A DNA stretch of 64,000 nucleotides from Deltaproteobacteria bacterium (GTDB lineage Bacteria; Myxococcota_A; Polyangia; Polyangiales; Houyiibacteriaceae). Position 1 is the first letter of the stretch. Each line of letters begins with the position of its first letter. The position numbers and the translations under genes are program-made. The notes beneath the pieces are model-generated. The model was not told where the DNA came from. It ran no database searches and saw only the letters and a list, made by a program, of their open reading frames with translations. This document shows positions 1 to 64,000 of this stretch, one piece after another. The DNA lies in NCBI GenBank assembly GCA_004283055.1, contig SHLP01000004.1, forward strand, positions 29,362 through 93,361, written 5' to 3'.

Positions 1-495
1 ACTGAGGATCATCAGCACGTAGAGCGCGTACACGAGCAGATAGGTGAGACCCGCCAGCGGATTGTGACCGACGTTGAGCGGTGGGTCCTTGCTCAGCAGG
101 GAGTAGAACTTGATCATCCTCACGACGTCGCCGCGCCGCCGCTTCCCGATCGGGACGAACTGGTGCCAGCGCGCGTAGTACGAGCCGACGAACATCCAGA
201 CGAGGCGCACTGCTACCAGCAGCGCGAAGGCGATCGCGCTGTAGAAGTGCACGACCTTCATCGTGGCCATCACGAAGTGCTCGCCGCCCGGCTGCGCTGG
301 GATCAAGTACGGATTGCCGATGTAGATCCCGGTGATGGCGAGGATGAAGATCGCGATCATGGTGAACCAGTGGGTCGACCTGACCACGATGTCCCAAACA
401 TAGACGCGCTCAATGCCCCCGACATCGATCTTCTTCACCGCCACCTGGGGGCGAGCACCTCCCTTGACCGCGGCCGTCGGCGGAGGGGGCGTCAT
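1..495 (-). CDS. hupC: [NiFe]-hydrogenase b-type cytochrome subunit (HupC/HyaC family); 3' end cut by window edge
   Basis: Absent from the ORF track because it runs off the window. My minus-strand translation from the ATG at 495 gives MTPPPPTAAVKGGARPQVAVKKIDVGGIERVYVWDIVVRSTHWFTMIAIFILAITGIYIGNPYL...VGHNPLAGLTYLLVYALYVLMIL. It has TM helices plus the RxxHW and HNPL motifs typical of Ni/Fe-hydrogenase cytochrome b. The ATG overlaps the hupL stop (ATGA). Confidence 0.8.
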   Translation of the reverse strand, partial: MTPPPPTAAVKGGARPQVAVKKIDVGGIERVYVWDIVVRSTHWFTMIAIFILAITGIYIGNPYLIPAQPGGEHFVMATMKVVHFYSAIAFALLVAVRLVWMFVGSYYARWHQFVPIGKRRRGDVVRMIKFYSLLSKDPPLNVGHNPLAGLTYLLVYALYVLMILS

Positions 496-2198
496 CGCAC
501 CTTCACGCGAGTAATCTCGCGCCCTCCAGGTTCGACGACGTGCACGCCGCAGGCCATGCACGGGTCGAAGGAATGAACGGTCCTCAGAATTTCGATCGGC
601 TGCTCCGGGTCGGCGACCGGGGTACCCACCAGGGCGGCCTCGTAGGGACCTGGCACATCGCCCGAGTCCCGTGGGCCGGCGTTCCAGGTGCTTGGAACGA
701 CGCACTGGTAGCGCTCGATCTTTGCGTCTTTGACGTGAACCCAGTGCCCAAGCGACCCACGTGGCGCCTCGTGGAAGCCAGCGCCCATCGCATCGGCCGG
801 CCAGGTCTCCGGCTCCCACTTGCTGTTGTCGTGGATCCGAAGCTCGCCCTTGCCCATGTTGCCGGCAAGCTCGTCGACCCAGTCGCCGATCTTGTCGACC
901 AGGACCTGTGTTTCGATCCCGCGCGCCGCGACTCGCCCGAGCGTCGAGAACAAAGCCTCGGGTCCGACCCCAAGCGTCTTCAGGACGTGGTTGACCAGCC
1001 CCTGCACCTGCTCGTGCCCGCGAACGTACGAGACCAGCATTCGCGACAAGGGACCGACTTCCATCGGTACACCGCCGTAGCGGGGCGACTTGAGCCAGGA
1101 GTACTTCTTCGAGTCGTTCAGGCGTTCGAAGGGTGGCTCCGGACCGGTATAATTTGGGGTTGTTTCACCCTCCGACGGGTGCAGCGCCTGATCCTCGCCG
1201 CCCGCGTAGTCGTACCAGGAGTGCGTAATCTGCTCGGTGATTTGCGAGGGATCGAACTCCTCGACCTTTGAGATGTCGCGACCCCGGATGATGCCCGACG
1301 GAATGTAGAGCTCCGGATTGGCTCCGTCGTCGAGCGGGTACTCGCCGTACACCATGTAGTTGCCAACGCCGGCGCCATAGCCGGCCCAGTCTTTGTAAAA
1401 CGAGGCAACAGCGAGAAGGTCCGGGATGTAGACCTTGCTCACGAACTCCTGTGCGCCGGCGATCAGCTTCTTGAACTCCGCGATCGTGTGAATGTTCAGC
1501 GAAGCCTGCTTATCCGGGTCGACCGGGGTGGCCATACCGCCGACGAGGAAGCTCTGCAGATGCGGATTCTTCCCGCCCAAAATCGCGTGCATCTTGATGA
1601 ACTCACGCTGCCACTCGAGCGCTTCGAGATAGTGCGCAACCGCCATGAGATTCGCCGCGGGCGGGAGTTTGTAGGCGGAATGGCCCCAGTACGCGTTCGC
1701 AAACGGACCGAGCTGGCCTCGCTCGACCAGCCCTTTGACACGGTCTTGAATACCCTTGAAGTAGGTGGCGCTCGACTTCCCCCAGTCCGAGATCGACTGA
1801 GCAAGCGCCGCGGTTTCCTTCGGGTCCGCCTCGAGCGCCGACACGATGTCGACCCAGTCGAGCGCGTGCAGGTGATAGAAGTGGATCACGTGGTCCTGGA
1901 TGCACTGGGAGGCGATGATCAGATTTCGGAGGATCCGCGCATTGGGCGGCGGCTTGGCGCCGATCGCGTCCTCTACGGCGCGAATTGAAGCGATCGCGTG
2001 CACCGTGGTGCACACGCCGCAGATGCGCTGAGTAAAGGCCCACGCATCACGCGGGTCGCGCCCTTGCAAGATGATCTCGATGCCTCGGAACATGGTCGAG
2101 GAAGACCATGCGTCGGAGACCTGACCTCCCTCGATTTCCGCTTCGATGCGCAGGTGGCCTTCGATGCGGGTCACCGGGTCGACAACGATATGGGTCAT
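492..2198 (-). CDS. hupL: [NiFe]-hydrogenase large subunit (membrane-bound uptake type, group 1-like)
   Basis: 568 aa. N-terminal RIEGH and L1 motif RICGVCTTVH are present. C-terminal L2 motif DPCMACGVH is followed by a 15-aa tail (VVEPGGREITRVKVR), as expected for endopeptidase processing. Overlaps hupS by 4 nt. Confidence 0.95.
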   Translation of the reverse strand: MTHIVVDPVTRIEGHLRIEAEIEGGQVSDAWSSSTMFRGIEIILQGRDPRDAWAFTQRICGVCTTVHAIASIRAVEDAIGAKPPPNARILRNLIIASQCIQDHVIHFYHLHALDWVDIVSALEADPKETAALAQSISDWGKSSATYFKGIQDRVKGLVERGQLGPFANAYWGHSAYKLPPAANLMAVAHYLEALEWQREFIKMHAILGGKNPHLQSFLVGGMATPVDPDKQASLNIHTIAEFKKLIAGAQEFVSKVYIPDLLAVASFYKDWAGYGAGVGNYMVYGEYPLDDGANPELYIPSGIIRGRDISKVEEFDPSQITEQITHSWYDYAGGEDQALHPSEGETTPNYTGPEPPFERLNDSKKYSWLKSPRYGGVPMEVGPLSRMLVSYVRGHEQVQGLVNHVLKTLGVGPEALFSTLGRVAARGIETQVLVDKIGDWVDELAGNMGKGELRIHDNSKWEPETWPADAMGAGFHEAPRGSLGHWVHVKDAKIERYQCVVPSTWNAGPRDSGDVPGPYEAALVGTPVADPEQPIEILRTVHSFDPCMACGVHVVEPGGREITRVKVR

Positions 2199-3325
2199 TC
2201 TGCACCTCCTTCATCGGTCGCCTTGGGTGGGAGCAGCGATGCCCGGTCGCCGCCTGGCCCCGTGAACTTCTTTCCGAGGTGCACCAACGTATGGGCAGCG
2301 AACGCAGTGGTGACCCCGATGGTCGCCCAGAAGCCGATCTTGTCGATGTTCGAGCCCGTGCCGAAACCTGGGAAGCCGGGGAGATGTGCGTAGAACGGAG
2401 TCATCTTGTCCCAGAAGTCCGGTTCGGCGCAGCCGATGCAGCCGTGACCGCATGCGATCGGCCAGCTGGTGTTGTCGTTCCAACCGACGTTCGGGCAGTT
2501 CTGAAACGAGACGGGGCCCTTGCAGCCCATCTTGTACAGGCAGTGTCCGTCGCGGTGGGCTTCATCGCCCCACTGCTCGACGTACTGTCCGGTGTCGTAG
2601 TGCGCGCGCCGCTCGCAGTTGTCGTGAATCGACTTCCCGTACGCAAACAGCGGACGATTCAGCTTGTCGAGAGCCGGGAAGCGCCCGTAGGTCAGGAAAT
2701 AGACCAGAGTCGCGGTGAGGTTCTGGGCGTTCACCGGACAGGCCGACAGATTGATCAGATTCTTCACGTCGGGCACCGCGTCGGACACACCGAGCGCGCC
2801 CGTCGGATTTGGCGACGCCGCGGGAATCCCGCCAAACGATGCGCAGGTTCCGACCGCAATCGTCGCCAAGGCGTTGCCGCAGACTTCGTTCGAGATCTGA
2901 AGCGCCGACTTGCCGCCGACGGTGCAGTACGCGCCGTTCGCGCCGGTTGGAATCGAGCCCTCTACGACGGCGAGGTAGGCGCCCTTCTGATTCTCTACGA
3001 CGTGGTGGAGGTTCTCCTCCGCTTGGTGACCGGCTGCCGCCATGATCACCTCGTGGTAGTCGATCGAGATCAAATCGAGAATCACCTCGGCCGCGGTCGG
3101 CTTGCTCGCGCGGAGGAAGGATTCGGTGTTGCCTGCGCAGTCCTGGAAGTTGAGCCAAACCAGGGTTGGTTTCGGTTTGTTTTCGATCGCATCGGCGATC
3201 ATCGCGGTCGCGCCTTTCGGCAGACCAAACATCACCGCCATCGCAGAGCAGAAGCCCATGAACTCGCGACGTGAAACGCCGCGCGCCTCTAGTTCCTGCC
3301 GGAAGTCGTTTCCCGGTTCATTCAT
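2195..3325 (-). CDS. hupS: [NiFe]-hydrogenase small subunit with Tat signal peptide and C-terminal membrane anchor
   Basis: Twin-arginine motif SRREFMGF. Many Fe-S cluster cysteines are present (CxGC, GCxxP, CIGC). C-terminal TM segment IGFWATIGVTTAFAAHTLV. I prefer the ATG at 3325 (MNEPGN...), preceded by GGAGGAG 4-5 nt upstream, over the ORF-track start at 3364. Confidence 0.93.
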   Translation of the reverse strand: MNEPGNDFRQELEARGVSRREFMGFCSAMAVMFGLPKGATAMIADAIENKPKPTLVWLNFQDCAGNTESFLRASKPTAAEVILDLISIDYHEVIMAAAGHQAEENLHHVVENQKGAYLAVVEGSIPTGANGAYCTVGGKSALQISNEVCGNALATIAVGTCASFGGIPAASPNPTGALGVSDAVPDVKNLINLSACPVNAQNLTATLVYFLTYGRFPALDKLNRPLFAYGKSIHDNCERRAHYDTGQYVEQWGDEAHRDGHCLYKMGCKGPVSFQNCPNVGWNDNTSWPIACGHGCIGCAEPDFWDKMTPFYAHLPGFPGFGTGSNIDKIGFWATIGVTTAFAAHTLVHLGKKFTGPGGDRASLLPPKATDEGGAE

Positions 3326-3509
3326 TGGCTCCTCCTCGCAGCTGCAGAGCAAAGGATGCGGCATTAGTTCTATCGGCCGCCTTGTGGGACGACTCTACCG
3401 CCGCGAGTACCGAAAAAACAAGGTTGACGTCGCTCTTGCGCGTTGTTTTTGCGCACGTCGCGCGCATCTTTCGTTTCGAGCCGATCACGCGCAATATTTG
3501 CGCCGATAT

Positions 3510-3539
3510 TTGCCCGCGACAACAGGCCCACGCTAGCAT
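3510..3539 (+). promoter_or_regulatory. Candidate sigma70-like promoter for gdhA (TTGCCC-N18-TAGCAT) placed to give a near-leaderless transcript
   Basis: TTGCCC at 3510-3515 and TAGCAT at 3534-3539; the gdhA ATG is at 3547. No Shine-Dalgarno-like purine run lies between them. Pattern match by eye only. Confidence 0.25.
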
Positions 3540-3546
3540 CGCCTGA

Positions 3547-4818
3547 ATGACGGCTGAGGGAAAAGAGTATCGGTTCTTCGAAGTCGTCCAGGGCTACCTC
3601 GAGGAGGCGGCCGCGCTCACCGGCCTGCCGTCGCACGTCAAGGCGATCCTCGCCGAGCCGAAGAACGAGCTGATCGTGCATTTCCCGGTGCGAATGGACG
3701 ATGGACAAACCCGCGTGTTCAAGGGTTATCGCGTCCAGCACAACAACGTCCTAGGTCCGTACAAGGGCGGAATGCGGTACCACGAGCAGGTTTCACTCAA
3801 CGAGCTCAAGGCGCTGGCGACGCAGATGACCTGGAAGTGTGCGCTGCTCGGGATTCCGTTTGGCGGCGGCAAAGGCGGAATCAAATTCAATCCGCGCGAG
3901 CACTCGCTCGATGAGCTCCGGCGCATCACGCGGCGATTCACGCACGCTCTAGGGAGCAATATCGCGCCGTCGCACGACATTCCGGCCCCGGACATGGGAA
4001 CCAACGCCCAGACCATGGTTTGGATGATGGACACCTATATCAACACCGGGCCGACCTATGAGAAGAACGACCAGCGGGCTGTCGTGACCGGCAAGACCAT
4101 CAATGCGGGAGGGTCGGAGGGCCGCGAGGCAGCGACCGGCCAGGGGGTAGTCCATTGCATCAAAGAATGGGCGCGCGAGAGCCGCTTCGATCTAGAAGGC
4201 GCCACGGCGATCGTTCAGGGCTTCGGCAACGTCGGTTCAAACGCCGCTGTTCTCCTCTCGAAGCTCGGGGTTTCGACGATCGCGACCGGCGATCACTCCG
4301 GCTACCTGCGAAACGAAGAGGGCTTCAATGCGCACAAGCTTCAGGACTACGTCCAGGCGAAGGGCTCGATCGCAGGTTACCCGCGGGGCGACGCGATCTC
4401 GCGAAAAGAGTTTTTCGAAACCAAGGCAGACCTCTTCATTCCCGCCGCGCTCGAAAACCAAGTGGGTCCCGAGGAAGCAAACAATCTCGACGTACGCCTG
4501 ATCGCCGAGGGAGCGAACGGCCCGATCAACCCGGACGGAGCCGCGGTCCTGGCCGATCGCGGCATACCCGTGATCCCGGACATCCTAGCGAACGCGGGCG
4601 GTGTGACGGTTAGCTACTACGAGTGGGTGCAGAACCGGAACAGCGAGCACTGGGACTCTGAAGAAGTGCAGCGACGCTTGCTGCACATGATCCGCCGCGC
4701 GTATCAGCGGACGATGTTCTATGCGGCCGAAAAGAAGGTCGATCCCCGCATTGCCGCGTATGCCCTCGCGCTCGAAAGCCTCGCGACGTCGTACGCAGAG
4801 CGCGGTATCTTTCCGTAG
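3547..4818 (+). CDS. gdhA: Glutamate dehydrogenase (Glu/Leu/Phe/Val dehydrogenase family)
   Basis: 423 aa. Signature KGGMRYH...LLGIPFGGGKGGIKFNP and a C-terminal NAD(P)-binding GFGNVG motif. Confidence 0.93.
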   Translation: MTAEGKEYRFFEVVQGYLEEAAALTGLPSHVKAILAEPKNELIVHFPVRMDDGQTRVFKGYRVQHNNVLGPYKGGMRYHEQVSLNELKALATQMTWKCALLGIPFGGGKGGIKFNPREHSLDELRRITRRFTHALGSNIAPSHDIPAPDMGTNAQTMVWMMDTYINTGPTYEKNDQRAVVTGKTINAGGSEGREAATGQGVVHCIKEWARESRFDLEGATAIVQGFGNVGSNAAVLLSKLGVSTIATGDHSGYLRNEEGFNAHKLQDYVQAKGSIAGYPRGDAISRKEFFETKADLFIPAALENQVGPEEANNLDVRLIAEGANGPINPDGAAVLADRGIPVIPDILANAGGVTVSYYEWVQNRNSEHWDSEEVQRRLLHMIRRAYQRTMFYAAEKKVDPRIAAYALALESLATSYAERGIFP

Positions 4819-4876
4819 TTATCTGGAATTTCTGGACCTCGAGGAGGAGGCCGACGAGCCTCTGGCGCCTTGACAA

Positions 4877-5821
4877 TTGCGGTCTTCGGAAGCACTTCCA
4901 TCCGTCATGATTCCCCAGGCGGTCTTTGAAGGAACGATCCCGGACGAGGGCGTCGGGGACTTGCTCGGCGGGCTCGAAGAGATCCGCACCACCGGCGTCC
5001 TGACCTTCCAAAGCGAATCGGGCTCGGGCACCGTTCGGCTCGTCCAAGGTCAGGTTGCGGATGCAGAAATCTCGACCGACGAAGAACGCGCACTGCAGGT
5101 CTTGCTCAGCCTGCGCGAGGGCGAGTTTGCCGTCTACCCGAAGCTTCCGCACCTTCCGGTGTCGCGCGGTACGGACACCACGCGGCGCGGCTCGCTCGCC
5201 GTGCACCCACCGTCCGACTTGATGCGCTACTGCGAAGGCGCGGGCCTCACCGGGCGCCTCTTGCTCGAGCACCGGGGACGCCTCGCAATCGCCTATTATG
5301 AAAAGGGTGAGCTCCAGGACGTGAGCATCGATGGAGGGACCGCCGCCGACTACGTGCTGGCGCTCGAATGGACTGAAGGGACCTTCCGCGTCGACGCGGT
5401 GCCGCCGCCTCGAGAAACCTTGCCTCCCGCGCTTCGGGACACAGCGTCGAGCGCGCCCCCCAAAAACCCAACGGTCCTTCCCTTGCTCGACGCGTTTGAA
5501 GAGGGACTCGCGGAGCTGGGCCGCACCGACGCGACCCCCGTCTCCGGACTCGGTCCCAGGATGGAGCCCTACGACGAGGACGCGACCATCCGCATCATTC
5601 GCCGGCCTGGAGAGGACGATCTGCCGGAGCTTCGGCCGAGCTGGCACGCGCTCGACTATTCTCCCTCCTTTGCGACGGAATCTGCTAAAACCAGCTCCAT
5701 GAAGTCGAAGGACGACGGCAGGCCGATTGGGTTCTTGCGCACACTCGGATGGGTGAGCGCCGTTTTTCTCGTGGTCGCCGGCTGCCTCTGGCTTCTCGCC
5801 TCGCTCCCTCCACTGGAGTAG
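4877..5821 (+). CDS. DUF4388 (PATAN-like) domain protein with C-terminal TM anchor
   Basis: GDLLGGLEEIRTTGVLTFQSESGSGTVRLVQGQV resembles the DUF4388 signature common in myxobacteria. A second similar segment is LMRYCEGAGLTGRLLLEHRGRLAIAYYEKGEL. C-terminal hydrophobic helix WVSAVFLVVAGCLWLLA. The start is uncertain; the ATG at 4907 is also possible. Confidence 0.7.
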   Translation: MRSSEALPSVMIPQAVFEGTIPDEGVGDLLGGLEEIRTTGVLTFQSESGSGTVRLVQGQVADAEISTDEERALQVLLSLREGEFAVYPKLPHLPVSRGTDTTRRGSLAVHPPSDLMRYCEGAGLTGRLLLEHRGRLAIAYYEKGELQDVSIDGGTAADYVLALEWTEGTFRVDAVPPPRETLPPALRDTASSAPPKNPTVLPLLDAFEEGLAELGRTDATPVSGLGPRMEPYDEDATIRIIRRPGEDDLPELRPSWHALDYSPSFATESAKTSSMKSKDDGRPIGFLRTLGWVSAVFLVVAGCLWLLASLPPLE

Positions 5822-5831
5822 TCTGACCGCC

Positions 5832-7478
5832 GTGAGCCCGCGCTTGCGACCGGGACGCTGGCTGCCGAGCCGGATCGCCTTTGTACTTCTGGTCCCGCTT
5901 TTAGCGGCTGCCCCGATTGTGTCTTCGATCGCTGGTGCGCAGGATGCCGATCCGCCGGGCGAGCCCTATCGCCCTGGAGATGTCATCCCAGCCCCAGAAG
6001 AACGGGATGCATCGGAGCCCGAGGAGCCCGAGGAGCTTCGCGACACGTACGGCGTGGCGAGCGAGGTTCGTCATTCGGATCAGGTTTCCTCGCAGGTGCG
6101 CTACGTCCTCGAGGGCATCGTCGTCACCGGCAACAAGAGGACCAAGGCGCATCTGGTTCGTAAGTTCGTTCCTTTGAAGCAGGGGGACTTCCTCGACCCC
6201 GAATCACCGGAGCTCCTCGACACCGAATGGCGGCTGATGGGCACCGGCTGGTTCGATAGCGTCGACATCCGTCTCGAACGCGGCGCAGAGCGCGGCTACG
6301 TCGTGCTCGTCGTTGAGGTGAAGGAGCGCAACACCTTCGTCATCGAGGAGCTCGTTGCGGGCCTTTCGGAAGGGGTTCGGCGAACCACCGATAGCGGGCG
6401 GACGCTCTTTCCTTGGCTTGGTTTCAAGGTCACCGAGACCAACCTCGCCGGTCTCGGTATTCGCCTGTCCGGGACGGCGCTGCTGAGCGAGTTCCAGCAG
6501 GGCGGACGCTTGGACCTCGACTATCCCAAGCTCATCAAAAACGAATACGGGGTCCGCTTTGGCACCTTCTTTCTCAATGGCAGGGAGTTCTACGGGAACA
6601 ATCCCTTGGTCAGCGTGCCTTGCGGCGCCCCGACCTGCCCCGGCACCTCGGTGGTTAAGAACGCAGTCGTGCGCTACCGGCGGGGCGGTTTCATGGTGGG
6701 CACCGGCAAGGAGTTCACCACCAAGCTGCGCTACAGCCTGGATTGGATTGGTGACATCGTCAGCGTGCTCAGTCGCCCTCAGGCAGCGAGCGAGGTCGTC
6801 GGCAACGAAATCCAGCCGATCGATTTCGCGATTCAAGACGGCAGGAGCTTCGTTTCATCGCTTCGGTTCAGGCTGACCTTCGACAAACGGGACGACCCCG
6901 GCATCACCAAAGAAGGGGTCTTGTTCGTCGGGGACGTGATGCTTGGGACGCGTGCGCTTGGTAGCGATTACGACTTCATCAAGATCGACGTCTGGGTCAG
7001 GCGCTGGTGGCGGCTTCCGTGGAAGCACACGCTACGCATAGGTTTCTTCGGCGGCGCCGCCTTTGGCAACACCCCCTTCTTTTATCTCTACCACATCTCC
7101 GATCTCTCGGATCTGATCCCGTCGCGATTCCTCGAGATGCAGCTCGACGCGCGCCCGCCGCCGAACCTTCTGGGTACGTCGATCGAAAACAACTACCTCG
7201 GCGAGCTCGCCTGGCGGCTCGACCTCGGATACGACGTGCCCGTCTATCAAAGCGCGCGCGAGCGTGGCCTTCGCGAAGTCAATGTCTATGGGCTCATCGG
7301 TCTGATTTCGCTGACCGACCTCCGAAATCAGCGGACCGGTTTCGGCGGGTTCACCGGCTATAGCGGCATCTCTCGCTTCCCGTTGGATTTGACCTTCGAC
7401 TTCGGGTTTCGATTCGACACCCGGGTCGGCGTATTCCAGTTCGGCTTTTCGACGGTATTGGGGTTCGTACGCCTGTGA
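5832..7478 (+). CDS. Omp85/BamA-family outer-membrane beta-barrel protein with a POTRA-like segment
   Basis: GTG start. Signal peptide IAFVLLVPLLAAAPIVSSIAGAQD. POTRA-like VRYVLEGIVVTGNKRTKAHLVRKFVPLKQGDFLD. The C-terminal half has alternating hydrophobic strands rich in G/Y/F. At 548 aa it is shorter than canonical BamA. Confidence 0.8.
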   Translation: MSPRLRPGRWLPSRIAFVLLVPLLAAAPIVSSIAGAQDADPPGEPYRPGDVIPAPEERDASEPEEPEELRDTYGVASEVRHSDQVSSQVRYVLEGIVVTGNKRTKAHLVRKFVPLKQGDFLDPESPELLDTEWRLMGTGWFDSVDIRLERGAERGYVVLVVEVKERNTFVIEELVAGLSEGVRRTTDSGRTLFPWLGFKVTETNLAGLGIRLSGTALLSEFQQGGRLDLDYPKLIKNEYGVRFGTFFLNGREFYGNNPLVSVPCGAPTCPGTSVVKNAVVRYRRGGFMVGTGKEFTTKLRYSLDWIGDIVSVLSRPQAASEVVGNEIQPIDFAIQDGRSFVSSLRFRLTFDKRDDPGITKEGVLFVGDVMLGTRALGSDYDFIKIDVWVRRWWRLPWKHTLRIGFFGGAAFGNTPFFYLYHISDLSDLIPSRFLEMQLDARPPPNLLGTSIENNYLGELAWRLDLGYDVPVYQSARERGLREVNVYGLIGLISLTDLRNQRTGFGGFTGYSGISRFPLDLTFDFGFRFDTRVGVFQFGFSTVLGFVRL

Positions 7479-8068
7479 GATTCGGACTTGCGGCCTTGGT
7501 CTTGCTGATCGCAGCGGTCGCCTACGGCCAGTCGAAGCTACCCGTCCGCGATTTCGGAGTGACCTGGTCACGCGGCGCAGCACGGGTGTCGTTCTCCGCG
7601 GTGGATCTAGCCGATGAACGTGTGCGACGGGAGCTGTCGAGCGGGCTTCGAAAACGCATGGAAGTGACCGTCTCCGCACACCTGAGCGGCTCGAACTGGA
7701 AGATGGGCGTCCGGCAATTTGGCTGTGACGTGACGCGTGACCTCTGGGAGGACGGCTACCTCGTTCGCATCGGCGATCAAAGCGAGCGGCTCAAGACACT
7801 CGAACAGGTGCTCGACCGCTGCCTGATCGTCAAAGGCCTCTTCGTCGGAGAGCCAAAGAGCTACGAGCTTCAAAGAGGGAGAGACATCTACTTCGCTGTG
7901 AAAGCGGAGTTCAATCCGATCTCCAAAAGACAGTGCACCGAGCTCATCCGCCCTGCCTCCGGCGCAGATCCGGTTGGGCCGATCAGTGTCAACATCGTCC
8001 GGCGCCGAATCTGCAAAGCAGAGCGCAGCATCGTGTTCCGGAGCGAGATCTTCGAGGTGCCCGAATGA
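7475..8068 (+). CDS. Secreted hypothetical protein, possibly DUF4390-like
   Basis: The GTG start overlaps the upstream stop (GTGA). Signal peptide LAALVLLIAAVAYGQS. Sits directly upstream of an NtrY-like kinase, the usual position of DUF4390 proteins. The family assignment is from memory only. Confidence 0.6.
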   Translation: MRFGLAALVLLIAAVAYGQSKLPVRDFGVTWSRGAARVSFSAVDLADERVRRELSSGLRKRMEVTVSAHLSGSNWKMGVRQFGCDVTRDLWEDGYLVRIGDQSERLKTLEQVLDRCLIVKGLFVGEPKSYELQRGRDIYFAVKAEFNPISKRQCTELIRPASGADPVGPISVNIVRRRICKAERSIVFRSEIFEVPE

Positions 8069-9576
8069 GCCGGTTCGAGCGGAAGATCTTGTTCGCAATC
8101 GGCTTGGCGGTGTTTCTAGCGCTCGGCGGAAGCATTTTCCTCGCTCAGGGCGCCCTGCGCGACGTGTACGCGGTTGGGGTCAACGAGCGCTTCGGCGCCG
8201 AGCTCGTCCACGGCGTGGAGGCGCGTCGAGGGCAACTCATGGCGCTCCGAGAGGGTTCCGATCAGGCCGCAGACGCCGTCCTTTGGGCCATCGAGGCGCA
8301 GCTTGCCAGCAGTCGAAGCGGTCGGAGGCTCGAACGTCCTCTTGGCGAGCTCCTCGCGCGCTACGAGATGGTTCAGAGCATTCGGGTCATCGACGGCGCG
8401 GGCCAAACTGTGGCAACGGTGGCTCGCTCGCCCGACCGGCGCGGCGATGAGCTGCGCACCACGATTCGCGATCGCGAGACCGGCGTCGGCGCGCAGCGGT
8501 TCCGAATCGCCGTCGAGGTCTCGGTGCCCGAGAGGTACTTCCAGCGCCTACAAGAAGCCGGCGAGGTTGCCGATGTGTACTCGCGGCTGCAGCAGCAGGG
8601 CGCTTCGATCTCCGACGTCTACGCCTGGGTCTTCGGGGTGCTCGCGTTTCTCGTCATTCTCGTCGCGTTCTTGATCGGTGCGATCGTGTCACGTCGTGTC
8701 ACGCGTCGCGTGACCGACTTGGCCGAAGCTTCCCGAAGAGTCGGCGCTGGCGATCTCACCGTCGCCCTTCCAACCGGCGCCAGAGATGAGGTCGCCGAGC
8801 TTACGATGGCGTTCAACGAGATGGTTCACGACCTTCGCGATTCGCGCACGCGCATCGAGTACTTGCAGCGCATCGGCGCCTGGCAGGATTTCGCTCGTCG
8901 TCTCGCACACGAGATCAAAAACCCGCTCACACCCATTCAACTCGCCGCGCAGGAGATGGCTGAAACCTACGAAGGCGAAGACGAGGTCTTTCAGAAGAAG
9001 CTCCAGCAGGCGCGGGCAATCATTGAAGAAGAGGTCGCTACACTTCGTCGGCTCGTCGGCGAATTCAGCGCTTTTGCCAAGCTTCCGAGGGCCGATCTGT
9101 CCCCGTCCGATCTCTGCGAGCTCATGCACAGCATCGAGAATTCGATTCCCGCCGTCCTCGAAGACGTGGGTCACGGAGTCGCGGCACCCGTCGAAGTTCG
9201 CCTGAGTTGTGCAACGGAGCCCATCCGAGTGCGTATGGACCCCATGATGCTCAAGCGCGGGGTCGACAACATCGTGCGAAATGCGATTCAGGCGGTCTAC
9301 GGAGCCCACCCGAACGGGGGTGGCCGTGTGCTCGTTCATGCCTACCAGAGCAAGGGGTCGGGCTTCGTGGAGGTCCGCGACAATGGTCCTGGCATCGACG
9401 AGGAACACTGGGAGCGTGTGTTTGATCCGTACTACACGAGCAAGGCTGAAGGCACGGGGCTTGGCTTGGCGATCGTGAAGAAAGTGGTGTTGGAGCACGG
9501 GGGCCAAGTGCGCCTCGATCGAGCGCTCGAAGGGGGCGCGCGGTTCAGGATTGAGCTCCCGCTGATGGAGTCATGA
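8065..9576 (+). CDS. Sensor histidine kinase, NtrY-like (2 TM, HAMP, HisKA, HATPase_c)
   Basis: ATG at 8065 (MSRFERKILFAIGLAVFLALGG...) overlaps the upstream stop (ATGA). H-box FARRLAHEIKNPLTPIQLAAQEM. N, G1 and G2 boxes are present (RNAIQA, DNGPGI, GTGLGLAIV). No response regulator gene is adjacent. Confidence 0.9.
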   Translation: MSRFERKILFAIGLAVFLALGGSIFLAQGALRDVYAVGVNERFGAELVHGVEARRGQLMALREGSDQAADAVLWAIEAQLASSRSGRRLERPLGELLARYEMVQSIRVIDGAGQTVATVARSPDRRGDELRTTIRDRETGVGAQRFRIAVEVSVPERYFQRLQEAGEVADVYSRLQQQGASISDVYAWVFGVLAFLVILVAFLIGAIVSRRVTRRVTDLAEASRRVGAGDLTVALPTGARDEVAELTMAFNEMVHDLRDSRTRIEYLQRIGAWQDFARRLAHEIKNPLTPIQLAAQEMAETYEGEDEVFQKKLQQARAIIEEEVATLRRLVGEFSAFAKLPRADLSPSDLCELMHSIENSIPAVLEDVGHGVAAPVEVRLSCATEPIRVRMDPMMLKRGVDNIVRNAIQAVYGAHPNGGGRVLVHAYQSKGSGFVEVRDNGPGIDEEHWERVFDPYYTSKAEGTGLGLAIVKKVVLEHGGQVRLDRALEGGARFRIELPLMES

Positions 9577-10121
9577 TGGACCGTTCGCGCAAGCCCGCGG
9601 AGCGCAGGTGGATTCACTGGCTCGTGACCGCGATGGTCTTCGTCGCGTTCTACGCGTGGATGACACGTGGCAATGCGTCCCCTTTGATCGGAGAGCAGGC
9701 GCCCGATTTGAGCATGGCGGTCGCTGCCGGAGCGGAGTCCAACGGCCCGAGCAAGGTGACCCTTTCCGAAATGTCCGGCGGAGTCGTCGTCCTGGAATTC
9801 TGGGCGAGCTGGTGCGGAGCCTGCAAACGAACGACGCCGATTCTCAATGACCTTCAGGAGGCGTTCGCAGGGCGCGCGGTCTCGTTCTACGCGGTCAACG
9901 TCGAGGCTATCGATCGCCAGAGCCTCCGGGCCGCGCACGTAGCGTTCGGCGCCGAGTTCCCGAGCCTGCACGACCGTACCGGCACGATTCAAAGGCGATA
10001 CGCCATCAAGATGCTCCCCACGGTGATCGTCGTAGGCCCAGATGGCGTCATTCGCTGGGCTTCCACGGGCGTTCCAAGCAAGATGCGGCTCCGCGGAGCG
10101 ATCTCAGAGGCTCTGAATTAG
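9573..10121 (+). CDS. Membrane-anchored TlpA/ResA-like thiol:disulfide oxidoreductase
   Basis: N-terminal TM segment WLVTAMVFVAFYAW. Thioredoxin motif FWASWCGACK. The ATG overlaps the kinase stop (ATGA). Confidence 0.85.
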   Translation: MMDRSRKPAERRWIHWLVTAMVFVAFYAWMTRGNASPLIGEQAPDLSMAVAAGAESNGPSKVTLSEMSGGVVVLEFWASWCGACKRTTPILNDLQEAFAGRAVSFYAVNVEAIDRQSLRAAHVAFGAEFPSLHDRTGTIQRRYAIKMLPTVIVVGPDGVIRWASTGVPSKMRLRGAISEALN

Positions 10122-10219
10122 CCGAATTCGGTCATGGTTGACGACCTGGGGCACCGCTGATAGTTTCGCCGGCCGCACGGAGCCGACCTTCTAGGCTGCA
10201 CGCGAGTGGAGGGAATTCC

Positions 10220-10975
10220 TTGGTTCAAGCGCTTCAGGGTCCGAGCTTAGAAGAGCGAGTCGCCCAGCTTCAAGAGCTGCTGGATTCAGCCAACGCCCAG
10301 GCGCGCCAAGAGTATCAAGAGCGCTTCGATATCGCCTGGATCTACCACGACAGCGCGCTCGAAGGCGTCGTCTACTCCATGGACGAGCTCAGGGCCGCCA
10401 TCTACGACGAGACCGTCACCGACCCTGCGATGATCCCTGTCTACGACGAGGTCCGCAACCACATGGGCGCGATCGAGATGATTCGCGAGATGGCCGCGCG
10501 CCGGCGCTTCACGGTGAACCTCGACGTCATCAAAAAGCTCTACGCTCAACTGGCTCCGGAGGAGCTCGAAGGCAAGGGGCCGCCGAAGTACCGCAAAGAC
10601 ATGCCGCTTCACCGGCTCTACTTCCACGAGATCTCGCAGCCCGATAAGATCAGCTACCGAATGCGACAGCTCGTGCAATGGCTGTCGGACCCCGACACCA
10701 AGAAGACGATGCACCCCGTTCGCATGGCGAGTAAGGCGCACTACCAGTTGCTTCACATCTATCCGTTTCCACGTCATAGCGGCAAGGTCGCGCGACTGGT
10801 GATGAACCTGATCTTGATCCGCGGCGGTTTTCCTCCGGTCGTCATTCATGCAACCGAGCGGCAGCGGTATTACGAAGCGCTCCGGAGCGGTGAAGACGCC
10901 ACCGCGACCCTGGTGAATCAAGCCCTGGGCGCGGCCATTGAAACCGCAATTCAGTACTTCGAAGAAATGAAGTGA
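10220..10975 (+). CDS. Fic/Fido-domain protein with degenerate active-site motif
   Basis: TTG start, preceded by GGAGGG (10208-10213) with a 6-nt spacer. The Fic-like core is HIYPFPRHSGKVARLVMNLIL, against the canonical HPFx(D/E)GNGRxxR. Confidence 0.8.
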   Translation: MVQALQGPSLEERVAQLQELLDSANAQARQEYQERFDIAWIYHDSALEGVVYSMDELRAAIYDETVTDPAMIPVYDEVRNHMGAIEMIREMAARRRFTVNLDVIKKLYAQLAPEELEGKGPPKYRKDMPLHRLYFHEISQPDKISYRMRQLVQWLSDPDTKKTMHPVRMASKAHYQLLHIYPFPRHSGKVARLVMNLILIRGGFPPVVIHATERQRYYEALRSGEDATATLVNQALGAAIETAIQYFEEMK

Positions 10976-10978
10976 CGG

Positions 10979-11554
10979 CTATCGCGCTGCCGCCAGAAAT
11001 TGGGGAAGGGCCGAGATCACGGCGAGATAAGCTGCCCCGGCCTGAAGCGTTTCCTCAGCATTTTGCGGGGAAATCCCACCGATCGCGACCACCGGCCGAG
11101 ACAAGGACGCGCACACCGTTTTGAGCTGACCGAGACCCACCGTGGGGTCTGGGTTCTCTTTGGTCTTCGTTGGGAAGACCGGGCCGAAGGCGATCAGGTC
11201 CGCGCCCTGAGCCTGTGCGGCGACGGCCTGTTCGAGGCTATGTGTCGAGACTCCTATTTGCATCTTGCCCACGACTTGGCGGGCTTCCTCGATCGAGAGG
11301 TCGTCTTGCCCCAGATGCAGGCCGTCCGCCTCGACCAGCTTCGCGACGTCCGCGCGATCGTTCACGACGAAAGGAACCCCGGCATGGGCGCAGGCGGAGC
11401 GCACCCTCGACGCGATCTCGAGCAACGGAGCGTCATCGAGGCGCTTGGCGCGAAGCTGTACGATGGCGCAGCCCGCGTTGAGCACCTGGAAAGCGAGCTC
11501 GAGCGGGCGCTCCGCGTACTCGGCGTCCACAATTGCGTAGATAGACTCAATCAA
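10979..11554 (-). CDS. thiE: Thiamine-phosphate synthase
   Basis: 191 aa. IYAIVD...VQLRAK...VNDRADVA...GLHLGQDD...IGVSTH...GADLIAFGPVFPT...AIGGI matches ThiE throughout. Confidence 0.9.
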   Translation of the reverse strand: MIESIYAIVDAEYAERPLELAFQVLNAGCAIVQLRAKRLDDAPLLEIASRVRSACAHAGVPFVVNDRADVAKLVEADGLHLGQDDLSIEEARQVVGKMQIGVSTHSLEQAVAAQAQGADLIAFGPVFPTKTKENPDPTVGLGQLKTVCASLSRPVVAIGGISPQNAEETLQAGAAYLAVISALPQFLAAAR

Positions 11555-12410
11555 GCGGATCGGCTCCGGTTAGCTTACCGTAGAGCTCTGGGCGTCGGTC
11601 GCGAAAGAACCCCCAGTTGGCGCGGTAACGCCGAAGCGCGTCCCGATCAAAGGAGGCGGCTGCGACGCCTTCATCGTCGCGTCCGAGCTCGGCGCACAGG
11701 TTGCCGCGCTGGTCACAGACGAACGAGCTTCCGTAAAAGGTCAGACCTGCTTCTTCGCCGATGCGGTTGGCCGCTGCGACAGGCATGGCGTTGGCCACCG
11801 CGTGGCCGACCATCACCCGTCTCCAAGCCGCCTGGCTGTCCTCGTCCGGCGCCTCTGGCTCGCTGCCGATGGCCGTGGGGTAAAGGAGAGCCTCGGCCCC
11901 CTGCAGGGCCATGCTGCGGGCGGCTTCAGGGAACCACTGATCCCAGCAAATCCCGACACCGATAATTCCGTGGCGCGTCTTCCATGCCCGAAAACCCGTG
12001 TCTCCGGGCCGAAAATAGAATTTTTCCTCGTAGCCCGGACCGTCGGGAATGTGACTCTTTCGGTATACGCCAAGCTGTTTGCCGTCGGCGTCGATCGTCA
12101 CGACGCTATTGTAATAGACCTGCCCGGCGCGTTCGAAAAGGGAGATTGGGAGCACCACGCCGAGCTCATCGGCAAGGGCCTGCATGCGGCCCAGGGTCGG
12201 ATGCGAATCCAGAGGCGCTGCTAGGTCGAACGCACGCTCGTCCTCGGTTTGCGGGAAGTACCGGCCTTCGAAGAGCTCCGGGGTGAGGATGATTTCTGCG
12301 CCCCGCCCGGCGGCCTCGCGAATCAGGCCTTCGACACGCGCCACGTTGATCTCCCGCGCGTCCCCGAGCGAGCATTGGACGATTCCGATCGACAGTGAGG
12401 AGGCGGTCAT
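11547..12410 (-). CDS. aguB: N-carbamoylputrescine amidase (carbon-nitrogen hydrolase family)
   Basis: Contains PELFEGRYF, YRKSHIPDGPGYEEKFYFRPGD, GVGICWDQWFPEAAR and catalytic E-K-C context typical of AguB. Overlaps aguA by 4 nt and thiE by 8 nt. Confidence 0.9.
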   Translation of the reverse strand: MTASSLSIGIVQCSLGDAREINVARVEGLIREAAGRGAEIILTPELFEGRYFPQTEDERAFDLAAPLDSHPTLGRMQALADELGVVLPISLFERAGQVYYNSVVTIDADGKQLGVYRKSHIPDGPGYEEKFYFRPGDTGFRAWKTRHGIIGVGICWDQWFPEAARSMALQGAEALLYPTAIGSEPEAPDEDSQAAWRRVMVGHAVANAMPVAAANRIGEEAGLTFYGSSFVCDQRGNLCAELGRDDEGVAAASFDRDALRRYRANWGFFRDRRPELYGKLTGADPLD

Positions 12411-13405
12411 GACCTGATGGGCTCGGCTTGGGTAACGCAGTGAAACGCTCCACCTCCCCTTAGCAGGTCTGCGGCGGGCAGGCCGACCACCTGGCGCTCT
12501 GCGAACGCTTTCGAGAGCTCTTCGAGCGCCGTCTCGTCCTCGGGGACGCCGTACGTCGGAACGATCACCGCAGAGTTCGCGATGTAGAAGTTGCAGTAGC
12601 TCGCCGGCAGCGGTTCACCGTTGGGAGCTCGGAGCGCCGGCGCGGCGGGGAGGCTCACGACGTTCAGGCGGGCAGCGTGCAGCTTTTGCTGGATCGAGTG
12701 CAACGCCTCGGCATTCGGCGCGCTCGGGTTCGACCGCATGCAGACGACGGTGTCGAGCCCGACGAATCGGGCGATCATGTCGACGTGACCGTCCGTGTGG
12801 TCGTGCTTCAAGCCCTCGTCGAGCCAGATCAGTCGCTCGATCGACACCCGGTCCCCCAATGCCTTCTCGAAAGCGTCGCGCGTCAGGCCCGGGTTTCGGT
12901 TTGGGTTCAGCGCGCACGAGGCGGTCGTGAGAAATGTCCCCTGGCCGTTGGTCTCGAGCGCGCCTCCCTCTAGAACGATCGGGCATTCGAAGCGCCGGGC
13001 CCTGAGCTGTCCCGTCAGCCAGCGGCTGACGCCGGCGTCGAAAGGCGTCTCGTACTTGCCGCCCCAGCCGTTGAACTCGAAGCAGAGAGCACCGAGCTCG
13101 CCGTCGGCCGTGTGCCCGATAAGGGGCGCTGTGTCGCGCAGCCAGCAGTCACCGTAGTCCGAGGTGACGTAGCGAAGATTGGCCAGGTCGCCGATCAACG
13201 ATCGCGCCCGCGCTTCGATCTCCTGGTCTCGAACGAGCAGCCGCACCGCCTCGTTTCCTGCTTCCGCGATTGCGCGGCACAAAGCTGCGATCGACGCTTG
13301 CGCGGCGCCGAGATGGAGCGGCCACTCGTCCTCTAGGTAGGGAAAAGCAAGCCAGCAGGCGGCATGTGGCTCCCACTCCGCGGGAAGCCGAAGTCGTTCA
13401 ATCAC
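12407..13405 (-). CDS. aguA: Agmatine deiminase
   Basis: Has LPAEWEPHAACWLAFP at the N-terminus, DCWLRD, TDGHVD, and C-terminal GGGAFHCVTQ (catalytic Cys). Confidence 0.9.
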   Translation of the reverse strand: MIERLRLPAEWEPHAACWLAFPYLEDEWPLHLGAAQASIAALCRAIAEAGNEAVRLLVRDQEIEARARSLIGDLANLRYVTSDYGDCWLRDTAPLIGHTADGELGALCFEFNGWGGKYETPFDAGVSRWLTGQLRARRFECPIVLEGGALETNGQGTFLTTASCALNPNRNPGLTRDAFEKALGDRVSIERLIWLDEGLKHDHTDGHVDMIARFVGLDTVVCMRSNPSAPNAEALHSIQQKLHAARLNVVSLPAAPALRAPNGEPLPASYCNFYIANSAVIVPTYGVPEDETALEELSKAFAERQVVGLPAADLLRGGGAFHCVTQAEPIRS

Positions 13406-13414
13406 CCCTGAAAC

Positions 13415-14452
13415 CTACCACGCGAAGACACGCGCCTCACCGAAGCGCGCGACCATGTCCTCCACATGGCCGAGCACCGCGCGACGCCGTCGTTCGAGGC
13501 CGTCTAGCTGCTTCTCGTTGAGCACAGGAGCGAGAGGATCCTCGCGCAACCTGGAGGCAAATCGGCCGATATCCAGTGCTCGCACCGCGTCGATCGTCGA
13601 CCGCCGAAAGCGCTGGAGAGCCTTCAAGCGAGCCTCCATCAAGCCCAGACGCTGTTGTCCGAGCCAGAACCCGGCGCCGTTGTCGAGGTAGATCAAAGGC
13701 CCGCCCTTTTCGCGCGACCTCACGTTGGTGAAGTCACCACCCCAGCGGTCCACGTTCTGGGTGAGGTAGTCGAAGACGATCAGATCGGAGAGCTCGGCAG
13801 GCCGCGCATCGATGTCGGGGGCCCGGGCGACCGGCCGAGTTGGATCGGTCGCTTCCCGAATCCCGGGGCGGCGATTGAGGTCGGCGCGATAGTCGACCGG
13901 CCGTTGGTACGGCGTAATGGGGAGCGACTTCTGGACTCGCACCCAACGTTCCCAGCCGCGGCCCATGCGGACGCGCTCCAGACGCTCCGGGATCCACCAG
14001 ATGAAGGCCCCCTTGATCGTGCCGTCCTTTTCGATGCCGAGCTCGCTCACCCGCGAGTCCGTACCCGCTGCGGCTCGCAGCTCGCTCCAGCGAAATCTGC
14101 GACCGGTCGTTGGAGGCACGCGGCCCATGCCGAGCTCACGATCCAGGTAGTAGGCGGCGAGCTCAGAGTACCAATGTGCTGCGGAAAAGGTTTGCTTGGG
14201 CTTGAAGTAGCCTTCTGTCCCGTCGGTCAAGGTGATCTTGAACGCCAAGCTGCGACCGCCTTTGCCTTTGCTCACTTCGGCAATCTCAGCGGTCCGCAGA
14301 GCCTCGATTCGCTCGCGATCCGGATGTCCGAGAAAGGCAGCGCGGTCGTCCTCGGCCGCCCCAGGCGTGGGCCAGAAGAGAGCCAGGAAAAGAAGGACGG
14401 GGGCTAGCTGCGGCACCTCCGGGAGCCTACTGCCGGCCGTCCCTAAACCCAT
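13415..14452 (-). CDS. Secreted FAM20/Golgi-casein-kinase-like (atypical kinase fold) protein
   Basis: I start it at the ATG at 14452 (MGLGTAGSRLPEVPQLAPVLLFLALFWPTPGAAEDD, a signal peptide). The Arg/Pro-rich upstream extension of the ORF overlaps the OCD gene, so I drop it. Motifs: GYFKPKQ, ELAAYYLDRELGMGRVPPTTGRRF, VFDYLTQNVDRW, IYLDNGAGF. Confidence 0.75.
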   Translation of the reverse strand: MGLGTAGSRLPEVPQLAPVLLFLALFWPTPGAAEDDRAAFLGHPDRERIEALRTAEIAEVSKGKGGRSLAFKITLTDGTEGYFKPKQTFSAAHWYSELAAYYLDRELGMGRVPPTTGRRFRWSELRAAAGTDSRVSELGIEKDGTIKGAFIWWIPERLERVRMGRGWERWVRVQKSLPITPYQRPVDYRADLNRRPGIREATDPTRPVARAPDIDARPAELSDLIVFDYLTQNVDRWGGDFTNVRSREKGGPLIYLDNGAGFWLGQQRLGLMEARLKALQRFRRSTIDAVRALDIGRFASRLREDPLAPVLNEKQLDGLERRRRAVLGHVEDMVARFGEARVFAW

Positions 14453-14490
14453 ATTTTTCGCCCGAAATCCGCCTGGCGACCCCTTCGCGG

Positions 14491-15468
14491 CTAGTCGCTC
14501 ATGGCGGCGTCGAGGCCGAGGAGGTCGATCTCGCGGCCGATCGATTGACGCTGCGCCGCTTCGAAAACCGCGCGAGCCAGCGCGAGGTCCTGGATGGCGA
14601 GGCCCGTCGAGTCGAAGATGGTCGTGGTCGAGACGCCAGGCTTCGGCGCTAGGCCGGCGACGACCTCGCCTAAGGTGCCCGCCACTTGGCTGAGCTCGAT
14701 GTCGCCGGCTCCGAGGGGGACGTTGATCTCCCCGCTTCCCGTCGCCTGATGAATGTCGTCGATGTAGACCGCCGAGCTCTGAAGCAGGTCGGTGGCAAGC
14801 TCCTGCTTGCCCGGTGCGTCGGCCCCCATTGCGTTGATGTGCGCGCCCGGTCGAATCCACTTCGCCTCGACGAAGGGCGTTCGCGAAGGCGTCGCCGTGC
14901 AGACGATATCGGCCGCGGCGGCTTCCTCCAGGGTGACGGCGCGCGCGCCAACCCGCTCGGCAAAGGCCGCTGCGGTGCTGTCGTTGCGGTCATAGGCGAG
15001 GCTTTCGAAGTCGTCGAAAACCACTTGGTGCGTGCCGTGAAGGGTATGGGCCTGCACTCCGCAGCCGATGAAACCGATCGTCTTTGGACTGGGCTGCGCG
15101 AGGTATTTGGATGCGACCGCGGCTGCCGCACCGGTCCGCAGCGCCGTGAGAAGCGTGCCGTCCATGACGGCCAAGGGGAACGCGTTTGCAGGGTCGCTCA
15201 GTACGTAGACCGCCATCACGGTGGGGAGCCCAAATCGCTTTCGATTCTGGGCGTGGACGTTCACCCATTTGATGCCGGCGGAGGCGCCGAGTCGTGAAGG
15301 CATGGCTCGAAAGTCACCATCGTGGTCCGGGATCGGAAGGTAGACTTTGGGAGGCATGCTCGCCTCGCCGCGCCCGAAGGCAGCGAATGCGCGCTCCACC
15401 GAGGAGACGGCGACCTCCATCGTTGCAAGTCGTTCGACCTCGGATCTCGTCAGCATCCGTGTTTTCAT
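14491..15468 (-). CDS. Ornithine cyclodeaminase/mu-crystallin family enzyme
   Basis: 325 aa. Has FRAMPSRLG...GIKWVNVH, GTLLTALRTGAAAAVASKYLA and a Rossmann GFIGCGVQA motif. Confidence 0.88.
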   Translation of the reverse strand: MKTRMLTRSEVERLATMEVAVSSVERAFAAFGRGEASMPPKVYLPIPDHDGDFRAMPSRLGASAGIKWVNVHAQNRKRFGLPTVMAVYVLSDPANAFPLAVMDGTLLTALRTGAAAAVASKYLAQPSPKTIGFIGCGVQAHTLHGTHQVVFDDFESLAYDRNDSTAAAFAERVGARAVTLEEAAAADIVCTATPSRTPFVEAKWIRPGAHINAMGADAPGKQELATDLLQSSAVYIDDIHQATGSGEINVPLGAGDIELSQVAGTLGEVVAGLAPKPGVSTTTIFDSTGLAIQDLALARAVFEAAQRQSIGREIDLLGLDAAMSD

Positions 15469-15548
15469 CGGCTCGGCCTCCTCGAAGCTCTATTCGCGGC
15501 GCGGTCGTTTGGGTATAGTCCGCCCGGCTCACCGTAACTAGGAGAAGG

Positions 15549-15968
15549 ATGATGTCCCCCTCAGCACTTGCGCTCGTCGGCTACGTAGCTTGGACGATCC
15601 TGTTGGCATCGACGATCGTGTTCTATCGCACGGCGCTCGTGCTCAAAAAGGAACGCGCAGCGAACGACTTCCTTCCGAGTGGCGAAGACGTTTCTCCATT
15701 TTCGAACCGTCTTTGCCGGGCTCAGGCCAATTGCTTCGAGAACCTGCCAGCGTTCGCGGCGCTGATTCTGCTCGCGCTGGCGACCGGTCACACGGACATC
15801 ACCGATCCGCTGGCGCGCTGGGTGCTCGTCGCGCGCGTGGCACAGTCTACCGTGCATCTCATCTCGACGAGCGAGATGGCCGTCTCCCTTCGCGCGCTTC
15901 TCCTCCTCGTCCAACTGGGCGTCGAGGCCTACTGGGTCGTTCAATTCGGCTTGCTGGGCTTCGCTTAG
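15549..15968 (+). CDS. MAPEG-family small membrane protein
   Basis: 139 aa with about 4 TM helices. RAQANCFENLPAFAALIL resembles the MAPEG core. GGAGAAGG RBS lies just upstream, and a TATAGT hexamer is at 15514-15519. Confidence 0.7.
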   Translation: MMSPSALALVGYVAWTILLASTIVFYRTALVLKKERAANDFLPSGEDVSPFSNRLCRAQANCFENLPAFAALILLALATGHTDITDPLARWVLVARVAQSTVHLISTSEMAVSLRALLLLVQLGVEAYWVVQFGLLGFA

Positions 15969-15976
15969 CGCCTGGG

Positions 15977-18900
15977 TCAGTGGAAGTCGCGCGAGCGGTG
16001 GGTTTGCTCTGCGAGTGAAACGTCCGGCGCCCATAGCGACTTCGCGATCAGGTGAATGACACCGTCTGCTCTTTGAATCTCACCGGTCACGCCAAGCAGA
16101 GGAGCGGTCTTGGCGAGCAGCGCGTGGCGGGTGAAGACCTGCTTCCAGACGACCACGTTGACGAAGCCGGTTTCGTCTTCGAGCGTAAAGAAGGTGACGC
16201 CCGATGCGGTGCCCGGACGCTGGCGGCAGATCACCATGCCGACATAGTCGAGCTCGGATCCGTGCCCACAGCCATGGACGCGGCTTGCCTCGGGGATGCC
16301 TCGTGAACGCAGCGCGTCGCGAAGCCCTCGCATGGGATGGCCGCGCGTGCTGTGATGACTCGAACGGTAGTCCCAGATGACCTCGTCTTCGCGGGCCAAG
16401 GAGGCAAAGGAAATCTGACTCGACGCCGGTTCGAGCGGCAGGGAATCCTGGGAGAAACGTGACAGGCTTCGGACCTGCCAAATCGCGTCGCGCCGGTTGA
16501 GCCCGAAGCACTCGAAGGCGCCTGCCTCGGCCAGCGCATGCAAGGCCTTCTTGTTGAGCCCGGCCTGGCGAACGAAGGTCGCGAGGTTTGGCAATGGCCG
16601 ATCGGTCGCCTCGACCCGTTCGCGCTCGCGTGCTCCAAGGCCCTTCACGTATCGCAGCCCCATCTGCACCCCGTAAAGACGCCGCTTCGCGTCGTCCACG
16701 GGGCTTTGCCCCGTCTTGCTGGCGATTGGGAATAGGGTGCAGTCCCATTGGCTCCTGTTGATGTCGATCGGCCGAACTTCGACCCCGTGCCGTTTGGCGT
16801 CTTCGACCAGGGTGGCCGGGCTGTAGAATCCCATCGGCTGCGCATTGAGAATCGCACAGGTAAACGCCTCGTGGTGGTGGCGCCGGAGCCAGGCGGTGAC
16901 GTAGGCTAGCAAGGCAAACGACGCGGCGTGGCTTTCGGGAAAGCCGTACTCACCAAAGCCACGAATCTGCGAAAACACACGCTCCGCAAACTCTTCGGGG
17001 ATCCCCTCTTCGAGCATCCGTGGGACCATGCGCGAACGGTGCTTCTCGATGCGACCGGACTTGCGCCATGCAGCCATGTCACGGCGCAGCTGATCGGCTT
17101 CGCCCGCCGTGTAGCCTGCTGCCTCGACGGCCAGCTTCATGACTTGCTCTTGGAAGATTGGAACGCCGAGGGTCTTCTTCAGGATGCGCTCCAACTTCGG
17201 ATGCGGATAGTCGACTTCTTCCTCACCCTTACGCCGGCGCAGGTACGGATGCACCATGTCGCCTTGAATCGGACCGGGGCGTACGAGCGCGACCTCGATG
17301 ACCAAATCGTAAAAGGTACGCGGCTGAAGCCGTGGCAGCATCGCCATCTGTGCACGGCTTTCGATTTGAAAGACGCCGACCGTGTCGCCTTTGGAGACCA
17401 TCGCGTACGTGGCTTCATCTTCGGCAGGGACGGTTGCGATCTCGAGGACTTCGCCTTTGTGCTCGCGCAGAAGATCAAATGCCCGATGAATGCAGCTGAG
17501 GACTCCTAGGCCCAAGAGATCGACCTTGAACAGAGCCAGATTGTCGACGTCGTACTTGTCCCACTGGATGACGGTGCGGGCCTCCATGCTGGCCGGCTCG
17601 ATGGGGACGATCTCGTCCACCGGCCGATGGCCGAGCAAAAAACCGCCTGGATGAATCGATAAATGCCTAGGAAAATCAAGCACTTCACTTGCCAATGACC
17701 AGAGCTGCCGAGTGGCCGGCGCGTCCGCGTCGAGCCCAGCCTCACGAAGCAGCTCGGGGTTGAAGGCGTCGTCCCGGTGCCTCAGCAGCCGTGTCGCGGC
17801 TTCCAGGTCTGTTCGGGCCAAGCCAAGCACCTTACCGACATCGCGAACCGCAGAACGGATTCGATAGCGAATGATGTTTGCGACCATCGCCGCATGACGG
17901 CGCCCGTACTTCTCATAAACGTGTTGGATGACCTCTTCGCGGCGCTCGTGCTCGATGTCGAGATCGATGTCCGGAGGCTCGGCTCGCTCGACGCTCAAAA
18001 AACGCTCGAACAAAAGATCCATCCGTACGGGATCAATTGCCGTGATGCCGAGACAGAAACACACGGCGCTGTTCGCCGCACTGCCACGACCCTGGCACAG
18101 GATGCCCTGCTGACGGCAGTACTGAACGATCTCGTACATCGTGAGGAAGTATCCGCCGTAGTCCAGCTTGCGAATGATCTGAAGCTCACGTTCGATCTGT
18201 GTACGGACGTTCGGAGGCACCTTGCCTCGATAACGTCTGTGCGCACCGCGAAACGTGAGGTCGCGTAGCCAACCCTGCTCACTGTGTCCCGAGGGAAGAT
18301 TCTCCTCGGGATATCGATAGCGAAGATCGTCGAGACTGAACGTGCACTGTTCGGCGATCTCGAGCGTACGACGAAGGCATGCGGGATCGTCCGCAAAGAG
18401 ACGTTCGATCTCTTGGCTGGGCTTGAGATCGTGCTCTGCGTTCGCGCAGATTGTATGTCCGGCTTGGGAAAGCACTTTTCCCCTGCGAATACATGCTAAA
18501 ACGTCTTGCAGAGGGCGCCTCAGCTTGTCGTGATAGAGGACTTCGTTGGCGCCTACTGTCTGCACGGAAAGCTCTCTTGCAACGGAGCGCAAGGCTTTCT
18601 CTTTCGGCTTTTCGCGATCGCTCAAATGACGAGCACAAAGTGCGAAGACCGACGAAGGGCCATGACTCGCATGCAAGGCACGTAAAGCTTCAGTGCCCGA
18701 GGAAAGAAAAAACAAATCGTGCAGCGAGCCGAGCTCTTCGCCGTGAATGAGAGAGCTGCCTTTCTCGCAGCGGGCGTGACCGCGAGACAAGACTCTGCAG
18801 AGATTCGCGTAACCGCTTCGCGTTTTGGCGAGCGCTACGACGTGCTGTGCATGGCCTTCGAAATCGACCATGAGCTGGGCGCCAGTGACGACGCGGACGC

Positions 18901-19075
18901 CAAGCGCTTTGGCACGCATCTGCGCGCGCACGATACCGTACACTCCGTCGCGATCGGTAATCGCAACTGCGGGAAGACCAAGCGCATGTGCTCGCTCGAC
19001 GAGCTCTTCAGGGAAAGATGCGCCTTCCAAAAAGCTGTGGTTGCTCTTGACCCACAACGGAACGTAAGTGCTCAT
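15977..19075 (-). CDS. dnaE2: Error-prone DNA polymerase III alpha-like subunit DnaE2 (ImuC)
   Basis: 1032 aa. PHP N-terminus YVPLWVKSNHSFLEGASFPEELV...AITDRDGVYG, Pol III alpha core, and a C-terminal OB fold. Directly follows imuB. Confidence 0.95.
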   Translation of the reverse strand: MSTYVPLWVKSNHSFLEGASFPEELVERAHALGLPAVAITDRDGVYGIVRAQMRAKALGVRVVTGAQLMVDFEGHAQHVVALAKTRSGYANLCRVLSRGHARCEKGSSLIHGEELGSLHDLFFLSSGTEALRALHASHGPSSVFALCARHLSDREKPKEKALRSVARELSVQTVGANEVLYHDKLRRPLQDVLACIRRGKVLSQAGHTICANAEHDLKPSQEIERLFADDPACLRRTLEIAEQCTFSLDDLRYRYPEENLPSGHSEQGWLRDLTFRGAHRRYRGKVPPNVRTQIERELQIIRKLDYGGYFLTMYEIVQYCRQQGILCQGRGSAANSAVCFCLGITAIDPVRMDLLFERFLSVERAEPPDIDLDIEHERREEVIQHVYEKYGRRHAAMVANIIRYRIRSAVRDVGKVLGLARTDLEAATRLLRHRDDAFNPELLREAGLDADAPATRQLWSLASEVLDFPRHLSIHPGGFLLGHRPVDEIVPIEPASMEARTVIQWDKYDVDNLALFKVDLLGLGVLSCIHRAFDLLREHKGEVLEIATVPAEDEATYAMVSKGDTVGVFQIESRAQMAMLPRLQPRTFYDLVIEVALVRPGPIQGDMVHPYLRRRKGEEEVDYPHPKLERILKKTLGVPIFQEQVMKLAVEAAGYTAGEADQLRRDMAAWRKSGRIEKHRSRMVPRMLEEGIPEEFAERVFSQIRGFGEYGFPESHAASFALLAYVTAWLRRHHHEAFTCAILNAQPMGFYSPATLVEDAKRHGVEVRPIDINRSQWDCTLFPIASKTGQSPVDDAKRRLYGVQMGLRYVKGLGARERERVEATDRPLPNLATFVRQAGLNKKALHALAEAGAFECFGLNRRDAIWQVRSLSRFSQDSLPLEPASSQISFASLAREDEVIWDYRSSHHSTRGHPMRGLRDALRSRGIPEASRVHGCGHGSELDYVGMVICRQRPGTASGVTFFTLEDETGFVNVVVWKQVFTRHALLAKTAPLLGVTGEIQRADGVIHLIAKSLWAPDVSLAEQTHRSRDFH

Positions 19076-20557
19076 TCAATCGAGCACTCCGTGCAAGAAC
19101 CAGCGCTTCCTCGGACGGTCGTAGAAGAGCCAGAGCAAGTCCCCGTGATCGGTTTCGGCGTAGTAGTAGTCGCGTTCGACGAGGCGCTTCCACCAGCCAC
19201 CGCTCACACGGTACGGCCCATACATGTGCTCGATGGCATGGTCTTTTGCGAGCGAAGGGCCGGCCTGGGGCTCTTTTGGCACACGTGGAGGAAGCGGCTT
19301 GGGACGCGCGTAAACCCTTCTAACCATGGATGAAACGGGCATTGCCCCCGATTGATTGCCAAGCCGTGCATGCTGAATTGGCTCCCAGAGAAAGGAGGCC
19401 TCCGGCAGGTGCGCTTCGCGAAGGCGTGCCTTGGTCACCGACTGTTCGCCGTATGTTGCACGAACCCGGTCGAGCGCTCGATGTGCGGCCCGCATGTCGC
19501 GGCGGGGCTGATGGCCGGGGAGCGCAACTTGCTCCGACTCCGTACGCACCGTCCTTGCAAAGACTTCTACTTCTTCGACGGCGCCTTGCAAGCGTTGCTC
19601 TCCTAGACGAAGACGAATGAGCTCGAGCAGCAACATCAAATCCAAGGTTGGCGAGGCAGGCTCGATTTGCTCTTGATGCAGGGGCGCACGTTCCAAATGA
19701 AGTGAAAGCTCGAGAGCTTGGATGGATTCTCCTCGTGCGCTCACCTGATGCAGCAAGGAGTGCAAAGCACCCTTGATTGCAAACAGGAGACGGGTTTGAT
19801 CTTCGTCGGGTGGATCGACTTGAAAAGAAATGCGAGCTGGATCATCGAAGATCTGTGGCTGGATTGGCAGCTGCATGTCGTCCGCAAACGAGTCGTGAAA
19901 AGCGCTTGCTCGTGTGCCGAAACGGCTCAGCAGCTCTCCGGCAGGCACGGAGAGAAAATCGCCGAGCGTTTCGATGCCCAGTGCGCCAAGGCTTTCGCAG
20001 AGCTCTCCGGGCAGATTGAATTCACGCAGCTCGGTTTTGTTCGAACGTTCGCGCTCTTCATCGGCACTCTTCGAGACGCAGACCCCGGCCTGCATCATTG
20101 CAACCGCCAGCGCCCGCTGGCGATGAAAGCCTACGGTCACCGAGTTTCGCCAGTGCCGGGCTCGCAAATATCGATGAATGGAGCTTGCCCAGTTGTGATA
20201 GCCTCCATAAAGCCGACGGAGTCCTTCTGGATCGAGCTGAAACGCACCGTCTTGATCGAGCGCTTCGACTCGGGGCGAGAAAGTCTGAAGTGCTTCGATC
20301 AGCTCGCGGCTGACTTCCGAGACTCGTTCGGGCAAGACGATGGCAGTGCGCAAATTCGGAACGAGATCGCGCGCGACGGTTTGACGCATGCCGATGCGAA
20401 GCCGGCTCTTTTTTGCAAGCACGTTGAGGTGGGTGATGCGGCCGCTCGGGCCTTCGTCATCGACGACGGCAACAGGCGCAGCGCTCCAGTTTGGCCTTTC
20501 GCGCAATAGAATCTGCAGAGGCAGCATCGGCAATACGACACAACTCACTCGCTTCAT
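19076..20557 (-). CDS. imuB: ImuB, Y-family-polymerase-like accessory protein
   Basis: 493 aa, sitting between imuA and dnaE2. The N-terminus (CVVLPMLPLQILLRERP...PVAVVDD) has the layout typical of ImuB. Overlaps imuA by 4 nt. Confidence 0.85.
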   Translation of the reverse strand: MKRVSCVVLPMLPLQILLRERPNWSAAPVAVVDDEGPSGRITHLNVLAKKSRLRIGMRQTVARDLVPNLRTAIVLPERVSEVSRELIEALQTFSPRVEALDQDGAFQLDPEGLRRLYGGYHNWASSIHRYLRARHWRNSVTVGFHRQRALAVAMMQAGVCVSKSADEERERSNKTELREFNLPGELCESLGALGIETLGDFLSVPAGELLSRFGTRASAFHDSFADDMQLPIQPQIFDDPARISFQVDPPDEDQTRLLFAIKGALHSLLHQVSARGESIQALELSLHLERAPLHQEQIEPASPTLDLMLLLELIRLRLGEQRLQGAVEEVEVFARTVRTESEQVALPGHQPRRDMRAAHRALDRVRATYGEQSVTKARLREAHLPEASFLWEPIQHARLGNQSGAMPVSSMVRRVYARPKPLPPRVPKEPQAGPSLAKDHAIEHMYGPYRVSGGWWKRLVERDYYYAETDHGDLLWLFYDRPRKRWFLHGVLD

Positions 20558-21186
20558 GTCGTGCCTCGCAGACCGGATGGAGCGACTGGGTTGACAGACG
20601 AAAGCTCGGCGGCGATTCCGACTTTGTCTTTGAGAATACGTGTACGAACTTCGAAACGATCGGCGTGAAGAGGACCGCGCCGAGGTTCGATGCGTAAGCC
20701 CACCAAAGGACCGGAAGAAGGTTCTTCACAGGCGTTCGAGGTGAGCAAGAGAATGCGTCCGTCGTACTGACGCAAAAGGCCTTGAAGACGGCCCTGCCAG
20801 TTGACGGAAGACCCCGGGAGGAGAGCATCGCTGAGGTCGATGACCGTCAAGCCAAATGCGCCGGAGCGCGCGAGCCACTCGGCAGCGCGAACCAATGCAA
20901 ACGAACCTGCATGATGCGGCACGTGAACTACGATCAACGAATCGAGGTCAACACCCGCTGCGGCGAGATCGGGAGGAAACAAAGCGCCGTCTTTGGGCTG
21001 TACCCAGGCGACCAATTCGGCACGCGCCTGCGCTTGGATCACGCAGGATACAGCTGTGGTCGTTCGCGCACAGGAATGCCGCCCGGAAATCTCGACCAAT
21101 CGCCCCCGGGGCAAGACCTCCGAGAGCGGCAAAGCTTTGGCACGAACGTGACGCGCCTCGAAATCGATGACAGTCCCAAAAGCCAT
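20554..21186 (-). CDS. imuA: ImuA, RecA/SulA-like SOS protein
   Basis: RLVEISGRHSCARTTTAVSCVIQAQ is a degenerate RecA-like P-loop region, and the gene is first in the imuA-imuB-dnaE2 cassette. I prefer the ATG at 21186 (MAFGTV...), because the TTG at 21210 lies inside the predicted promoter and LexA box. Confidence 0.8.
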   Translation of the reverse strand: MAFGTVIDFEARHVRAKALPLSEVLPRGRLVEISGRHSCARTTTAVSCVIQAQARAELVAWVQPKDGALFPPDLAAAGVDLDSLIVVHVPHHAGSFALVRAAEWLARSGAFGLTVIDLSDALLPGSSVNWQGRLQGLLRQYDGRILLLTSNACEEPSSGPLVGLRIEPRRGPLHADRFEVRTRILKDKVGIAAELSSVNPVAPSGLRGTT

Positions 21187-21196
21187 GGGACCACCC

Positions 21197-21224
21197 AGTA
21201 TACTGAACAAAATAACAGTGGCAA
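21197..21224 (-). promoter_or_regulatory. Candidate sigma70 promoter of imuA-imuB-dnaE2 (TTGCCA-N16-TATACT)
   Basis: The minus strand reads TTGCCA CTGTTATTTTGTTCAG TATACT GGGTGGTCCC ATG. The 16-nt spacer is exactly the LexA box. Only 10 nt separate the -10 hexamer from the ATG. Confidence 0.5.
21203..21218 (-). promoter_or_regulatory. LexA (SOS) box upstream of imuA
   Basis: The minus strand reads CTGTTATTTTGTTCAG. This fits CTGT-N8-xCAG and the deltaproteobacterial/Myxococcus-type consensus CTRHAMRYBYGTTCAGS, including the invariant GTTCAG. It lies 17-32 nt upstream of the imuA ATG. Confidence 0.6.
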
Positions 21225-21323
21225 GAGAGACACGCTCTGCTCTTCCAACTATCTAAAAATAAAGAGAAAGAGCGCAACCCAGTGCCGCGGTCCTTGGCTG
21301 CGAGGCGCTGTTTGCTCGAGTGC

Positions 21324-22229
21324 TTACGGAGGTAGAGAGTGCCCCTGGTCGTAGAGGTGGAGGATGCCGGTGGCGAGACCTCGGAGGAAGGACATGGCCA
21401 TGGCGAAGTGGTCCTCCAAGACTTCGAGCAGGAGCTCCAAATCGATGCGGAAGGCGACCAGGTCTTCGGCAACTTCGGCTCGAAACCAGCGGCGCTCGTC
21501 GGCCATCGCGTCGATCGCGCCCACGGAGTCGCCCGGACCCAGCTGGAACTGCTGATCTGGATCTGTCGCGCGGCAGTCCACGATGCCGCGGAGCGGAAGC
21601 AGAAAATAATTGCTTCGATCGCCGACGTTCCAGAGAACTTCGCCTTTGGGAAGGTGAACCTCTTGCACGTCACGGGCGAGGTCGGCGATTGCATCGATTT
21701 CGCTGTCGCCGAACGAAAACGTCTTTCGCAGAAACGCCATTCGCTCGACCAGATCAAAAGGCCGGTCCGGAAAAGCAAATGGCTCAGCAACGGGCCCAAA
21801 GCCCGCCGCCTTACCCAGCTTGCGTCGTGCCTCGAGCACCTCACGACTCGTTCCTCGAAGCACGCGCTTCAACAAGACGAAATGATCCTCGAAGATCTCC
21901 TGCGAGTCTTCCACCGCAATGGCGAGCGTCACCATGTCCTCGAGCGCCACGCAATCGTACCCGAGCTCATCGCCTGCAAGTGCGCTCACTCCACCGACCA
22001 CGCTACGCGCGCCCAAGCGGCGCACCGCCCTCCCATTGCGGACGATTTCACACTCGCCGCTCACTACATACTGAATCTCCATTGCGGGGACGCCTGCTTG
22101 GTAGAGGTGCTCGCCCTTCGCGAAGAAACGCTCATGGGTGTTGGCCGCGACGACCTGTGCGACCTCTGCGGGGACTTCTGCAAGCGCTGGCATCGTTCGG
22201 AGGAACAAAAAGCGCTGAAAACGGTCCAT
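21324..22229 (-). CDS. Protein with two cyclic-nucleotide-binding (CAP-family) domains and no recognisable output domain
   Basis: I start it at the ATG at 22229 (MDRFQRFLFLRTMPAL...). There are two beta-roll units: FAKGEHLYQAGVPAMEIQYVVSGECEI...GARSVVGGVSAL and LPKGEVLWNVGDRSNYFLLPLRGIVDC...GPGDSVGAIDAM. The longer ORF start would overlap the upstream gene. Confidence 0.8.
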   Translation of the reverse strand: MDRFQRFLFLRTMPALAEVPAEVAQVVAANTHERFFAKGEHLYQAGVPAMEIQYVVSGECEIVRNGRAVRRLGARSVVGGVSALAGDELGYDCVALEDMVTLAIAVEDSQEIFEDHFVLLKRVLRGTSREVLEARRKLGKAAGFGPVAEPFAFPDRPFDLVERMAFLRKTFSFGDSEIDAIADLARDVQEVHLPKGEVLWNVGDRSNYFLLPLRGIVDCRATDPDQQFQLGPGDSVGAIDAMADERRWFRAEVAEDLVAFRIDLELLLEVLEDHFAMAMSFLRGLATGILHLYDQGHSLPP

Positions 22230-22251
22230 TTGCCGCTCTTGGAGCTCATCT

Positions 22252-24903
22252 TCAGGCACGGGTCTGCGCCTCCTGCGCTGCGCCCGAAGCGATGCGATCG
22301 CCGAGCTCTGCGGCGTGATGGGTTGCAATCCCTCGGATGATCTCGCTCGGATCCTGCATCATCTCTGCGACCGCTTCTTCATGCGACATGGCAGGGATGC
22401 TTGCCCCGAGCGCCGCCGCCGCGAGCCGGGCCCGCCGCGCAATCGTCTCTCCATCGTCGACGATCACGAGCACTGCTTCACGGAAGGCACTCGGCAACGT
22501 CGCCTCCAGCACCTCGTGGCTCGCCGCCTGTAGCCTCTGGTTCTCGCTCGTCACCCCTCGCCAGACCAAGGCGAAGTTCTCTTTGGGATGCCTCAGGCCC
22601 ATCAGCGAGAACGCGCGCTCGAGCGTCGCTCGTTCCTTGTCCTCGAGGGCGACGCGGAGAAGCTCGGCGTCCGTTGCTTCTGCGATGCCTTCGCCTTCGA
22701 TCGTCGAGCGCCATTGAAGAAGCTGAACGACCCGCACCAGGCTGGCGCGCAGCTGTTCTTCCAAGAGCTCGTCGTCGAGTACCGTCGACGGATGGCTTGC
22801 TTGCAGGCGGCCGAGAGCGCGAAGTATTCTCAAACGCAGGCCGCCTTCGCGCTCCATCGCCAACTGCCGAAGCAAAATGTCAGCAGCCTCCTGTGGATCG
22901 AAAAGAATGATCGTGTGCGGGATTCGACGGCGTACCTTTCTCGGAGTCGATGGGTCCGCGAGTGCCTCTCGTAGCGCCACCAAAGCCTCCGAGCCGATCG
23001 CGAGCACCGCCTGACGGGCATATGCACGCAGATCCGAGCTCCCCAAGAGGGGCAAGAGGTGCGGCAGGTACCTCGGGTCGGGGCTTCCCTCCATGGCACG
23101 GAGGGTCTCGATCCTCACCGAATCGTCGTCACTCGCAATGAGCTTGATGAGGGTCTCATGGAAAACGGAACCTCCCTCGCGTCGAATCGCACGGGCCAAC
23201 GATGACTGAGTCTGGGGGCTTCCGACGCCGATCCATTCGTCCAACTTCGCCGCGGACACGCCGCTGCCGTTTCCCGCACCATCGTTCAAGCCGAGCAGCC
23301 CCACCAGGGCTGTGGCTCGAACGATCGAGGCTTCGAGGTCGAGCTTTTCTTCGAGGAGCTTTCGATCGGGATCGGCCGCCGTCAGCGCACGCAGCGCTGC
23401 TGCCCGAATGTCCGGTTCCTCATCTGAGAGCATGCGTCGCGCGACCGGAATGAAGCGACGATCGGAGGCCTCAGCGAACGCTTCGAGCGCTCGGCTCCGC
23501 ACTTCGACCGAGGGGTGATAGAGGAGTAGCACTGGCATCGCGTCGGTTCGCCCATGCCGATCGAAGATGTCGATAGCTGCGAGCACTTCGGCGTCCTGAT
23601 CGCTGTTCAAAGCGCTGAGCAGAACGTCCAGCGAATGTCGATCCAGCTCTTCGAGCTCGAGCCGCGTATCGATGACGCCATGCCGAAGGCGAGCGCGAAA
23701 CTGATCGACGTACTGACCACGGGTCGACATGATCGCCAAAAGCCAGCCGAGGACGAGAAGCAACAGCGAAAGAGCGAGTTGCTGCGTCGTTAAACCAACG
23801 CCCACGGCCCCGATGATCAGCAACGACGCCATCGCTTGGCCGACACGATGTCCAAACACCTCGATGAGCCCCTTAGCCCGCTCCCGCCGCCTGCTGTCGA
23901 GGGGCAGGTAGAGCACTTCGACCGCGCTTCGGTAGAGCGTGTGGCGTAGGCTTCCGTCCACGGCTTTGACGGCGACCGCAAACGGGAGGATCGGCCCGAC
24001 TGCCAGACCCAGCGAGCCGCCGAAAATCAACACGGGCAGCAGCGCGGAGCTGCGATGGGCCCCGAAGGCACGCAGGAGCCAGCCCGCACCGATGAGCTGA
24101 ACGAGCAAGGCCACGCTGTTCAAACCGAGATAGAAGCGAGCGAAAAAAGCTCCGAGACGATCCGGAGCGAGTTGAGAGGCTACCGTGCTCTTGAAGATGA
24201 AGTCGACGATCGTGAGCGCAATGGTCCCCATCAAGACAAACGTCAGAACCCGCGTGAGGTAGCTATCGCGAAGAAGCCAGCGAAGTGAAGGAGGAGGCTC
24301 GGCCCTCGCCGGCGCTGCCACGGAACCGCTCGAATTTCGCCACAAAAACGGTGTGGACGCGGCGAGCGCCAAGACCATCGCGGCGGTGAAGACGAGCGCG
24401 ATCGGCGGGGCGAGGCGGAGCACGCCCTCCGAAAGAAGGGATCCGAGCGTCGCGCCAATTACACCGCCTGCGGCAATCGCAGGAAAGATTCGTTTTGCCT
24501 GCGTGACGGTCACCGCGTCGTCGAGCAAGAGCCAGAACTCGATCAGGACTACGGTGATCAGCAATCCGGTCCAGACGTAAAAGCCGAAGGGCGCAAAGGG
24601 ACCCAGCTCTTCCAGGAGCGCCCAAAAGCCAAGCGTTACGATCGAGCCAAATGCGAGCGAGGCCGACAAGAGCAGCCTTCGATCCCGCACGTGGCGCAGC
24701 ACCTGCTCGTGGATTTTCAGCTCCAGGATCGCCAGCACGGCAATGGCGAGGTAAGCGCGGGGCAGATGGTCCGCCGGCAAGTTCGTCAAGAAGAGCGTAT
24801 CCCGAGCCGTCTCCATGACCGAGTGCGCAGCCATGATCGACAGCAAGCCAATGAAGCCAACGGCTAGGTTTCGGCGATCCTCTCGGCGAACGGAAAAGCG
24901 CAT
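22252..24903 (-). CDS. TLC/Npt-like (ATP:ADP-antiporter-family/MFS-like) membrane domain fused to a C-terminal HEAT-repeat domain
   Basis: 883 aa. The N-terminal ~430 aa are polytopic, with ETARDTLFL and FWLLLDDAVTVTQAKRIFPAIAAGGVIGATLG, resembling the TLC FWxxxNxxxTxxQAKRxY motif. The C-terminal ~450 aa contain repeated helical units (VRSRALEAF, IRAAALRAL, VRIETLRAM, ARQAVLAI). Confidence 0.8.
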   Translation of the reverse strand: MRFSVRREDRRNLAVGFIGLLSIMAAHSVMETARDTLFLTNLPADHLPRAYLAIAVLAILELKIHEQVLRHVRDRRLLLSASLAFGSIVTLGFWALLEELGPFAPFGFYVWTGLLITVVLIEFWLLLDDAVTVTQAKRIFPAIAAGGVIGATLGSLLSEGVLRLAPPIALVFTAAMVLALAASTPFLWRNSSGSVAAPARAEPPPSLRWLLRDSYLTRVLTFVLMGTIALTIVDFIFKSTVASQLAPDRLGAFFARFYLGLNSVALLVQLIGAGWLLRAFGAHRSSALLPVLIFGGSLGLAVGPILPFAVAVKAVDGSLRHTLYRSAVEVLYLPLDSRRRERAKGLIEVFGHRVGQAMASLLIIGAVGVGLTTQQLALSLLLLVLGWLLAIMSTRGQYVDQFRARLRHGVIDTRLELEELDRHSLDVLLSALNSDQDAEVLAAIDIFDRHGRTDAMPVLLLYHPSVEVRSRALEAFAEASDRRFIPVARRMLSDEEPDIRAAALRALTAADPDRKLLEEKLDLEASIVRATALVGLLGLNDGAGNGSGVSAAKLDEWIGVGSPQTQSSLARAIRREGGSVFHETLIKLIASDDDSVRIETLRAMEGSPDPRYLPHLLPLLGSSDLRAYARQAVLAIGSEALVALREALADPSTPRKVRRRIPHTIILFDPQEAADILLRQLAMEREGGLRLRILRALGRLQASHPSTVLDDELLEEQLRASLVRVVQLLQWRSTIEGEGIAEATDAELLRVALEDKERATLERAFSLMGLRHPKENFALVWRGVTSENQRLQAASHEVLEATLPSAFREAVLVIVDDGETIARRARLAAAALGASIPAMSHEEAVAEMMQDPSEIIRGIATHHAAELGDRIASGAAQEAQTRA

Positions 24904-24976
24904 GTTTCAGCCGCAACCTAGCGTCAAAAAGGGCGCGTGCACATTTCTAGTGGGATAGGCGCGCCGAACGAAGGAA

Positions 24977-25876
24977 CTAGCCACGGCGCAGCGCTTCCAA
25001 CTCCTCCAACGAGCGCGGCCAGTCTCCTTTGAGAAGCTTCGAAAGCGCGCGGTCAGCCAGCAGCTTCCCGCCGGTCTGACATGTCGCACAGTAGTTGGTC
25101 TCGCGCTGCGCAAAGACGATTCGCTGAATTGGGTCGCCGCAGGTCGGACAGGGTTCGCCGTACTTGCCGTGTGCGGCCATCTCTGGGCGGAACGCGGTCA
25201 CCTTTTCGGGAAACGCTTCGCCGTGTTGCTCGATGAGACGCCCCAGCCATTCCGAGAGCACCTCGCGCGTGGCTGCGTGCAGGCGTTCGAGCTGCTCGTC
25301 GTTCATTCGTGTCGTCCAAATCAGAGGCGAGAGCTCGGCGCGGTGCAGAATTTCGTCCGAGTACGCGTTTCCGATTCCACTCAGAATGCGTGGGTCGGTC
25401 AAAGCGCGCTTCACCGTGTGATTTCGCTCTCTCAGCGCTGCGCTGAAACGCGCTAGGTCGACCTCGAGCGGTTCGATCCCGCCGGGGTCGTGCTCGCGCA
25501 GAGTATCTTTGCCTCGGCACAGGTGCAGAGCGGCGCGCTTCTTCTTGCTCGCCTCCGTCAGTAGGAGCGTGCCGGCTTCGAAGTCGAAGGCGGCGAGCCC
25601 GAGCCGACTGGGGATCTTGCACCCCGGCTTTCTCCATCGAAAACGGCCCGCGATCATCAGGTGAATGACGATGTAGAGCTCATCCTCGAGGCCGAGGACG
25701 ACGCGTTTACCGAGCCGCTGCAGGTCGAGCACGCGTTTCCCTTTCACCTGCTCGAGCGACGGCTCTACCGTCCGCAGCACGAACGGGGATGCGATCCGCA
25801 CGTCCTTCAGAGTCTTGTCGACCAGGCGCGGCCGCAGCGCGTGAAGGTAGAGCTCGACGTCGGGCAGCTCGGGCAT
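24977..25876 (-). CDS. mutM: Fpg/Nei-family DNA glycosylase / AP lyase
   Basis: N-terminal catalytic MPELPDVE, an H2TH region, and a C-terminal zinc finger CPTCGDPIQRIVFAQRETNYCATCQ. Confidence 0.9.
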   Translation of the reverse strand: MPELPDVELYLHALRPRLVDKTLKDVRIASPFVLRTVEPSLEQVKGKRVLDLQRLGKRVVLGLEDELYIVIHLMIAGRFRWRKPGCKIPSRLGLAAFDFEAGTLLLTEASKKKRAALHLCRGKDTLREHDPGGIEPLEVDLARFSAALRERNHTVKRALTDPRILSGIGNAYSDEILHRAELSPLIWTTRMNDEQLERLHAATREVLSEWLGRLIEQHGEAFPEKVTAFRPEMAAHGKYGEPCPTCGDPIQRIVFAQRETNYCATCQTGGKLLADRALSKLLKGDWPRSLEELEALRRG

Positions 25877-25878
25877 CG

Positions 25879-26697
25879 CTATCGGAACCGCGGGTCGAGC
25901 CGGTCTCGCAGCCAGTCGCCGGTCAGATTGAAGCCCAGCACGCTCAGCGCGATCGCACCGCCCGAGAACAGTGCGACGTGGGGAAAGCGCAGCAGCACGC
26001 TCGTCCCCTGGTCGAGCAGTGCGCCCCAGGAAACGGCTTTCCCAGGCCCTAGGCCGAGAAACGAGAGCGTCGATTCGGCCAAGATCACCACGCCCAGGCC
26101 GGTCGTCGCCTGAATGACGAGCGGACCGAGCAGGTTTGGAATCACATGGCGAAGCAGGACTTCGTGAGTCGGAATGCCGAGCGCGCGCGCTGCTTCGACG
26201 AACTCGCGCTCTCTGAGCGTCAGGGTCTCGGCACGCGCCAGTCGGGCGTAGAGCACCCAGCCGTTGACTGCGAGCGCCACGATCAGGTGGGTCAGGCCGG
26301 GACGCGCGACCAGTGCAAGCACAGCGATGTTGAGCACGATCGCAGGGAATGCCTGCACGAGGTCTGCGATCCCGGTGATCGCGTGATCGGTCAGTCGTCC
26401 CGCGTATCCGGCCCAGGTTCCCAGCAAGGTGCCGATCAGGACCGACACCCCGACGACGACCACACCCACGATCGCAGCGAGCCGCGTGCCGTGGAGCAAT
26501 GCACTCAAGATGTCGATGCCGTTGTCGCCGGTGCCCAGTAGATGCAGCCCGGACGGAGGCTCGTACTCGTGCAGGAGATCGATCGCGAGCGGGTCATAGG
26601 GTGCGACCCAGGGACCAATCAGCCCCAGGACGAAAAAGCCGATTACGATCGCCAAGCCGATCGGCGTCTTTGCAAGGCGTGCCCGTACCTTGCTCAT
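25879..26697 (-). CDS. ABC transporter permease, DppC/OppC type
   Basis: 272 aa, 6 TM helices. EAA-type loop region AARALGIPTHEVLLRHVIPN. Overlaps the upstream permease by 4 nt. Confidence 0.88.
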   Translation of the reverse strand: MSKVRARLAKTPIGLAIVIGFFVLGLIGPWVAPYDPLAIDLLHEYEPPSGLHLLGTGDNGIDILSALLHGTRLAAIVGVVVVGVSVLIGTLLGTWAGYAGRLTDHAITGIADLVQAFPAIVLNIAVLALVARPGLTHLIVALAVNGWVLYARLARAETLTLREREFVEAARALGIPTHEVLLRHVIPNLLGPLVIQATTGLGVVILAESTLSFLGLGPGKAVSWGALLDQGTSVLLRFPHVALFSGGAIALSVLGFNLTGDWLRDRLDPRFR

Positions 26698-27647
26698 GAC
26701 AACCTCACCCTCGGGTCGACCAGCCCATAGGCGAGATCGACGAAGAGGTTCACCCCGACGTAGATCACCGCAATGACGAGGACGCAGCCCTGCACGACGG
26801 GAATGTCGCGCGCGAAGAACGCGTCGAGAAAGAGCGTCCCCAGCCCGGGTCGCTCGAATATCTTTTCGGTGACGACCGTACCGGAGAGGAGCGCGCCGAG
26901 CTGCGCCGCGCCAATGGTCATGACCGGAAGCAGCGCGTTTCGAAGCGCGTGGCGCAGCAGCAAGGCCAGCGAAGGGACACCCCTGGCCCGCGCGGCGGTG
27001 ATGTATTGTTGGGCGAGGACCTCGATCATGGCCGCGCGTGTCTGGCGAGTGAGCACTGCGGCAAGCGCCGTTCCAATCGTGACCGCAGGCAGGATCAACG
27101 CTTCAGGGCCGGCGAGGTCGTCTCCAGGCAAGGGAAGCCAGCGCAGCTTGACGCCAAACGCGAGGATCAGAAGAGGACCCAGCCAGATGTTCGGGATCGC
27201 CAGGCCTGCAACGGCGAGCGTCGAAGCGACCTTGTCCCAGCCTTTGCCAGCTTGGGCCGCCGCCACCGTCCCAAGGGGGATCGCGACGAACCAGGCCACC
27301 AGCAAGGCGGAGATCGCGAGCACGATGGTGTACGGCAAGACGGCGCCCATCAACGACCAGACCGAGCGATCGGGTTGTCGAAAAGAGGTGCCCATGCTGC
27401 CGTCGGCCATGTTTCCGAGGAAGGACAGATACTGCTCTCCAACGGGCCGGTCGAGCTCGAGGGCCCGGCGAAGCTCGGCCTTCTCCTCTGGGCCGGCCTG
27501 GTCTCCGAGGATCGCCTCGACCGGATCACCCGGAATCAAACGCACCAGTAAGAAGACGATCGTCACGAGGCCCACGATGGTCAGAAGCGCACGCAGAAGG
27601 CGACCCGCGACGTACCGAAAGAGGCCCGGAGACATCATCCGGACCAT
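26694..27647 (-). CDS. ABC transporter permease, DppB/OppB type
   Basis: 317 aa. N-terminal FRYVAGRLLRALLTIVGLVTIVFLL...IPGDP and YITAARARGVPSLALLLRHALRNALLPV are typical of DppB/OppB. The start may be 3-4 codons downstream. Confidence 0.88.
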   Translation of the reverse strand: MVRMMSPGLFRYVAGRLLRALLTIVGLVTIVFLLVRLIPGDPVEAILGDQAGPEEKAELRRALELDRPVGEQYLSFLGNMADGSMGTSFRQPDRSVWSLMGAVLPYTIVLAISALLVAWFVAIPLGTVAAAQAGKGWDKVASTLAVAGLAIPNIWLGPLLILAFGVKLRWLPLPGDDLAGPEALILPAVTIGTALAAVLTRQTRAAMIEVLAQQYITAARARGVPSLALLLRHALRNALLPVMTIGAAQLGALLSGTVVTEKIFERPGLGTLFLDAFFARDIPVVQGCVLVIAVIYVGVNLFVDLAYGLVDPRVRLS

Positions 27648-27690
27648 AGTACGCCCAATCCTCGTTTGCGTCGGTTTCCTGTCGAGGGGG

Positions 27691-28149
27691 CTACATGCCC
27701 GCGTCGGCCTCGGACGCCGAGGCTGGGGCGTTCTCGGTCAGAGCTACGCAGATCTGCGCTTCGGCCCTGAAGCGGTTGAGGTCGATGATGCGCGCAACCC
27801 GCTCCTCCACCGGGAGCGCAGTTGGGCTAAAGCCGCCGCTTTGCGTGATGTTTTCGGGGAACACGCAGCTGTACTCGCCGCGGTTGCAGCTCGTGCTGGG
27901 GTCGCAGGTTTTCATGCACCAGGTCTCCGCGGTGCGGCTCGGGACGAATCGCCACTCCACGCAGGCCCCTTCCGGACAGGTGTCCGCGTCACAGGCAAAG
28001 ACCGTGCAATAGCCGCCGGGCTGGGACCGATCGCACTGAAGCTCGCCGGTCGGCGAGCAGTCGACCGAGCTCCCGCAGGAGTCTCCGATGTGGTTATTGC
28101 AGGCGGTCAGTGCCAGAACGGCAAGCAATGAGGTGATCGCGCGTTGCAT
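27691..28149 (-). CDS. Cys-rich lipoprotein (hypothetical)
   Basis: I start it at the ATG at 28149. Lipobox LLAVLALTAC. About 12 further cysteines occur within ~90 aa (CGSSVDC...QCD...GYCTVFACDADTCPEGAC...). No family recognised. Confidence 0.65.
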   Translation of the reverse strand: MQRAITSLLAVLALTACNNHIGDSCGSSVDCSPTGELQCDRSQPGGYCTVFACDADTCPEGACVEWRFVPSRTAETWCMKTCDPSTSCNRGEYSCVFPENITQSGGFSPTALPVEERVARIIDLNRFRAEAQICVALTENAPASASEADAGM

Positions 28150-28233
28150 CGTCAGCGGCGGAGCATACGGGACCCGCCGGGCGATCGCCAATCGCTCTGC
28201 GTCTGCGCGAATGAGTGTTAGATTCCCCGCGGA

Positions 28234-30348
28234 TTGGGACGTTTTTGGCTGGGAGTGGGGTGCCTATGGCTGCTCGGCGCTGGGGCGCTGGCCGCAGATG
28301 GGCTCGAGCGTCTTGCGTCCTTGGTCCGCACCGGCGACGAGCGTGGGGCGCTTCGAGAGCTGGCCCTCCTCCCCGAACGCCAACGAGACGAGGACGCCGT
28401 ACGCTACCTCGAGGGACGGCTACTCTTGGCGGTCGGCCGCTCATGCGAGGCGATGGCTACTCTGGCGCGAACCCCGTCGACCCTCCCCGAGTCGCTTCGG
28501 GATGATTCGGTGCGCCGATGGGCGACCGCCGCCGCAGAGTGCGGAAATTGCACCGAAGCTCGACCGCTGCTTCTACGAGCCAGCGCCGCTAGCGTCGCGA
28601 TCAGTCGCCGGAATCGCGCGATCGCGGCGACCTGCGCCGTACAGCTCGGAGAGCTCGAGACGGCCGCCAAAGAGCTACGTAGCCTGACTCGGTCCAAGCG
28701 CGGCGTCGCCAACCGAGTCGCTCTGCTCGCCATCTTGTCCGATGTCTACGTCGAGCTCCAGCGCCCCGATGATGCCCGTGACGCGGCGCTCGCGGCCTGG
28801 ATTGCCGCCGTTCAGCCGGGGCAGCGAGCTGCCGCGCTCAAGCTGGAACAGCGCGCCGCCCCAAGCGCAGCCGATCGAATCGAGCGCGCCGAGGCCATGG
28901 TCGCCGCGCTCCGCTTCAGCGCTGCGGTCAATGAGCTCGAAGCGATCGAGCTCGAACCGGACTCGGAGCTCAGCGCGCGATGGCATCACGTGTACGGGAT
29001 GGCGCTCTTCCGAAGCCGCAACCGGTACCTCGACGCTGCGCGCACGCTGCATCGCTCGGCCTTACTCGGCGGCGAGCAGGCGATCGAAGACGCCTTCCAT
29101 TCGGCGCGAGCCCTCTCGCGTGCGGATCAGGATGCCAGGGCGATTCGCGCCTACCGACGCTTCGCCAGGAGCTTCCCTCGGCACAAGCGGGCCGCCGAGG
29201 CTCGCTTCCTCGCGGCTTGGCTCGAAATTCGGCTCGGCCGCCCGAACGGCGAGAAGCAGATGGAGCGCCTGGTGCGGGGCAGCGCGCAAGTCCGCGGCCG
29301 ATGGCGTCGCGCCGCGCTTTGGGAGCTCGGCTTTCGCGCCTTCGAGATGCGACGATACGCGCGGGCCGCTCGATTTCTGAGCCGGTACACGCTGCTCGCA
29401 ACCGGCGCGATGGATGAAGCGCGGGGCTACTATTGGCTCGGCCGAGCCTATCGTCGCGGCCCCAAGGCGGTCGACGCCTACCGCAAGGCAATCGCGGTCG
29501 AGCCCTTGCATTGGTACGCTGTCCTGGCCGCTTCGCGCCTGAAAAGGCTGCAGATCGAGCCGCCGAATCCCTTCGAAGACGCCATCGCACCGAGCTCGGT
29601 AGACGTGCCGAACGAGAGGCTGCCGCTGCCCGGGACCTTCGAGGTCTATCGCAGCCTCGGCCTCGACCTCGACGGCATCGCTTGGCTAAAGGCGCACGCG
29701 AACGAGCTCGTTGCCGGCCAGCCCACGTCACGGCACATCCCGCTCTTGACCGCGCTGTATCGCGATGCGGGCGCCTATCGAGAAGCGCTTCTGGCTGCGC
29801 GTCGGCGCATGGTCTACCTCCAAAGCGACCCGTCCCAGCACCGATGGTGGTGGGACGCCGCCTACCCGATGCCCTGGCGGTCCGTCGTCGACGAGCATCG
29901 CGGGGAGCTGCCCCGTGCGCTGATCTACGCAACGATGCGACAAGAAAGCGGGTTCCGCCCAGAGGTGGTCAGCAGAGCCGGTGCGGTTGGGCTCATGCAG
30001 ATCATGCCGGAGCTGGCGAGCAAGTTGACCGGAAAGGCCGTCACGCGCCCGATGCTTCGCGTTCCGGAAAAGAACATCGAGCTCGGGCTCGAAGAGATGG
30101 CGGCGCTGGCGACGGAATTCGGTCAGGTCTATCCACTGAGCATCGCAGCGTACAATGCAGGAAAGAGTCGCGTGAAACGCTGGCTCAAGGAAAGCCGAAA
30201 GATGGAGCTCGATCGTTTCGTCGAGCGCATCCCTTTCAACGAGACACGCAACTACGTCCGTCGCGTGAGCACGCACTATGCCCGCTACGCGTACCTGGAC
30301 GACCCAGACTCGGGTTGGCCCGAGCTGCCTGCCTTCGTTAACCCTTGA
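28234..30348 (+). CDS. Soluble lytic murein transglycosylase (Slt70-like: superhelical N-domain plus SLT domain)
   Basis: Signal peptide CLWLLGAGALAADG. Long TPR-like helical region. Catalytic SLT motif ATMRQESGFRPEVVSRAGAVGLMQIMP...AAYNAG. The start is TTG at 28234 or GTG at 28255. Confidence 0.88.
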   Translation: MGRFWLGVGCLWLLGAGALAADGLERLASLVRTGDERGALRELALLPERQRDEDAVRYLEGRLLLAVGRSCEAMATLARTPSTLPESLRDDSVRRWATAAAECGNCTEARPLLLRASAASVAISRRNRAIAATCAVQLGELETAAKELRSLTRSKRGVANRVALLAILSDVYVELQRPDDARDAALAAWIAAVQPGQRAAALKLEQRAAPSAADRIERAEAMVAALRFSAAVNELEAIELEPDSELSARWHHVYGMALFRSRNRYLDAARTLHRSALLGGEQAIEDAFHSARALSRADQDARAIRAYRRFARSFPRHKRAAEARFLAAWLEIRLGRPNGEKQMERLVRGSAQVRGRWRRAALWELGFRAFEMRRYARAARFLSRYTLLATGAMDEARGYYWLGRAYRRGPKAVDAYRKAIAVEPLHWYAVLAASRLKRLQIEPPNPFEDAIAPSSVDVPNERLPLPGTFEVYRSLGLDLDGIAWLKAHANELVAGQPTSRHIPLLTALYRDAGAYREALLAARRRMVYLQSDPSQHRWWWDAAYPMPWRSVVDEHRGELPRALIYATMRQESGFRPEVVSRAGAVGLMQIMPELASKLTGKAVTRPMLRVPEKNIELGLEEMAALATEFGQVYPLSIAAYNAGKSRVKRWLKESRKMELDRFVERIPFNETRNYVRRVSTHYARYAYLDDPDSGWPELPAFVNP

Positions 30349-30458
30349 TTTGCCACGCCCCTGCCGTTCGATAGACTGTTGTCAACGATTTGGGTTGCCT
30401 GGGATCGGGTGGAAGGCCAATACCTGGTTGGAGCCTCTCGCCGGGCCTGAGAACACGG

Positions 30459-31232
30459 ATGAACTTCACAGCTGCAGGGCTCTCTGACGTCGGACTTCAG
30501 CGAGAGCACAACGAAGATAGCTACTGCATTCTGTCGGAGCATCGGCTGTTCGTGGTCGCCGACGGGATGGGCGGCCACCGGGCAGGTGACATCGCGAGCC
30601 GCATGGCGACCTCCGAAATGACTGCCTACTTCGATGCAGCCAACGCCGATGGCGCGGGAGTGCAATGGCCTAGTGAGAGCGACTCGCGATTGACCCCGGA
30701 CCAGAGCCGCCTCGTCTCGGCGGTGAAGCTGGCGAATCAGCGAATCTTCAACGCATCCATTCGCAACCGCTCGGTCCAGGGCATGGGTACGACCATCGTC
30801 GGTGTCCTGTTCAATCGAGATGACTGCAAGATCAACGTCGCCCATGTCGGCGATAGCAGGGCGTACCGTATTCGCGCAGAAGAGATCGCTCAGCTCACGC
30901 GCGATCATTCCCTCTTGAACGACTATCTGCTGGTCATGCCCAATCTCTCGGACGCGCAAAAAGAACGGCTGCCGAGCAATGTCATCACACGCGCGCTCGG
31001 CATGCAGCAGGCGGTCGCGGTCGATGTATCCGTCGACGACGTAAAGCCAGGGGATGTGTACCTTCTGTGCTCCGACGGCCTCAACGGAATGGTGGGAGAC
31101 GAGCGCATCCGCGAAATCATTCGCAACGCCGGCCCGGACGTCGAAACCGCGGCGAAAACACTCATCTCTGAAGCCAATCAGAACGGCGGCGAAGACAACA
31201 TTACAGTCGTCGTCGTCAGAATATCCGAATAA
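30459..31232 (+). CDS. PP2C-family Ser/Thr protein phosphatase
   Basis: MNFTAAGLSDVGLQREHNEDSY...FVVADGMGGHRAGDIAS...GTTIVGV...VGDSRAY...CSDGL...GGEDNITVVVV carries all PPM motifs. The ATG at 30459 is preferred over the ORF-track start. Confidence 0.9.
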   Translation: MNFTAAGLSDVGLQREHNEDSYCILSEHRLFVVADGMGGHRAGDIASRMATSEMTAYFDAANADGAGVQWPSESDSRLTPDQSRLVSAVKLANQRIFNASIRNRSVQGMGTTIVGVLFNRDDCKINVAHVGDSRAYRIRAEEIAQLTRDHSLLNDYLLVMPNLSDAQKERLPSNVITRALGMQQAVAVDVSVDDVKPGDVYLLCSDGLNGMVGDERIREIIRNAGPDVETAAKTLISEANQNGGEDNITVVVVRISE

Positions 31233-31234
31233 CC

Positions 31235-31729
31235 ATGCCCAAAAACGTCGCGATTCGGCAACTGCTGGACTGCTCTGAGCAGGAATTCTGGGATCGAATC
31301 TTCCGCTGTGAGGAGTTCAATCAGTACCTCTACGAGGGTCTCGGCTTCGAATACGAGCTCGAGGAATGGGACGCGGAGACCGGCTACCGTCGCGCCAAGG
31401 TCTGCCCAGCGCAGCAGATGCCGCGCGCGGTCGCGCGGGTCTTGGGCGAACGCTTCAGCTACGTCGAAGAGGGCACGCTCGATCGCTTGACCGGGAACTA
31501 CCGGTTCGTCGTCATCCCCTCGACCAGCGCGGGTCGGATTCGAGTCCAGGGAACGGTGAGCATCGTGGCCGTCTCGCCGGAGCAGTGCGAGCGCCTCGTG
31601 ACTCTCGAAATCGGCGCTGACGTTCTGGGCTTGGGCCGCCTGATCGAAACGTATTTCGCGGCGACGACCCGTGCGCAGTACGCCAAGAACGCAGCGCTCG
31701 TGAACGACTATCTGGCCGGATTGCGCTAG
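31235..31729 (+). CDS. Hypothetical protein, SRPBCC/DUF2505-like
   Basis: 164 aa, starting 3 nt after the PP2C stop. The pattern (FWDRIF...YL...WD...R...V, followed by a long C-terminal helix) resembles DUF2505. Assignment from memory. Confidence 0.6.
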   Translation: MPKNVAIRQLLDCSEQEFWDRIFRCEEFNQYLYEGLGFEYELEEWDAETGYRRAKVCPAQQMPRAVARVLGERFSYVEEGTLDRLTGNYRFVVIPSTSAGRIRVQGTVSIVAVSPEQCERLVTLEIGADVLGLGRLIETYFAATTRAQYAKNAALVNDYLAGLR

Positions 31730-33444
31730 CGGCCCGCGGGGCGCCCGCCCTTGCGAGGATCGCTGGCGGCTTCGAGCCTACGCTGGCCCACCTGCTCGAG
31801 GTGAATCAGCTGCACGTTCGCGACGTTGTGAATCGGCTCGACCACGTGACCGAGAGCTTCGAGCTCGGCTCGAAGCGCAGGGTCCAGGGGAGCTACCTTT
31901 TCGACGCGGAGCGTTTCGGGTACCGCCTGATGGTGAATGCGCGGCGCTGCCACGGCGTCCGCGGCGCTCATGCCGTGCAGCAAGACATTCATCGCCACCT
32001 GCTGCGCCGCGGTCACGATGCGGCTTCCTCCCGACGCGCCCACGCACAGGACGGGCGTGCCCCGATCGAGCACGATGGTCGGCGACATCGTCGATACCGG
32101 GCGCTTCCAGGGTCCCGGCAGGTTTCGAGCCCCCCCTACGAGGCCGAAGGCATTGGCCTTGCCGATGCCGCTGGCGAAGTCATCCATCTCGTCGTTCATG
32201 ACGATGCCTCCACCCGTGAAGCGGGCTCCAAATGGCAGGTTCACCGTGGTTGTCACCGAGGCCACGTTTCCATCAGCGTCGACGACACAAAGGTGAGACG
32301 TCCCGGCGTTGTCCGGTGTGGCGACCTTGGTCCGGCTCCACTCGATCGGCAGGTCGTAGTCCGTGCTGGGGTGAGCCTTGCCGTCAGAGACCAGCTCGGA
32401 GCGCGCCGCGATCCGAGAAGAGTCCATCATCTTGTCGAGCGGCAAGATCACCTGGTCGGGGTCTCCAAAGTATCGCTGTCGGTCGAGGAACGGACCCTTC
32501 CAGGACTCCGCCATCGCATGGAGCAGTGGGGCGCCGTAGCTCGGGCTCGGTCCGACCGCCTGTTCCAGAATCGAGAGGCTTTGAATCATGGTGAAGCCTC
32601 CGGCGCTCGGTGGGGGGGCCGTGGCCCAGCGGTAGCCAAAAGCGTTCGTCTCGAGCGGCCGCCGAGTCCGCACCCTGTACGCACGCAAGTCCTGCAGGGT
32701 CATGATGCCTCCCTGCTCTTGAACCGAAGCGGCGATCTCCTGGCCGATGACCCCGCCATAGATCACCGCCGCCCCCTTTTCGGCGAAGGCGCGGAGCACA
32801 CGGGCCAGGCGCGGGCGCCGCAGGGTCGCACCTGGTCCAAGATCCCATGCGGCCATCACTGGGTCCTTGCGCAGTTGAACGGCGAACGCGCTTCCCATCG
32901 CGCTGAGCGCCTTGCTCACCTCGAAGCCATGCTCGGCGAGGCGAAGGGCGGGAGCGATCACCTCGTGCAGCGGAAGCTTGCCAAATCTTCGAACCAGCGT
33001 CTCGATGCCGGCCGGCTCTCCGGGAACCCCCGCTGCGAGCCCGCCAAGCTGTGACCGAGAGCTCGCGGGGCCTTCAGCTCGTTCACTTTCGACCTCGAAC
33101 ATCGTCTGGCTTGCGGCACGAGGCGCGCGCTCGCGGAAGTCGAGGAACGTCAACGAAGCGTCGCTTGCGCGGTAGTAGAGGGCGAATCCCCCACCGCCGA
33201 GGCCGCTGCTCGCAGGATTGACCACGCCGAGGGCGAGCATGGTCGCGGCGGCGGCGTCTGCGGCATTTCCGCCGGCGGCGAGGATCTCCGCGCCTGCCTT
33301 CGATGCTTCGACGTGGTCGGCCGCGACCGCTTCATGCTCGAATACGGCAGCGTGCTCGGGCGGGAGGCCTACGGTGAGGCCGGTGATCAGTAGCGCCGAA
33401 ACGCAGCAAAGCAGGACCGAAAACGAGCGTTTCATCCCTCCCAC
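31726..33444 (-). CDS. ggt: Gamma-glutamyltranspeptidase
   Basis: Signal peptide, then GGNAADAAAATMLALGVVNPASSGLGGGGF. Autoprocessing site TSHLCVVDADGNVASVTTTVNLPFG. Also has GGSRI. Confidence 0.93.
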   Translation of the reverse strand: MGGMKRSFSVLLCCVSALLITGLTVGLPPEHAAVFEHEAVAADHVEASKAGAEILAAGGNAADAAAATMLALGVVNPASSGLGGGGFALYYRASDASLTFLDFRERAPRAASQTMFEVESERAEGPASSRSQLGGLAAGVPGEPAGIETLVRRFGKLPLHEVIAPALRLAEHGFEVSKALSAMGSAFAVQLRKDPVMAAWDLGPGATLRRPRLARVLRAFAEKGAAVIYGGVIGQEIAASVQEQGGIMTLQDLRAYRVRTRRPLETNAFGYRWATAPPPSAGGFTMIQSLSILEQAVGPSPSYGAPLLHAMAESWKGPFLDRQRYFGDPDQVILPLDKMMDSSRIAARSELVSDGKAHPSTDYDLPIEWSRTKVATPDNAGTSHLCVVDADGNVASVTTTVNLPFGARFTGGGIVMNDEMDDFASGIGKANAFGLVGGARNLPGPWKRPVSTMSPTIVLDRGTPVLCVGASGGSRIVTAAQQVAMNVLLHGMSAADAVAAPRIHHQAVPETLRVEKVAPLDPALRAELEALGHVVEPIHNVANVQLIHLEQVGQRRLEAASDPRKGGRPAGR

Positions 33445-33483
33445 CTTGCCTCTAAACCAGCGCAGATGCTACCGCAGACTCCC

Positions 33484-34437
33484 ATGCATATCGTCTTCGT
33501 AATGGATCCCGTGTCGACGGTCATCGTCGATGAAGACACCAGCTTTGCTCTGATGCTCGAGGCGCAGGCACGCGGCCATCGCGTCGATCACTGCTTGGCG
33601 AGCGACGTCGGACTGCGGGGTCGGCGAGTCGTCGCTAGGGTTCGTCAAGCCACGATGCGAATCGATCCCGACGAGCCCATCCGCCTGGCGGAGCCTGAAG
33701 ACATCGACCTCGTGGACGTCGACGCGGTCTTCATTCGCAAAGATCCACCTTTCACCGATGCGTACCTCTGGCTCACGCTGGTCCTCGATCACCTCGAAGG
33801 TGACACCCTGGTCGTCAACGATCCGCGTGGCCTGCGCGAAGCAAACGAGAAGCTCTACGCACACCACTTCCCGGAAATCGTCCCTGCGACGATCATGACG
33901 AGCCACAAAGACGAGATAATTCGATTTCTCCGCGAGATCGGCGGCAAGGCCGTGATTAAACCGATCGACGGTCACGGCGGAGAGGGCGTGTTCCTCTTGA
34001 GTGATGGAGACAGCAATCTCAACGGACTCATCGAATCGGTGACACACTTGGGCTCACGAAACGCGATTGTGCAGGCCTTGATTCCCGAGGTGTACGATGA
34101 AGGGGACAAGCGCATTCTACTCGTAGACGGCGAGCTTCTCGGTGTGGTCGGGCGCGTTCCCAGCAAGGGCGATCTCCGGAGCAACGTGCACGTCGGTGGC
34201 TCGGCCGCACCTGCCGAGCTCAGCGACGCGGATCGAAAAATCATCGAAACCATTGCGCCGCGCTTGGTCGCCGATCGGCTCTTCTTCGTGGGCCTCGACG
34301 TCATCGGCGGGAAGCTGATCGAGGTGAACGTGACGAGTCCAACGCTGCTCCAGCAAATGTCGCGGCTCGCTGGGGAGAACTTCTCCGCGGTCGTCATCGA
34401 TAGGCTCGAGGACAAGGCGCGCTTGTACGCGAGCTGA
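33484..34437 (+). CDS. gshB: Glutathione synthetase (prokaryotic ATP-grasp type)
   Basis: MHIVFVMDPVSTVIVDEDTSFALMLEAQARGH matches the GshB N-terminus. ATP-grasp region: KPIDGHGGEGVF...DKRILLVDGE...SNVHVGG. The ATG at 33484 is preferred. Confidence 0.92.
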   Translation: MHIVFVMDPVSTVIVDEDTSFALMLEAQARGHRVDHCLASDVGLRGRRVVARVRQATMRIDPDEPIRLAEPEDIDLVDVDAVFIRKDPPFTDAYLWLTLVLDHLEGDTLVVNDPRGLREANEKLYAHHFPEIVPATIMTSHKDEIIRFLREIGGKAVIKPIDGHGGEGVFLLSDGDSNLNGLIESVTHLGSRNAIVQALIPEVYDEGDKRILLVDGELLGVVGRVPSKGDLRSNVHVGGSAAPAELSDADRKIIETIAPRLVADRLFFVGLDVIGGKLIEVNVTSPTLLQQMSRLAGENFSAVVIDRLEDKARLYAS

Positions 34438-34446
34438 GGTCCTAGC

Positions 34447-34800
34447 TCAGCTGGAAGCGATGCGCATCGCAGCCGAAGCGCCCGCGCCGGCAACGGCACC
34501 AACCGCCACCGCGACGAAGAACGCGACCATCGGGCTCATCAGGTCGAGTCCGTCGAGGACGAGCCCGGTCATACCGAAGAACGAGACGAAGAAGGTCCAG
34601 AACCTGCGCGACCGTACGGTGCGCGCGAAGTAGTCGCCGCCTGCCACTCCGTCGAGCTGTCCGAATTGACTGGCGCGCGTCGTGTCGTCATGAGCCCGCG
34701 TCTGTTCGTCGGCGTCGACGCGCTTCTCGCCGAGGAAGAGCGAAGCGCCGAGCAGTACGGCGCCGAGCACCAGTGACAGGATATAAAGGTTGATGAGCAT
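34447..34800 (-). CDS. Small hypothetical membrane protein
   Basis: 117 aa counted from the ATG at 34800. N-terminal TM LINLYILSLVLGAVLLGASLFL and two C-terminal TM helices. Begins 17 nt after the pmk stop. No family recognised. Confidence 0.5.
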   Translation of the reverse strand: MLINLYILSLVLGAVLLGASLFLGEKRVDADEQTRAHDDTTRASQFGQLDGVAGGDYFARTVRSRRFWTFFVSFFGMTGLVLDGLDLMSPMVAFFVAVAVGAVAGAGASAAMRIASS

Positions 34801-34816
34801 CTGGAGCTTCCTCTCG

Positions 34817-35749
34817 TCAACAGGCCTGCACGCCGCTTGCACCCCAGGAGACGTGGATAGGATGCAACCCTTCGTCTTTGCAAGCCAGCTCAAAGCTCTT
34901 GGCGGCTTTCGGCTCCACGAAGAAGGCGATCGCTACGTCGCCGCCGCCGGCGCCGCATGGCTTTGCGCTCCCAGAATACTCGGCTGCAAGCTCGGCTGCA
35001 CGCCGGAGGCGGTCTTCGAGGATCGGAGCCCCAGCCGCATCGCCGAGCGCACCCATACCCGCGCAGTAGGCCGCGGCCTCCGCTACGACGCTCAGCGCGT
35101 CCCCCAACTCGAAGGCGGAAGCAAAACGTGTACTCAGGTCGACGAGGCGCTCCATCGATGCGTCGTACCGACCCGGGTCGTTGCGCTGAAGCTCCTTCAC
35201 CTTCCTCAGAAGCTCACTCGTCCGTGCCGCCTGGCCGGTCCAAATCAAGCGGATGTGCAGCTCGTCGGGGGCGGCTAGCGTACGCGTCACCACGCGATCG
35301 CCCTCGCGCTCGAAGCGCAGGAAACCCCCGAAGGTCGAGGCGGCGACATCAACGCCGCTGCCCTGTGGAGCGATGGACGCATGGCCGTCGAAGGCACAGG
35401 CAAACAACCGTTGCAAGGTCTCTCGGTCGTTGAGGTCCCGACCATGGGAGGCGAAGACGGCGCCGGCCGCCGCGGCGGCGGCTGCAGCGGATGAGCCCAG
35501 GCCGAGCTTGATGCGTTCCCGATGAAGCTCGTTCGCGTCCACCTTCAGCGATCGATGCACCGGTCCGAGCTCGGCCTCAGCCAAGCGAAGCGCCGCCTCC
35601 ACCTCTGGGGACATCGCCACCAGCTCGTCCTTCCAAGTCACCCTGACCCGTCGATCGACCGCGGCGACGACTGCGGGCGCGCCTTCGAGCACCGCGTACT
35701 CGCCGCAAAGGAGCGCTTTGCCCGGGGCGCTGGCGCCCGTGGGCGTCAC
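34817..35749 (-). CDS. Phosphomevalonate kinase (GHMP kinase family)
   Basis: APGKALLCGEYAVLEGAPAV N-terminus. GHMP motif KLGLGSSAAAAAAAAGAV. Follows mvk-mvaD. Overlaps mvaD by 4 nt. Confidence 0.8.
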   Translation of the reverse strand: MTPTGASAPGKALLCGEYAVLEGAPAVVAAVDRRVRVTWKDELVAMSPEVEAALRLAEAELGPVHRSLKVDANELHRERIKLGLGSSAAAAAAAAGAVFASHGRDLNDRETLQRLFACAFDGHASIAPQGSGVDVAASTFGGFLRFEREGDRVVTRTLAAPDELHIRLIWTGQAARTSELLRKVKELQRNDPGRYDASMERLVDLSTRFASAFELGDALSVVAEAAAYCAGMGALGDAAGAPILEDRLRRAAELAAEYSGSAKPCGAGGGDVAIAFFVEPKAAKSFELACKDEGLHPIHVSWGASGVQAC

Positions 35750-36735
35750 CGATGCACCTCGACGTCCGGCCCTGGCTTTGCGACCCAGGTCCTCGTTACC
35801 CCCTGCGTTCGATCGAGCGCCTGGCGAACCCGGCTCGCATCACCGACGCCGCAAAGGGCCTTTACGTGGGGCCCGGCGTCCATCGTTGCCCAGACCGAAA
35901 CGCCGCGTTCCCGAAGCCCGCGCACCGTCGCGAGCGCAGCCAGGGTCGCAGGCGCCCAATAGAGGATGGGCGGCGTGGACGTGATTGCGCAGCAGTGAAA
36001 GGCAAGCGTGCTCTGCTCCATCGCCGGGCCGAGCGCGTCGAGGTCGCGCTCCCTGATCGCGCGTTTGATCCTGCGAGACCATCTTGGCGCCTGATCCAGC
36101 CAGGCCTCGTAGTAGGGCGAAGTCTTCCGAGAGCGCTCCATTCCTTCGGTGGATCCGACCTTCTTCTTTCCGGGATCGGTGAGCGCGACCACCAAGCGAA
36201 GGTTCCAGTGCCCTTGCGGCGCGACCGGCCTGGCTGCGAGCTGCGCATCGCCTCGGCTGCCCGCGGGCAGCTCGACGAAGCCACCATAGATCGACCGGGC
36301 TGCCGATGCGCTCGATGCCCGCGCCAAGGCGCTGAGCCGGCGCGCGTTGAAGCGAATTTCTGCGGCAGCGGAGGCGGCAGCCGCAAGGGCGGCAAATCCA
36401 GACGCGCTGGACGCGAGCCCGGCGGCCGTCGGGAAGTGATTGTGGCTGCTGACCTGTGCCCTCAAACGAAGCCGCGCTTCACGGCGAACGCGGTCGAGCA
36501 TCTTGACTACCCGATCGGTCTCGGATTGGGTCGCGCGCCTGCCGTCGAGCCTCAGCAGGTCGGCGGAAAGCGACGGATCGAAGCGGACCCTGGTTTCGGT
36601 CACGAGCTGGTCCAGCGTCAACGAAATGCTCGGCACCGCAGGAACGTTGCGCTTCACGTCGGACTTTCCCCAATATTTGGCTAACGCGATGTTCGCACAG
36701 GCCCGGGCGCTTGCTTCCAACACAGGCTCGCTCAC
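35746..36735 (-). CDS. mvaD: Diphosphomevalonate decarboxylase
   Basis: ANIALAKYWGKSDVKRNVPAVPSISLTL and PTAAGLASSASGFAALA are typical of MvaD. Confidence 0.9.
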   Translation of the reverse strand: MSEPVLEASARACANIALAKYWGKSDVKRNVPAVPSISLTLDQLVTETRVRFDPSLSADLLRLDGRRATQSETDRVVKMLDRVRREARLRLRAQVSSHNHFPTAAGLASSASGFAALAAAASAAAEIRFNARRLSALARASSASAARSIYGGFVELPAGSRGDAQLAARPVAPQGHWNLRLVVALTDPGKKKVGSTEGMERSRKTSPYYEAWLDQAPRWSRRIKRAIRERDLDALGPAMEQSTLAFHCCAITSTPPILYWAPATLAALATVRGLRERGVSVWATMDAGPHVKALCGVGDASRVRQALDRTQGVTRTWVAKPGPDVEVHR

Positions 36736-37628
36736 CCACTCACCTCCGCCGCGAACGCCTCGGGTCCGAGCACCTCGCAGAGCTGCACCGCCAAGTCGTG
36801 CTTCGGCGCGAGCGCAAACATGCAGCCACCGCCTCCGGCACCCGTCATCTTCGCGCCCAAGGCCCCGGCCGACCTAGCGGTCCGGCACATTTCATCGAGC
36901 CTGCTCGTGCAGAGCATCAGGGAGCAGAGGATACTGTGGTTCAAATCGAGCAGCTGACCGAGCGAGATGTGATCGCCGGCCTCGATTGTGAGCCTCGCGT
37001 TGCGCACCAGCACTTCGATCGCCTCGAAAGCCTCGTTCACCCGCCTCGGGTCGTCCGCGAGCTGCCGCGCCACCGACGCGACCATCTCCTTGGTGCTCGA
37101 CGACTCGCCGCTGTAGCCGATCGCCAAGTGCAGCGGTTTGTTGGGGCGAAGCGGCTGCAGAGGCTCGCCTTTGCGATAGAGCGCGACCCCGCCGATCGCC
37201 GACATTGCGTTGTCGATTCCCGATGGATTTCCATGAAAAACGCGCTCCCAGACCAGCGCCGCTTCTGCGAGCTCGGCTCGGGACCGTTCGATGCCCAGCG
37301 CTTCATCGATCGCATCCAGCACAGCCACACCGATCGCTGCGGAGCAACCGAGCCCTGCGCCCGCAGGAAGCTCGACGTCGGCGCTCACCTGCAGCGCGGG
37401 ACGCTCCGGGTAGAGCGAGAGGGCGGCCGCAAAAGCCCGCTCCAGAGGCTCGCGTCCCAAGGGGTCCGGCTCGAGCGACAGGCCCCAGGGGGAAAGGTCC
37501 AGGGTGTTCCGCTCGGCCATCGTCGCTTCGGCGGTGACGCCCCGTTCGATCCCGACGGCGATCGCTGGACAGCCATGAACGACCGCGTGCTCGCCGAGCA
37601 GAATGACCTTGCCCCTGCCAAAGCCCAT
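36732..37628 (-). CDS. mvk: Mevalonate kinase
   Basis: GKVILLGEHAVVHG N-terminus. GHMP motif PAGAGLGCSAAIGVA. C-terminal KMTGAGGGGC. The start overlaps the upstream stop (TGATG). Confidence 0.88.
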   Translation of the reverse strand: MGFGRGKVILLGEHAVVHGCPAIAVGIERGVTAEATMAERNTLDLSPWGLSLEPDPLGREPLERAFAAALSLYPERPALQVSADVELPAGAGLGCSAAIGVAVLDAIDEALGIERSRAELAEAALVWERVFHGNPSGIDNAMSAIGGVALYRKGEPLQPLRPNKPLHLAIGYSGESSSTKEMVASVARQLADDPRRVNEAFEAIEVLVRNARLTIEAGDHISLGQLLDLNHSILCSLMLCTSRLDEMCRTARSAGALGAKMTGAGGGGCMFALAPKHDLAVQLCEVLGPEAFAAEVSG

Positions 37629-38650
37629 CAGCTCCCCCGATCGGTGAGCTGCCGCGTGACCTCTTCGAGTATTCGTTTGCCTCGTTCGTCGAATGGACCG
37701 GCCGCCACGGCGGCTCGGGCCTCGTCGGCCAGGAAGCGGAGCCTGGCTTCGACCTCGGACCTGGCCGCGGTGAGCACTTGCGTCGCCGCTGCGATTTCTT
37801 CGTCCCGTGCGTCGGCACGCCCCCAGACGCCTTGCAGCAGAGCCTGCTCTGCCTCGCTGGGCTCGAGTCGACGGAACGCCGCGATGACCGCGTTGTGCTT
37901 CCCGTGCCGCAGGTCATCACCGGGTTTTCCAGTCTGAGCTGCGCTACCGAAGGTTCCGAGCAGGTCATCGCGAAGTTGAAACGCAACGCCGAGCGGCGTC
38001 GACCATTCGCGCAGCGCACGCATCCCGGCCGCGTCAGCATCGGCCAGGATGCCTCCGAGCTCTGCAGGTCCGCGCGTCGTGTAGCTGCCGGTCTTCAGGT
38101 CGTGCATGCGCTCGACGTCCTCGTCGGTCATGAGGTCGAGCTGCTGCCCCGCGAACACTTCCTTTTGCATTCTCACGAAAAGCGAAAAGCCCTCGGCCTG
38201 CCGGCCCTCTGGAAAGTGGCCCTCGAGCAGGAGCTCCCATCCAAAGGTCGACGCCAAATCGCCGGCGAGGATCCCGAGGCTTGCGCCTAGGTGGTCCTCT
38301 CCATGTTTTTTCTGAAAAGCGTAGTGGACAGCAGGCCCACCACGCCTTTCGCGGTCCTCGTCCATCCAGTCGTCGTGAATGAGGAGATAGGTCTGCAGCA
38401 ATTCGAGCGCCGCCGAGACGACGAGCGTGGGTTTGAGGTCCTCCGAGCTGCTCGCTGCTCTGTACGCGGCCGCGGTCACAATCGGACGGAGCCGCTTTCC
38501 TCCGCGCATCGTGAGGTCGCGAACCTCCGCAACCAGCTCGATGGCCTTCGGAGAGAGCTGCCTCGCTTCCCCGCACTTCGTCTCGAAAAAGCCCTCCAGG
38601 ATGGTGTCAACCTGCGCGCGGATGCGCCCCATCCAAGCCTCGAGTTCCAT
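37628..38650 (-). CDS. Polyprenyl (farnesyl/geranylgeranyl) diphosphate synthase
   Basis: First Asp-rich motif LLIHDDWMDED, second FQLRDDLLG. I prefer the ATG at 38650 (MELEAWMGRI...), because the ORF-track start at 38740 would overlap the divergent fni start. Confidence 0.88.
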   Translation of the reverse strand: MELEAWMGRIRAQVDTILEGFFETKCGEARQLSPKAIELVAEVRDLTMRGGKRLRPIVTAAAYRAASSSEDLKPTLVVSAALELLQTYLLIHDDWMDEDRERRGGPAVHYAFQKKHGEDHLGASLGILAGDLASTFGWELLLEGHFPEGRQAEGFSLFVRMQKEVFAGQQLDLMTDEDVERMHDLKTGSYTTRGPAELGGILADADAAGMRALREWSTPLGVAFQLRDDLLGTFGSAAQTGKPGDDLRHGKHNAVIAAFRRLEPSEAEQALLQGVWGRADARDEEIAAATQVLTAARSEVEARLRFLADEARAAVAAGPFDERGKRILEEVTRQLTDRGS

Positions 38651-38726
38651 TTGCCCTTGCGCCACGGTGTCGGTGTCCTTATTCCGAGCTACGTACACGG
38701 CAGGACGCCGCCGAGCAAGCAACGCG

Positions 38727-39767
38727 ATGAGCGCAGACATCGAGCAGAGAAAAGCGGATCATCTCGATCTGTGTGCAACGGATGAGGTCGCGTTTCGTGA
38801 GCGAACGACGCTTCTCGAATGCGTTCGTCTCGTCCATCAGGCGCTTCCCGAGCACAGTTTCGACTCGATCGATACCAGGGTTCGATTGCTCGGAAAGGAG
38901 CTCCGTGCGCCGCTGCTGATCGCGGCAATGACCGGGGGTCATGCCCGCGCTGCCGAAATCAACCAAGCCCTTGCGTCCATCGCGGATGAGCAGGGCTATG
39001 CGTTCGGACTCGGAAGTCAGCGGGCCATGCAAAAACGTCCGGAGACGGCTTGGACTTACCAGGTACGCAAGCGCGCGCCCGACGTGCTGCTCTTTGGCAA
39101 CGTCGGGGTGGTTCAGGCACGCGATCTCTCGACCGAGGCGATTGCCGAGATGCTGGCGGAGGTCGGTGCCGACGCTCTATGTGTGCATATGAACCCCGCC
39201 ATGGAGCTCGTTCAGCCCGAAGGCGATCGCGACTTCAGCAGCGGTGTTGAAACCTTCCAGCGGCTCTGGGCAGAGCTCGACGTTCCCGTCATTGCGAAGG
39301 AAACCGGCAATGGGGTTAGCCGGGAGGTCGCGGCCCGCCTGCGAGCGGTTGGCATTCGTCATGCGGATACCTCCGGAGCCGGCGGCACTTCCTGGGTCGG
39401 CGTCGAGACCCTGCGCGCAGACGCCGAAGGGCGGGCCCTCGGTGAGGCGCTCTGGGATTGGGGCGTCCCGACCGCGGCCTCGGTCCGATACTGCGTGGAG
39501 GCTGGAATGACGACCATCGCCACAGGCGGCATCCGAACCGGCATGGACGTCGCCCGCGCCATTGCCCTGGGCGCGAGTTGCGCAGGCATCGCGCGCACCG
39601 TCTATCGCGCATTTCTCGACGGCGGCGAGAATGGAGCCCGCTCGTTCTTGCAGGGCATCGAGCGCGAGCTGCGTTCGATCATGCTGCTCTGCGGCGCAAA
39701 AACGATCGAAGAGCTCCAACAGGCGCCGCGGGTCGTCACCGGCGAGTTACGCGATTGGATCGCTTGA
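38727..39767 (+). CDS. fni: Type 2 isopentenyl-diphosphate delta-isomerase (FMN-dependent)
   Basis: I start it at the ATG at 38727 (MSADIEQRKADHLDL...). Contains LLIAAMTGG, KETGNG and ASGGIRTG-like TGGIRTGMDVA. The upstream part of the ORF is a GC shadow. Confidence 0.9.
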   Translation: MSADIEQRKADHLDLCATDEVAFRERTTLLECVRLVHQALPEHSFDSIDTRVRLLGKELRAPLLIAAMTGGHARAAEINQALASIADEQGYAFGLGSQRAMQKRPETAWTYQVRKRAPDVLLFGNVGVVQARDLSTEAIAEMLAEVGADALCVHMNPAMELVQPEGDRDFSSGVETFQRLWAELDVPVIAKETGNGVSREVAARLRAVGIRHADTSGAGGTSWVGVETLRADAEGRALGEALWDWGVPTAASVRYCVEAGMTTIATGGIRTGMDVARAIALGASCAGIARTVYRAFLDGGENGARSFLQGIERELRSIMLLCGAKTIEELQQAPRVVTGELRDWIA

Positions 39768-39777
39768 AGGGTGGCGG

Positions 39778-40791
39778 TCAGTCGTCGGCTTTCGCGGCCT
39801 GCTCGAGCTCAGGCGAGGTGCTGTCGTCGTTGATGGGTGCCGGCTCGAAGCGGAGCAAGTCCTCGACGCGCTCGAGCAGCTCGCCTTCGAAGTGTACCGA
39901 AAAGCGGGGCTCGAGCAGCTTCGTTCGGACGCGCCAGACGATCGGATCTGCCGGATCTCGCAAAACCACGGGCGTGGCGCCAGCAAGCACCCACGGCGAG
40001 CTGAGAATTGCATCGGTCAGAGCCATGCGTACGTTCCCGGCGTCCCGGTAGCCGTCGAGCCGGACGACCACCTCGTGCTCGGCATCGGCGCCCACGTCGT
40101 AGACCATTGGTGCGCCCACCATCGCACGATTGGGGACGGTAATGCGATGGCCCTGCCCGTCCCGCAGCCACGTCGCTCGTAGTGAACGGCCTTCCACCGT
40201 CCCTTGAAAGCCGTCTCCCGAAACCCACATCCCCTTCTTCACACGGCGTTCGGCTGCAAGCACGACGCCCGCCACCACGTCTGCGAACAGGTCGCGAACG
40301 GACCAGCCTACGACGAGCGCAAGTACGGCGAGGGCCCAGAGGATCCAGTTCTTCTCGGCTGGAACCGCTTCGAACACGATCGCCACGAGGAGAGAAAAGG
40401 CCGCGATACGCAGACCGAAGATGAGCGCTCCGAGGACGCTCCGTAGAGGGATGTTCGTGGTGATCCAACTGCGAGCCAGCTCCGTGATGAGAAGCAGCAG
40501 GCCCACAGCGAGCAGCCACAGAAACAAGCTTCGCACGGAGTCACGGCCCTGTGCTTGGAGCGCCTCCCCGCGCGCATCCTCGTCCGACGGGCGCCTCCGC
40601 AGCCAAGGAGGCGGCTCTCGCGATGCCGGATCGCTCGAGGCTTCGGGCTCGTCGCCCTGCGGCGGATGAGTTTGAGACTCCGACGGACTGGGCGCTTCGC
40701 CCACGCGCCTGAGAGGCTGCGCCGCGCTCGGCACCGCGATCAGCCCAACGAGCAGAAGAAAGAGGCCTAGGTATTCGAGCTTCGAAATCAC
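39778..40791 (-). CDS. MscS-family mechanosensitive channel
   Basis: The GTG at 40791 overlaps the stop of the giant upstream gene (GTGA). It has a signal/TM segment, a Pro/Glu-rich region and 3 TM helices. MscS core: VSGDGFQGTVEGRSLRATWLRDGQGHRITVPNRAM. Confidence 0.8.
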   Translation of the reverse strand: MISKLEYLGLFLLLVGLIAVPSAAQPLRRVGEAPSPSESQTHPPQGDEPEASSDPASREPPPWLRRRPSDEDARGEALQAQGRDSVRSLFLWLLAVGLLLLITELARSWITTNIPLRSVLGALIFGLRIAAFSLLVAIVFEAVPAEKNWILWALAVLALVVGWSVRDLFADVVAGVVLAAERRVKKGMWVSGDGFQGTVEGRSLRATWLRDGQGHRITVPNRAMVGAPMVYDVGADAEHEVVVRLDGYRDAGNVRMALTDAILSSPWVLAGATPVVLRDPADPIVWRVRTKLLEPRFSVHFEGELLERVEDLLRFEPAPINDDSTSPELEQAAKADD

Positions 40792-43700
40792 AGGACCCAG
40801 CCCCTCTCCGCGAATATGCGCCCGAGCACCCCTCGAAGGTGAACCGCGATCACGAATGTACCTTCTCTCTCGTCGAGCAAACCCAGATGCGCCAGCCTGC
40901 TGAGCTGCGCCTGTGCGGTATTCACATCGAGTCTGAACAGCCTCGCCTGACCGGCCGCATCCATCCATCCCTCACGGGCGATCTGATAGAGGTTGACTAG
41001 GATATCGTCCGGGAGGCGCCTCACACGCGTGTACGAAGAAGCAGGAATCGGGCCGACATGCACGATGTCATCCTGGATCTCGCGGATCGAGGCGAGCCAA
41101 AGCCGAAGCGCGTCGCGAACGAGGCCTCCCGTCGCTTCGTGCAGCTCGTGAAAATATTGATCATAGGGCCGACGAATTCGGGTAGCGCTCCGAGCGAACA
41201 GCCCCTCGATTGGCGAGCCGTCGCCCCGGTCGAAGGAATGCTCGAATCCGCTCAAGCGATGCCTGGCAATGACGGCGGCCTGCAGCTCCTCCTCGCTGAG
41301 CGGCTCGAGCCGAATGAGCTCCGGAAACGCGTCTCGCAGGGGCGCCACCGTCGAGGCGAAGTTCCAAAAGAGCACGGCTCCGTGCGCGAGCCAGCGCCGC
41401 CGTCCGCCCTCCTCGATGATTCCTTTGACGAAGCGTCGAAGCGGGTCGAAGCCCCCGGGCGCCATCGATAGCATCCAATGGAGTCCGTCCACGACCACGA
41501 GCTGACCTTCCGGTGCATCTTGAAAAATCGCGTCGACATCTGCGACCGCGACCGGCGCGGTGAAGACCACTCGCTTCACGTTCTTCCAACGGCGGCTCCG
41601 TACGATCGCACTCGACACCGCCGCCTTACCGACGCCGTCGACGCCGACCAGCGCAACCGAGCGCAGGCGCCCTTTGACCTCGCTCGACAGGATTGCTTCT
41701 GCTCGCCGAATCTCCTGATCGCGACCGGTCAAGACGTCTCCGGCCTCCATGGTATCGGCGGCGAAAAGACGCCTGTACACCAGCGGCAGTTCTGTGCCCA
41801 CCTCGGGCGCGGAGAAGGTTCCCGCCGACAGCTCCTCGGTCGGCATGGGTCGAGTCAAGCCGAGGCGCTCGCTCCAACGTTCGAGGCGCTCTTCCCCGAA
41901 CAGGGCGCGGAGCCCGCCCCGAAGCTGCGCCTTGAGCCGCTTCCTACGGGGGATTCGCTCCGCCTTGCTCACGATTCGTAGCCCGCTCGCGGCGCGGCGC
42001 ATGGCCTCGAGTCGTGACTTGCTGAAAGAGCCTTCAGCGAGCTCCCCGCGGAGCGATTCCAGAGTTCCGAGTGCGGCGTCGCGCATCTCGCGCTCGATCA
42101 TCGTCGGCCAGCCCGTCGCTTCCGCGCGAATCTCTTCGAGCGAGTTGAAATTGCGCTCTAGTTGGCCGTAGACCATGTCGCGAAGGAGCGTGTGCATCTC
42201 CTCCGGAATCGCCTCGTCATGCACGATTTCGAGCTCGGCGGTCGCCAGCTCGACGTTGAACGCCACGACGCGCTCGAGCTCTTGCAGCACATTGGCCAAT
42301 GGATGGATACGCTCGGCTAGCTCTTGTCGGCTGGCGAGCAGCTTGGGTGCAACGCGGCTGTCGATGTACGTGAGCACGACTTCCCGAAAAGGAACTTCGA
42401 CCTCGGGAAGTGCAGCGGGCAAGCGCCACTCCCCGGTTTGTCGTTGACCGACGGTGACACGATAGCGCGGCGTCAGTCCGCGGCAGGCTTCGACCAGCGC
42501 GTCGAGCAGCGGGGCGATCTTCCTGTCGTCGCTCAAGTCCTCGTATAGCTCGGTCGTGACACGCGCGGCTTCGCCAGCGGCCTTGCTTGTCGGCTCCGTG
42601 GACGTTCGCAGAGCGGTCGCCAGCTGTTCTCCCGAGTAGTTGCTCTCGAGCTCCTCGTTCAACTGGGTCAGCGCCTGCTGAAGGGTATCGCTCACGCGCT
42701 CGACCTGAGACGTAGCCCGGCGTTTCACGGTGTTGGTCAGCCTGAGCACATAGTCGGTTACGCTGTCCTTGATGCGCGCTTCGAGCCCCAATAGCTCGAG
42801 CTCCATCGCCAGCGAGGAGTATTCTGCCGAGCTTGCCTTCCGAAGATTGGATACGTCCTTGGTGAGCGTCTCCATGGCTCGCATCCGTGTTGCGAATCGC
42901 CGGCTCGTACGGCGTTCACCGGTGCGCAGGTCGAGCGTTCCGAACGTCGGAAGGTCTTCCTTCAAATCGACGAAACCGGTCGCGAGGGCGGTTGCGGCAC
43001 GGTGGGTTCCGTCTCCGGTTATTCGCACCGTTTCGTCGAGTGCCAGAGCCAGCTCCTCTTCGACATCGTGACGAAGACGAACCAACTGGCCTTCGAGATC
43101 GGCTTCGGGGTCGGCCGAGATCTCTACGATGTCATCGTATCCCGCGATGACACCGTCGAAGAGACTCCGCGTGCGAGCTGCGAGATGTCGATCGGCTTCG
43201 ACGAAAAGCGCCGCGAGAGCCTCGAGCCGAGCTGGCGCGTCGTAAGATAAACGGAACCGTCCCAGAGCGCGTAGCCGGACTTCGCGAGTCGGCTGGCTCT
43301 GCCCCAGGGTCTTGCGCCAGCCTCGTCGCAGTCGAAGCAAAACGCGGCGTAGACGCTTTGCGATGGAGTCGTCCTCCTTGGTCTCGTAGCTGAGGTCTTC
43401 GTAGGGAGCGACGACGACCAGGGGAAGCTCGTCGACCAGGCCGTCGACGTTCTCGAGCACCGCTTCGGGCGTCCAGGTGAGCTTGGCGAGCGTCACCGAT
43501 CGGCCAAGGACGATACCCCGCCAGTGGGCAGCCAAATCCGACTGGGCCGAGCGCAGCATCGTCACCAGCTCGTCCCGTTCAGCGCCGTCTTCGGCCCGTG
43601 CTTGAACGGTCAAGCGCCGGTGATGGCGAAGGAACTCGCGTCGGAGGTCTCGGAGATACTTTCCGGCGTCGAGCTGGAAATCTCGAAGGGGTCCGGTCGA

Positions 43701-45305
43701 AACCTCGCGGACGATGCTTTGGAGATCCCCGCCCAGATCCTGCACGCGGCTATTGAGCTCCTCGCTCTTCAAGTTCAGCGGTTCGCCCCATAGGTTCTTT
43801 GCGCCGACGTGCTCAGGCCAGGGCTCTAGTTGCTTCGCGGCCCCATCCTCGCCGTCGGGACGCATCGACGGCGGCTTTACCGACAGGTGTCTCGCCGGGC
43901 TCATCGACGCACGGCCCGTCCGAGTTTCGCCGGCCAGGCTCAGTCCGAGCTTGAACATCACCGGCCCGACGAGCTCGTTGATCGCAACGCCGCCGATGAT
44001 CAAGGTTTCGAGCGAGCGGCCGAGCTCGCCGAACTCTCTGCCGATGATGGCGGCCAGCAGGATGGAAACGCCAGCTTGGGAGACGAAACCCATCCAGCCG
44101 AAATCGCGGGTAGCCTCATCCGCCTTGCCGATCCGGGCGCCGACCTTCGTCCCGGAATAGATCGCGAACGTACGGACGGCGACTAGGGCGATTGCAAACA
44201 ATGCCACCTGCCGCAGCTCGTCCAAGTGAAGCTTGGCGCCCGCGAGCGTGAAGAAGACCACGTAGACGGGCAGCGAAAGCCGCTCGACGGTTTCAATGAG
44301 CCGGTGGCCCGTCTTCGAGAAGTTCGAAACGCCAAAGCCGGCGGCAAGAAAGACCAGGACCGGATCCCAGCCGAGCTGGTCGGAAATGAACGAAACCAGG
44401 TACACCACGCCGACGACGAAGATCAGAAGCTCCTGATTGACGTAGCGGATGTAGAGCGCCATCAAGCCGCCCACGACCAGCGCTCCAAATAGGATGGAGA
44501 CGACGATGTGCTGCAGAAGGTAGGACGCGATTCCACCTTCAATGGCGCCCATGCCAACTTGCTGCGCGACGATGACCTGCGCGACGGCGAACGCGACCAC
44601 GACAATCACGTCTTTCAAAACGACAGCCGATAAGACGTTCCGCGTCATCGGGCCCGCGGCCCTCGACTCCATGATGACCGCTATCGTCGCGGCGGGAGAG
44701 GTCGCCAAGGCGACCGAGGCCACCATTGCACCCACGGCGAGTGCCGTCGCCATTGGCAGCCCGGCGACCCCGGGAAAACCGATGTAGGGGACCGCGCCGG
44801 AGATCAGCCAAAAGAAAGCCGTCACGAACACGCCGATCGAGACGACCTGCGCCGCGAGGATCGAGCTGATCGCACGCAGCCCCTTCTTGAGACCCTCCAA
44901 CTTGAGCTCGCCGCCTGCGGTGAGCGCGATCAGCGCGACGGCGAGGGTGTCGAACAGACTGAGCTGCTCGATCACCTCGTCATTGAGAATGCCTCGATCG
45001 AACGGCGCCGGTAGGCCCAAGCCGCTCAGCACCTTGGCCAGCGATGGCCCGAAGACCAGGCCTGCGATCAGGTAGCCCGTGATGTGCGGCAAGCGAATCT
45101 GACCGACCAGGCCGCCGATCGTGTAGCTTGCGAGCACCACGAATCCGAAGGCGAGCATCCCGCTTGGGTCGAAGGGATGCTCCGCGAACTGTTCGAATTG
45201 GTAGAGCGCGACCATTCCGAACAGCAGCAGCACGATCACCGTGATCTGCCGTCGCGCGTGGGTCTCTTCTCCGGGTGGAGGCAAGCTGTACGACCCGGTC
45301 ATCAA
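40788..45305 (-). CDS. Giant fusion protein: CPA2/Kef-like cation:proton antiporter membrane domain, ~700-aa helical region, then P-loop NTPase (ATPase_2/AAA_16/STAND-like) and winged-helix C-terminus
   Basis: A 1505-codon ORF starting at TTG 45305 or, more likely, ATG 45302. The TM domain covers aa 1 to ~460 (LPHITGYLIAGLVFGPSL...). Lead-in VLTGRDQEIRRAEAIL. Walker-A-like GVDGVGKA at nt 41622-41645. Walker-B-like LVVVDG. The C-terminal LSRLAHLGLLDEREG region looks wHTH-like. Confidence 0.85.
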   Translation of the reverse strand: MMTGSYSLPPPGEETHARRQITVIVLLLFGMVALYQFEQFAEHPFDPSGMLAFGFVVLASYTIGGLVGQIRLPHITGYLIAGLVFGPSLAKVLSGLGLPAPFDRGILNDEVIEQLSLFDTLAVALIALTAGGELKLEGLKKGLRAISSILAAQVVSIGVFVTAFFWLISGAVPYIGFPGVAGLPMATALAVGAMVASVALATSPAATIAVIMESRAAGPMTRNVLSAVVLKDVIVVVAFAVAQVIVAQQVGMGAIEGGIASYLLQHIVVSILFGALVVGGLMALYIRYVNQELLIFVVGVVYLVSFISDQLGWDPVLVFLAAGFGVSNFSKTGHRLIETVERLSLPVYVVFFTLAGAKLHLDELRQVALFAIALVAVRTFAIYSGTKVGARIGKADEATRDFGWMGFVSQAGVSILLAAIIGREFGELGRSLETLIIGGVAINELVGPVMFKLGLSLAGETRTGRASMSPARHLSVKPPSMRPDGEDGAAKQLEPWPEHVGAKNLWGEPLNLKSEELNSRVQDLGGDLQSIVREVSTGPLRDFQLDAGKYLRDLRREFLRHHRRLTVQARAEDGAERDELVTMLRSAQSDLAAHWRGIVLGRSVTLAKLTWTPEAVLENVDGLVDELPLVVVAPYEDLSYETKEDDSIAKRLRRVLLRLRRGWRKTLGQSQPTREVRLRALGRFRLSYDAPARLEALAALFVEADRHLAARTRSLFDGVIAGYDDIVEISADPEADLEGQLVRLRHDVEEELALALDETVRITGDGTHRAATALATGFVDLKEDLPTFGTLDLRTGERRTSRRFATRMRAMETLTKDVSNLRKASSAEYSSLAMELELLGLEARIKDSVTDYVLRLTNTVKRRATSQVERVSDTLQQALTQLNEELESNYSGEQLATALRTSTEPTSKAAGEAARVTTELYEDLSDDRKIAPLLDALVEACRGLTPRYRVTVGQRQTGEWRLPAALPEVEVPFREVVLTYIDSRVAPKLLASRQELAERIHPLANVLQELERVVAFNVELATAELEIVHDEAIPEEMHTLLRDMVYGQLERNFNSLEEIRAEATGWPTMIEREMRDAALGTLESLRGELAEGSFSKSRLEAMRRAASGLRIVSKAERIPRRKRLKAQLRGGLRALFGEERLERWSERLGLTRPMPTEELSAGTFSAPEVGTELPLVYRRLFAADTMEAGDVLTGRDQEIRRAEAILSSEVKGRLRSVALVGVDGVGKAAVSSAIVRSRRWKNVKRVVFTAPVAVADVDAIFQDAPEGQLVVVDGLHWMLSMAPGGFDPLRRFVKGIIEEGGRRRWLAHGAVLFWNFASTVAPLRDAFPELIRLEPLSEEELQAAVIARHRLSGFEHSFDRGDGSPIEGLFARSATRIRRPYDQYFHELHEATGGLVRDALRLWLASIREIQDDIVHVGPIPASSYTRVRRLPDDILVNLYQIAREGWMDAAGQARLFRLDVNTAQAQLSRLAHLGLLDEREGTFVIAVHLRGVLGRIFAERGWVL

Positions 45306-46792
45306 CGCCTCCAGAACCCTGGCAAGATTAGCGCGAAGAGGGTGAAGAACTCGAGCCGTCCGAGCAGCATGGCCATCGCGAAAAACAATTTGCTACCCAC
45401 CGAGTACGCGGCGAAGTTGTCAGGCCCCAAGTGAAATGGTGCGGGGCCCATGTTCGACAGGCAAGTCAACATTGCCCCGAAAGCCGTGGGCACCGGAACG
45501 CCCTCGACGAGCGTCACGAAGAGCAGACCGAATCCGATGCATCCCATGTAAATCAAGAAGAACGAAGCCACATCGGAGAGGACCTGGTTGCTGATCGAGG
45601 CTCTCCCCATGCGGACCAGTTGGACCGTCGCTGGCCGAAAGCTCTTTTGGATTTGCGCGATCGCCTGCTTTCCCATCAAAACGGCCCGCTCGATCTTGAT
45701 GCCCCCTGCGGTGGAGCCGGAGCACCCCCCGACGAACATCAAGAGGATGACGATGGTCAGCGCAGTCGAGCTGTATACGCTGTAGTCGTCCGTGCCGTAT
45801 CCGGTCGACGAGATCGTCGTTGCCACCATGAAAAAGGAGTAGCGAAACGAGGTCAGGAGCTCGTCGTGCACGCTGAGGTTTAGAATCGTCAAAACGATGA
45901 CTGCCGCGAAGACGATCGCGACGTACCATCGGAACTCGATGTTCCGCACGAGCGACCGCCAGTTGCCTGTCCGCAAGAGGCCGTAGTAGAGCCCGTAGTT
46001 CACGGTGCCTATGAGCATGAAGCTTGCAATCACGTACTCGACGGCCGCGCTGTCGAAGCCGCCGACCGAGCTGTCCAGCGTCGAAAAGCCTCCCGTCGAC
46101 ATCGTCGTGAACGCGTGGCAGACCGCATCGAACAAGTCGAGGCCGAGAATCTTGAGAAGAGCGATCTCGATGATCGTGAGCGCGCCGTAGAGCTTCCAGA
46201 GGGCGAATGAGGTCTCGGCAATGCGAGGCCTCAAGCCCTCTGCCGTGGTTCCTGGTACTTCTCCACGAAACAGATGTTTGCCGCCGGCGCCGAGGTTCGG
46301 AAAGACGGCGACGAACAGGACGACGATACCCATCCCCCCGAGCCATTGAATCAGGGAACGCCAGAGCAGCAGAGGCCGTGATAGGCGCCCTTCGATGTCC
46401 GTGATCACCGTTGCACCCGTAGTGGTCAGGCCGCTGACCGACTCGAAAAAAGCGTCGTCAACGGACATGCCCGCTCCGAGCACGAATGGAACGGCGCCGC
46501 ATGCCCCCGCCGCAACCCAAATCAAGCTCACCGCAAGAAGGGCCTCGCGACGCGAGATTCGCTCGGAGACAAACCGATTTCCGTAGAGAAAGGCGGATAG
46601 GCCGACGACCGAGACGATGATTGCGGAGAGTGCAAGCTCTGCCGCGCCGCCCTGTGGTCGACTCGGATCGGGCGCAAACTGGTCCCAGATCATCCCCACG
46701 CCGGCGCAAAGTGCGATCATCACACCTATGCCGAGCACGACGGCTCCGACGGGCCGGATCACGCCACGAAAGTCTCGCGATTGCGTGCTCAC
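45302..46792 (-). CDS. trkH: Trk-type potassium uptake membrane subunit
   Basis: 496 aa. The GTG start overlaps the trkA stop (GTGA). Contains SGLTTTGATV, LIQWLGGMGIVVLFVA, STGGFS and SSTGYGT, i.e. repeated selectivity-filter-like motifs. Confidence 0.92.
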   Translation of the reverse strand: MSTQSRDFRGVIRPVGAVVLGIGVMIALCAGVGMIWDQFAPDPSRPQGGAAELALSAIIVSVVGLSAFLYGNRFVSERISRREALLAVSLIWVAAGACGAVPFVLGAGMSVDDAFFESVSGLTTTGATVITDIEGRLSRPLLLWRSLIQWLGGMGIVVLFVAVFPNLGAGGKHLFRGEVPGTTAEGLRPRIAETSFALWKLYGALTIIEIALLKILGLDLFDAVCHAFTTMSTGGFSTLDSSVGGFDSAAVEYVIASFMLIGTVNYGLYYGLLRTGNWRSLVRNIEFRWYVAIVFAAVIVLTILNLSVHDELLTSFRYSFFMVATTISSTGYGTDDYSVYSSTALTIVILLMFVGGCSGSTAGGIKIERAVLMGKQAIAQIQKSFRPATVQLVRMGRASISNQVLSDVASFFLIYMGCIGFGLLFVTLVEGVPVPTAFGAMLTCLSNMGPAPFHLGPDNFAAYSVGSKLFFAMAMLLGRLEFFTLFALILPGFWRR

Positions 46793-48129
46793 TCACCCCT
46801 CGGTCGAAAAAGCCGCTCTACGGTCGCCCGTGATTCCTTGGTAGTCATCAGGATGACGCGGTCCCCGGGATGCACGACGTCTTTGCCGTGCGGAATGATC
46901 ACGTCGTCGCCGTGCACGATCGCGGCCAAGAGCGAGCCGCGCGGCAGATTCATGCGGTGCAGAGGCTTGTTCACAGCGCGGCACTTCGGGCTTGCCGTCA
47001 GCTCCACGACTTCCGCCTGGCCGTCCTCGAGCACGGTCAGGCTGTGGAGGCCGCCGCCTCGCGAGAAGCGAAGGATCTGGTCCGAGGCCACGGTGCGAGG
47101 CGAAAGGACGATGTCGATGCCGAGTTGACGGTAAATCGATGCGTAGTCCGCGCGCTGCACGATCGTGGCGGTTCGTTTGCACCCAGAGCGCTGAGCGAGG
47201 AGTGCAGCCATCAGGTTGATTTCGTCTTGCTTGGTGACCGCTGCGAACAGGTCGTAGGTGCCGACCTCCTGCTCCTCGAGGAGCGCGCCGTCGGTCCCGT
47301 CGCCGTGCACCACTTCGATGCCCTGAAACTCCGCGCTTATCTCCTCGGCGACCTCGAGATCGCTTTCGATCATCAAGACCGTGGCTTGTTGCTGGAGCAG
47401 CTCGCGTGCGAGCGCCTTGCCGACCACGCCCCCACCGACGATGCAGACGCGACGCGCTTCGCGTTCCTTGCTGAAGAGACGCTCGGCGGCAAGCACGCCT
47501 TCCGGTCGACCGATCAAATACACGCGGTCTCCTTTGACCAACACGTCGGCCCCACCGGGGACGAACAGCTCGCCGTCGCGGACCACGGCGCTCACCAGGG
47601 TGTGTGGCGGTAGCTCGAGCGAGGAAAGCGGCTTGTTCAGTACGCGAGATTCGTCGAGGTCGATCTGCACGAGCTCGACCCGATCCTGCGCGAGGTCGAC
47701 GACGTCCGAGGCGCCGTACGAGCGCGCGATGCGGCTCAGCTCCTGCGCGACGAGAACACGGGGATTGATCACGACGTCGACGCCCAGCAATCCGTAGCGG
47801 ATGCCATCGGTCCACTCGGACCAGGCCGTCCCTTGAACCCGCGCAACGACGTGTTTTGCGCCAAGCTGCTTGGAAGCCAGCGCAGCGATGAGATTCATCT
47901 CATCGTGGTTGGTCACCGCCACGACCAGGTCAGAGCGACCCACGCCGGCGATCTTGAGCAGGGTTTCGCTCGCGCCGTAGCCGACGATCGATGCGACGTC
48001 GTAGTGCTCCTCGGCATATTGCACCGCCTTTGCGCTCGAATCGACGGCGATGATGTCATGCCCTTCTTTGTCGAGGACGCTCAGCAAGTGACGACCGACT
48101 TCGCCCATACCAATGACGACGATGTTCAT
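46789..48129 (-). CDS. trkA: Trk system NAD-binding regulatory subunit (two RCK/KTN repeats)
   Basis: Contains MNIVVIGMGEVGRHL...DIIAVD and a second Rossmann motif VCIVGGGVVGKALAREL. 446 aa. The ATG overlaps the upstream stop (ATGA). Confidence 0.92.
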   Translation of the reverse strand: MNIVVIGMGEVGRHLLSVLDKEGHDIIAVDSSAKAVQYAEEHYDVASIVGYGASETLLKIAGVGRSDLVVAVTNHDEMNLIAALASKQLGAKHVVARVQGTAWSEWTDGIRYGLLGVDVVINPRVLVAQELSRIARSYGASDVVDLAQDRVELVQIDLDESRVLNKPLSSLELPPHTLVSAVVRDGELFVPGGADVLVKGDRVYLIGRPEGVLAAERLFSKEREARRVCIVGGGVVGKALARELLQQQATVLMIESDLEVAEEISAEFQGIEVVHGDGTDGALLEEQEVGTYDLFAAVTKQDEINLMAALLAQRSGCKRTATIVQRADYASIYRQLGIDIVLSPRTVASDQILRFSRGGGLHSLTVLEDGQAEVVELTASPKCRAVNKPLHRMNLPRGSLLAAIVHGDDVIIPHGKDVVHPGDRVILMTTKESRATVERLFRPRGE

Positions 48130-49466
48130 TTGGCCCCCACTTCAATCGATGTTTGAGAGTCGGCGGGCTTGAGCTCGCGCTGGATTTCACCCTCGTCCGC
48201 GAGCAGGCCCCTGAGCAGCCGCGGCGCGATCAGGTCGTTGACGATCACCGAGCCCAGGACCACCGAGTAGGCGAGGTTTGCCGCCTCACCGTGATAGACG
48301 AGGCGAAACGACACAGCCATCGCCAGGGTGACGTCACCGTGGGCCAAGAGGCCGCGGAACAGGTCCTTTCGCAGGCTGGTTCCCCAGCCCGCGATGAGGC
48401 TCGCGATCCACTTTGCCCCGGTGCGTGCGGCCAAAAAGGCAGCGAGCGCGACCAAGGTCGGCACCAGCGGTGTCGGCAGCCAAAGCGCGCCTGCAAAGAT
48501 GAGGAGCACGATCGTCATCGGGCGCTCGGTCGATTCGAGCGTCGTGTGCAAGAGCTGGCCACCTCGGGCGAAATTCACCAGCACGAAGCCCATCGAAAGG
48601 TTCACGGCTAAAGGAGATAATTCGAGAAAATACGCGCCCCCGGACGCAAACGCGATGATCCCAACCAGTGCTAGGAAGCGGGAGTTGTCCGATTCGTCCC
48701 CCGCGAGGAAGAGCGAGAACAGGAAACCGAGCGCGGCGCCGAGCAAGACCGTGACCCAGGCCCACAGTGCGGGCGAGTAGTCTTTCGCGTCGGGCGCGTT
48801 CTCGTGGAACACGCAAAAAATCAAGCCAAATGCGAGAATGACGGCGATGTCCCCGAGGCGCGTTCCGTTTCGAAGCAGCGAAGCGAGGCGTCCGCTGATT
48901 TCGTAGCGCCTCGCGAGGAGGTCGAAGGGCTCCGTCGAATCTGCTGCCGCAAAGCAGGCCAGCGCCGCTGCGCTCAGCGCTGCGCTGCGAGTCGTGGTCT
49001 GTACCCAGTCGCCGAGCGTGAAGAAGTAATACGCTCCGAATCCGACCGCTAGACCCGGCAGCAGGTGATGCAGGAAGACGACGCGCCACGTCGCCGGGTC
49101 GAGCCGCTGAAGACTTGCGAAGTCGAAGTCGGTTCCGCGAAGCAAGCCGACCCAGCCGGCGGCAAGGGCGATGATCGGCAGCAGTCCCGTTACGTTGTCG
49201 AACGCGTGAATCGCTGGGAAGGCCGGACCGAGCAGGAATCCTAGCAGCAGGTATTCGGCGCCGCTCACGACGAGGAAACGACGCTGCAAACGCTCGACCA
49301 CATTGTGGGCAAGCACGTAGGCCACGCCGATCACGATGACCAGCAAGACCACCGTGCCGAGCTCGCCAGCGACCCCGTTCTTTGCCGGTCCGCTCGCGGC
49401 ATTTGCGACGCCGGGCAGTGCCACCCACAGGAGCGCGACTGCAGTCAGAAATAGACTCCCCACCAT
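48126..49466 (-). CDS. Cation:proton antiporter-like (Na+/H+ exchanger fold) membrane protein without RCK domain
   Basis: 446 aa, about 12 TM helices. EYLLLGFLLGP resembles the CPA TM motif. No cytosolic domain. Confidence 0.75.
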   Translation of the reverse strand: MVGSLFLTAVALLWVALPGVANAASGPAKNGVAGELGTVVLLVIVIGVAYVLAHNVVERLQRRFLVVSGAEYLLLGFLLGPAFPAIHAFDNVTGLLPIIALAAGWVGLLRGTDFDFASLQRLDPATWRVVFLHHLLPGLAVGFGAYYFFTLGDWVQTTTRSAALSAAALACFAAADSTEPFDLLARRYEISGRLASLLRNGTRLGDIAVILAFGLIFCVFHENAPDAKDYSPALWAWVTVLLGAALGFLFSLFLAGDESDNSRFLALVGIIAFASGGAYFLELSPLAVNLSMGFVLVNFARGGQLLHTTLESTERPMTIVLLIFAGALWLPTPLVPTLVALAAFLAARTGAKWIASLIAGWGTSLRKDLFRGLLAHGDVTLAMAVSFRLVYHGEAANLAYSVVLGSVIVNDLIAPRLLRGLLADEGEIQRELKPADSQTSIEVGAK

Positions 49467-49541
49467 GTCCGCTCAATTGTGAAGAAGAAGCGTCCGAAGC
49501 GGTAGTTTCGCGCTGGACAGCTGTTTAGCCCATCCGGGGGG

Positions 49542-50207
49542 CTAGGCGCGCAGCCCCTCGAGCACGATCGAGATCAGCCCCTTCGTGGTTTCGATGGGGT
49601 CCATCTGAATCTGCTTGCGAACAGAGGCCAGGGCGAGCGCTTCGACGGCGCCCAGAACGGCAAGCGCGCTCACGCGAGGGTCGGAAATCGTCACGAACCC
49701 TCTGTCGGCAGCGATTTGGCTGAGCGTCATCGCCCTGTGGTCGAGCTCGTTTGCCAAATCCGAGATCGCCTGGCGCGCGATCGTCGCCGGGGCTCGCCGC
49801 TCCTGAAGATAGAGGCACATCGCGTCTGGATAGAGGGCGAGCGCGCCGACCAAACGGTTGCCCAGCTGTCCATAGGCCTCGACCGCATCCTCTCGACCGC
49901 CTGCCTGTCGAAGCCGCGCATCGCAGTCCTGAAGGGCTTCGACGGTGGTGCTCGCAATCGGCGCGACCACTGCCTCGACCAAGTCGGCTTTGTCTCGGAA
50001 ATAGCGGTAAAAGTTGCCCTTAGCCATGCCGGCTTCGCGAGCGACCTCGTCGATGGTCACCGCCTCGATCCCTCGCTGCAGAAACAGCGACAGACCAGAG
50101 TCGATGAGGTCTTGGACGCGCTTGCGCCGGTTCAGATCTCGCTTGCCGCCCAACGCACCGGGGCGTTCTACGGGGCCGGCGCGCCTTGGCCTTCTTTCGT
50201 CATCCAT
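49542..50207 (-). CDS. TetR-family transcriptional regulator
   Basis: HTH region GIEAVTIDEVAREAGMAKGNFYRYFRDKADLV. I prefer the ATG at 50207 (MDDERR...), which has AGGAG 7 nt upstream. Confidence 0.88.
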   Translation of the reverse strand: MDDERRPRRAGPVERPGALGGKRDLNRRKRVQDLIDSGLSLFLQRGIEAVTIDEVAREAGMAKGNFYRYFRDKADLVEAVVAPIASTTVEALQDCDARLRQAGGREDAVEAYGQLGNRLVGALALYPDAMCLYLQERRAPATIARQAISDLANELDHRAMTLSQIAADRGFVTISDPRVSALAVLGAVEALALASVRKQIQMDPIETTKGLISIVLEGLRA

Positions 50208-50370
50208 CGAGTCGCTCCTAACGGGCTCCGAGCCTCTCAGATGCTCGATTATGGGGCGTCTCGGACCCAGGTAAAGGGTCAAAGACGAAAATATTGCGCC
50301 TGAGGGGCCGGGGTATTGGAATGTCGCTTCGTGCCGGAGAAAGCTCGATAATTCGTGATGTTACACGTGA

Positions 50371-50399
50371 TTGACAGGGCAGGTGTAGACCCCTAAGAC
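50371..50399 (+). promoter_or_regulatory. Candidate sigma70 promoter for lipA (TTGACA-N17-TAAGAC)
   Basis: Consensus -35 TTGACA at 50371-50376 and TAAGAC at 50394-50399. Direct repeat CGTGAT at 50354-50359 and 50366-50371 abuts the -35. By eye only. Confidence 0.3.
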
Positions 50400-50427
50400 C
50401 GTATCGTTGGACCGATGGGAGCCCCGA

Positions 50428-51384
50428 ATGACCTTGCCCGCCCGCAAACCTGATTGGCTTCGTGTGAGGCTCCCGGCCGGGCCGCAGCAGGACCAGTTTC
50501 ACGGCCTGAAGGCGCGGCTCCGTTCGCGCGGGCTCCACACGGTGTGCGAGGAAGCCCGCTGTCCGAACATCTTCGAATGCTGGGGCCAGGGCACCGCGAC
50601 CGTCATGATCCTCGGGGAGACCTGCACCCGAGGCTGCCGCTTCTGCTCGGTTCAGACGGGTAAGCCCGGAGGCTCCGTCGATCCGAACGAGCCGGAGAAC
50701 ACAGCGATCTCGCTCGCTGAAATGGGGCTGGCCTACGTGGTGCTCACCATGGTCGACCGTGACGACCTCGCCGACGGTGGTGCCGCGCACGTCGCCAAAA
50801 CCGTCCACCGCATCAGGCATCATAGCCCGGAGCTTCGCGTCGAAACCTTGGTCGGGGATTTTCAAGGGGAGCACGACGCTCTTCGCGTCGTCGTGCAGGA
50901 AGGAAGCCCGGACGTTTTCGCGCACAACGTCGAAGTCGTACCGCGGCTGCAGCGGAGCATTCGAGATGTGCGCTGTTCGTGGGAGCGTTCGGTCGATGCG
51001 CTCGTTACCGCGAAGCAGCTCGGCGCCTCCATCGTCAAGACCTCCCTCATGGTGGGCCTCGGCGAGGAGCGGGACGAAGTGCTGGACGCCATGAACCTTC
51101 TGCGCGAAGCCGACGTCGACGTGATCACGATCGGCCAGTACCTGAGGCCGACCAAACGGCATGCCGCCGTTCAACGCTACGTCGAGCCAGCCGAATTCGA
51201 AGACTACGAAAAACGCGGCCTCGAGATGGGCTTTCGTTTCGTCGCGTCGGGGCCGCTCGTTCGGTCGAGCTACCGTGCGGCGGAAGTCTTTCTCGAAGGA
51301 GCCCTGGCTTCAGAGTCGCCGCGCAAAGCAGCGCCTGCGATGAATCGCTACGGTAAGAAACGAAAGCTAGACGTGCTCGGCTGA
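50428..51384 (+). CDS. lipA: Lipoyl synthase (radical SAM)
   Basis: Has CEEARCPNIFEC plus CTRGCRFCSV cluster motifs. The ATG at 50428 is preceded by GGGAG with a 6-nt spacer. Confidence 0.93.
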   Translation: MTLPARKPDWLRVRLPAGPQQDQFHGLKARLRSRGLHTVCEEARCPNIFECWGQGTATVMILGETCTRGCRFCSVQTGKPGGSVDPNEPENTAISLAEMGLAYVVLTMVDRDDLADGGAAHVAKTVHRIRHHSPELRVETLVGDFQGEHDALRVVVQEGSPDVFAHNVEVVPRLQRSIRDVRCSWERSVDALVTAKQLGASIVKTSLMVGLGEERDEVLDAMNLLREADVDVITIGQYLRPTKRHAAVQRYVEPAEFEDYEKRGLEMGFRFVASGPLVRSSYRAAEVFLEGALASESPRKAAPAMNRYGKKRKLDVLG

Positions 51385-51391
51385 GGGGGAG

Positions 51392-52474
51392 ATGCAGGTC
51401 ATTCGGGACGACGGAAGCCTCGATCCAAAGCTCGACCCGGGCCTGTCCATCGATGAGGTCGTCGCACTGTACAAAGCGATGGTTCGCACCCGAATCGTCG
51501 ATGACCGGCTCGAAAGAACACAGCGGCAGGGTCGCATCGCGTTCCACGTTGGCTCGCTCGGAGAAGAGGCGGCAATCGTCGGCGCTGCGGCAGCCCTGCG
51601 CGATCGGGACTGGATCGTCCCCTGCTATCGCGAGGTCGGCGCCCTGCTCTGGAGAGGCTACCCGTTGCAGCAGTACGTCGACCACATGTACGGGAACGCC
51701 GGCGACCCAGTACGCGGCCGACAGATGCCGGACCACACATTCAGTCGGGCAAAACGCTACCTCGCGGTGAGCGCGCCCATCGGAACGCAGATTCCTCATG
51801 CCGTGGGCCTGGCGATGGCGATCAAAAAGCGTGAGCTCGACGAATGCGTCGGCGTCTTCTTCGGTGACGGTGCGACGAGCTCGAACGATTTCCATGCAGC
51901 GATGAACTTTGCGGGCGTCTTTCAACCACCGGTTCTATTCCTTTGTCGCAACAATGGCTTCGCGATCAGTCTGCCGGTCGAACGTCAAACGGCCACCCGC
52001 ACCTTGGCGGAGAAGGCGGCTGCGTATCGAATCCCGGCTGCGCGCGTCGATGGCAACGATGCGCTCGCCGTCGTAGCTGCCGTCCGGGAGGGCGTCCAGC
52101 GTGCGGCGAACGGCGGGGGGCCGACGTTCATCGAGCTCCTGACCTATCGGCTCGGGGGACATTCGACCTCCGATGACCCGACGGTGTACCGAAGCGACGA
52201 AGAGGTCGAGGCTTGGCGCAACAACGATCCGCTCCCCCGGTTACGAAAGCACATCGAGCGTTGCAAGGTTTGGAGCGATGAGCTCGACGCGGATTGGCGC
52301 GCGGTCTGTGAACGAGAAGTCAAGGAATGCGTGCGGCACGCGGAAGAGAAGCCGGCTTCCGAGCTCAGCGCGATGTTCACCGATGTGTACGCCGAGCTGC
52401 CATGGCATCTTCGAGAGCAGCAAGCGCAAGCCCTTCGCGGGCCTCGAGCCGGCGCCGAGGAAGGCGAGTCATGA
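51392..52474 (+). CDS. 2-oxoisovalerate (branched-chain keto acid) dehydrogenase E1 alpha subunit
   Basis: 360 aa. ThDP motif region GDGATSSNDFHAAMNFAG...LFLCRNNGFAIS. Also YRLGGHSTSDDP. Confidence 0.9.
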   Translation: MQVIRDDGSLDPKLDPGLSIDEVVALYKAMVRTRIVDDRLERTQRQGRIAFHVGSLGEEAAIVGAAAALRDRDWIVPCYREVGALLWRGYPLQQYVDHMYGNAGDPVRGRQMPDHTFSRAKRYLAVSAPIGTQIPHAVGLAMAIKKRELDECVGVFFGDGATSSNDFHAAMNFAGVFQPPVLFLCRNNGFAISLPVERQTATRTLAEKAAAYRIPAARVDGNDALAVVAAVREGVQRAANGGGPTFIELLTYRLGGHSTSDDPTVYRSDEEVEAWRNNDPLPRLRKHIERCKVWSDELDADWRAVCEREVKECVRHAEEKPASELSAMFTDVYAELPWHLREQQAQALRGPRAGAEEGES

Positions 52475-53445
52475 CGGAGATGAACCTCGTTCAAGCGATC
52501 CAAAGCGCGCTTCGGGGCGCGCTTCGCGAGGACGAAAATGTTCTCCTCATGGGCGAAGACATTGGGGCTCTCGGTGGGGTTTTTCGCGTGACCCAGGGGC
52601 TGAGGGAGGAGTTCGGCCCGGACCGCGTGCTCGACGCGCCCCTGTCGGAGACCGGAATTCTAGGGACCGCTATCGGCATGGCGCTCCACGGCCTTCGGCC
52701 GGTGTCCGAGATTCAGTTTGCCGATTTCATCTTCCCGGGCTTCGATCAGCTCGTCAGCGAAGCTGCGAAGTACCGCTATCGCACGGCGGGCGAGTTTCAC
52801 GTGCCGATGGTGGTGCGCACGCCGTATGGCGGTGGGATTCGAGGAGGCCAGTATCATTCCCAGTCGCCGGAAGCCTTGTTCATTCACACGCCTGGGCTGA
52901 AGGTCGTCTGCCCATCCAATCCGTACGATGCGAAGGGGCTGCTGCTCGACGCGATCGCGGACGACGATCCCGTCCTCTTCTTCGAGCCGAAGCGCGTCTA
53001 CCGCGCGGTGAAAATGGAGGTTCCGGAGACGACGTACCGAGTGCCTCTCGGCGAGGCAAAGGTCGTTCGGCCTGGCGAGAAGATAACCTGCCTAGCCTGG
53101 GGGGCCATGCTCTACGAGGCGTTCGCCGCCGCCGAAGAGGTTGCCGAGCAGGGCGTGGACGTCGAAGTGATCGACCTGAGGACACTCTGGCCGCTCGACC
53201 TCGAAACCATCGTTTCGAGTGTCAAGAAGACCGGCAGGGTAGTGATCGTGCACGAGGCGCCTCGAACGTGCGGCTTTGGCGGCGAGCTCGTCGCGCTGAT
53301 CGTCGAGCATGCGTTCCTATACCTCGAGGCCCCTCCTGTTCGTGTCACCGGCTGGGACACGCCGTTCCCTTTGACACACGAGCGCGAGTATCTCCCGCTC
53401 GCCCACCGCATCGTTCCGGCGCTCCTAGAAACGGCGGGATACTGA
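52471..53445 (+). CDS. Branched-chain keto acid dehydrogenase E1 beta subunit
   Basis: The ATG at 52471 overlaps the E1alpha stop (ATGA). Sequence runs MTEMNLVQAIQSALRGALREDENVLLMGEDIG...DAPLSETGI.... Confidence 0.92.
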   Translation: MTEMNLVQAIQSALRGALREDENVLLMGEDIGALGGVFRVTQGLREEFGPDRVLDAPLSETGILGTAIGMALHGLRPVSEIQFADFIFPGFDQLVSEAAKYRYRTAGEFHVPMVVRTPYGGGIRGGQYHSQSPEALFIHTPGLKVVCPSNPYDAKGLLLDAIADDDPVLFFEPKRVYRAVKMEVPETTYRVPLGEAKVVRPGEKITCLAWGAMLYEAFAAAEEVAEQGVDVEVIDLRTLWPLDLETIVSSVKKTGRVVIVHEAPRTCGFGGELVALIVEHAFLYLEAPPVRVTGWDTPFPLTHEREYLPLAHRIVPALLETAGY

Positions 53446-53448
53446 GCG

Positions 53449-54663
53449 ATGGCACGGCTGGACTTCAAGCTCCCGGATGTGGGCGAAGGGGTGACCGAAG
53501 GCGAGATCGTCGAGTGGTTCGTTGCCGTGGGAGACAGCGTCGCCGAAGACGACCCGATGGTCGAGGTCATGACCGACAAGGCGACTGTGACGATTGGCGC
53601 GCCATGCGAAGGGCGAGTCGAGCGGATTTGCTTCGAAGTGGGCGCCGTCGCGCAAGTTGGGCAGGTGATCCTCACGCTCGAGTCCAAGCCGGACTCGGAC
53701 CCGGATTCCGCGCGACGTTCTTCCCTGCCGCCGGCCGCGGCGGTGGGGCAGATTCGAAATCAAGTCCCGGGGGCGGCGCTTTTCCAGGGTCCGCCCCCGG
53801 CCAGCGCCCCTGTCGCGAAGCCACTTGCGACGCCTGCTGTTCGCCGACTGGCCCAAGAGCTTGGGGTGGACCTCGGGCAGATCAGCCCGAGCCGGACGGA
53901 CGGGCGGGTGACCGCTGTGGAAGTTCGCGCAGCGGCGACCGGGGAGCAAACGCCGGCGGCGTTCGAAGAGCGCCAACCGATCGTCGGGATTCGCCGCGCA
54001 ATCGCCGAGCGTATGCACCGCTCCAAGACGACGGCTGCGCATTTTACGTTCGTCGAGGAATGCGATGCGTCGGCGCTGGTGCAGCTGCGGGAGCGGCTTG
54101 CGCCCAAGGCGGATCGCCGAGGGATTCGGCTGACGTACTTGCCCTTCATCGTCAAGGCCGTGGCCGATGCCTTGCCCAACCATCCCGTGCTCAACGCCGC
54201 GGTCGACGAGCGCAGCCACGAGCTGATCTACAAGAAGTACTACAACATCGGTGTGGCAACCGCGACCGAGTCGGGGCTGATGGTGCCGGTCGTACACCAG
54301 GTCGACCGGCTCTCTCTCTTCGAGCTCGCAGCCCGAATCGAGCGTCTCTCGCAGTCAGCGAGGGACGGAACGATTGCACCCGAGGATCTGCGGGGCTCCA
54401 CGTTCACGGTGACCTCCCTCGGTAAGCGTGGCGGCCTGCTTGCGACTCCGATTCTTCATCATCCGGAGCTGGGCATCCTGGGCGTGCACCGAATCAAGGA
54501 CAAGCCCGTGGTTCGCGACGGCAAAATCACAGTCGGGAAGGTCATGTTGCTTTCCCTTTCGCTCGACCATCGCATCATCGACGGGCATGTCGGCGCAGAG
54601 TTCGCATACGATGTGATCGAAACGCTGGAGAACCCAGAGCGCCTAGTCGACGAGGAGCCTTGA
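53449..54663 (+). CDS. Dihydrolipoamide acyltransferase E2 component (lipoyl, PSBD and catalytic domains)
   Basis: Lipoyl-Lys context VMTDKATVTI. PSBD region ATPAVRRLAQELGVDL. Catalytic motif SLSLDHRIIDG. Confidence 0.92.
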   Translation: MARLDFKLPDVGEGVTEGEIVEWFVAVGDSVAEDDPMVEVMTDKATVTIGAPCEGRVERICFEVGAVAQVGQVILTLESKPDSDPDSARRSSLPPAAAVGQIRNQVPGAALFQGPPPASAPVAKPLATPAVRRLAQELGVDLGQISPSRTDGRVTAVEVRAAATGEQTPAAFEERQPIVGIRRAIAERMHRSKTTAAHFTFVEECDASALVQLRERLAPKADRRGIRLTYLPFIVKAVADALPNHPVLNAAVDERSHELIYKKYYNIGVATATESGLMVPVVHQVDRLSLFELAARIERLSQSARDGTIAPEDLRGSTFTVTSLGKRGGLLATPILHHPELGILGVHRIKDKPVVRDGKITVGKVMLLSLSLDHRIIDGHVGAEFAYDVIETLENPERLVDEEP

Positions 54664-55709
54664 TGGCGGCGATTCGTAAGAAGCTGCTCGGTTGGTACGA
54701 CGAGGCGGCGCGCGATCTTCCGTGGCGCCGAACGCGCGACCCATACGCGATTTGGGTATCCGAGATCATGCTTCAACAGACCCGCGTCGACACGGTCATC
54801 CCATACTACGAGCGTTTTTTGACCAGCTTTCCCAATCCAAGAGCATTGGCGGACGCGGACGAAGATGCGGTGCTCTCGCATTGGAGCGGCCTCGGCTATT
54901 ACCGACGCGCCCGCCTGCTACACGCCGGCGTCAGGGAAGTCGTCGCGCAGTATGACGGTGAAGTCCCCGAAGACGCCGAAGCGCGGCGCGCTCTGCCCGG
55001 CGTGGGTCCGTACACCGCTGGCGCGATCGGCAGCATTGCCTTCGAGAAGGAAGAGCCCATCGTCGATGGAAACGTGACGCGCGTTCTCGCGCGGCTGTTC
55101 CGAATCGACACGCCGGTTGGCGCCTCGGTGACCAGCAAACGCGTTTGGGAGGAGGCGGCACGTTTGGTTCCAGGCGTCCGACCGGGTGCATTCAATCAAG
55201 CCTTGATGGAGCTCGGCGCGACGGTTTGCACCCCCAAGCAGCCGAAATGCGAGTCCTGCCCGTTGCTCGACGACTGTCTGGCGCGCGCGCACGGCGAGGT
55301 CGACACGCTTCCAGTGCCGCGTCCGCGTAAATCGCCCACCCAGGTGAAGCTTGCTGCCGTGGTGGCAACGCAGGGCCGAGGGCGGGACCAGCGCGTGTGG
55401 CTCCTCCGAAGCGAGCAGAGCCTGTTTGCGGGGCTCTGGGGCTTGCCCATGACGCCGAGAAGCAGGTTCGATGCGCACGACGCGCGGGGCGCGCTTCGGG
55501 ACGCAGGAATCTCTGCAAGCCTCGGCCGGGAGTCGATTGGACGGCTGGATCATCTACTGTCGCACCGTCGAATGCAGATCGACGTGTTCCGAGCCACGGC
55601 GGCGAAAGCGGAGTCGTCCGAGACGCGACGGCTTTTCCGCTTGGACGAGCTCGGGAGCGTCGGAATTTCCACACTGACCCAGAAGCTCCTGTCCGTCGCG
55701 TTTTCCTAG
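54663..55709 (+). CDS. mutY: A/G-specific adenine DNA glycosylase
   Basis: Has LLGWYDEAARDLPWRRTRDPYAIWVSEIMLQQTRV, HhH-GPD region LPGVGPYTAGAI, and an Fe-S cluster CTPKQPKCESCPLLDDC. The ATG at 54663 overlaps the E2 stop (TGATG); the ORF track uses the TTG at 54660. Confidence 0.9.
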   Translation: MAAIRKKLLGWYDEAARDLPWRRTRDPYAIWVSEIMLQQTRVDTVIPYYERFLTSFPNPRALADADEDAVLSHWSGLGYYRRARLLHAGVREVVAQYDGEVPEDAEARRALPGVGPYTAGAIGSIAFEKEEPIVDGNVTRVLARLFRIDTPVGASVTSKRVWEEAARLVPGVRPGAFNQALMELGATVCTPKQPKCESCPLLDDCLARAHGEVDTLPVPRPRKSPTQVKLAAVVATQGRGRDQRVWLLRSEQSLFAGLWGLPMTPRSRFDAHDARGALRDAGISASLGRESIGRLDHLLSHRRMQIDVFRATAAKAESSETRRLFRLDELGSVGISTLTQKLLSVAFS

Positions 55710-55787
55710 CGCTGCGGGCGAACCGTCCCCGCCCCTCGGCCTGCAGCGGATTGGCCCCCGGGGCCCTCCAACCGATACACTTCATCG

Positions 55788-56678
55788 GTGGGAGTTCTCG
55801 CCTACCAGGGCGTCTCGAAGCGTTTTGGGCAGCATACGGCGCTCGACGGGGTGTCGCTCGAAGTGCAGGAGGGCGAGGTCTTCGGCCTTCTCGGACCAAA
55901 CGGCGCCGGAAAGACGACCCTGATCAGAATCGGGCTCGACATTCTTCGTGCAGACGCGGGCGATGTGTCGCTCTTCGGCGCGAAGCCCACCCCGCCGACC
56001 CTCGATCGCACGGCCTACCTTCCCGAGGAGCGCGGCGTGTACCGGCGCGCAAGAGTGCGCGAGCTCCTCGCCTACTTGGGGCAGCTCAAGGGGATGAGCC
56101 GCGCGGCAGCGCGTGACGCCGGTGAGCGATGGCTCGAGCGCGTTGGCCTCGGGCATGTCGCGGAGCAGCGCGTCGAAAGCCTTTCGAAAGGCATGACGCA
56201 GAAGGTTCAGATCGCGGCCTGCCTGATGAGCGATCCCGAGCTCTGCGTTCTGGACGAGCCGTTCTCGGGCTTGGATCCGGTCAACGTCGCCCTCGTCACC
56301 GAGCTCATCGAAGAGCGGCGGAAAGGCGGTCAAACCACGGTTTTGTCGACGCACATGATGCATCAAGTCGAGGCCCTCTGTGACCGCGTCGCCCTCATTC
56401 ATCGAGGCGAGCTGCTGGTGTACGGCCGGCTCGACGAGATACGTCAGCGGTACTCACCGCACGAGGTCATGGTCTGGACCGCGATGGACCTCGTCGCAAT
56501 GGGCCTCTGTGCCACCCAGCGTAAGGCAGGCTGTTGGCGCGTCGAGCTGCCCTCGAGTGCAACTCCGGCTGGATACCTGAACGAGCTCGTCCGAAACGGC
56601 GTTCCGGTCGACCGCTATGAACCGTTGATCGCTCGCATGGACGAGATTTTCGTCCATCTCGTCGGCGGAGGCGGCTGA
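55788..56678 (+). CDS. ABC transporter ATP-binding protein (ABC-2/NatA-like)
   Basis: GTG start. Walker A GPNGAGKTT, signature LSKGMTQKV, Walker B LCVLDEPFSGLD. Confidence 0.9.
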   Translation: MGVLAYQGVSKRFGQHTALDGVSLEVQEGEVFGLLGPNGAGKTTLIRIGLDILRADAGDVSLFGAKPTPPTLDRTAYLPEERGVYRRARVRELLAYLGQLKGMSRAAARDAGERWLERVGLGHVAEQRVESLSKGMTQKVQIAACLMSDPELCVLDEPFSGLDPVNVALVTELIEERRKGGQTTVLSTHMMHQVEALCDRVALIHRGELLVYGRLDEIRQRYSPHEVMVWTAMDLVAMGLCATQRKAGCWRVELPSSATPAGYLNELVRNGVPVDRYEPLIARMDEIFVHLVGGGG

Positions 56679-56681
56679 GGA

Positions 56682-57956
56682 ATGCGAATCCAACGGATTG
56701 CCGCCGTGGCGCGTTTCGAGTTTCTCTCGGTGGTCAAACGCTGGTCGTACCTGTTGGCAACGTTCGGTTTGCCTCTCTTCTTGGCTGCGGTTTCCGGGAC
56801 CGTACTCGGCGTGCAAACGTATTTTCTGTCGCAGCGCGCGTCCGAGAGCTCACAGTTCGGCCTGGTCGATGAAGCCGAGGTCATCGATCGCTCTTCGTTC
56901 GTTGAAAAGGACGGAGAGCTGCGCTGGAGGGCACGTGAAAACGCCGACGAGGTACGGCTGTACGCCAGCCGCGACGCGGCCCGCCAGGATCTCGCCTCGG
57001 GTGCGGTTCGTGCAGTGTACGTCATCGAAGACGATTACCTCACGACTGGCGAGGTCATGGCGATAGAGTCCGAGAAGACCCCGCTCCTGACCATGCGCGG
57101 GACCTCGATCGAGCCTTTGCTTCGAGATCTCCTGCGGAAGTCGCTCATCGAGGGTCGCCTCGACGGCGAGGTGCACCAGCGCGTGCTCTCGCCGGCCTAC
57201 TTCGTGCGTAGCCGGCTCGGCCCCAAAGGCGAGGAATTGGTCGATCTCGATGAGGCGCTCGACCTCCTCGTGCGCACGACCATTCCCCTCTTCCTCGGCA
57301 TTCTCCTGCTCACGGCCTTGCTGAGCGCTTCGGGCTATCTCGTGCAGACCGTTTCGACGGACAAGGAGAGCAAGATCGTCGAAGTGTTGCTCTCCTCGGT
57401 GACGCCCGAGGAGATTTTGGCAGGCAAGCTTCTCGGCCTCGGCGCTGCTGGGCTGATCCAATTTGCGGTCTGGTCTTCGATGGTCGTCGTCGTCGCGCTC
57501 ACTGCGTCGGCAGCGCTTGCGGCTTTCGTGTCGATTCCCTGGGGAGCGTTGGCGGCGGCCCCGGTCTTGTTCGTTCTTGGCTACCTGTTCCTCGGAAGCT
57601 TGATGTTGGCGACGGCCGCGCTCGGCGCCAACGCCGCCGAAAGCCAGAAGCTCACCCTGGGCTGGGCGGTCCTCGCGATACTGCCTCTGATGGTTTTGGT
57701 GGTCCTTCTCGAAGACCCCAACGGCATCCTCGGCCAAGCCATGACGTGGATCCCGTTCACCTCGCCGCTCACCGTGATCATCCGCCTCTCCGTCGACGCC
57801 TCCGGCATCGCCTCGTGGGAGGTGCTCGGCGCGATGCTCGTCTTGTTGACATCGACGTGGTTGTCGATTCGAGTTGGCGCGCGGCTGTTTCGAGTTGGGT
57901 TCCTCCTGACCGGGACGATGCCGTCGTTCGCAGAGCTCTGGCGGCAAGCTCGTTAG
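56682..57956 (+). CDS. ABC-2-type permease (NatB-like)
   Basis: 424 aa. N-terminal TM, a large extracytoplasmic loop, then about 5 C-terminal TM helices. Starts 4 nt after the ATPase stop. Confidence 0.8.
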   Translation: MRIQRIAAVARFEFLSVVKRWSYLLATFGLPLFLAAVSGTVLGVQTYFLSQRASESSQFGLVDEAEVIDRSSFVEKDGELRWRARENADEVRLYASRDAARQDLASGAVRAVYVIEDDYLTTGEVMAIESEKTPLLTMRGTSIEPLLRDLLRKSLIEGRLDGEVHQRVLSPAYFVRSRLGPKGEELVDLDEALDLLVRTTIPLFLGILLLTALLSASGYLVQTVSTDKESKIVEVLLSSVTPEEILAGKLLGLGAAGLIQFAVWSSMVVVVALTASAALAAFVSIPWGALAAAPVLFVLGYLFLGSLMLATAALGANAAESQKLTLGWAVLAILPLMVLVVLLEDPNGILGQAMTWIPFTSPLTVIIRLSVDASGIASWEVLGAMLVLLTSTWLSIRVGARLFRVGFLLTGTMPSFAELWRQAR

Positions 57957-57973
57957 CGACGCAGGGCAGAGCC

Positions 57974-58642
57974 CTACTCGAAGGACGCCGGCATGGGAAG
58001 CGGGAGCTCTTCGATCAGCTCTCCCGCCGTGGCCACGGCCGCTGAATACGTTGACACCTGCATCGCCGTGAAATCGAGCACCACAAACGACTGCTCGTCT
58101 TTGCGGTGAAGCGTTCCTGCATTGATCACCGTAAGCCCGGGGAACACGCGGACCATTCTGTGATGGGTGTGACCTCCGATCATGAACTGAATTTCTTCGT
58201 CGAGCATCAGCTCACGAAGCGTTGGCATGTCTTGGAGGGCGTAGCCTCGAGTGTCGGGAAGCAGCCATGCTTCGTCGTCGTCCCCAACCCCGTGGCAGAG
58301 CAGCGCGTCTCCCGCCCGGGTCGAGTAGCGACGCGTTCGGGGGAGCGCTTCGATGAATGCGCGTGACGCATCGCTGATCTCGAGGGTTGCGTTTTCGAGG
58401 GACCGCTGCTCGCCCGACAGAAACCAGCGCTCATGATTGCCAGCGACGCATTCAACGCCTCGCGCTTCCAATAGGCCGAGGGTCGAGTCGACATCGCCCA
58501 AACCGTCGACCAAGTCACCGACGCAGAGAACGCGTTCGACGTTCATCGATTCCAGGGCATCGAGTACACGCTCTAGCGTTTCAGCCTCGCAGTGGACGTC
58601 GCCGATCACACCCAGCCGGCTGAGCTTGCCCGTCTCGTTCAC
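57974..58642 (-). CDS. Metallophosphoesterase (calcineurin-like)
   Basis: Motifs GDVHCE, GDLVDG, GNHE and GHTH appear in order. Confidence 0.85.
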   Translation of the reverse strand: MNETGKLSRLGVIGDVHCEAETLERVLDALESMNVERVLCVGDLVDGLGDVDSTLGLLEARGVECVAGNHERWFLSGEQRSLENATLEISDASRAFIEALPRTRRYSTRAGDALLCHGVGDDDEAWLLPDTRGYALQDMPTLRELMLDEEIQFMIGGHTHHRMVRVFPGLTVINAGTLHRKDEQSFVVLDFTAMQVSTYSAAVATAGELIEELPLPMPASFE

Positions 58643-58725
58643 CGCCCCAACTTAGGTGCTTTTGTGCGCCTCGCCAAGAACTACGCGACTGGTGCTCCCG
58701 GGCCCCGTGTTGTAGACCCGTTTCC

Positions 58726-60063
58726 ATGCTCGACCTGCGTAATGTGAGCGAGAACCTGCCGGACGTTAAGGCAACCCTCAAGCGCCGCGGCTTTGCCGAT
58801 GCAGAGCTGCTCGATCGCCTCTCGTCGCTCGCCGAGGAGCGACGATCCGTCATCACCGAGGTTGAGTCGCTGCGACAAGAGCGCAACGAAGCTAGCCAGG
58901 CCATGGCGAAGGTCGCCGACAAAAAGTCCGACGATTTTCAGGCAAGGCGCGAGCAGCTACGAAGCCTCGGTGACCAAATCAAGGGAAGCGAGTCGCGGCA
59001 AGGACGGGTCGAGGCCGAGCTCGAATCGATCTTGCTCAACCTTCCAAACCTCCCTCATCCCAGCACACCCGCGGGTCTGAGTGAAGCCGAGAACGTCGAG
59101 ATTCGGGTTTGGGGTGACAAGCCGATCTTCGACTTCGACGTCGTGGATCACGTCGAGGTCGGCAGCAGGCTCGACATTCTGGACTTCGAACGTGCTGCCA
59201 AGATCAGCGGCTCTCGCTTCGTCGTGCTCAAGGGGCTCGGCGCGCGGCTCAACCGGGCATTGATGCAGTTCATGCTCGACGTTCACAGCAGCGAACATGG
59301 ATACGAAGAAGTCTGGCCCCCGGTACTCGTCAAAGACAGCGCCATGCTTGGCACCGGGCAGCTTCCGAAGTTCAAAAAAGAAGCATTTCGCATGGCGAAA
59401 GACGAACAATGGGAAGCCGAGGCCCAGGCGCAGGGGCACGACTGGTATCTCGTGCCGACCGCAGAAGTTCCGCTCACCAATCTCCACGCAGATGAGATCA
59501 TCGCCGGCGCGGACCTGCCGATCGCGTACGCCGGATACACCGCTTGCTTCCGAAGCGAAGCCGGGAGCTACGGCAAGGACACGCGGGGAATGATTCGGGT
59601 TCATCAGTTCGACAAGGTCGAGCTCGTCCGTTTTTGTCGCCCCGAAGAAGGCGAGGCGCAGCTCGAGCTGCTGACGCAGCACGCCGAATCGATCCTCCAG
59701 AAGCTCGGCCTCCACCACCGCGTCGTGCAGCTCTGCGCGGGAGACATGGGCTTTGCCGCTCAGAAATCCTACGACCTGGAGGTCTGGCTCCCCGCGCAGA
59801 ACGCGTATCGAGAGATTTCGAGCTGTTCTTGGTTCGGAGACTTTCAGGCACGGCGGATGCAGGCACGGTTCCGGCCGGGAGAAAAGGCCAAGCCGAGCTT
59901 CGTTCACACGCTCAACGGCTCGGGCCTTGCAATCGGGCGGACGCTGGTCGCCATTCTCGAACAGAACCAAGAGGCCGATGGCAGTGTGCTCATCCCGGAG
60001 GTTCTGCGGCCGTACATGGCGGGCCTCGAAAGAATTTCAGCGGCTGCGGCGGCGACCAGATGA
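58726..60063 (+). CDS. serS: Seryl-tRNA synthetase
   Basis: MLDLRNV N-terminal coiled-coil arm. Class II motifs: YAGYTACFRSEAGSYGKDTRGMIRVHQFDKVE, NGSGLAIGRTLVAILE. Confidence 0.95.
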   Translation: MLDLRNVSENLPDVKATLKRRGFADAELLDRLSSLAEERRSVITEVESLRQERNEASQAMAKVADKKSDDFQARREQLRSLGDQIKGSESRQGRVEAELESILLNLPNLPHPSTPAGLSEAENVEIRVWGDKPIFDFDVVDHVEVGSRLDILDFERAAKISGSRFVVLKGLGARLNRALMQFMLDVHSSEHGYEEVWPPVLVKDSAMLGTGQLPKFKKEAFRMAKDEQWEAEAQAQGHDWYLVPTAEVPLTNLHADEIIAGADLPIAYAGYTACFRSEAGSYGKDTRGMIRVHQFDKVELVRFCRPEEGEAQLELLTQHAESILQKLGLHHRVVQLCAGDMGFAAQKSYDLEVWLPAQNAYREISSCSWFGDFQARRMQARFRPGEKAKPSFVHTLNGSGLAIGRTLVAILEQNQEADGSVLIPEVLRPYMAGLERISAAAAATR

Positions 60064-60070
60064 AGCTCGG

Positions 60071-61117
60071 ATGACGGAGCTCGAGATCGAACGCGACGTT
60101 GCGCTGGCTCCGCTCACCAGTCTCGAGCTCGGCGGTCCAGCGAAGTACTTCGTTCGCGTGAGGGATGAAGCCACTCTGATCGAGGCACTTCGTTGGTCGG
60201 CGGATCGAGAGACTCCATTCGCGATACTGGCCGGCGGCTCCAATCTCATCGTGCCTGACGAAGGCTACCAGGGACTGGTCGTACAAATGTCCATCGACTC
60301 GCTCGATTTTCACGAGGGCGGCACTGTGACTGCCGGCGCCGGTGTCGCCTGGGAGAAGGTCGTCGACGGGGCGGTCGCTCGAAGCTGGGCGGGGCTCGAA
60401 TGCCTTGCCGGGATTCCGGGGTCCGCGGGTGCGACGCCGATCCAAAACGTCGGCGCGTACGGCGCAGAAGTCGCGGACTCAATCACGCGGGTCCGAGTGA
60501 TCCGCCGCGACACGCTGGAGCTCGAGGAGCTTGCCCCGGAGGACTGCGGCTTTGGGTATCGTGACAGCTCGTTCAAACGCGAGCCCGGCCGCTTCGTCGT
60601 GTCCGCGGTCGACTTCGCGCTCCGGCCGAACGGCCCCGGGACGGTTCGCTATGCAGAGCTTGCGAGGAAGATTGGACCCGACGCCACGCTTGCCGAGATT
60701 CGGCGCGCCGTGCTCGAGCTGCGCCGCAACAAGTCCATGCTCATCGAACCTGACGATCCGAACCGCCGAAGCGCAGGCTCGTTCTTCCTGAACCCGCTCG
60801 TTTCGACCGCGGACGCGGACCGCCTGGTCGAGCAGGCGCTCGCGGACGAGCTCGTCAGCCATTCCGACGAGGTTCCGCGCTACCCGGCGGAGGGCCCCGG
60901 GGTCAAGCTCGCGGCGGGCTGGCTCATCGAAAAAGCCGGAGTGACCAAGGGCAGCCGGCGCGGAGCCATCGGGGTTTCGAGCAAACACGCGCTGGCGCTG
61001 GTCCACCATGGCGGCGGAACCACCGCGGAGCTGCTCGCCTTTGCCGACGAGATTCAGGCGCGCGTGCTCGACCGCTTTGGCGTGACGCTCGAACGGGAGC
61101 CTCGCCTCCTCGCCTAG
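60071..61117 (+). CDS. murB: UDP-N-acetylenolpyruvoylglucosamine reductase
   Basis: I start it at the ATG at 60071 (MTELEIERDVALAPLTSLELGGPAKYF...). FAD-binding GGGSNL-like AGGSNLIV, GIPGSAGATPIQNVGAYG, and C-terminal AGWLIEKAG. The upstream part of the ORF overlaps serS. Confidence 0.9.
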   Translation: MTELEIERDVALAPLTSLELGGPAKYFVRVRDEATLIEALRWSADRETPFAILAGGSNLIVPDEGYQGLVVQMSIDSLDFHEGGTVTAGAGVAWEKVVDGAVARSWAGLECLAGIPGSAGATPIQNVGAYGAEVADSITRVRVIRRDTLELEELAPEDCGFGYRDSSFKREPGRFVVSAVDFALRPNGPGTVRYAELARKIGPDATLAEIRRAVLELRRNKSMLIEPDDPNRRSAGSFFLNPLVSTADADRLVEQALADELVSHSDEVPRYPAEGPGVKLAAGWLIEKAGVTKGSRRGAIGVSSKHALALVHHGGGTTAELLAFADEIQARVLDRFGVTLEREPRLLA

Positions 61118-61118
61118 C

Positions 61119-62273
61119 TCATGGCGCGAACGGGTCGCTCAATGCGGGGTTCGTCAACAGGTCTTCGTCGGTCAGGGTGCGAAGAAACGCGATGAGATCC
61201 TGTTTTTCCTGCTCGGTGATCTCGAAGCCATTCAAAAAGGCGCTCTTGTTCGGGTTCTCGAAGCCGTCGCCCGCGTTCGGCCCGCTCTCGATCAGGCGGC
61301 CGCCGCGCGCATAGTGCTCCACCACCTCTTCGAGCGTGGCGATCGAACCGTCGTGCATGTAGGGGGCCGTGACCGCGACGTTGCGAAGGCTCGGCGGCTT
61401 GAACTTGCCCTTGTCCGCCGGGTCGTTCGTGATGTCGAAGAGCCCCTCATTTCCCTCCGGGTAGCTGCCGTCGGAGTCGAGGTTGTACAGGCCGTTGTTG
61501 ATGAACGTTTGTTGGTTGAACTCGCTGCCGTCGTGGTCGACCGCCTGGGACAGCAGGAAACCGCCGTGACAGTGGAAGCACTCGAGGGCATCCGGCACGC
61601 CTGCCTCGGTAGTGCCCCCGAAAAACAACGCTTTGCCTCGTTGTTCGGACAACGTCAGCGCGCTCGAGCCTTGGTCGTGCTTCGAGTTGAAGCTGGTCAG
61701 CGCCCGCTGAAACGAGGCGATCGACTTCGTGATGCTGTCGAGGCTGATCGGATCGCCTTGGTTCGGAAACGCCGCGGCGAACATCGGCGGATACCGCTCG
61801 TCCTCGCGTAGACGGCGCAAGAGCTCGTCTTCCATGTTGGCCAAGCCGAGCTCGACCGGGTCTTCACCGAACATCGGCACCAGCGCTTGCTCCTCGAGGC
61901 GCACCACGGCCGGGTTTGCCCACGTCAACGACGCCGCGTAGCCCGCGTTGGCCAGGCTCATGGAGCTTCGAGGATGAATCTCACCTGTCGAACCTTCGGC
62001 TCGGGCCAGTCCGTCGGTGAAGGCGAGCTCCTGCAGGTGACAGCTTCCGCAGCTCTGGGTTTGGTTGCCGGAAAGCTTCGTGTCGTAAAACAGAAAGCGG
62101 CCAAGCTCGACTTTTGCCAGGGACATCGGGTTGTCCTCGGGCACGCGCGGCGGAGGTACGGTGTCTGGGAGGTTCCAGACCCATGCCTCGGCCCCGGATG
62201 CGGTGTCGCCGTCACCGCACCCGGTCCAAAGGATTAGTGACAACAAAGACAACGTGCGGAGGAGATGTTTCAT
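61119..62273 (-). CDS. Di-haem cytochrome c peroxidase/MauG-family enzyme (MbnH / MXAN_0977-like), lipoprotein
   Basis: Lipobox LILWTGC. Two haem c sites, CGSCH and CFHCH. PPSLRNVAVTAPYMHDG is typical of the CCP/MauG family. Confidence 0.85.
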   Translation of the reverse strand: MKHLLRTLSLLSLILWTGCGDGDTASGAEAWVWNLPDTVPPPRVPEDNPMSLAKVELGRFLFYDTKLSGNQTQSCGSCHLQELAFTDGLARAEGSTGEIHPRSSMSLANAGYAASLTWANPAVVRLEEQALVPMFGEDPVELGLANMEDELLRRLREDERYPPMFAAAFPNQGDPISLDSITKSIASFQRALTSFNSKHDQGSSALTLSEQRGKALFFGGTTEAGVPDALECFHCHGGFLLSQAVDHDGSEFNQQTFINNGLYNLDSDGSYPEGNEGLFDITNDPADKGKFKPPSLRNVAVTAPYMHDGSIATLEEVVEHYARGGRLIESGPNAGDGFENPNKSAFLNGFEITEQEKQDLIAFLRTLTDEDLLTNPALSDPFAP

Positions 62274-62316
62274 GTCGAGGTGTTAAAGAAGTGCATCTGC
62301 TTGCCGAACGAGAAGC

Positions 62317-63147
62317 TCACTCGGCGGAAAAGAATTGCTGCTCGCCGCCCGGGTTCTCACCAAAAGACAGGCCCAGGTTGGCGAACAAGGGTCCGCAATC
62401 CGTGTCGACGGGTTTGGACATGCACCCGGCGTCGGCCGCGGCGTCTTGATCGACGGCTGAGCCTTCAACCAGCGCCGCGAAGTCGGCCACCACGGTGTTT
62501 GCGCTGACATCGAATGTGTCTAGCTCGACCTCGGTACGGTTGCCGTTTGCGCACGACGTTACGCCGCCCGCCATCGGGTCGCCTTCACAGCCGGTGCTGC
62601 CGAGGTGCATGCGCCAATCAGTTTCACTGAACTGCCCCGAGTCGATTCGGAGGAACTTGTAGCCGCCTTGCCAATTCCAGAAGAGCGAGGTGAGGTTCAA
62701 CGGGCTTGGCGCCGTCGCGCTGTTCACATGGTTGATTTCGAAAGGGACTCCCATTTTGAACTGAAGGCCGTCGTAGTCCCCGGGGGGGACGGTGCCGCGC
62801 ACGATCCCGTTGAGCTCTGGGGTTCCGAGCTCGCCGCAGCCATCCTCGAAGTCGAGCAACGCGACGCCGCTGCTCTGGAAGCTGTTCTCCTCGAGCTCAA
62901 CCGGCACCCAGGCACCGGCGGCGTTCTTGAGCGCGACATCTTGGACGTAAAAGCGGAAGTCGCTCAACACGAGAGGGGTGCCGTTTGCGCCGAGGTTCTC
63001 GTACGTGTCTCCGCAGACGAAGGGCTCCTCGCCCACGACGGCAGCAAAGCTCAGCGCGACGTCTTGCTGCTCCGCCGGGGCGTTCCCGTCGTCTCCGCAG
63101 CCCAAAGCCAAGGCACCCAACGCCATTACCATCCCTAGTCTTTTCAT
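62317..63147 (-). CDS. MbnP-like periplasmic protein ('metallo-mystery pair' Cys-motif partner of the di-haem enzyme), lipoprotein
   Basis: I start it at the ATG at 63147 (MKRLGMVMALGALALGCG, a lipobox). Conserved-looking FVCGDTY, DFEDGCG, FWNWQGGYKFLRID and STGCEG...TSC. Sits immediately upstream of the di-haem enzyme, as in mbnPH pairs. Family call is from memory. Confidence 0.65.
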   Translation of the reverse strand: MKRLGMVMALGALALGCGDDGNAPAEQQDVALSFAAVVGEEPFVCGDTYENLGANGTPLVLSDFRFYVQDVALKNAAGAWVPVELEENSFQSSGVALLDFEDGCGELGTPELNGIVRGTVPPGDYDGLQFKMGVPFEINHVNSATAPSPLNLTSLFWNWQGGYKFLRIDSGQFSETDWRMHLGSTGCEGDPMAGGVTSCANGNRTEVELDTFDVSANTVVADFAALVEGSAVDQDAAADAGCMSKPVDTDCGPLFANLGLSFGENPGGEQQFFSAE

Positions 63148-63164
63148 TCCTGACTCCGCGGTCT

Positions 63165-63893
63165 TTAGAGCCCGTCTTCCTCGATGGGAAGGACAGCCTG
63201 CAACGACGACCGCACGTTTTCGGTTATTTGTTGCTGCACTGTGGTTGATTCCTGCAGTGCAAAATCGATGCCATCGAACCACTTCGTGTGGTCGATTTGG
63301 ATGGAGACGCTTTCGAGAACCGGCCCTTCGAACACGAGCGGCTGGTCGAACCGCATCTCGCAGGGGAGGACGTCCGAGATCTTGGCAACGAGAGCGGATG
63401 TGGCCTGACCGCTCTCGTCCTCGACGCGTCCCGCGATGAGCACGCTGTTTTCCGTCATGTCGAGGTTTTCGTCGGTCAAACCCTCGGCGTCCTGGTCAGC
63501 GGGCATCCCGGTGACGCGAATCCCACAGTAGCGTCCAGGAGGCGGCCGCAGGGTTCCGGCGAAGAGCGGGACCCCTGCGCTTTCCATGAGATCGATCACC
63601 AAGGGAACGCCCAGGCTCGTCGGCGATGAAAACTCGTGCGCTTTGGCTCTCGCAGCGGTGACGAGTTTCCAGGGATCCAGGACAAAATTGTCGCAACGGA
63701 CCAGCTCCACCCTGCCGAAAGCGATGATCGCCCGCTCGAGCCGAACACGGTAGCCAAGGTCGGTACGGACCGCGGCTGGGGTTGCTGCAGGCTGGTAGGC
63801 GACGTCGAGCTCGATGCCCTCGGTCACCCGCATACAGTTAGGTAGGAGCGCCGTGCAAAGGAGCACGGCCGCGACCACGAGACTAGATCTCAT
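63165..63893 (-). CDS. Hypothetical lipoprotein/secreted protein
   Basis: Signal peptide with Cys, LVVAAVLLCTALLPNC. 242 aa. Ends 17 nt upstream of the MbnP-like start. No family recognised. Confidence 0.55.
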   Translation of the reverse strand: MRSSLVVAAVLLCTALLPNCMRVTEGIELDVAYQPAATPAAVRTDLGYRVRLERAIIAFGRVELVRCDNFVLDPWKLVTAARAKAHEFSSPTSLGVPLVIDLMESAGVPLFAGTLRPPPGRYCGIRVTGMPADQDAEGLTDENLDMTENSVLIAGRVEDESGQATSALVAKISDVLPCEMRFDQPLVFEGPVLESVSIQIDHTKWFDGIDFALQESTTVQQQITENVRSSLQAVLPIEEDGL

Positions 63894-64000
63894 AGACCAG
63901 ACCTGCCGTGATCGCGAGACCCTCCACGTGATTTCCGTCGAGCCGCTGAATCATCGGCACCGCCGTGGTGAAATGCAGAAGAACCTTGTCGTGCGGCAAT
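63883..64000 (-). CDS. 3' end of an unidentified gene, possibly an outer-membrane protein (5' part outside window)
   Basis: My minus-strand translation gives ...LPHDKVLLHFTTAVPMIQRLDGNHVEGLAITAGLVYEI*. The alternating pattern near the C-terminus is weakly beta-barrel-like. Overlaps the next gene's start by 11 nt. Confidence 0.3.
   Translation of the reverse strand, partial: LPHDKVLLHFTTAVPMIQRLDGNHVEGLAITAGLVYEI

Follow-up and report, generated by a model that had tools for sequence, protein, structure and literature searches.

Why should an exchanger domain of the CPA superfamily be joined in one polypeptide to a long helical region, a P-loop NTPase, and a winged helix, as it is in a soil myxobacterium within the 64,000-nucleotide stretch of DNA analyzed here (the window)? 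A sequence-only reading had taken this protein for a Kef/CPA2-type antiporter tethered to an NTPase switch and knew of no description of such an arrangement; our literature search for the fusion, or for a system built on its C-terminal part, likewise found no paper describing it. Here we show the architecture, folds, motif states, and gene linkage of the locus, which we call CPA::X, where X denotes everything that follows the exchanger domain.

One reading frame, two joined units

The open reading frame of CPA::X (40788..45305, stop codon included; all features described here lie on the minus strand) starts with TTG and encodes 1,505 uninterrupted amino acids, and its full length is kept in homologues at 45 to 95% identity. 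Nearly all of the 153 homologues collected from NCBI, ENA, JGI, and Logan assemblies are about 1,500 aa long and carry PF00999. More than 100 independent Myxococcota assemblies carry the fusion unbroken over the same range of identities, which confirms the continuous frame that had been read from a single sequence. Most of the 79 genome loci found in the GTDB species-representative collection, with the motif YLRDLRREFLRHHRRL as search pattern, likewise code for fused proteins. An assembly artifact as the origin of the fusion is ruled out by the fused homologues in many independent assemblies. CPA::X consists of two joined units, an exchanger domain (aa 1 to 465) and X (aa ~470 to 1505). The domain order proposed earlier, with a CPA-superfamily membrane domain, an unrecognizable helical region, a P-loop NTPase, and a terminal winged helix, was right, and the strings quoted for it are all present: LPHITGYLIAGLVFGPSL at aa 72 to 89, VLTGRDQEIRRAEAIL at aa 1191 to 1206, the winged-helix stretch at aa 1438 to 1482, and the two NTPase motifs described below.

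The first unit is a divergent CPA-superfamily exchanger domain, with a Pfam match to PF00999 (Na_H_Exchanger) over aa 60 to 451 (43953..45128; E = 3e-24, 85.9 bits against a cutoff of 26.2). Its label as Kef/CPA2-type is not supported: Pfam found no RCK/KTN domain in CPA::X, the family profile matched neither KefC nor NapA among solved structures at E < 0.01, and the best solved-structure sequence match of the membrane domain is plant SOS1/NHX7, a CPA1 exchanger (TM4 to TM7, E = 2.6e-6). The ion site, ATSP...K231-D232, differs from the QD of Kef, the DD of NapA/NhaA, and the ND of CPA1. Its first part, A201-T-S-P204 (44694..44705), was placed by a HMMER alignment to the ATDP stretch of SOS1 together with the conservation table and occupies the position of the unwound TM4 segment of CPA exchangers, a motif defined in PMC6181914, with the CPA1 Asp replaced by Ser. 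The second part, K231-D232 (44610..44615), aligns with the ND motif of SOS1, where CPA exchangers carry ND, DD, or QD. All members of the clade share D232, but a Lys in front of it is atypical, and the conservation table gives NN instead of the essential Asp in some fused lineages. Because of this atypical ion site and the NN lineages, the membrane domain may not be a normal exchanger and may serve in some lineages only as an anchor.

The second unit contains a bundle of long helices (aa ~515 to 1165; 41811..43763) whose fold matches no solved structure. For aa 465 to 1175, AlphaFold2 returned a confident model (pLDDT 84.4, pTM 0.73) made almost entirely of long helices of up to 87 residues; with this model, Foldseek found nothing better than E = 0.3 in the PDB, and no Pfam family matched the region. 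Its most conserved motif, seen in the invariant columns, is the basic helix YLRDLRREFLRHHRRL (aa 550 to 565; 43611..43658), which is present in stand-alone X proteins as well.

The remainder of X is of the AAA_16/AAA_22/Orc1-Cdc6 kind, as indicated by Pfam, modeling, and Foldseek, which bears out the reading from the letters alone. The AlphaFold2 model of aa 1150 to 1505 (pLDDT 88, pTM 0.86) gave 633 PDB matches at E ≤ 1e-3 and is closest to RuvB and Orc1/Cdc6. Structures of these two, of clamp loaders, and of Hda were matched with E values of about 1e-8 to 1e-6, and the alignments to RuvB and Orc1 cover more than 330 columns; the suspected P-loop NTPase at aa ~1185 to 1350 is modeled with an AAA+ fold. 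The AAA_16 and TIGR02928 matches of the window protein are weak, and remote family members attain the AAA_22 cutoff. According to the model and Foldseek, the module comprises an alpha/beta base (aa ~1196 to 1333; 41307..41720) of a lead-in helix and strands beta1 to beta5, and a C-terminal winged helix (aa ~1424 to 1505; 40791..41036) of three helices, a beta hairpin, and a terminal helix. Between them, the secondary structure of the model and the invariant columns delimit an AAA+ lid (aa ~1338 to 1405; 41091..41294). In remote X members, the winged helix yields sub-threshold MarR_2/TrmB/HTH_24 and DeoR matches.

The motif table places the Walker A-like P-loop GVDGVGKA at aa 1221 to 1228 (41622..41645), exactly where it had been reported. 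In the clade it reads G-x-D-G-V-G-K-[A/S/G], with K1227 invariant and A, S, or G as the next residue. The Asp of the Walker B-like strand LVVVDG (aa 1269 to 1274; 41484..41501) is variable, being N, S, E, G, or T in relatives, and is not followed by Glu; no conserved Arg finger was seen in the clade. The sensor-2-like GGLVRDAL (aa 1393 to 1400; 41106-41129) contains R1397, invariant in the clade. The invariant K1227 and R1397, together with the lack of Ser/Thr after the Lys, of the Walker B Glu, and of an Arg finger, would point to a switch rather than a motor. The earlier guess of a nucleotide-binding but nonhydrolyzing module fits these residues, with the binding itself standing as a prediction. 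Members of the wider X family span everything from a canonical Walker A (GPPGVGKS, GESGSGKT) to complete degeneracy of the motif, and because the P-loop is destroyed in many members, nucleotide sensing, judged by these motifs, cannot be the universal function of X.

An autonomous family and its MscS-like partner

X, a helical bundle plus an AAA+/winged-helix module, is an independent and undescribed family of ~1,000-aa cytoplasmic proteins, and the CPA fusion is a lineage-specific addition to it. Searches with a profile of aa 470 to 1505 retrieved 248 clusters (at 50% identity) with E ≤ 1e-30 and 1,257 with E ≤ 1e-10. The matches fall into two length classes, proteins of ~1,500 aa that match from about aa 470 and proteins of ~1,000 aa that match from about aa 15 to 35, the latter starting with Met and a short leader and lacking a membrane domain. 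X is thus found on its own, as a fusion with the CPA domain, or together with an AA_permease/SLC12-like transporter, either fused to it or beside it. In P0279, X is fused to an AA_permease (E = 1e-49; SLC12 gives a weak match) and followed by an MscS-like gene, and in P0285, 64% identical to it, the same order is split into AA_permease, X, and MscS-like genes.

The ancestral and nearly constant partner of X is a small mechanosensitive channel of the MscS family, whose gene directly adjoins that of X and is usually translationally coupled to it. In the window, the channel gene (39778..40791; 337 aa from a putative GTG start at 40791; Pfam MS_channel_2nd, E = 7e-11) is coupled to CPA::X by a 4-nt overlap of its start with the CPA::X stop (GTGA). 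An MscS-like frame runs on from the X stop in 70 of the 71 loci with enough downstream sequence, and every remote relative checked has an MscS-like neighbor. Stand-alone X is followed by the channel gene in L004 to L007, L084, L087, L088, L091, and L092, and since neither Trk nor CPA genes lie close to X in the last four, the pair of X and MscS-like channel is the core. In L090 the channel gene lies directly upstream of X rather than downstream, and in L077 neither a Trk nor an MscS-like gene adjoins X. The view of the NTPase as an antiporter regulator was therefore too narrow: the fusion is real, but X is independent and its constant partner is the MscS-like gene. To our knowledge, an AAA+ protein has not been described as the partner of an MscS-like channel, and paper searches for one found none.

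The operon in the window has the order TetR, CPA paralogue, TrkA, TrkH, CPA::X, MscS-like. TrkH, the membrane subunit for K+ uptake (45302..46792; Pfam TrkH, E = 1.7e-50), overlaps the CPA::X start by 4 nt and is preceded by TrkA with two TrkA_N/TrkA_C pairs (46789..48129; Pfam), both assignments agreeing with synteny. The first operon gene (48126..49466) encodes a 446-aa membrane protein without a Pfam match, which BLASTP relates to the CPA domain as a divergent paralogue, with E = 9e-8 and 24% identity in a collinear alignment to aa 269 to 462 of CPA::X. A TetR-family regulator (49542..50282; Pfam TetR_N, E = 1e-16) lies 76 nt upstream of the operon on the same strand, a position kept in L001, L059, and the close relatives. 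Most fused loci, and several with stand-alone X, have TrkA-TrkH directly upstream, and in almost every fused locus the CPA paralogue precedes TrkA. The locus adjoins trkAH and isoprenoid genes. Synteny is kept from 95% down to ~40% identity, the base composition is unremarkable and like that of the flanks, and no PADLOC defense family matches CPA::X; by these features the system is of housekeeping character. The locus was apparently inherited vertically across the whole order.

A proposed potassium and turgor module and its alternatives

Adjacency and fusion show a functional link of X with the MscS-like channel, TrkAH, and the CPA domain; they do not show a mechanism. We tentatively favor, at a probability of roughly 45%, X as a nucleotide-state switch or scaffold that joins the MscS-like valve to K+ transporters in a potassium/turgor homeostasis module. 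TrkAH would take up K+, the CPA domain would exchange K+ (or Na+) against H+, and release would go through the MscS-like channel as a valve. X would bind ATP or ADP, hydrolyze it slowly or not at all, and couple the channel physically to the transporters, thereby coordinating uptake, exchange, and release; in the window lineage, X has become fused to the CPA exchanger and placed behind trkA-trkH. Within this scheme we infer that X interacts physically with the channel and binds nucleotide, and likewise which ions the CPA domain carries and in which direction regulation runs. X probably belongs to an unrecognized system controlling cell potassium and turgor.

The winged helix could be read differently, with X as a membrane-associated one-component transcription regulator whose helical domain senses the state of transporter or channel and which binds DNA to set the expression of its own operon or of osmotic genes, its AAA_16/AAA_22 NTPase and winged helix working in the manner of large ATP-binding regulators (MalT/LAL, Orc1-type DNA binders). 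The winged helix is confidently modeled, its sub-threshold matches in remote members are to regulator families, one source labels an X member an ArsR-family regulator, and X has matches to AAA_16, the NTPase type of MalT-like regulators. However, a dedicated TetR regulator already lies upstream, the nearly universal translational coupling of X and channel suggests subunits in fixed proportion, and such regulators have no known conserved helix bundle of 650 aa. Moreover, in RuvB and Orc1/Cdc6-like AAA+ proteins a terminal winged helix is core architecture and not always a sequence-specific DNA reader. We consider this account unlikely. The same holds for the original idea that only the CPA domain matters, X being a private regulatory tail in place of the Kef RCK. 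On that reading, the MscS and Trk neighbors would belong to a salt-stress operon by coincidence. CPA exchangers with large regulatory tails in the cytoplasm are indeed known (KefC with its RCK; SOS1 with its long tail), and the covalent fusion is kept in more than 100 assemblies, yet X without a CPA domain keeps its MscS-like neighbor, is also joined to the unrelated AA_permease family, and is retained where the essential CPA Asp is lost.

An active, ring-forming AAA+ motor or chaperone, driving the assembly, remodeling, or extraction of the heptameric MscS-like channel or of the transporters with ATP, appears quite improbable. X does have the fold of RuvB, clamp loaders, and other ring-forming AAA+ proteins, and some remote members have a canonical Walker A and attain the AAA_22 cutoff, but the window clade lacks the Ser/Thr after the P-loop Lys, the catalytic Glu, and a conserved Arg finger and varies in the Walker B Asp, while many lineages conserve the rest of X around a wholly degenerate P-loop. 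Such degeneracy also speaks against abortive-infection defense, in which a STAND/AAA+-like sensor would open the channel and kill the infected cell. The pairing of a small membrane protein with a large P-loop protein is indeed reminiscent of several defense systems, and PADLOC gave tiny matches (mad3/8, Avs2, PtuA; E of 0.002 to 0.08), but these are confined to about 20 to 60 residues around the P-loop and are absent from the window protein. The locus, moreover, is syntenic and apparently vertical across the order beside trkAH and isoprenoid genes, with the base composition of its flanks, and we regard a defense role as very improbable.

Relation to known systems

Like the glutathione-gated K+/H+ exchangers KefC and KefB (CPA2), CPA::X joins a CPA membrane domain to a large cytoplasmic C-terminal module for binding nucleotide or ligand, and the genomic context suggests a common role in K+ homeostasis. 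In contrast to them, it lacks the C-terminal RCK/KTN domain, carries K-D instead of Q-D at the ion site and, in a manual alignment, apparently Ser at the position of KefC K307, and has a tail of about 1,040 aa with an AAA+ fold. SOS1/NHX7, the Na+/H+ exchanger that best matches the membrane domain in sequence among solved structures, also bears a regulatory tail in the cytoplasm that is very long (~700 aa) and helical in part; this tail carries a cyclic-nucleotide-binding-like domain and not an AAA+ module. SOS1 differs further in being eukaryotic and without an MscS partner, and the CPA1-defining Glu (CPA-motif position 5) is absent from CPA::X, which has A227.

X shares with RuvB, Orc1/Cdc6, DnaA/Hda, and RFC the alpha/beta base, helical lid, and C-terminal winged helix; its lead-in, D.L.GR..EI.RA...L, resembles ClpB/ClpC and Orc1, and its GG.VRDAL motif is a likeness to the initiator/clamp-loader group. 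Yet identity to that group is 13 to 18%, TIGR02928 and AAA_16 scores fall far below the cutoffs, Walker A ends in Ala, and the Walker B Glu and a conserved Arg finger are missing. Furthermore, a 650-aa helix bundle and a transporter are joined to the module, which has no link to DNA replication or repair genes. TrkA/KtrA/RCK-type regulators of K+ transporters and MscS-family accessory proteins offer a further parallel as cytoplasmic nucleotide-binding proteins that gate K+ flux from an operon shared with the membrane subunit, although X has an AAA+ rather than a Rossmann/RCK fold and is far larger; TrkA itself is encoded in the CPA::X operon.

The fusion, its operon and the X family

CPA::X, a 1,505-aa protein in which a CPA membrane domain is followed by a helical region and a predicted AAA+ and winged-helix module, is encoded by one reading frame of 1,505 codons with a TTG start (window 40788..45305, minus strand). 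The sequence-only reading had described a single uninterrupted ORF, and every string that it quoted was found at its residues, including the P-loop GVDGVGKA at residues 1221 to 1228 (nt 41622-41645). At its start, the gene shares 4 nt with the stop of the gene upstream, and its stop overlaps the GTG that opens the downstream gene (GTGA); given these overlaps at both ends, CPA::X is part of a translationally coupled operon. All genes of this operon lie on the minus strand: the first encodes a 446-aa membrane protein without a Pfam match (48126..49466), followed by TrkA (46789..48129), TrkH (45302..46792), CPA::X and an MscS-like protein (39778..40791), the likely start of which is the GTG at 40791. 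A scan for promoters and terminators between 39000 and 51500 gave counts not above those of shuffled sequence and was therefore left unused.

The G+C content of CPA::X (0.62 to 0.65) is no different from that of its flanks. Residues 470 to 1505 matched 153 proteins that are 45 to 95% identical to the query, nearly all of about 1,500 aa and with a Na_H_Exchanger domain (PF00999), drawn from NCBI, ENA, JGI and Logan assemblies; their sources name them only as "cation:proton antiporter", "Kef-type K+ transport system membrane component KefB" or "hypothetical". A collection holding one genome per GTDB species contributed 79 loci (top match, 95% identical), all in metagenome-assembled genomes of uncultured bacteria and nearly all assigned to Myxococcota, Polyangiales, Sandaracinaceae or "delta proteobacterium". 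Since the fused ORF is unbroken in more than 100 independent assemblies, an assembly or frameshift artefact is ruled out, and the continuity claimed for the ORF holds well beyond the window. The gene order of the window is kept, at 49 to 50% identity, in loci L001 and L003 and in nearly all 79 genome loci.

The part of the protein from about residue 470 onward, here called X, is an autonomous family with its own nearly constant partner. A profile of residues 470 to 1505, run against 1.84 billion cluster representatives, yielded 2,079 matches at E ≤ 1e-3, 1,257 at E ≤ 1e-10 and 248 at E ≤ 1e-30. Among the best 150 of the 2,079, which we inspected, the full-length representatives fall into two classes: proteins of about 1,450 to 1,570 aa that are fused to a CPA domain and match from near residue 470, and proteins of about 990 to 1,040 aa that match from residue 15 to 35. 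The latter lack a membrane domain and start at a Met that is followed by a short hydrophilic leader. Remote members are labelled by their sources no more narrowly than "Deltaproteobacteria bacterium"; a word-indexed search with the stand-alone profile returned 9 proteins, a yield that makes this kind of search a weak guide to taxonomic breadth.

The partner of X is the MscS-like gene. Using an HMM built from seven Pfam-verified neighbors and a stop-to-stop frame scan past the stop of X, we found that an MscS-like frame runs on from that stop in 70 of the 71 loci with at least 900 nt beyond it. Cassettes of TrkA, TrkH, X and MscS-like in which X is stand-alone occur in L004, L006 and L007, and in L083 as judged by tblastn. 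In five further loci (L084, L087, L088, L091, and L092), among them those of the remotest members studied, which in some cases have a canonical Walker A, stand-alone X has no Trk or CPA gene nearby and is directly followed by the MscS-like gene; in L090, the channel gene lies directly upstream of X instead of downstream. Because the MscS-like gene is kept in loci devoid of Trk and CPA, the pair of X and MscS-like is the evolutionary core, to which TrkAH and the CPA fusion are additions of sub-lineages.

X is also joined to a second transporter family. The 1,700-aa protein P0279 carries an AA_permease domain (PF00324, E = 1e-49) with a weak SLC12 match, and homology to X covers its residues 1058 to 1700 (hhalign probability 99.5%, E = 3e-22); the next gene, MscS-like, overlaps it by 4 nt. 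This AA_permease::X fusion is a single case, supported by a split counterpart: at the locus of P0285, which is 64% identical to P0279, AA_permease, X and MscS-like are separate genes on a 969-kb contig, and about 3.5 kb upstream another MscS-like gene is followed by an X paralogue (E = 1.6e-46 with the stand-alone profile). PF00324 combined with SLC12 marks cation-chloride cotransporters, which regulate the volume of animal cells. Ions and cell volume are the theme that recurs.

Domains of the fused protein

Residues 60 to 451 match Pfam Na_H_Exchanger with E = 3e-24 (85.9 bits against a cut-off of 26.2) over profile positions 3 to 369 of 375, as members of the CPA superfamily do across their 12-13 TM core. 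In the eight-position CPA motif, position 7 is an Asp on TM5 in 94% of CPAs (Masrati et al., PMC6181914). In the window protein this ion-binding Asp is D232: all of 31 diverse homologues keep it, and in the alignment with SOS1 it pairs with the D of the ND motif. Position 6, for which N, D or Q is the rule together with a Lys or Arg of TM10 at position 8, is occupied by K231, nearly invariant among the close homologues of CPA::X (the window clade), so that the pair reads KD and not ND, DD or QD; placed next to the binding Asp, K231 could serve as a tethered cation. The wider fused relatives also show ED, QD, ID, MD and LD at positions 6 and 7, and several remote fused lineages have NN or GE, meaning that the essential Asp has been lost there. 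In these lineages without the TM5 Asp, the membrane domain may have turned into a non-transporting anchor or sensor. Replacements of this Asp (NN, GE/VE) were seen in P0162, P0166 to P0168, P0190, P0192, P0199, and P0259.

CPA1 proteins (NhaP/NHE/NHX) have a Glu at position 5, an Arg at position 8 and an ATDP-type TM4 break, whereas the window protein has A227 at position 5 and an ATSP break with Ser replacing the Asp; a manual alignment tentatively sets S344 against KefC K307 (position 8). The closest solved relative found by the family profile is plant SOS1/NHX7, a CPA1 protein, matched over TM4 to TM7 (E = 2.6e-6). Neither KefC nor NapA was among the PDB matches to the whole-family profile at E < 0.01, and phmmer with the CPA domain as a single sequence gave no PDB match at E ≤ 0.001. 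In KefC, both the QD motif and K307 have roles in the ion site (PMC11150392). Kef-type CPA2 proteins (KefB/KefC/KEA) combine this QD ion-site motif with a C-terminal KTN/RCK (TrkA_N) domain, whereas Pfam detected no TrkA_N domain in the CPA::X ORF at E ≤ 1. With no RCK domain, KD instead of QD and no KefC match, membership in the Kef family was rejected, and the label "Kef/CPA2-type" given in the sequence-only reading is not supported. Judged from its sequence, the membrane domain belongs to the CPA superfamily, yet is neither Kef nor canonical CPA1. Exchange of K+ (or Na+) for H+ would be the default guess for its activity, from context.

The 446-aa product of the operon's first gene is a divergent paralogue of this CPA domain (BLASTP E = 9e-8; the two align collinearly along some 190 residues). 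Nearly every locus of the fused form has this gene as well, and the loci with stand-alone X lack it. Because CPA exchangers are dimers, it is conceivable that the paralogue and the fused CPA domain form a heterodimer.

For the middle of the protein, described earlier as helical and without a recognizable domain, the structure model agrees. Residues 465 to 1175 were modeled (pLDDT 84, pTM 0.73) as a disordered linker of about 50 residues that leads into a bundle in which the helices are very long, the longest of 87 residues, with a small number of short strands besides; the region includes the basic helix YLRDLRREFLRHHRRL. Pfam searches of the helical region returned noise only (Virulence_fact, BAR_4 and MnmE_helical, each in single members), and a Foldseek comparison of the model with the PDB gave nothing better than E = 0.3. 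No known fold was thus found for this region, the matches at E ≥ 0.3 being generic long-helix ones (designed bundles, LeoA/BDLP stalks, ClyA/SmhA).

At the sequence level, there are no more than hints of the NTPase in the C-terminal module. AAA_16 matched residues 1192 to 1236 of the window protein (E = 0.004, 18.3 bits against a gathering score of 32.6) and was found in 6 of 9 clade members with a lowest E of 1.5e-5, and AAA_22 barely reached its cut-off of 27 in the remote members P0266 (27.8) and P0276 (27.4). A profile of the cytosolic part matched, in the PDB, the lead-in and P-loop of ClpB/ClpC only (E of 0.07 to 0.3). The AlphaFold2 model of residues 1150 to 1505, built with 62 homologues (pLDDT 88, pTM 0.86), displays the alpha/beta base with strand order beta5-1-4-3-2 and the helical lid of an AAA+ fold, and Foldseek related it to 633 PDB chains at E ≤ 1e-3. 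The top matches, at probability 1.00, were RuvB (3e-8), Orc1/Cdc6, RFC, the gamma-complex clamp loaders and Hda, with alignments of 300 to 400 columns over base, lid and winged helix. The predicted fold of the module is thus AAA+, of the initiator and clamp-loader kind, and the earlier call of a P-loop plus winged helix proves correct on the model and its Foldseek matches. As to the further assignment to ATPase_2/AAA_16/Orc1-Cdc6/STAND-type switches, the likeness to the Orc1/Cdc6 fold stands, but curated models do not place the module in Orc1/Cdc6 or STAND. The Orc1/Cdc6 model TIGR02928 matched residues 1190 to 1237 only (E = 0.013), with 14.4 bits against a curated 181.3. In STAND NTPases (NB-ARC/NACHT/MalT), the NTPase is followed by a helical arm, a winged helix and then C-terminal sensor repeats, and the Walker B reads hhhhDD/DE; CPA::X, in contrast, ends with its winged helix and carries no repeats beyond it, and its Walker B lacks the second acidic residue. 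Matches to NB-ARC and nSTAND (E of 0.001 to 0.3) were confined to the P-loop. The winged helix of remote members gave sub-threshold matches to MarR_2, TrmB, and HTH_24.

The nucleotide motifs of this module depart from consensus. In 31 diverse clade homologues, the Walker A reads G-x-D-G-V-G-K-[A/S/G], with an invariant Lys and a varying residue at the Mg-coordinating Ser/Thr position; the Ala after the Lys in GVDGVGKA, as reported from the window, departs from GxxxxGK[ST]. The Walker B, LVVVDG, has a Gly where hhhhDE places the catalytic Glu, and its Asp is replaced by N, S, E, G, or T in relatives. R1323, the sole Arg between beta4 and beta5 (box VII region) and a candidate finger by motif position only, is not conserved. 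R1397, on a lid helix in the motif GGLVRDAL, is invariant in the clade, as is the motif itself, and sensor-2-like by motif position; the motif resembles the "GDAR.A" motif of Orc1/Cdc6. The module in the window clade keeps the Lys and the sensor-2-like Arg and lacks the catalytic residues. Over 270 family proteins, the Walker A ranges from canonical (GPPGVGKS, GESGSGKT, GRPGVGKS) to unrecognizable (VSLDRQAALA, APELPSRR), with Q, H, or S frequently in place of the sensor-2-like Arg. We infer from these motifs that the AAA+ domain was functional in the ancestor and has probably turned into a binding-only switch in the window's lineage and certain others and into a pseudo-ATPase in yet others; the pattern is not that of a motor. 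In short, the C-terminal module combines an AAA+ fold with catalytic motifs that fail the consensus.

Putative role of X

The devices by which bacteria control K+ and turgor have been described separately: Trk/Ktr/Kdp take K+ up, Kef/CPA exchange it and MscS/MscL release it. Each is regulated alone, through RCK domains, c-di-AMP, glutathione adducts or membrane tension. X genes are tied to all three kinds of device, which would imply a direct coordination of valve and transporters at the protein level through an AAA+-type module. Nucleotide-binding proteins of the cytoplasm that regulate K+ transporters are familiar from the RCK/KTN domains of Trk, Ktr, and Kef, so that the general idea of X is of a known kind. 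Neither the literature nor the source names gave any instance of an AAA+ module with such a role, of the long-helix domain, of a constant MscS-like channel partner or of fusions to two unrelated transporter families. Our literature search returned no description of the CPA::X architecture or of an MscS-AAA+ pairing, in line with the earlier remark that no description of an antiporter fused to such an NTPase was known.

X is conserved and cytoplasmic; its gene is coupled to a mechanosensitive channel gene and is found again and again linked or fused to genes for transporters of K+ and other ions. Our tentative reading, to which we give a probability of about 0.45, is that X binds the channel, the transporters or both and coordinates K+ uptake, exchange and release as a nucleotide-state switch or scaffold. 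TrkAH would be the K+ uptake arm, the CPA domain the exchange arm and the MscS-like channel the arm for emergency release, with X tying the three together; the CPA fusion would hold X at the membrane, in fixed proportion to the exchanger. If confirmed, this role would mean a new kind of regulator for work on both MscS and CPA proteins. The gene linkage already offers an entry point to the function of a large family (248 clusters at E ≤ 1e-30 and about 2,000 at E ≤ 1e-3) whose 1,000-aa tail is without annotation. There is a fair, though smaller, chance that X goes further and represents a new class of cytoplasmic MscS partner, an AAA+-derived switch whose long helical arm docks under the channel and which is wired to TrkAH, CPA, and CCC-like permeases in one turgor-control supercomplex. 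In such a complex, K+ release, exchange and uptake would be mechanically and energetically coupled, and the fusion in the window would be its Rosetta stone.

The winged helix of X could alternatively point to a membrane-associated transcription regulator, yet a TetR-family regulator is already present, the genes are translationally coupled, and the helix bundle is large, all of which makes this reading unlikely. A similarly low likelihood attaches to the view taken in the sequence-only reading, namely, that X is the private regulator of the antiporter to which it is fused, because X also exists as a stand-alone protein, is linked to a permease and persists in some lineages whose CPA domain has lost the essential Asp. 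That X actively remodels the channel as an AAA+ machine is still less probable given the states of its nucleotide motifs. An abortive-infection defense pair formed by X and the MscS-like protein is the least credible of these alternatives: neither protein of the window matched PADLOC-DB, where only P-loop scraps of remote members did, and the synteny is order-wide and the base composition ordinary. Compared with these alternatives, a switch or scaffold that coordinates the transporters and the channel remains our preferred role for X.

Further features of the MscS-like gene and the neighborhoods

The MscS-like gene has diverged far more quickly than the genes around it: in L008 (10109-10948) it is about 58% identical, compared with 94 to 96% for X and 98% for TrkA. 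The N-terminal third of its product consists of a signal-like helix and then a Pro/Glu/Ser-rich low-complexity stretch. In the ORF listing of the window, its frame reaches 40968, with the GTG at 40791 that overlaps the stop of X being the likelier start. In loci with stand-alone X, a YceI-like gene or domain occurs just downstream of MscS-like (L004, 12807-13442; L007, 5792-6436; L088, 13117-13818), in L084 within the same ORF as the MscS-like domain (9940-12327).

L077 (JACKEI010000001.1, a Sandaracinaceae metagenome-assembled genome, X at 7001-10153) is the sole locus in which CPA::X lacks both TrkA/TrkH upstream and an MscS-like gene downstream; this genome may have a further copy of CPA::X, the one at L077 being a second that was relocated. 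L093 (ENA ERZ25039500 contig_13827, 1-10848) holds two X/MscS-like pairs of opposite internal order within 11 kb: MscS-like and X (1,085 aa), then, 1.5 kb on, AA_permease, X (P0285) and MscS-like.

In the window, a gene for a TetR-family regulator (49542..50282, minus strand) lies directly upstream of the operon and is kept in close relatives as well as in L001 and L059; upstream of it, a 318-aa ORF (50218..51174, minus strand) has no match in Pfam or PADLOC. On its other side, the operon adjoins an isoprenoid (mevalonate-pathway) cluster (35746..39767), with a diphosphomevalonate decarboxylase-like gene (35746..36735), a GHMP kinase (36732..37628), a polyprenyl synthetase (37628..38740) and a convergent FMN_dh-family gene (38427..39767, plus strand) that could be a type-2 IPP isomerase.
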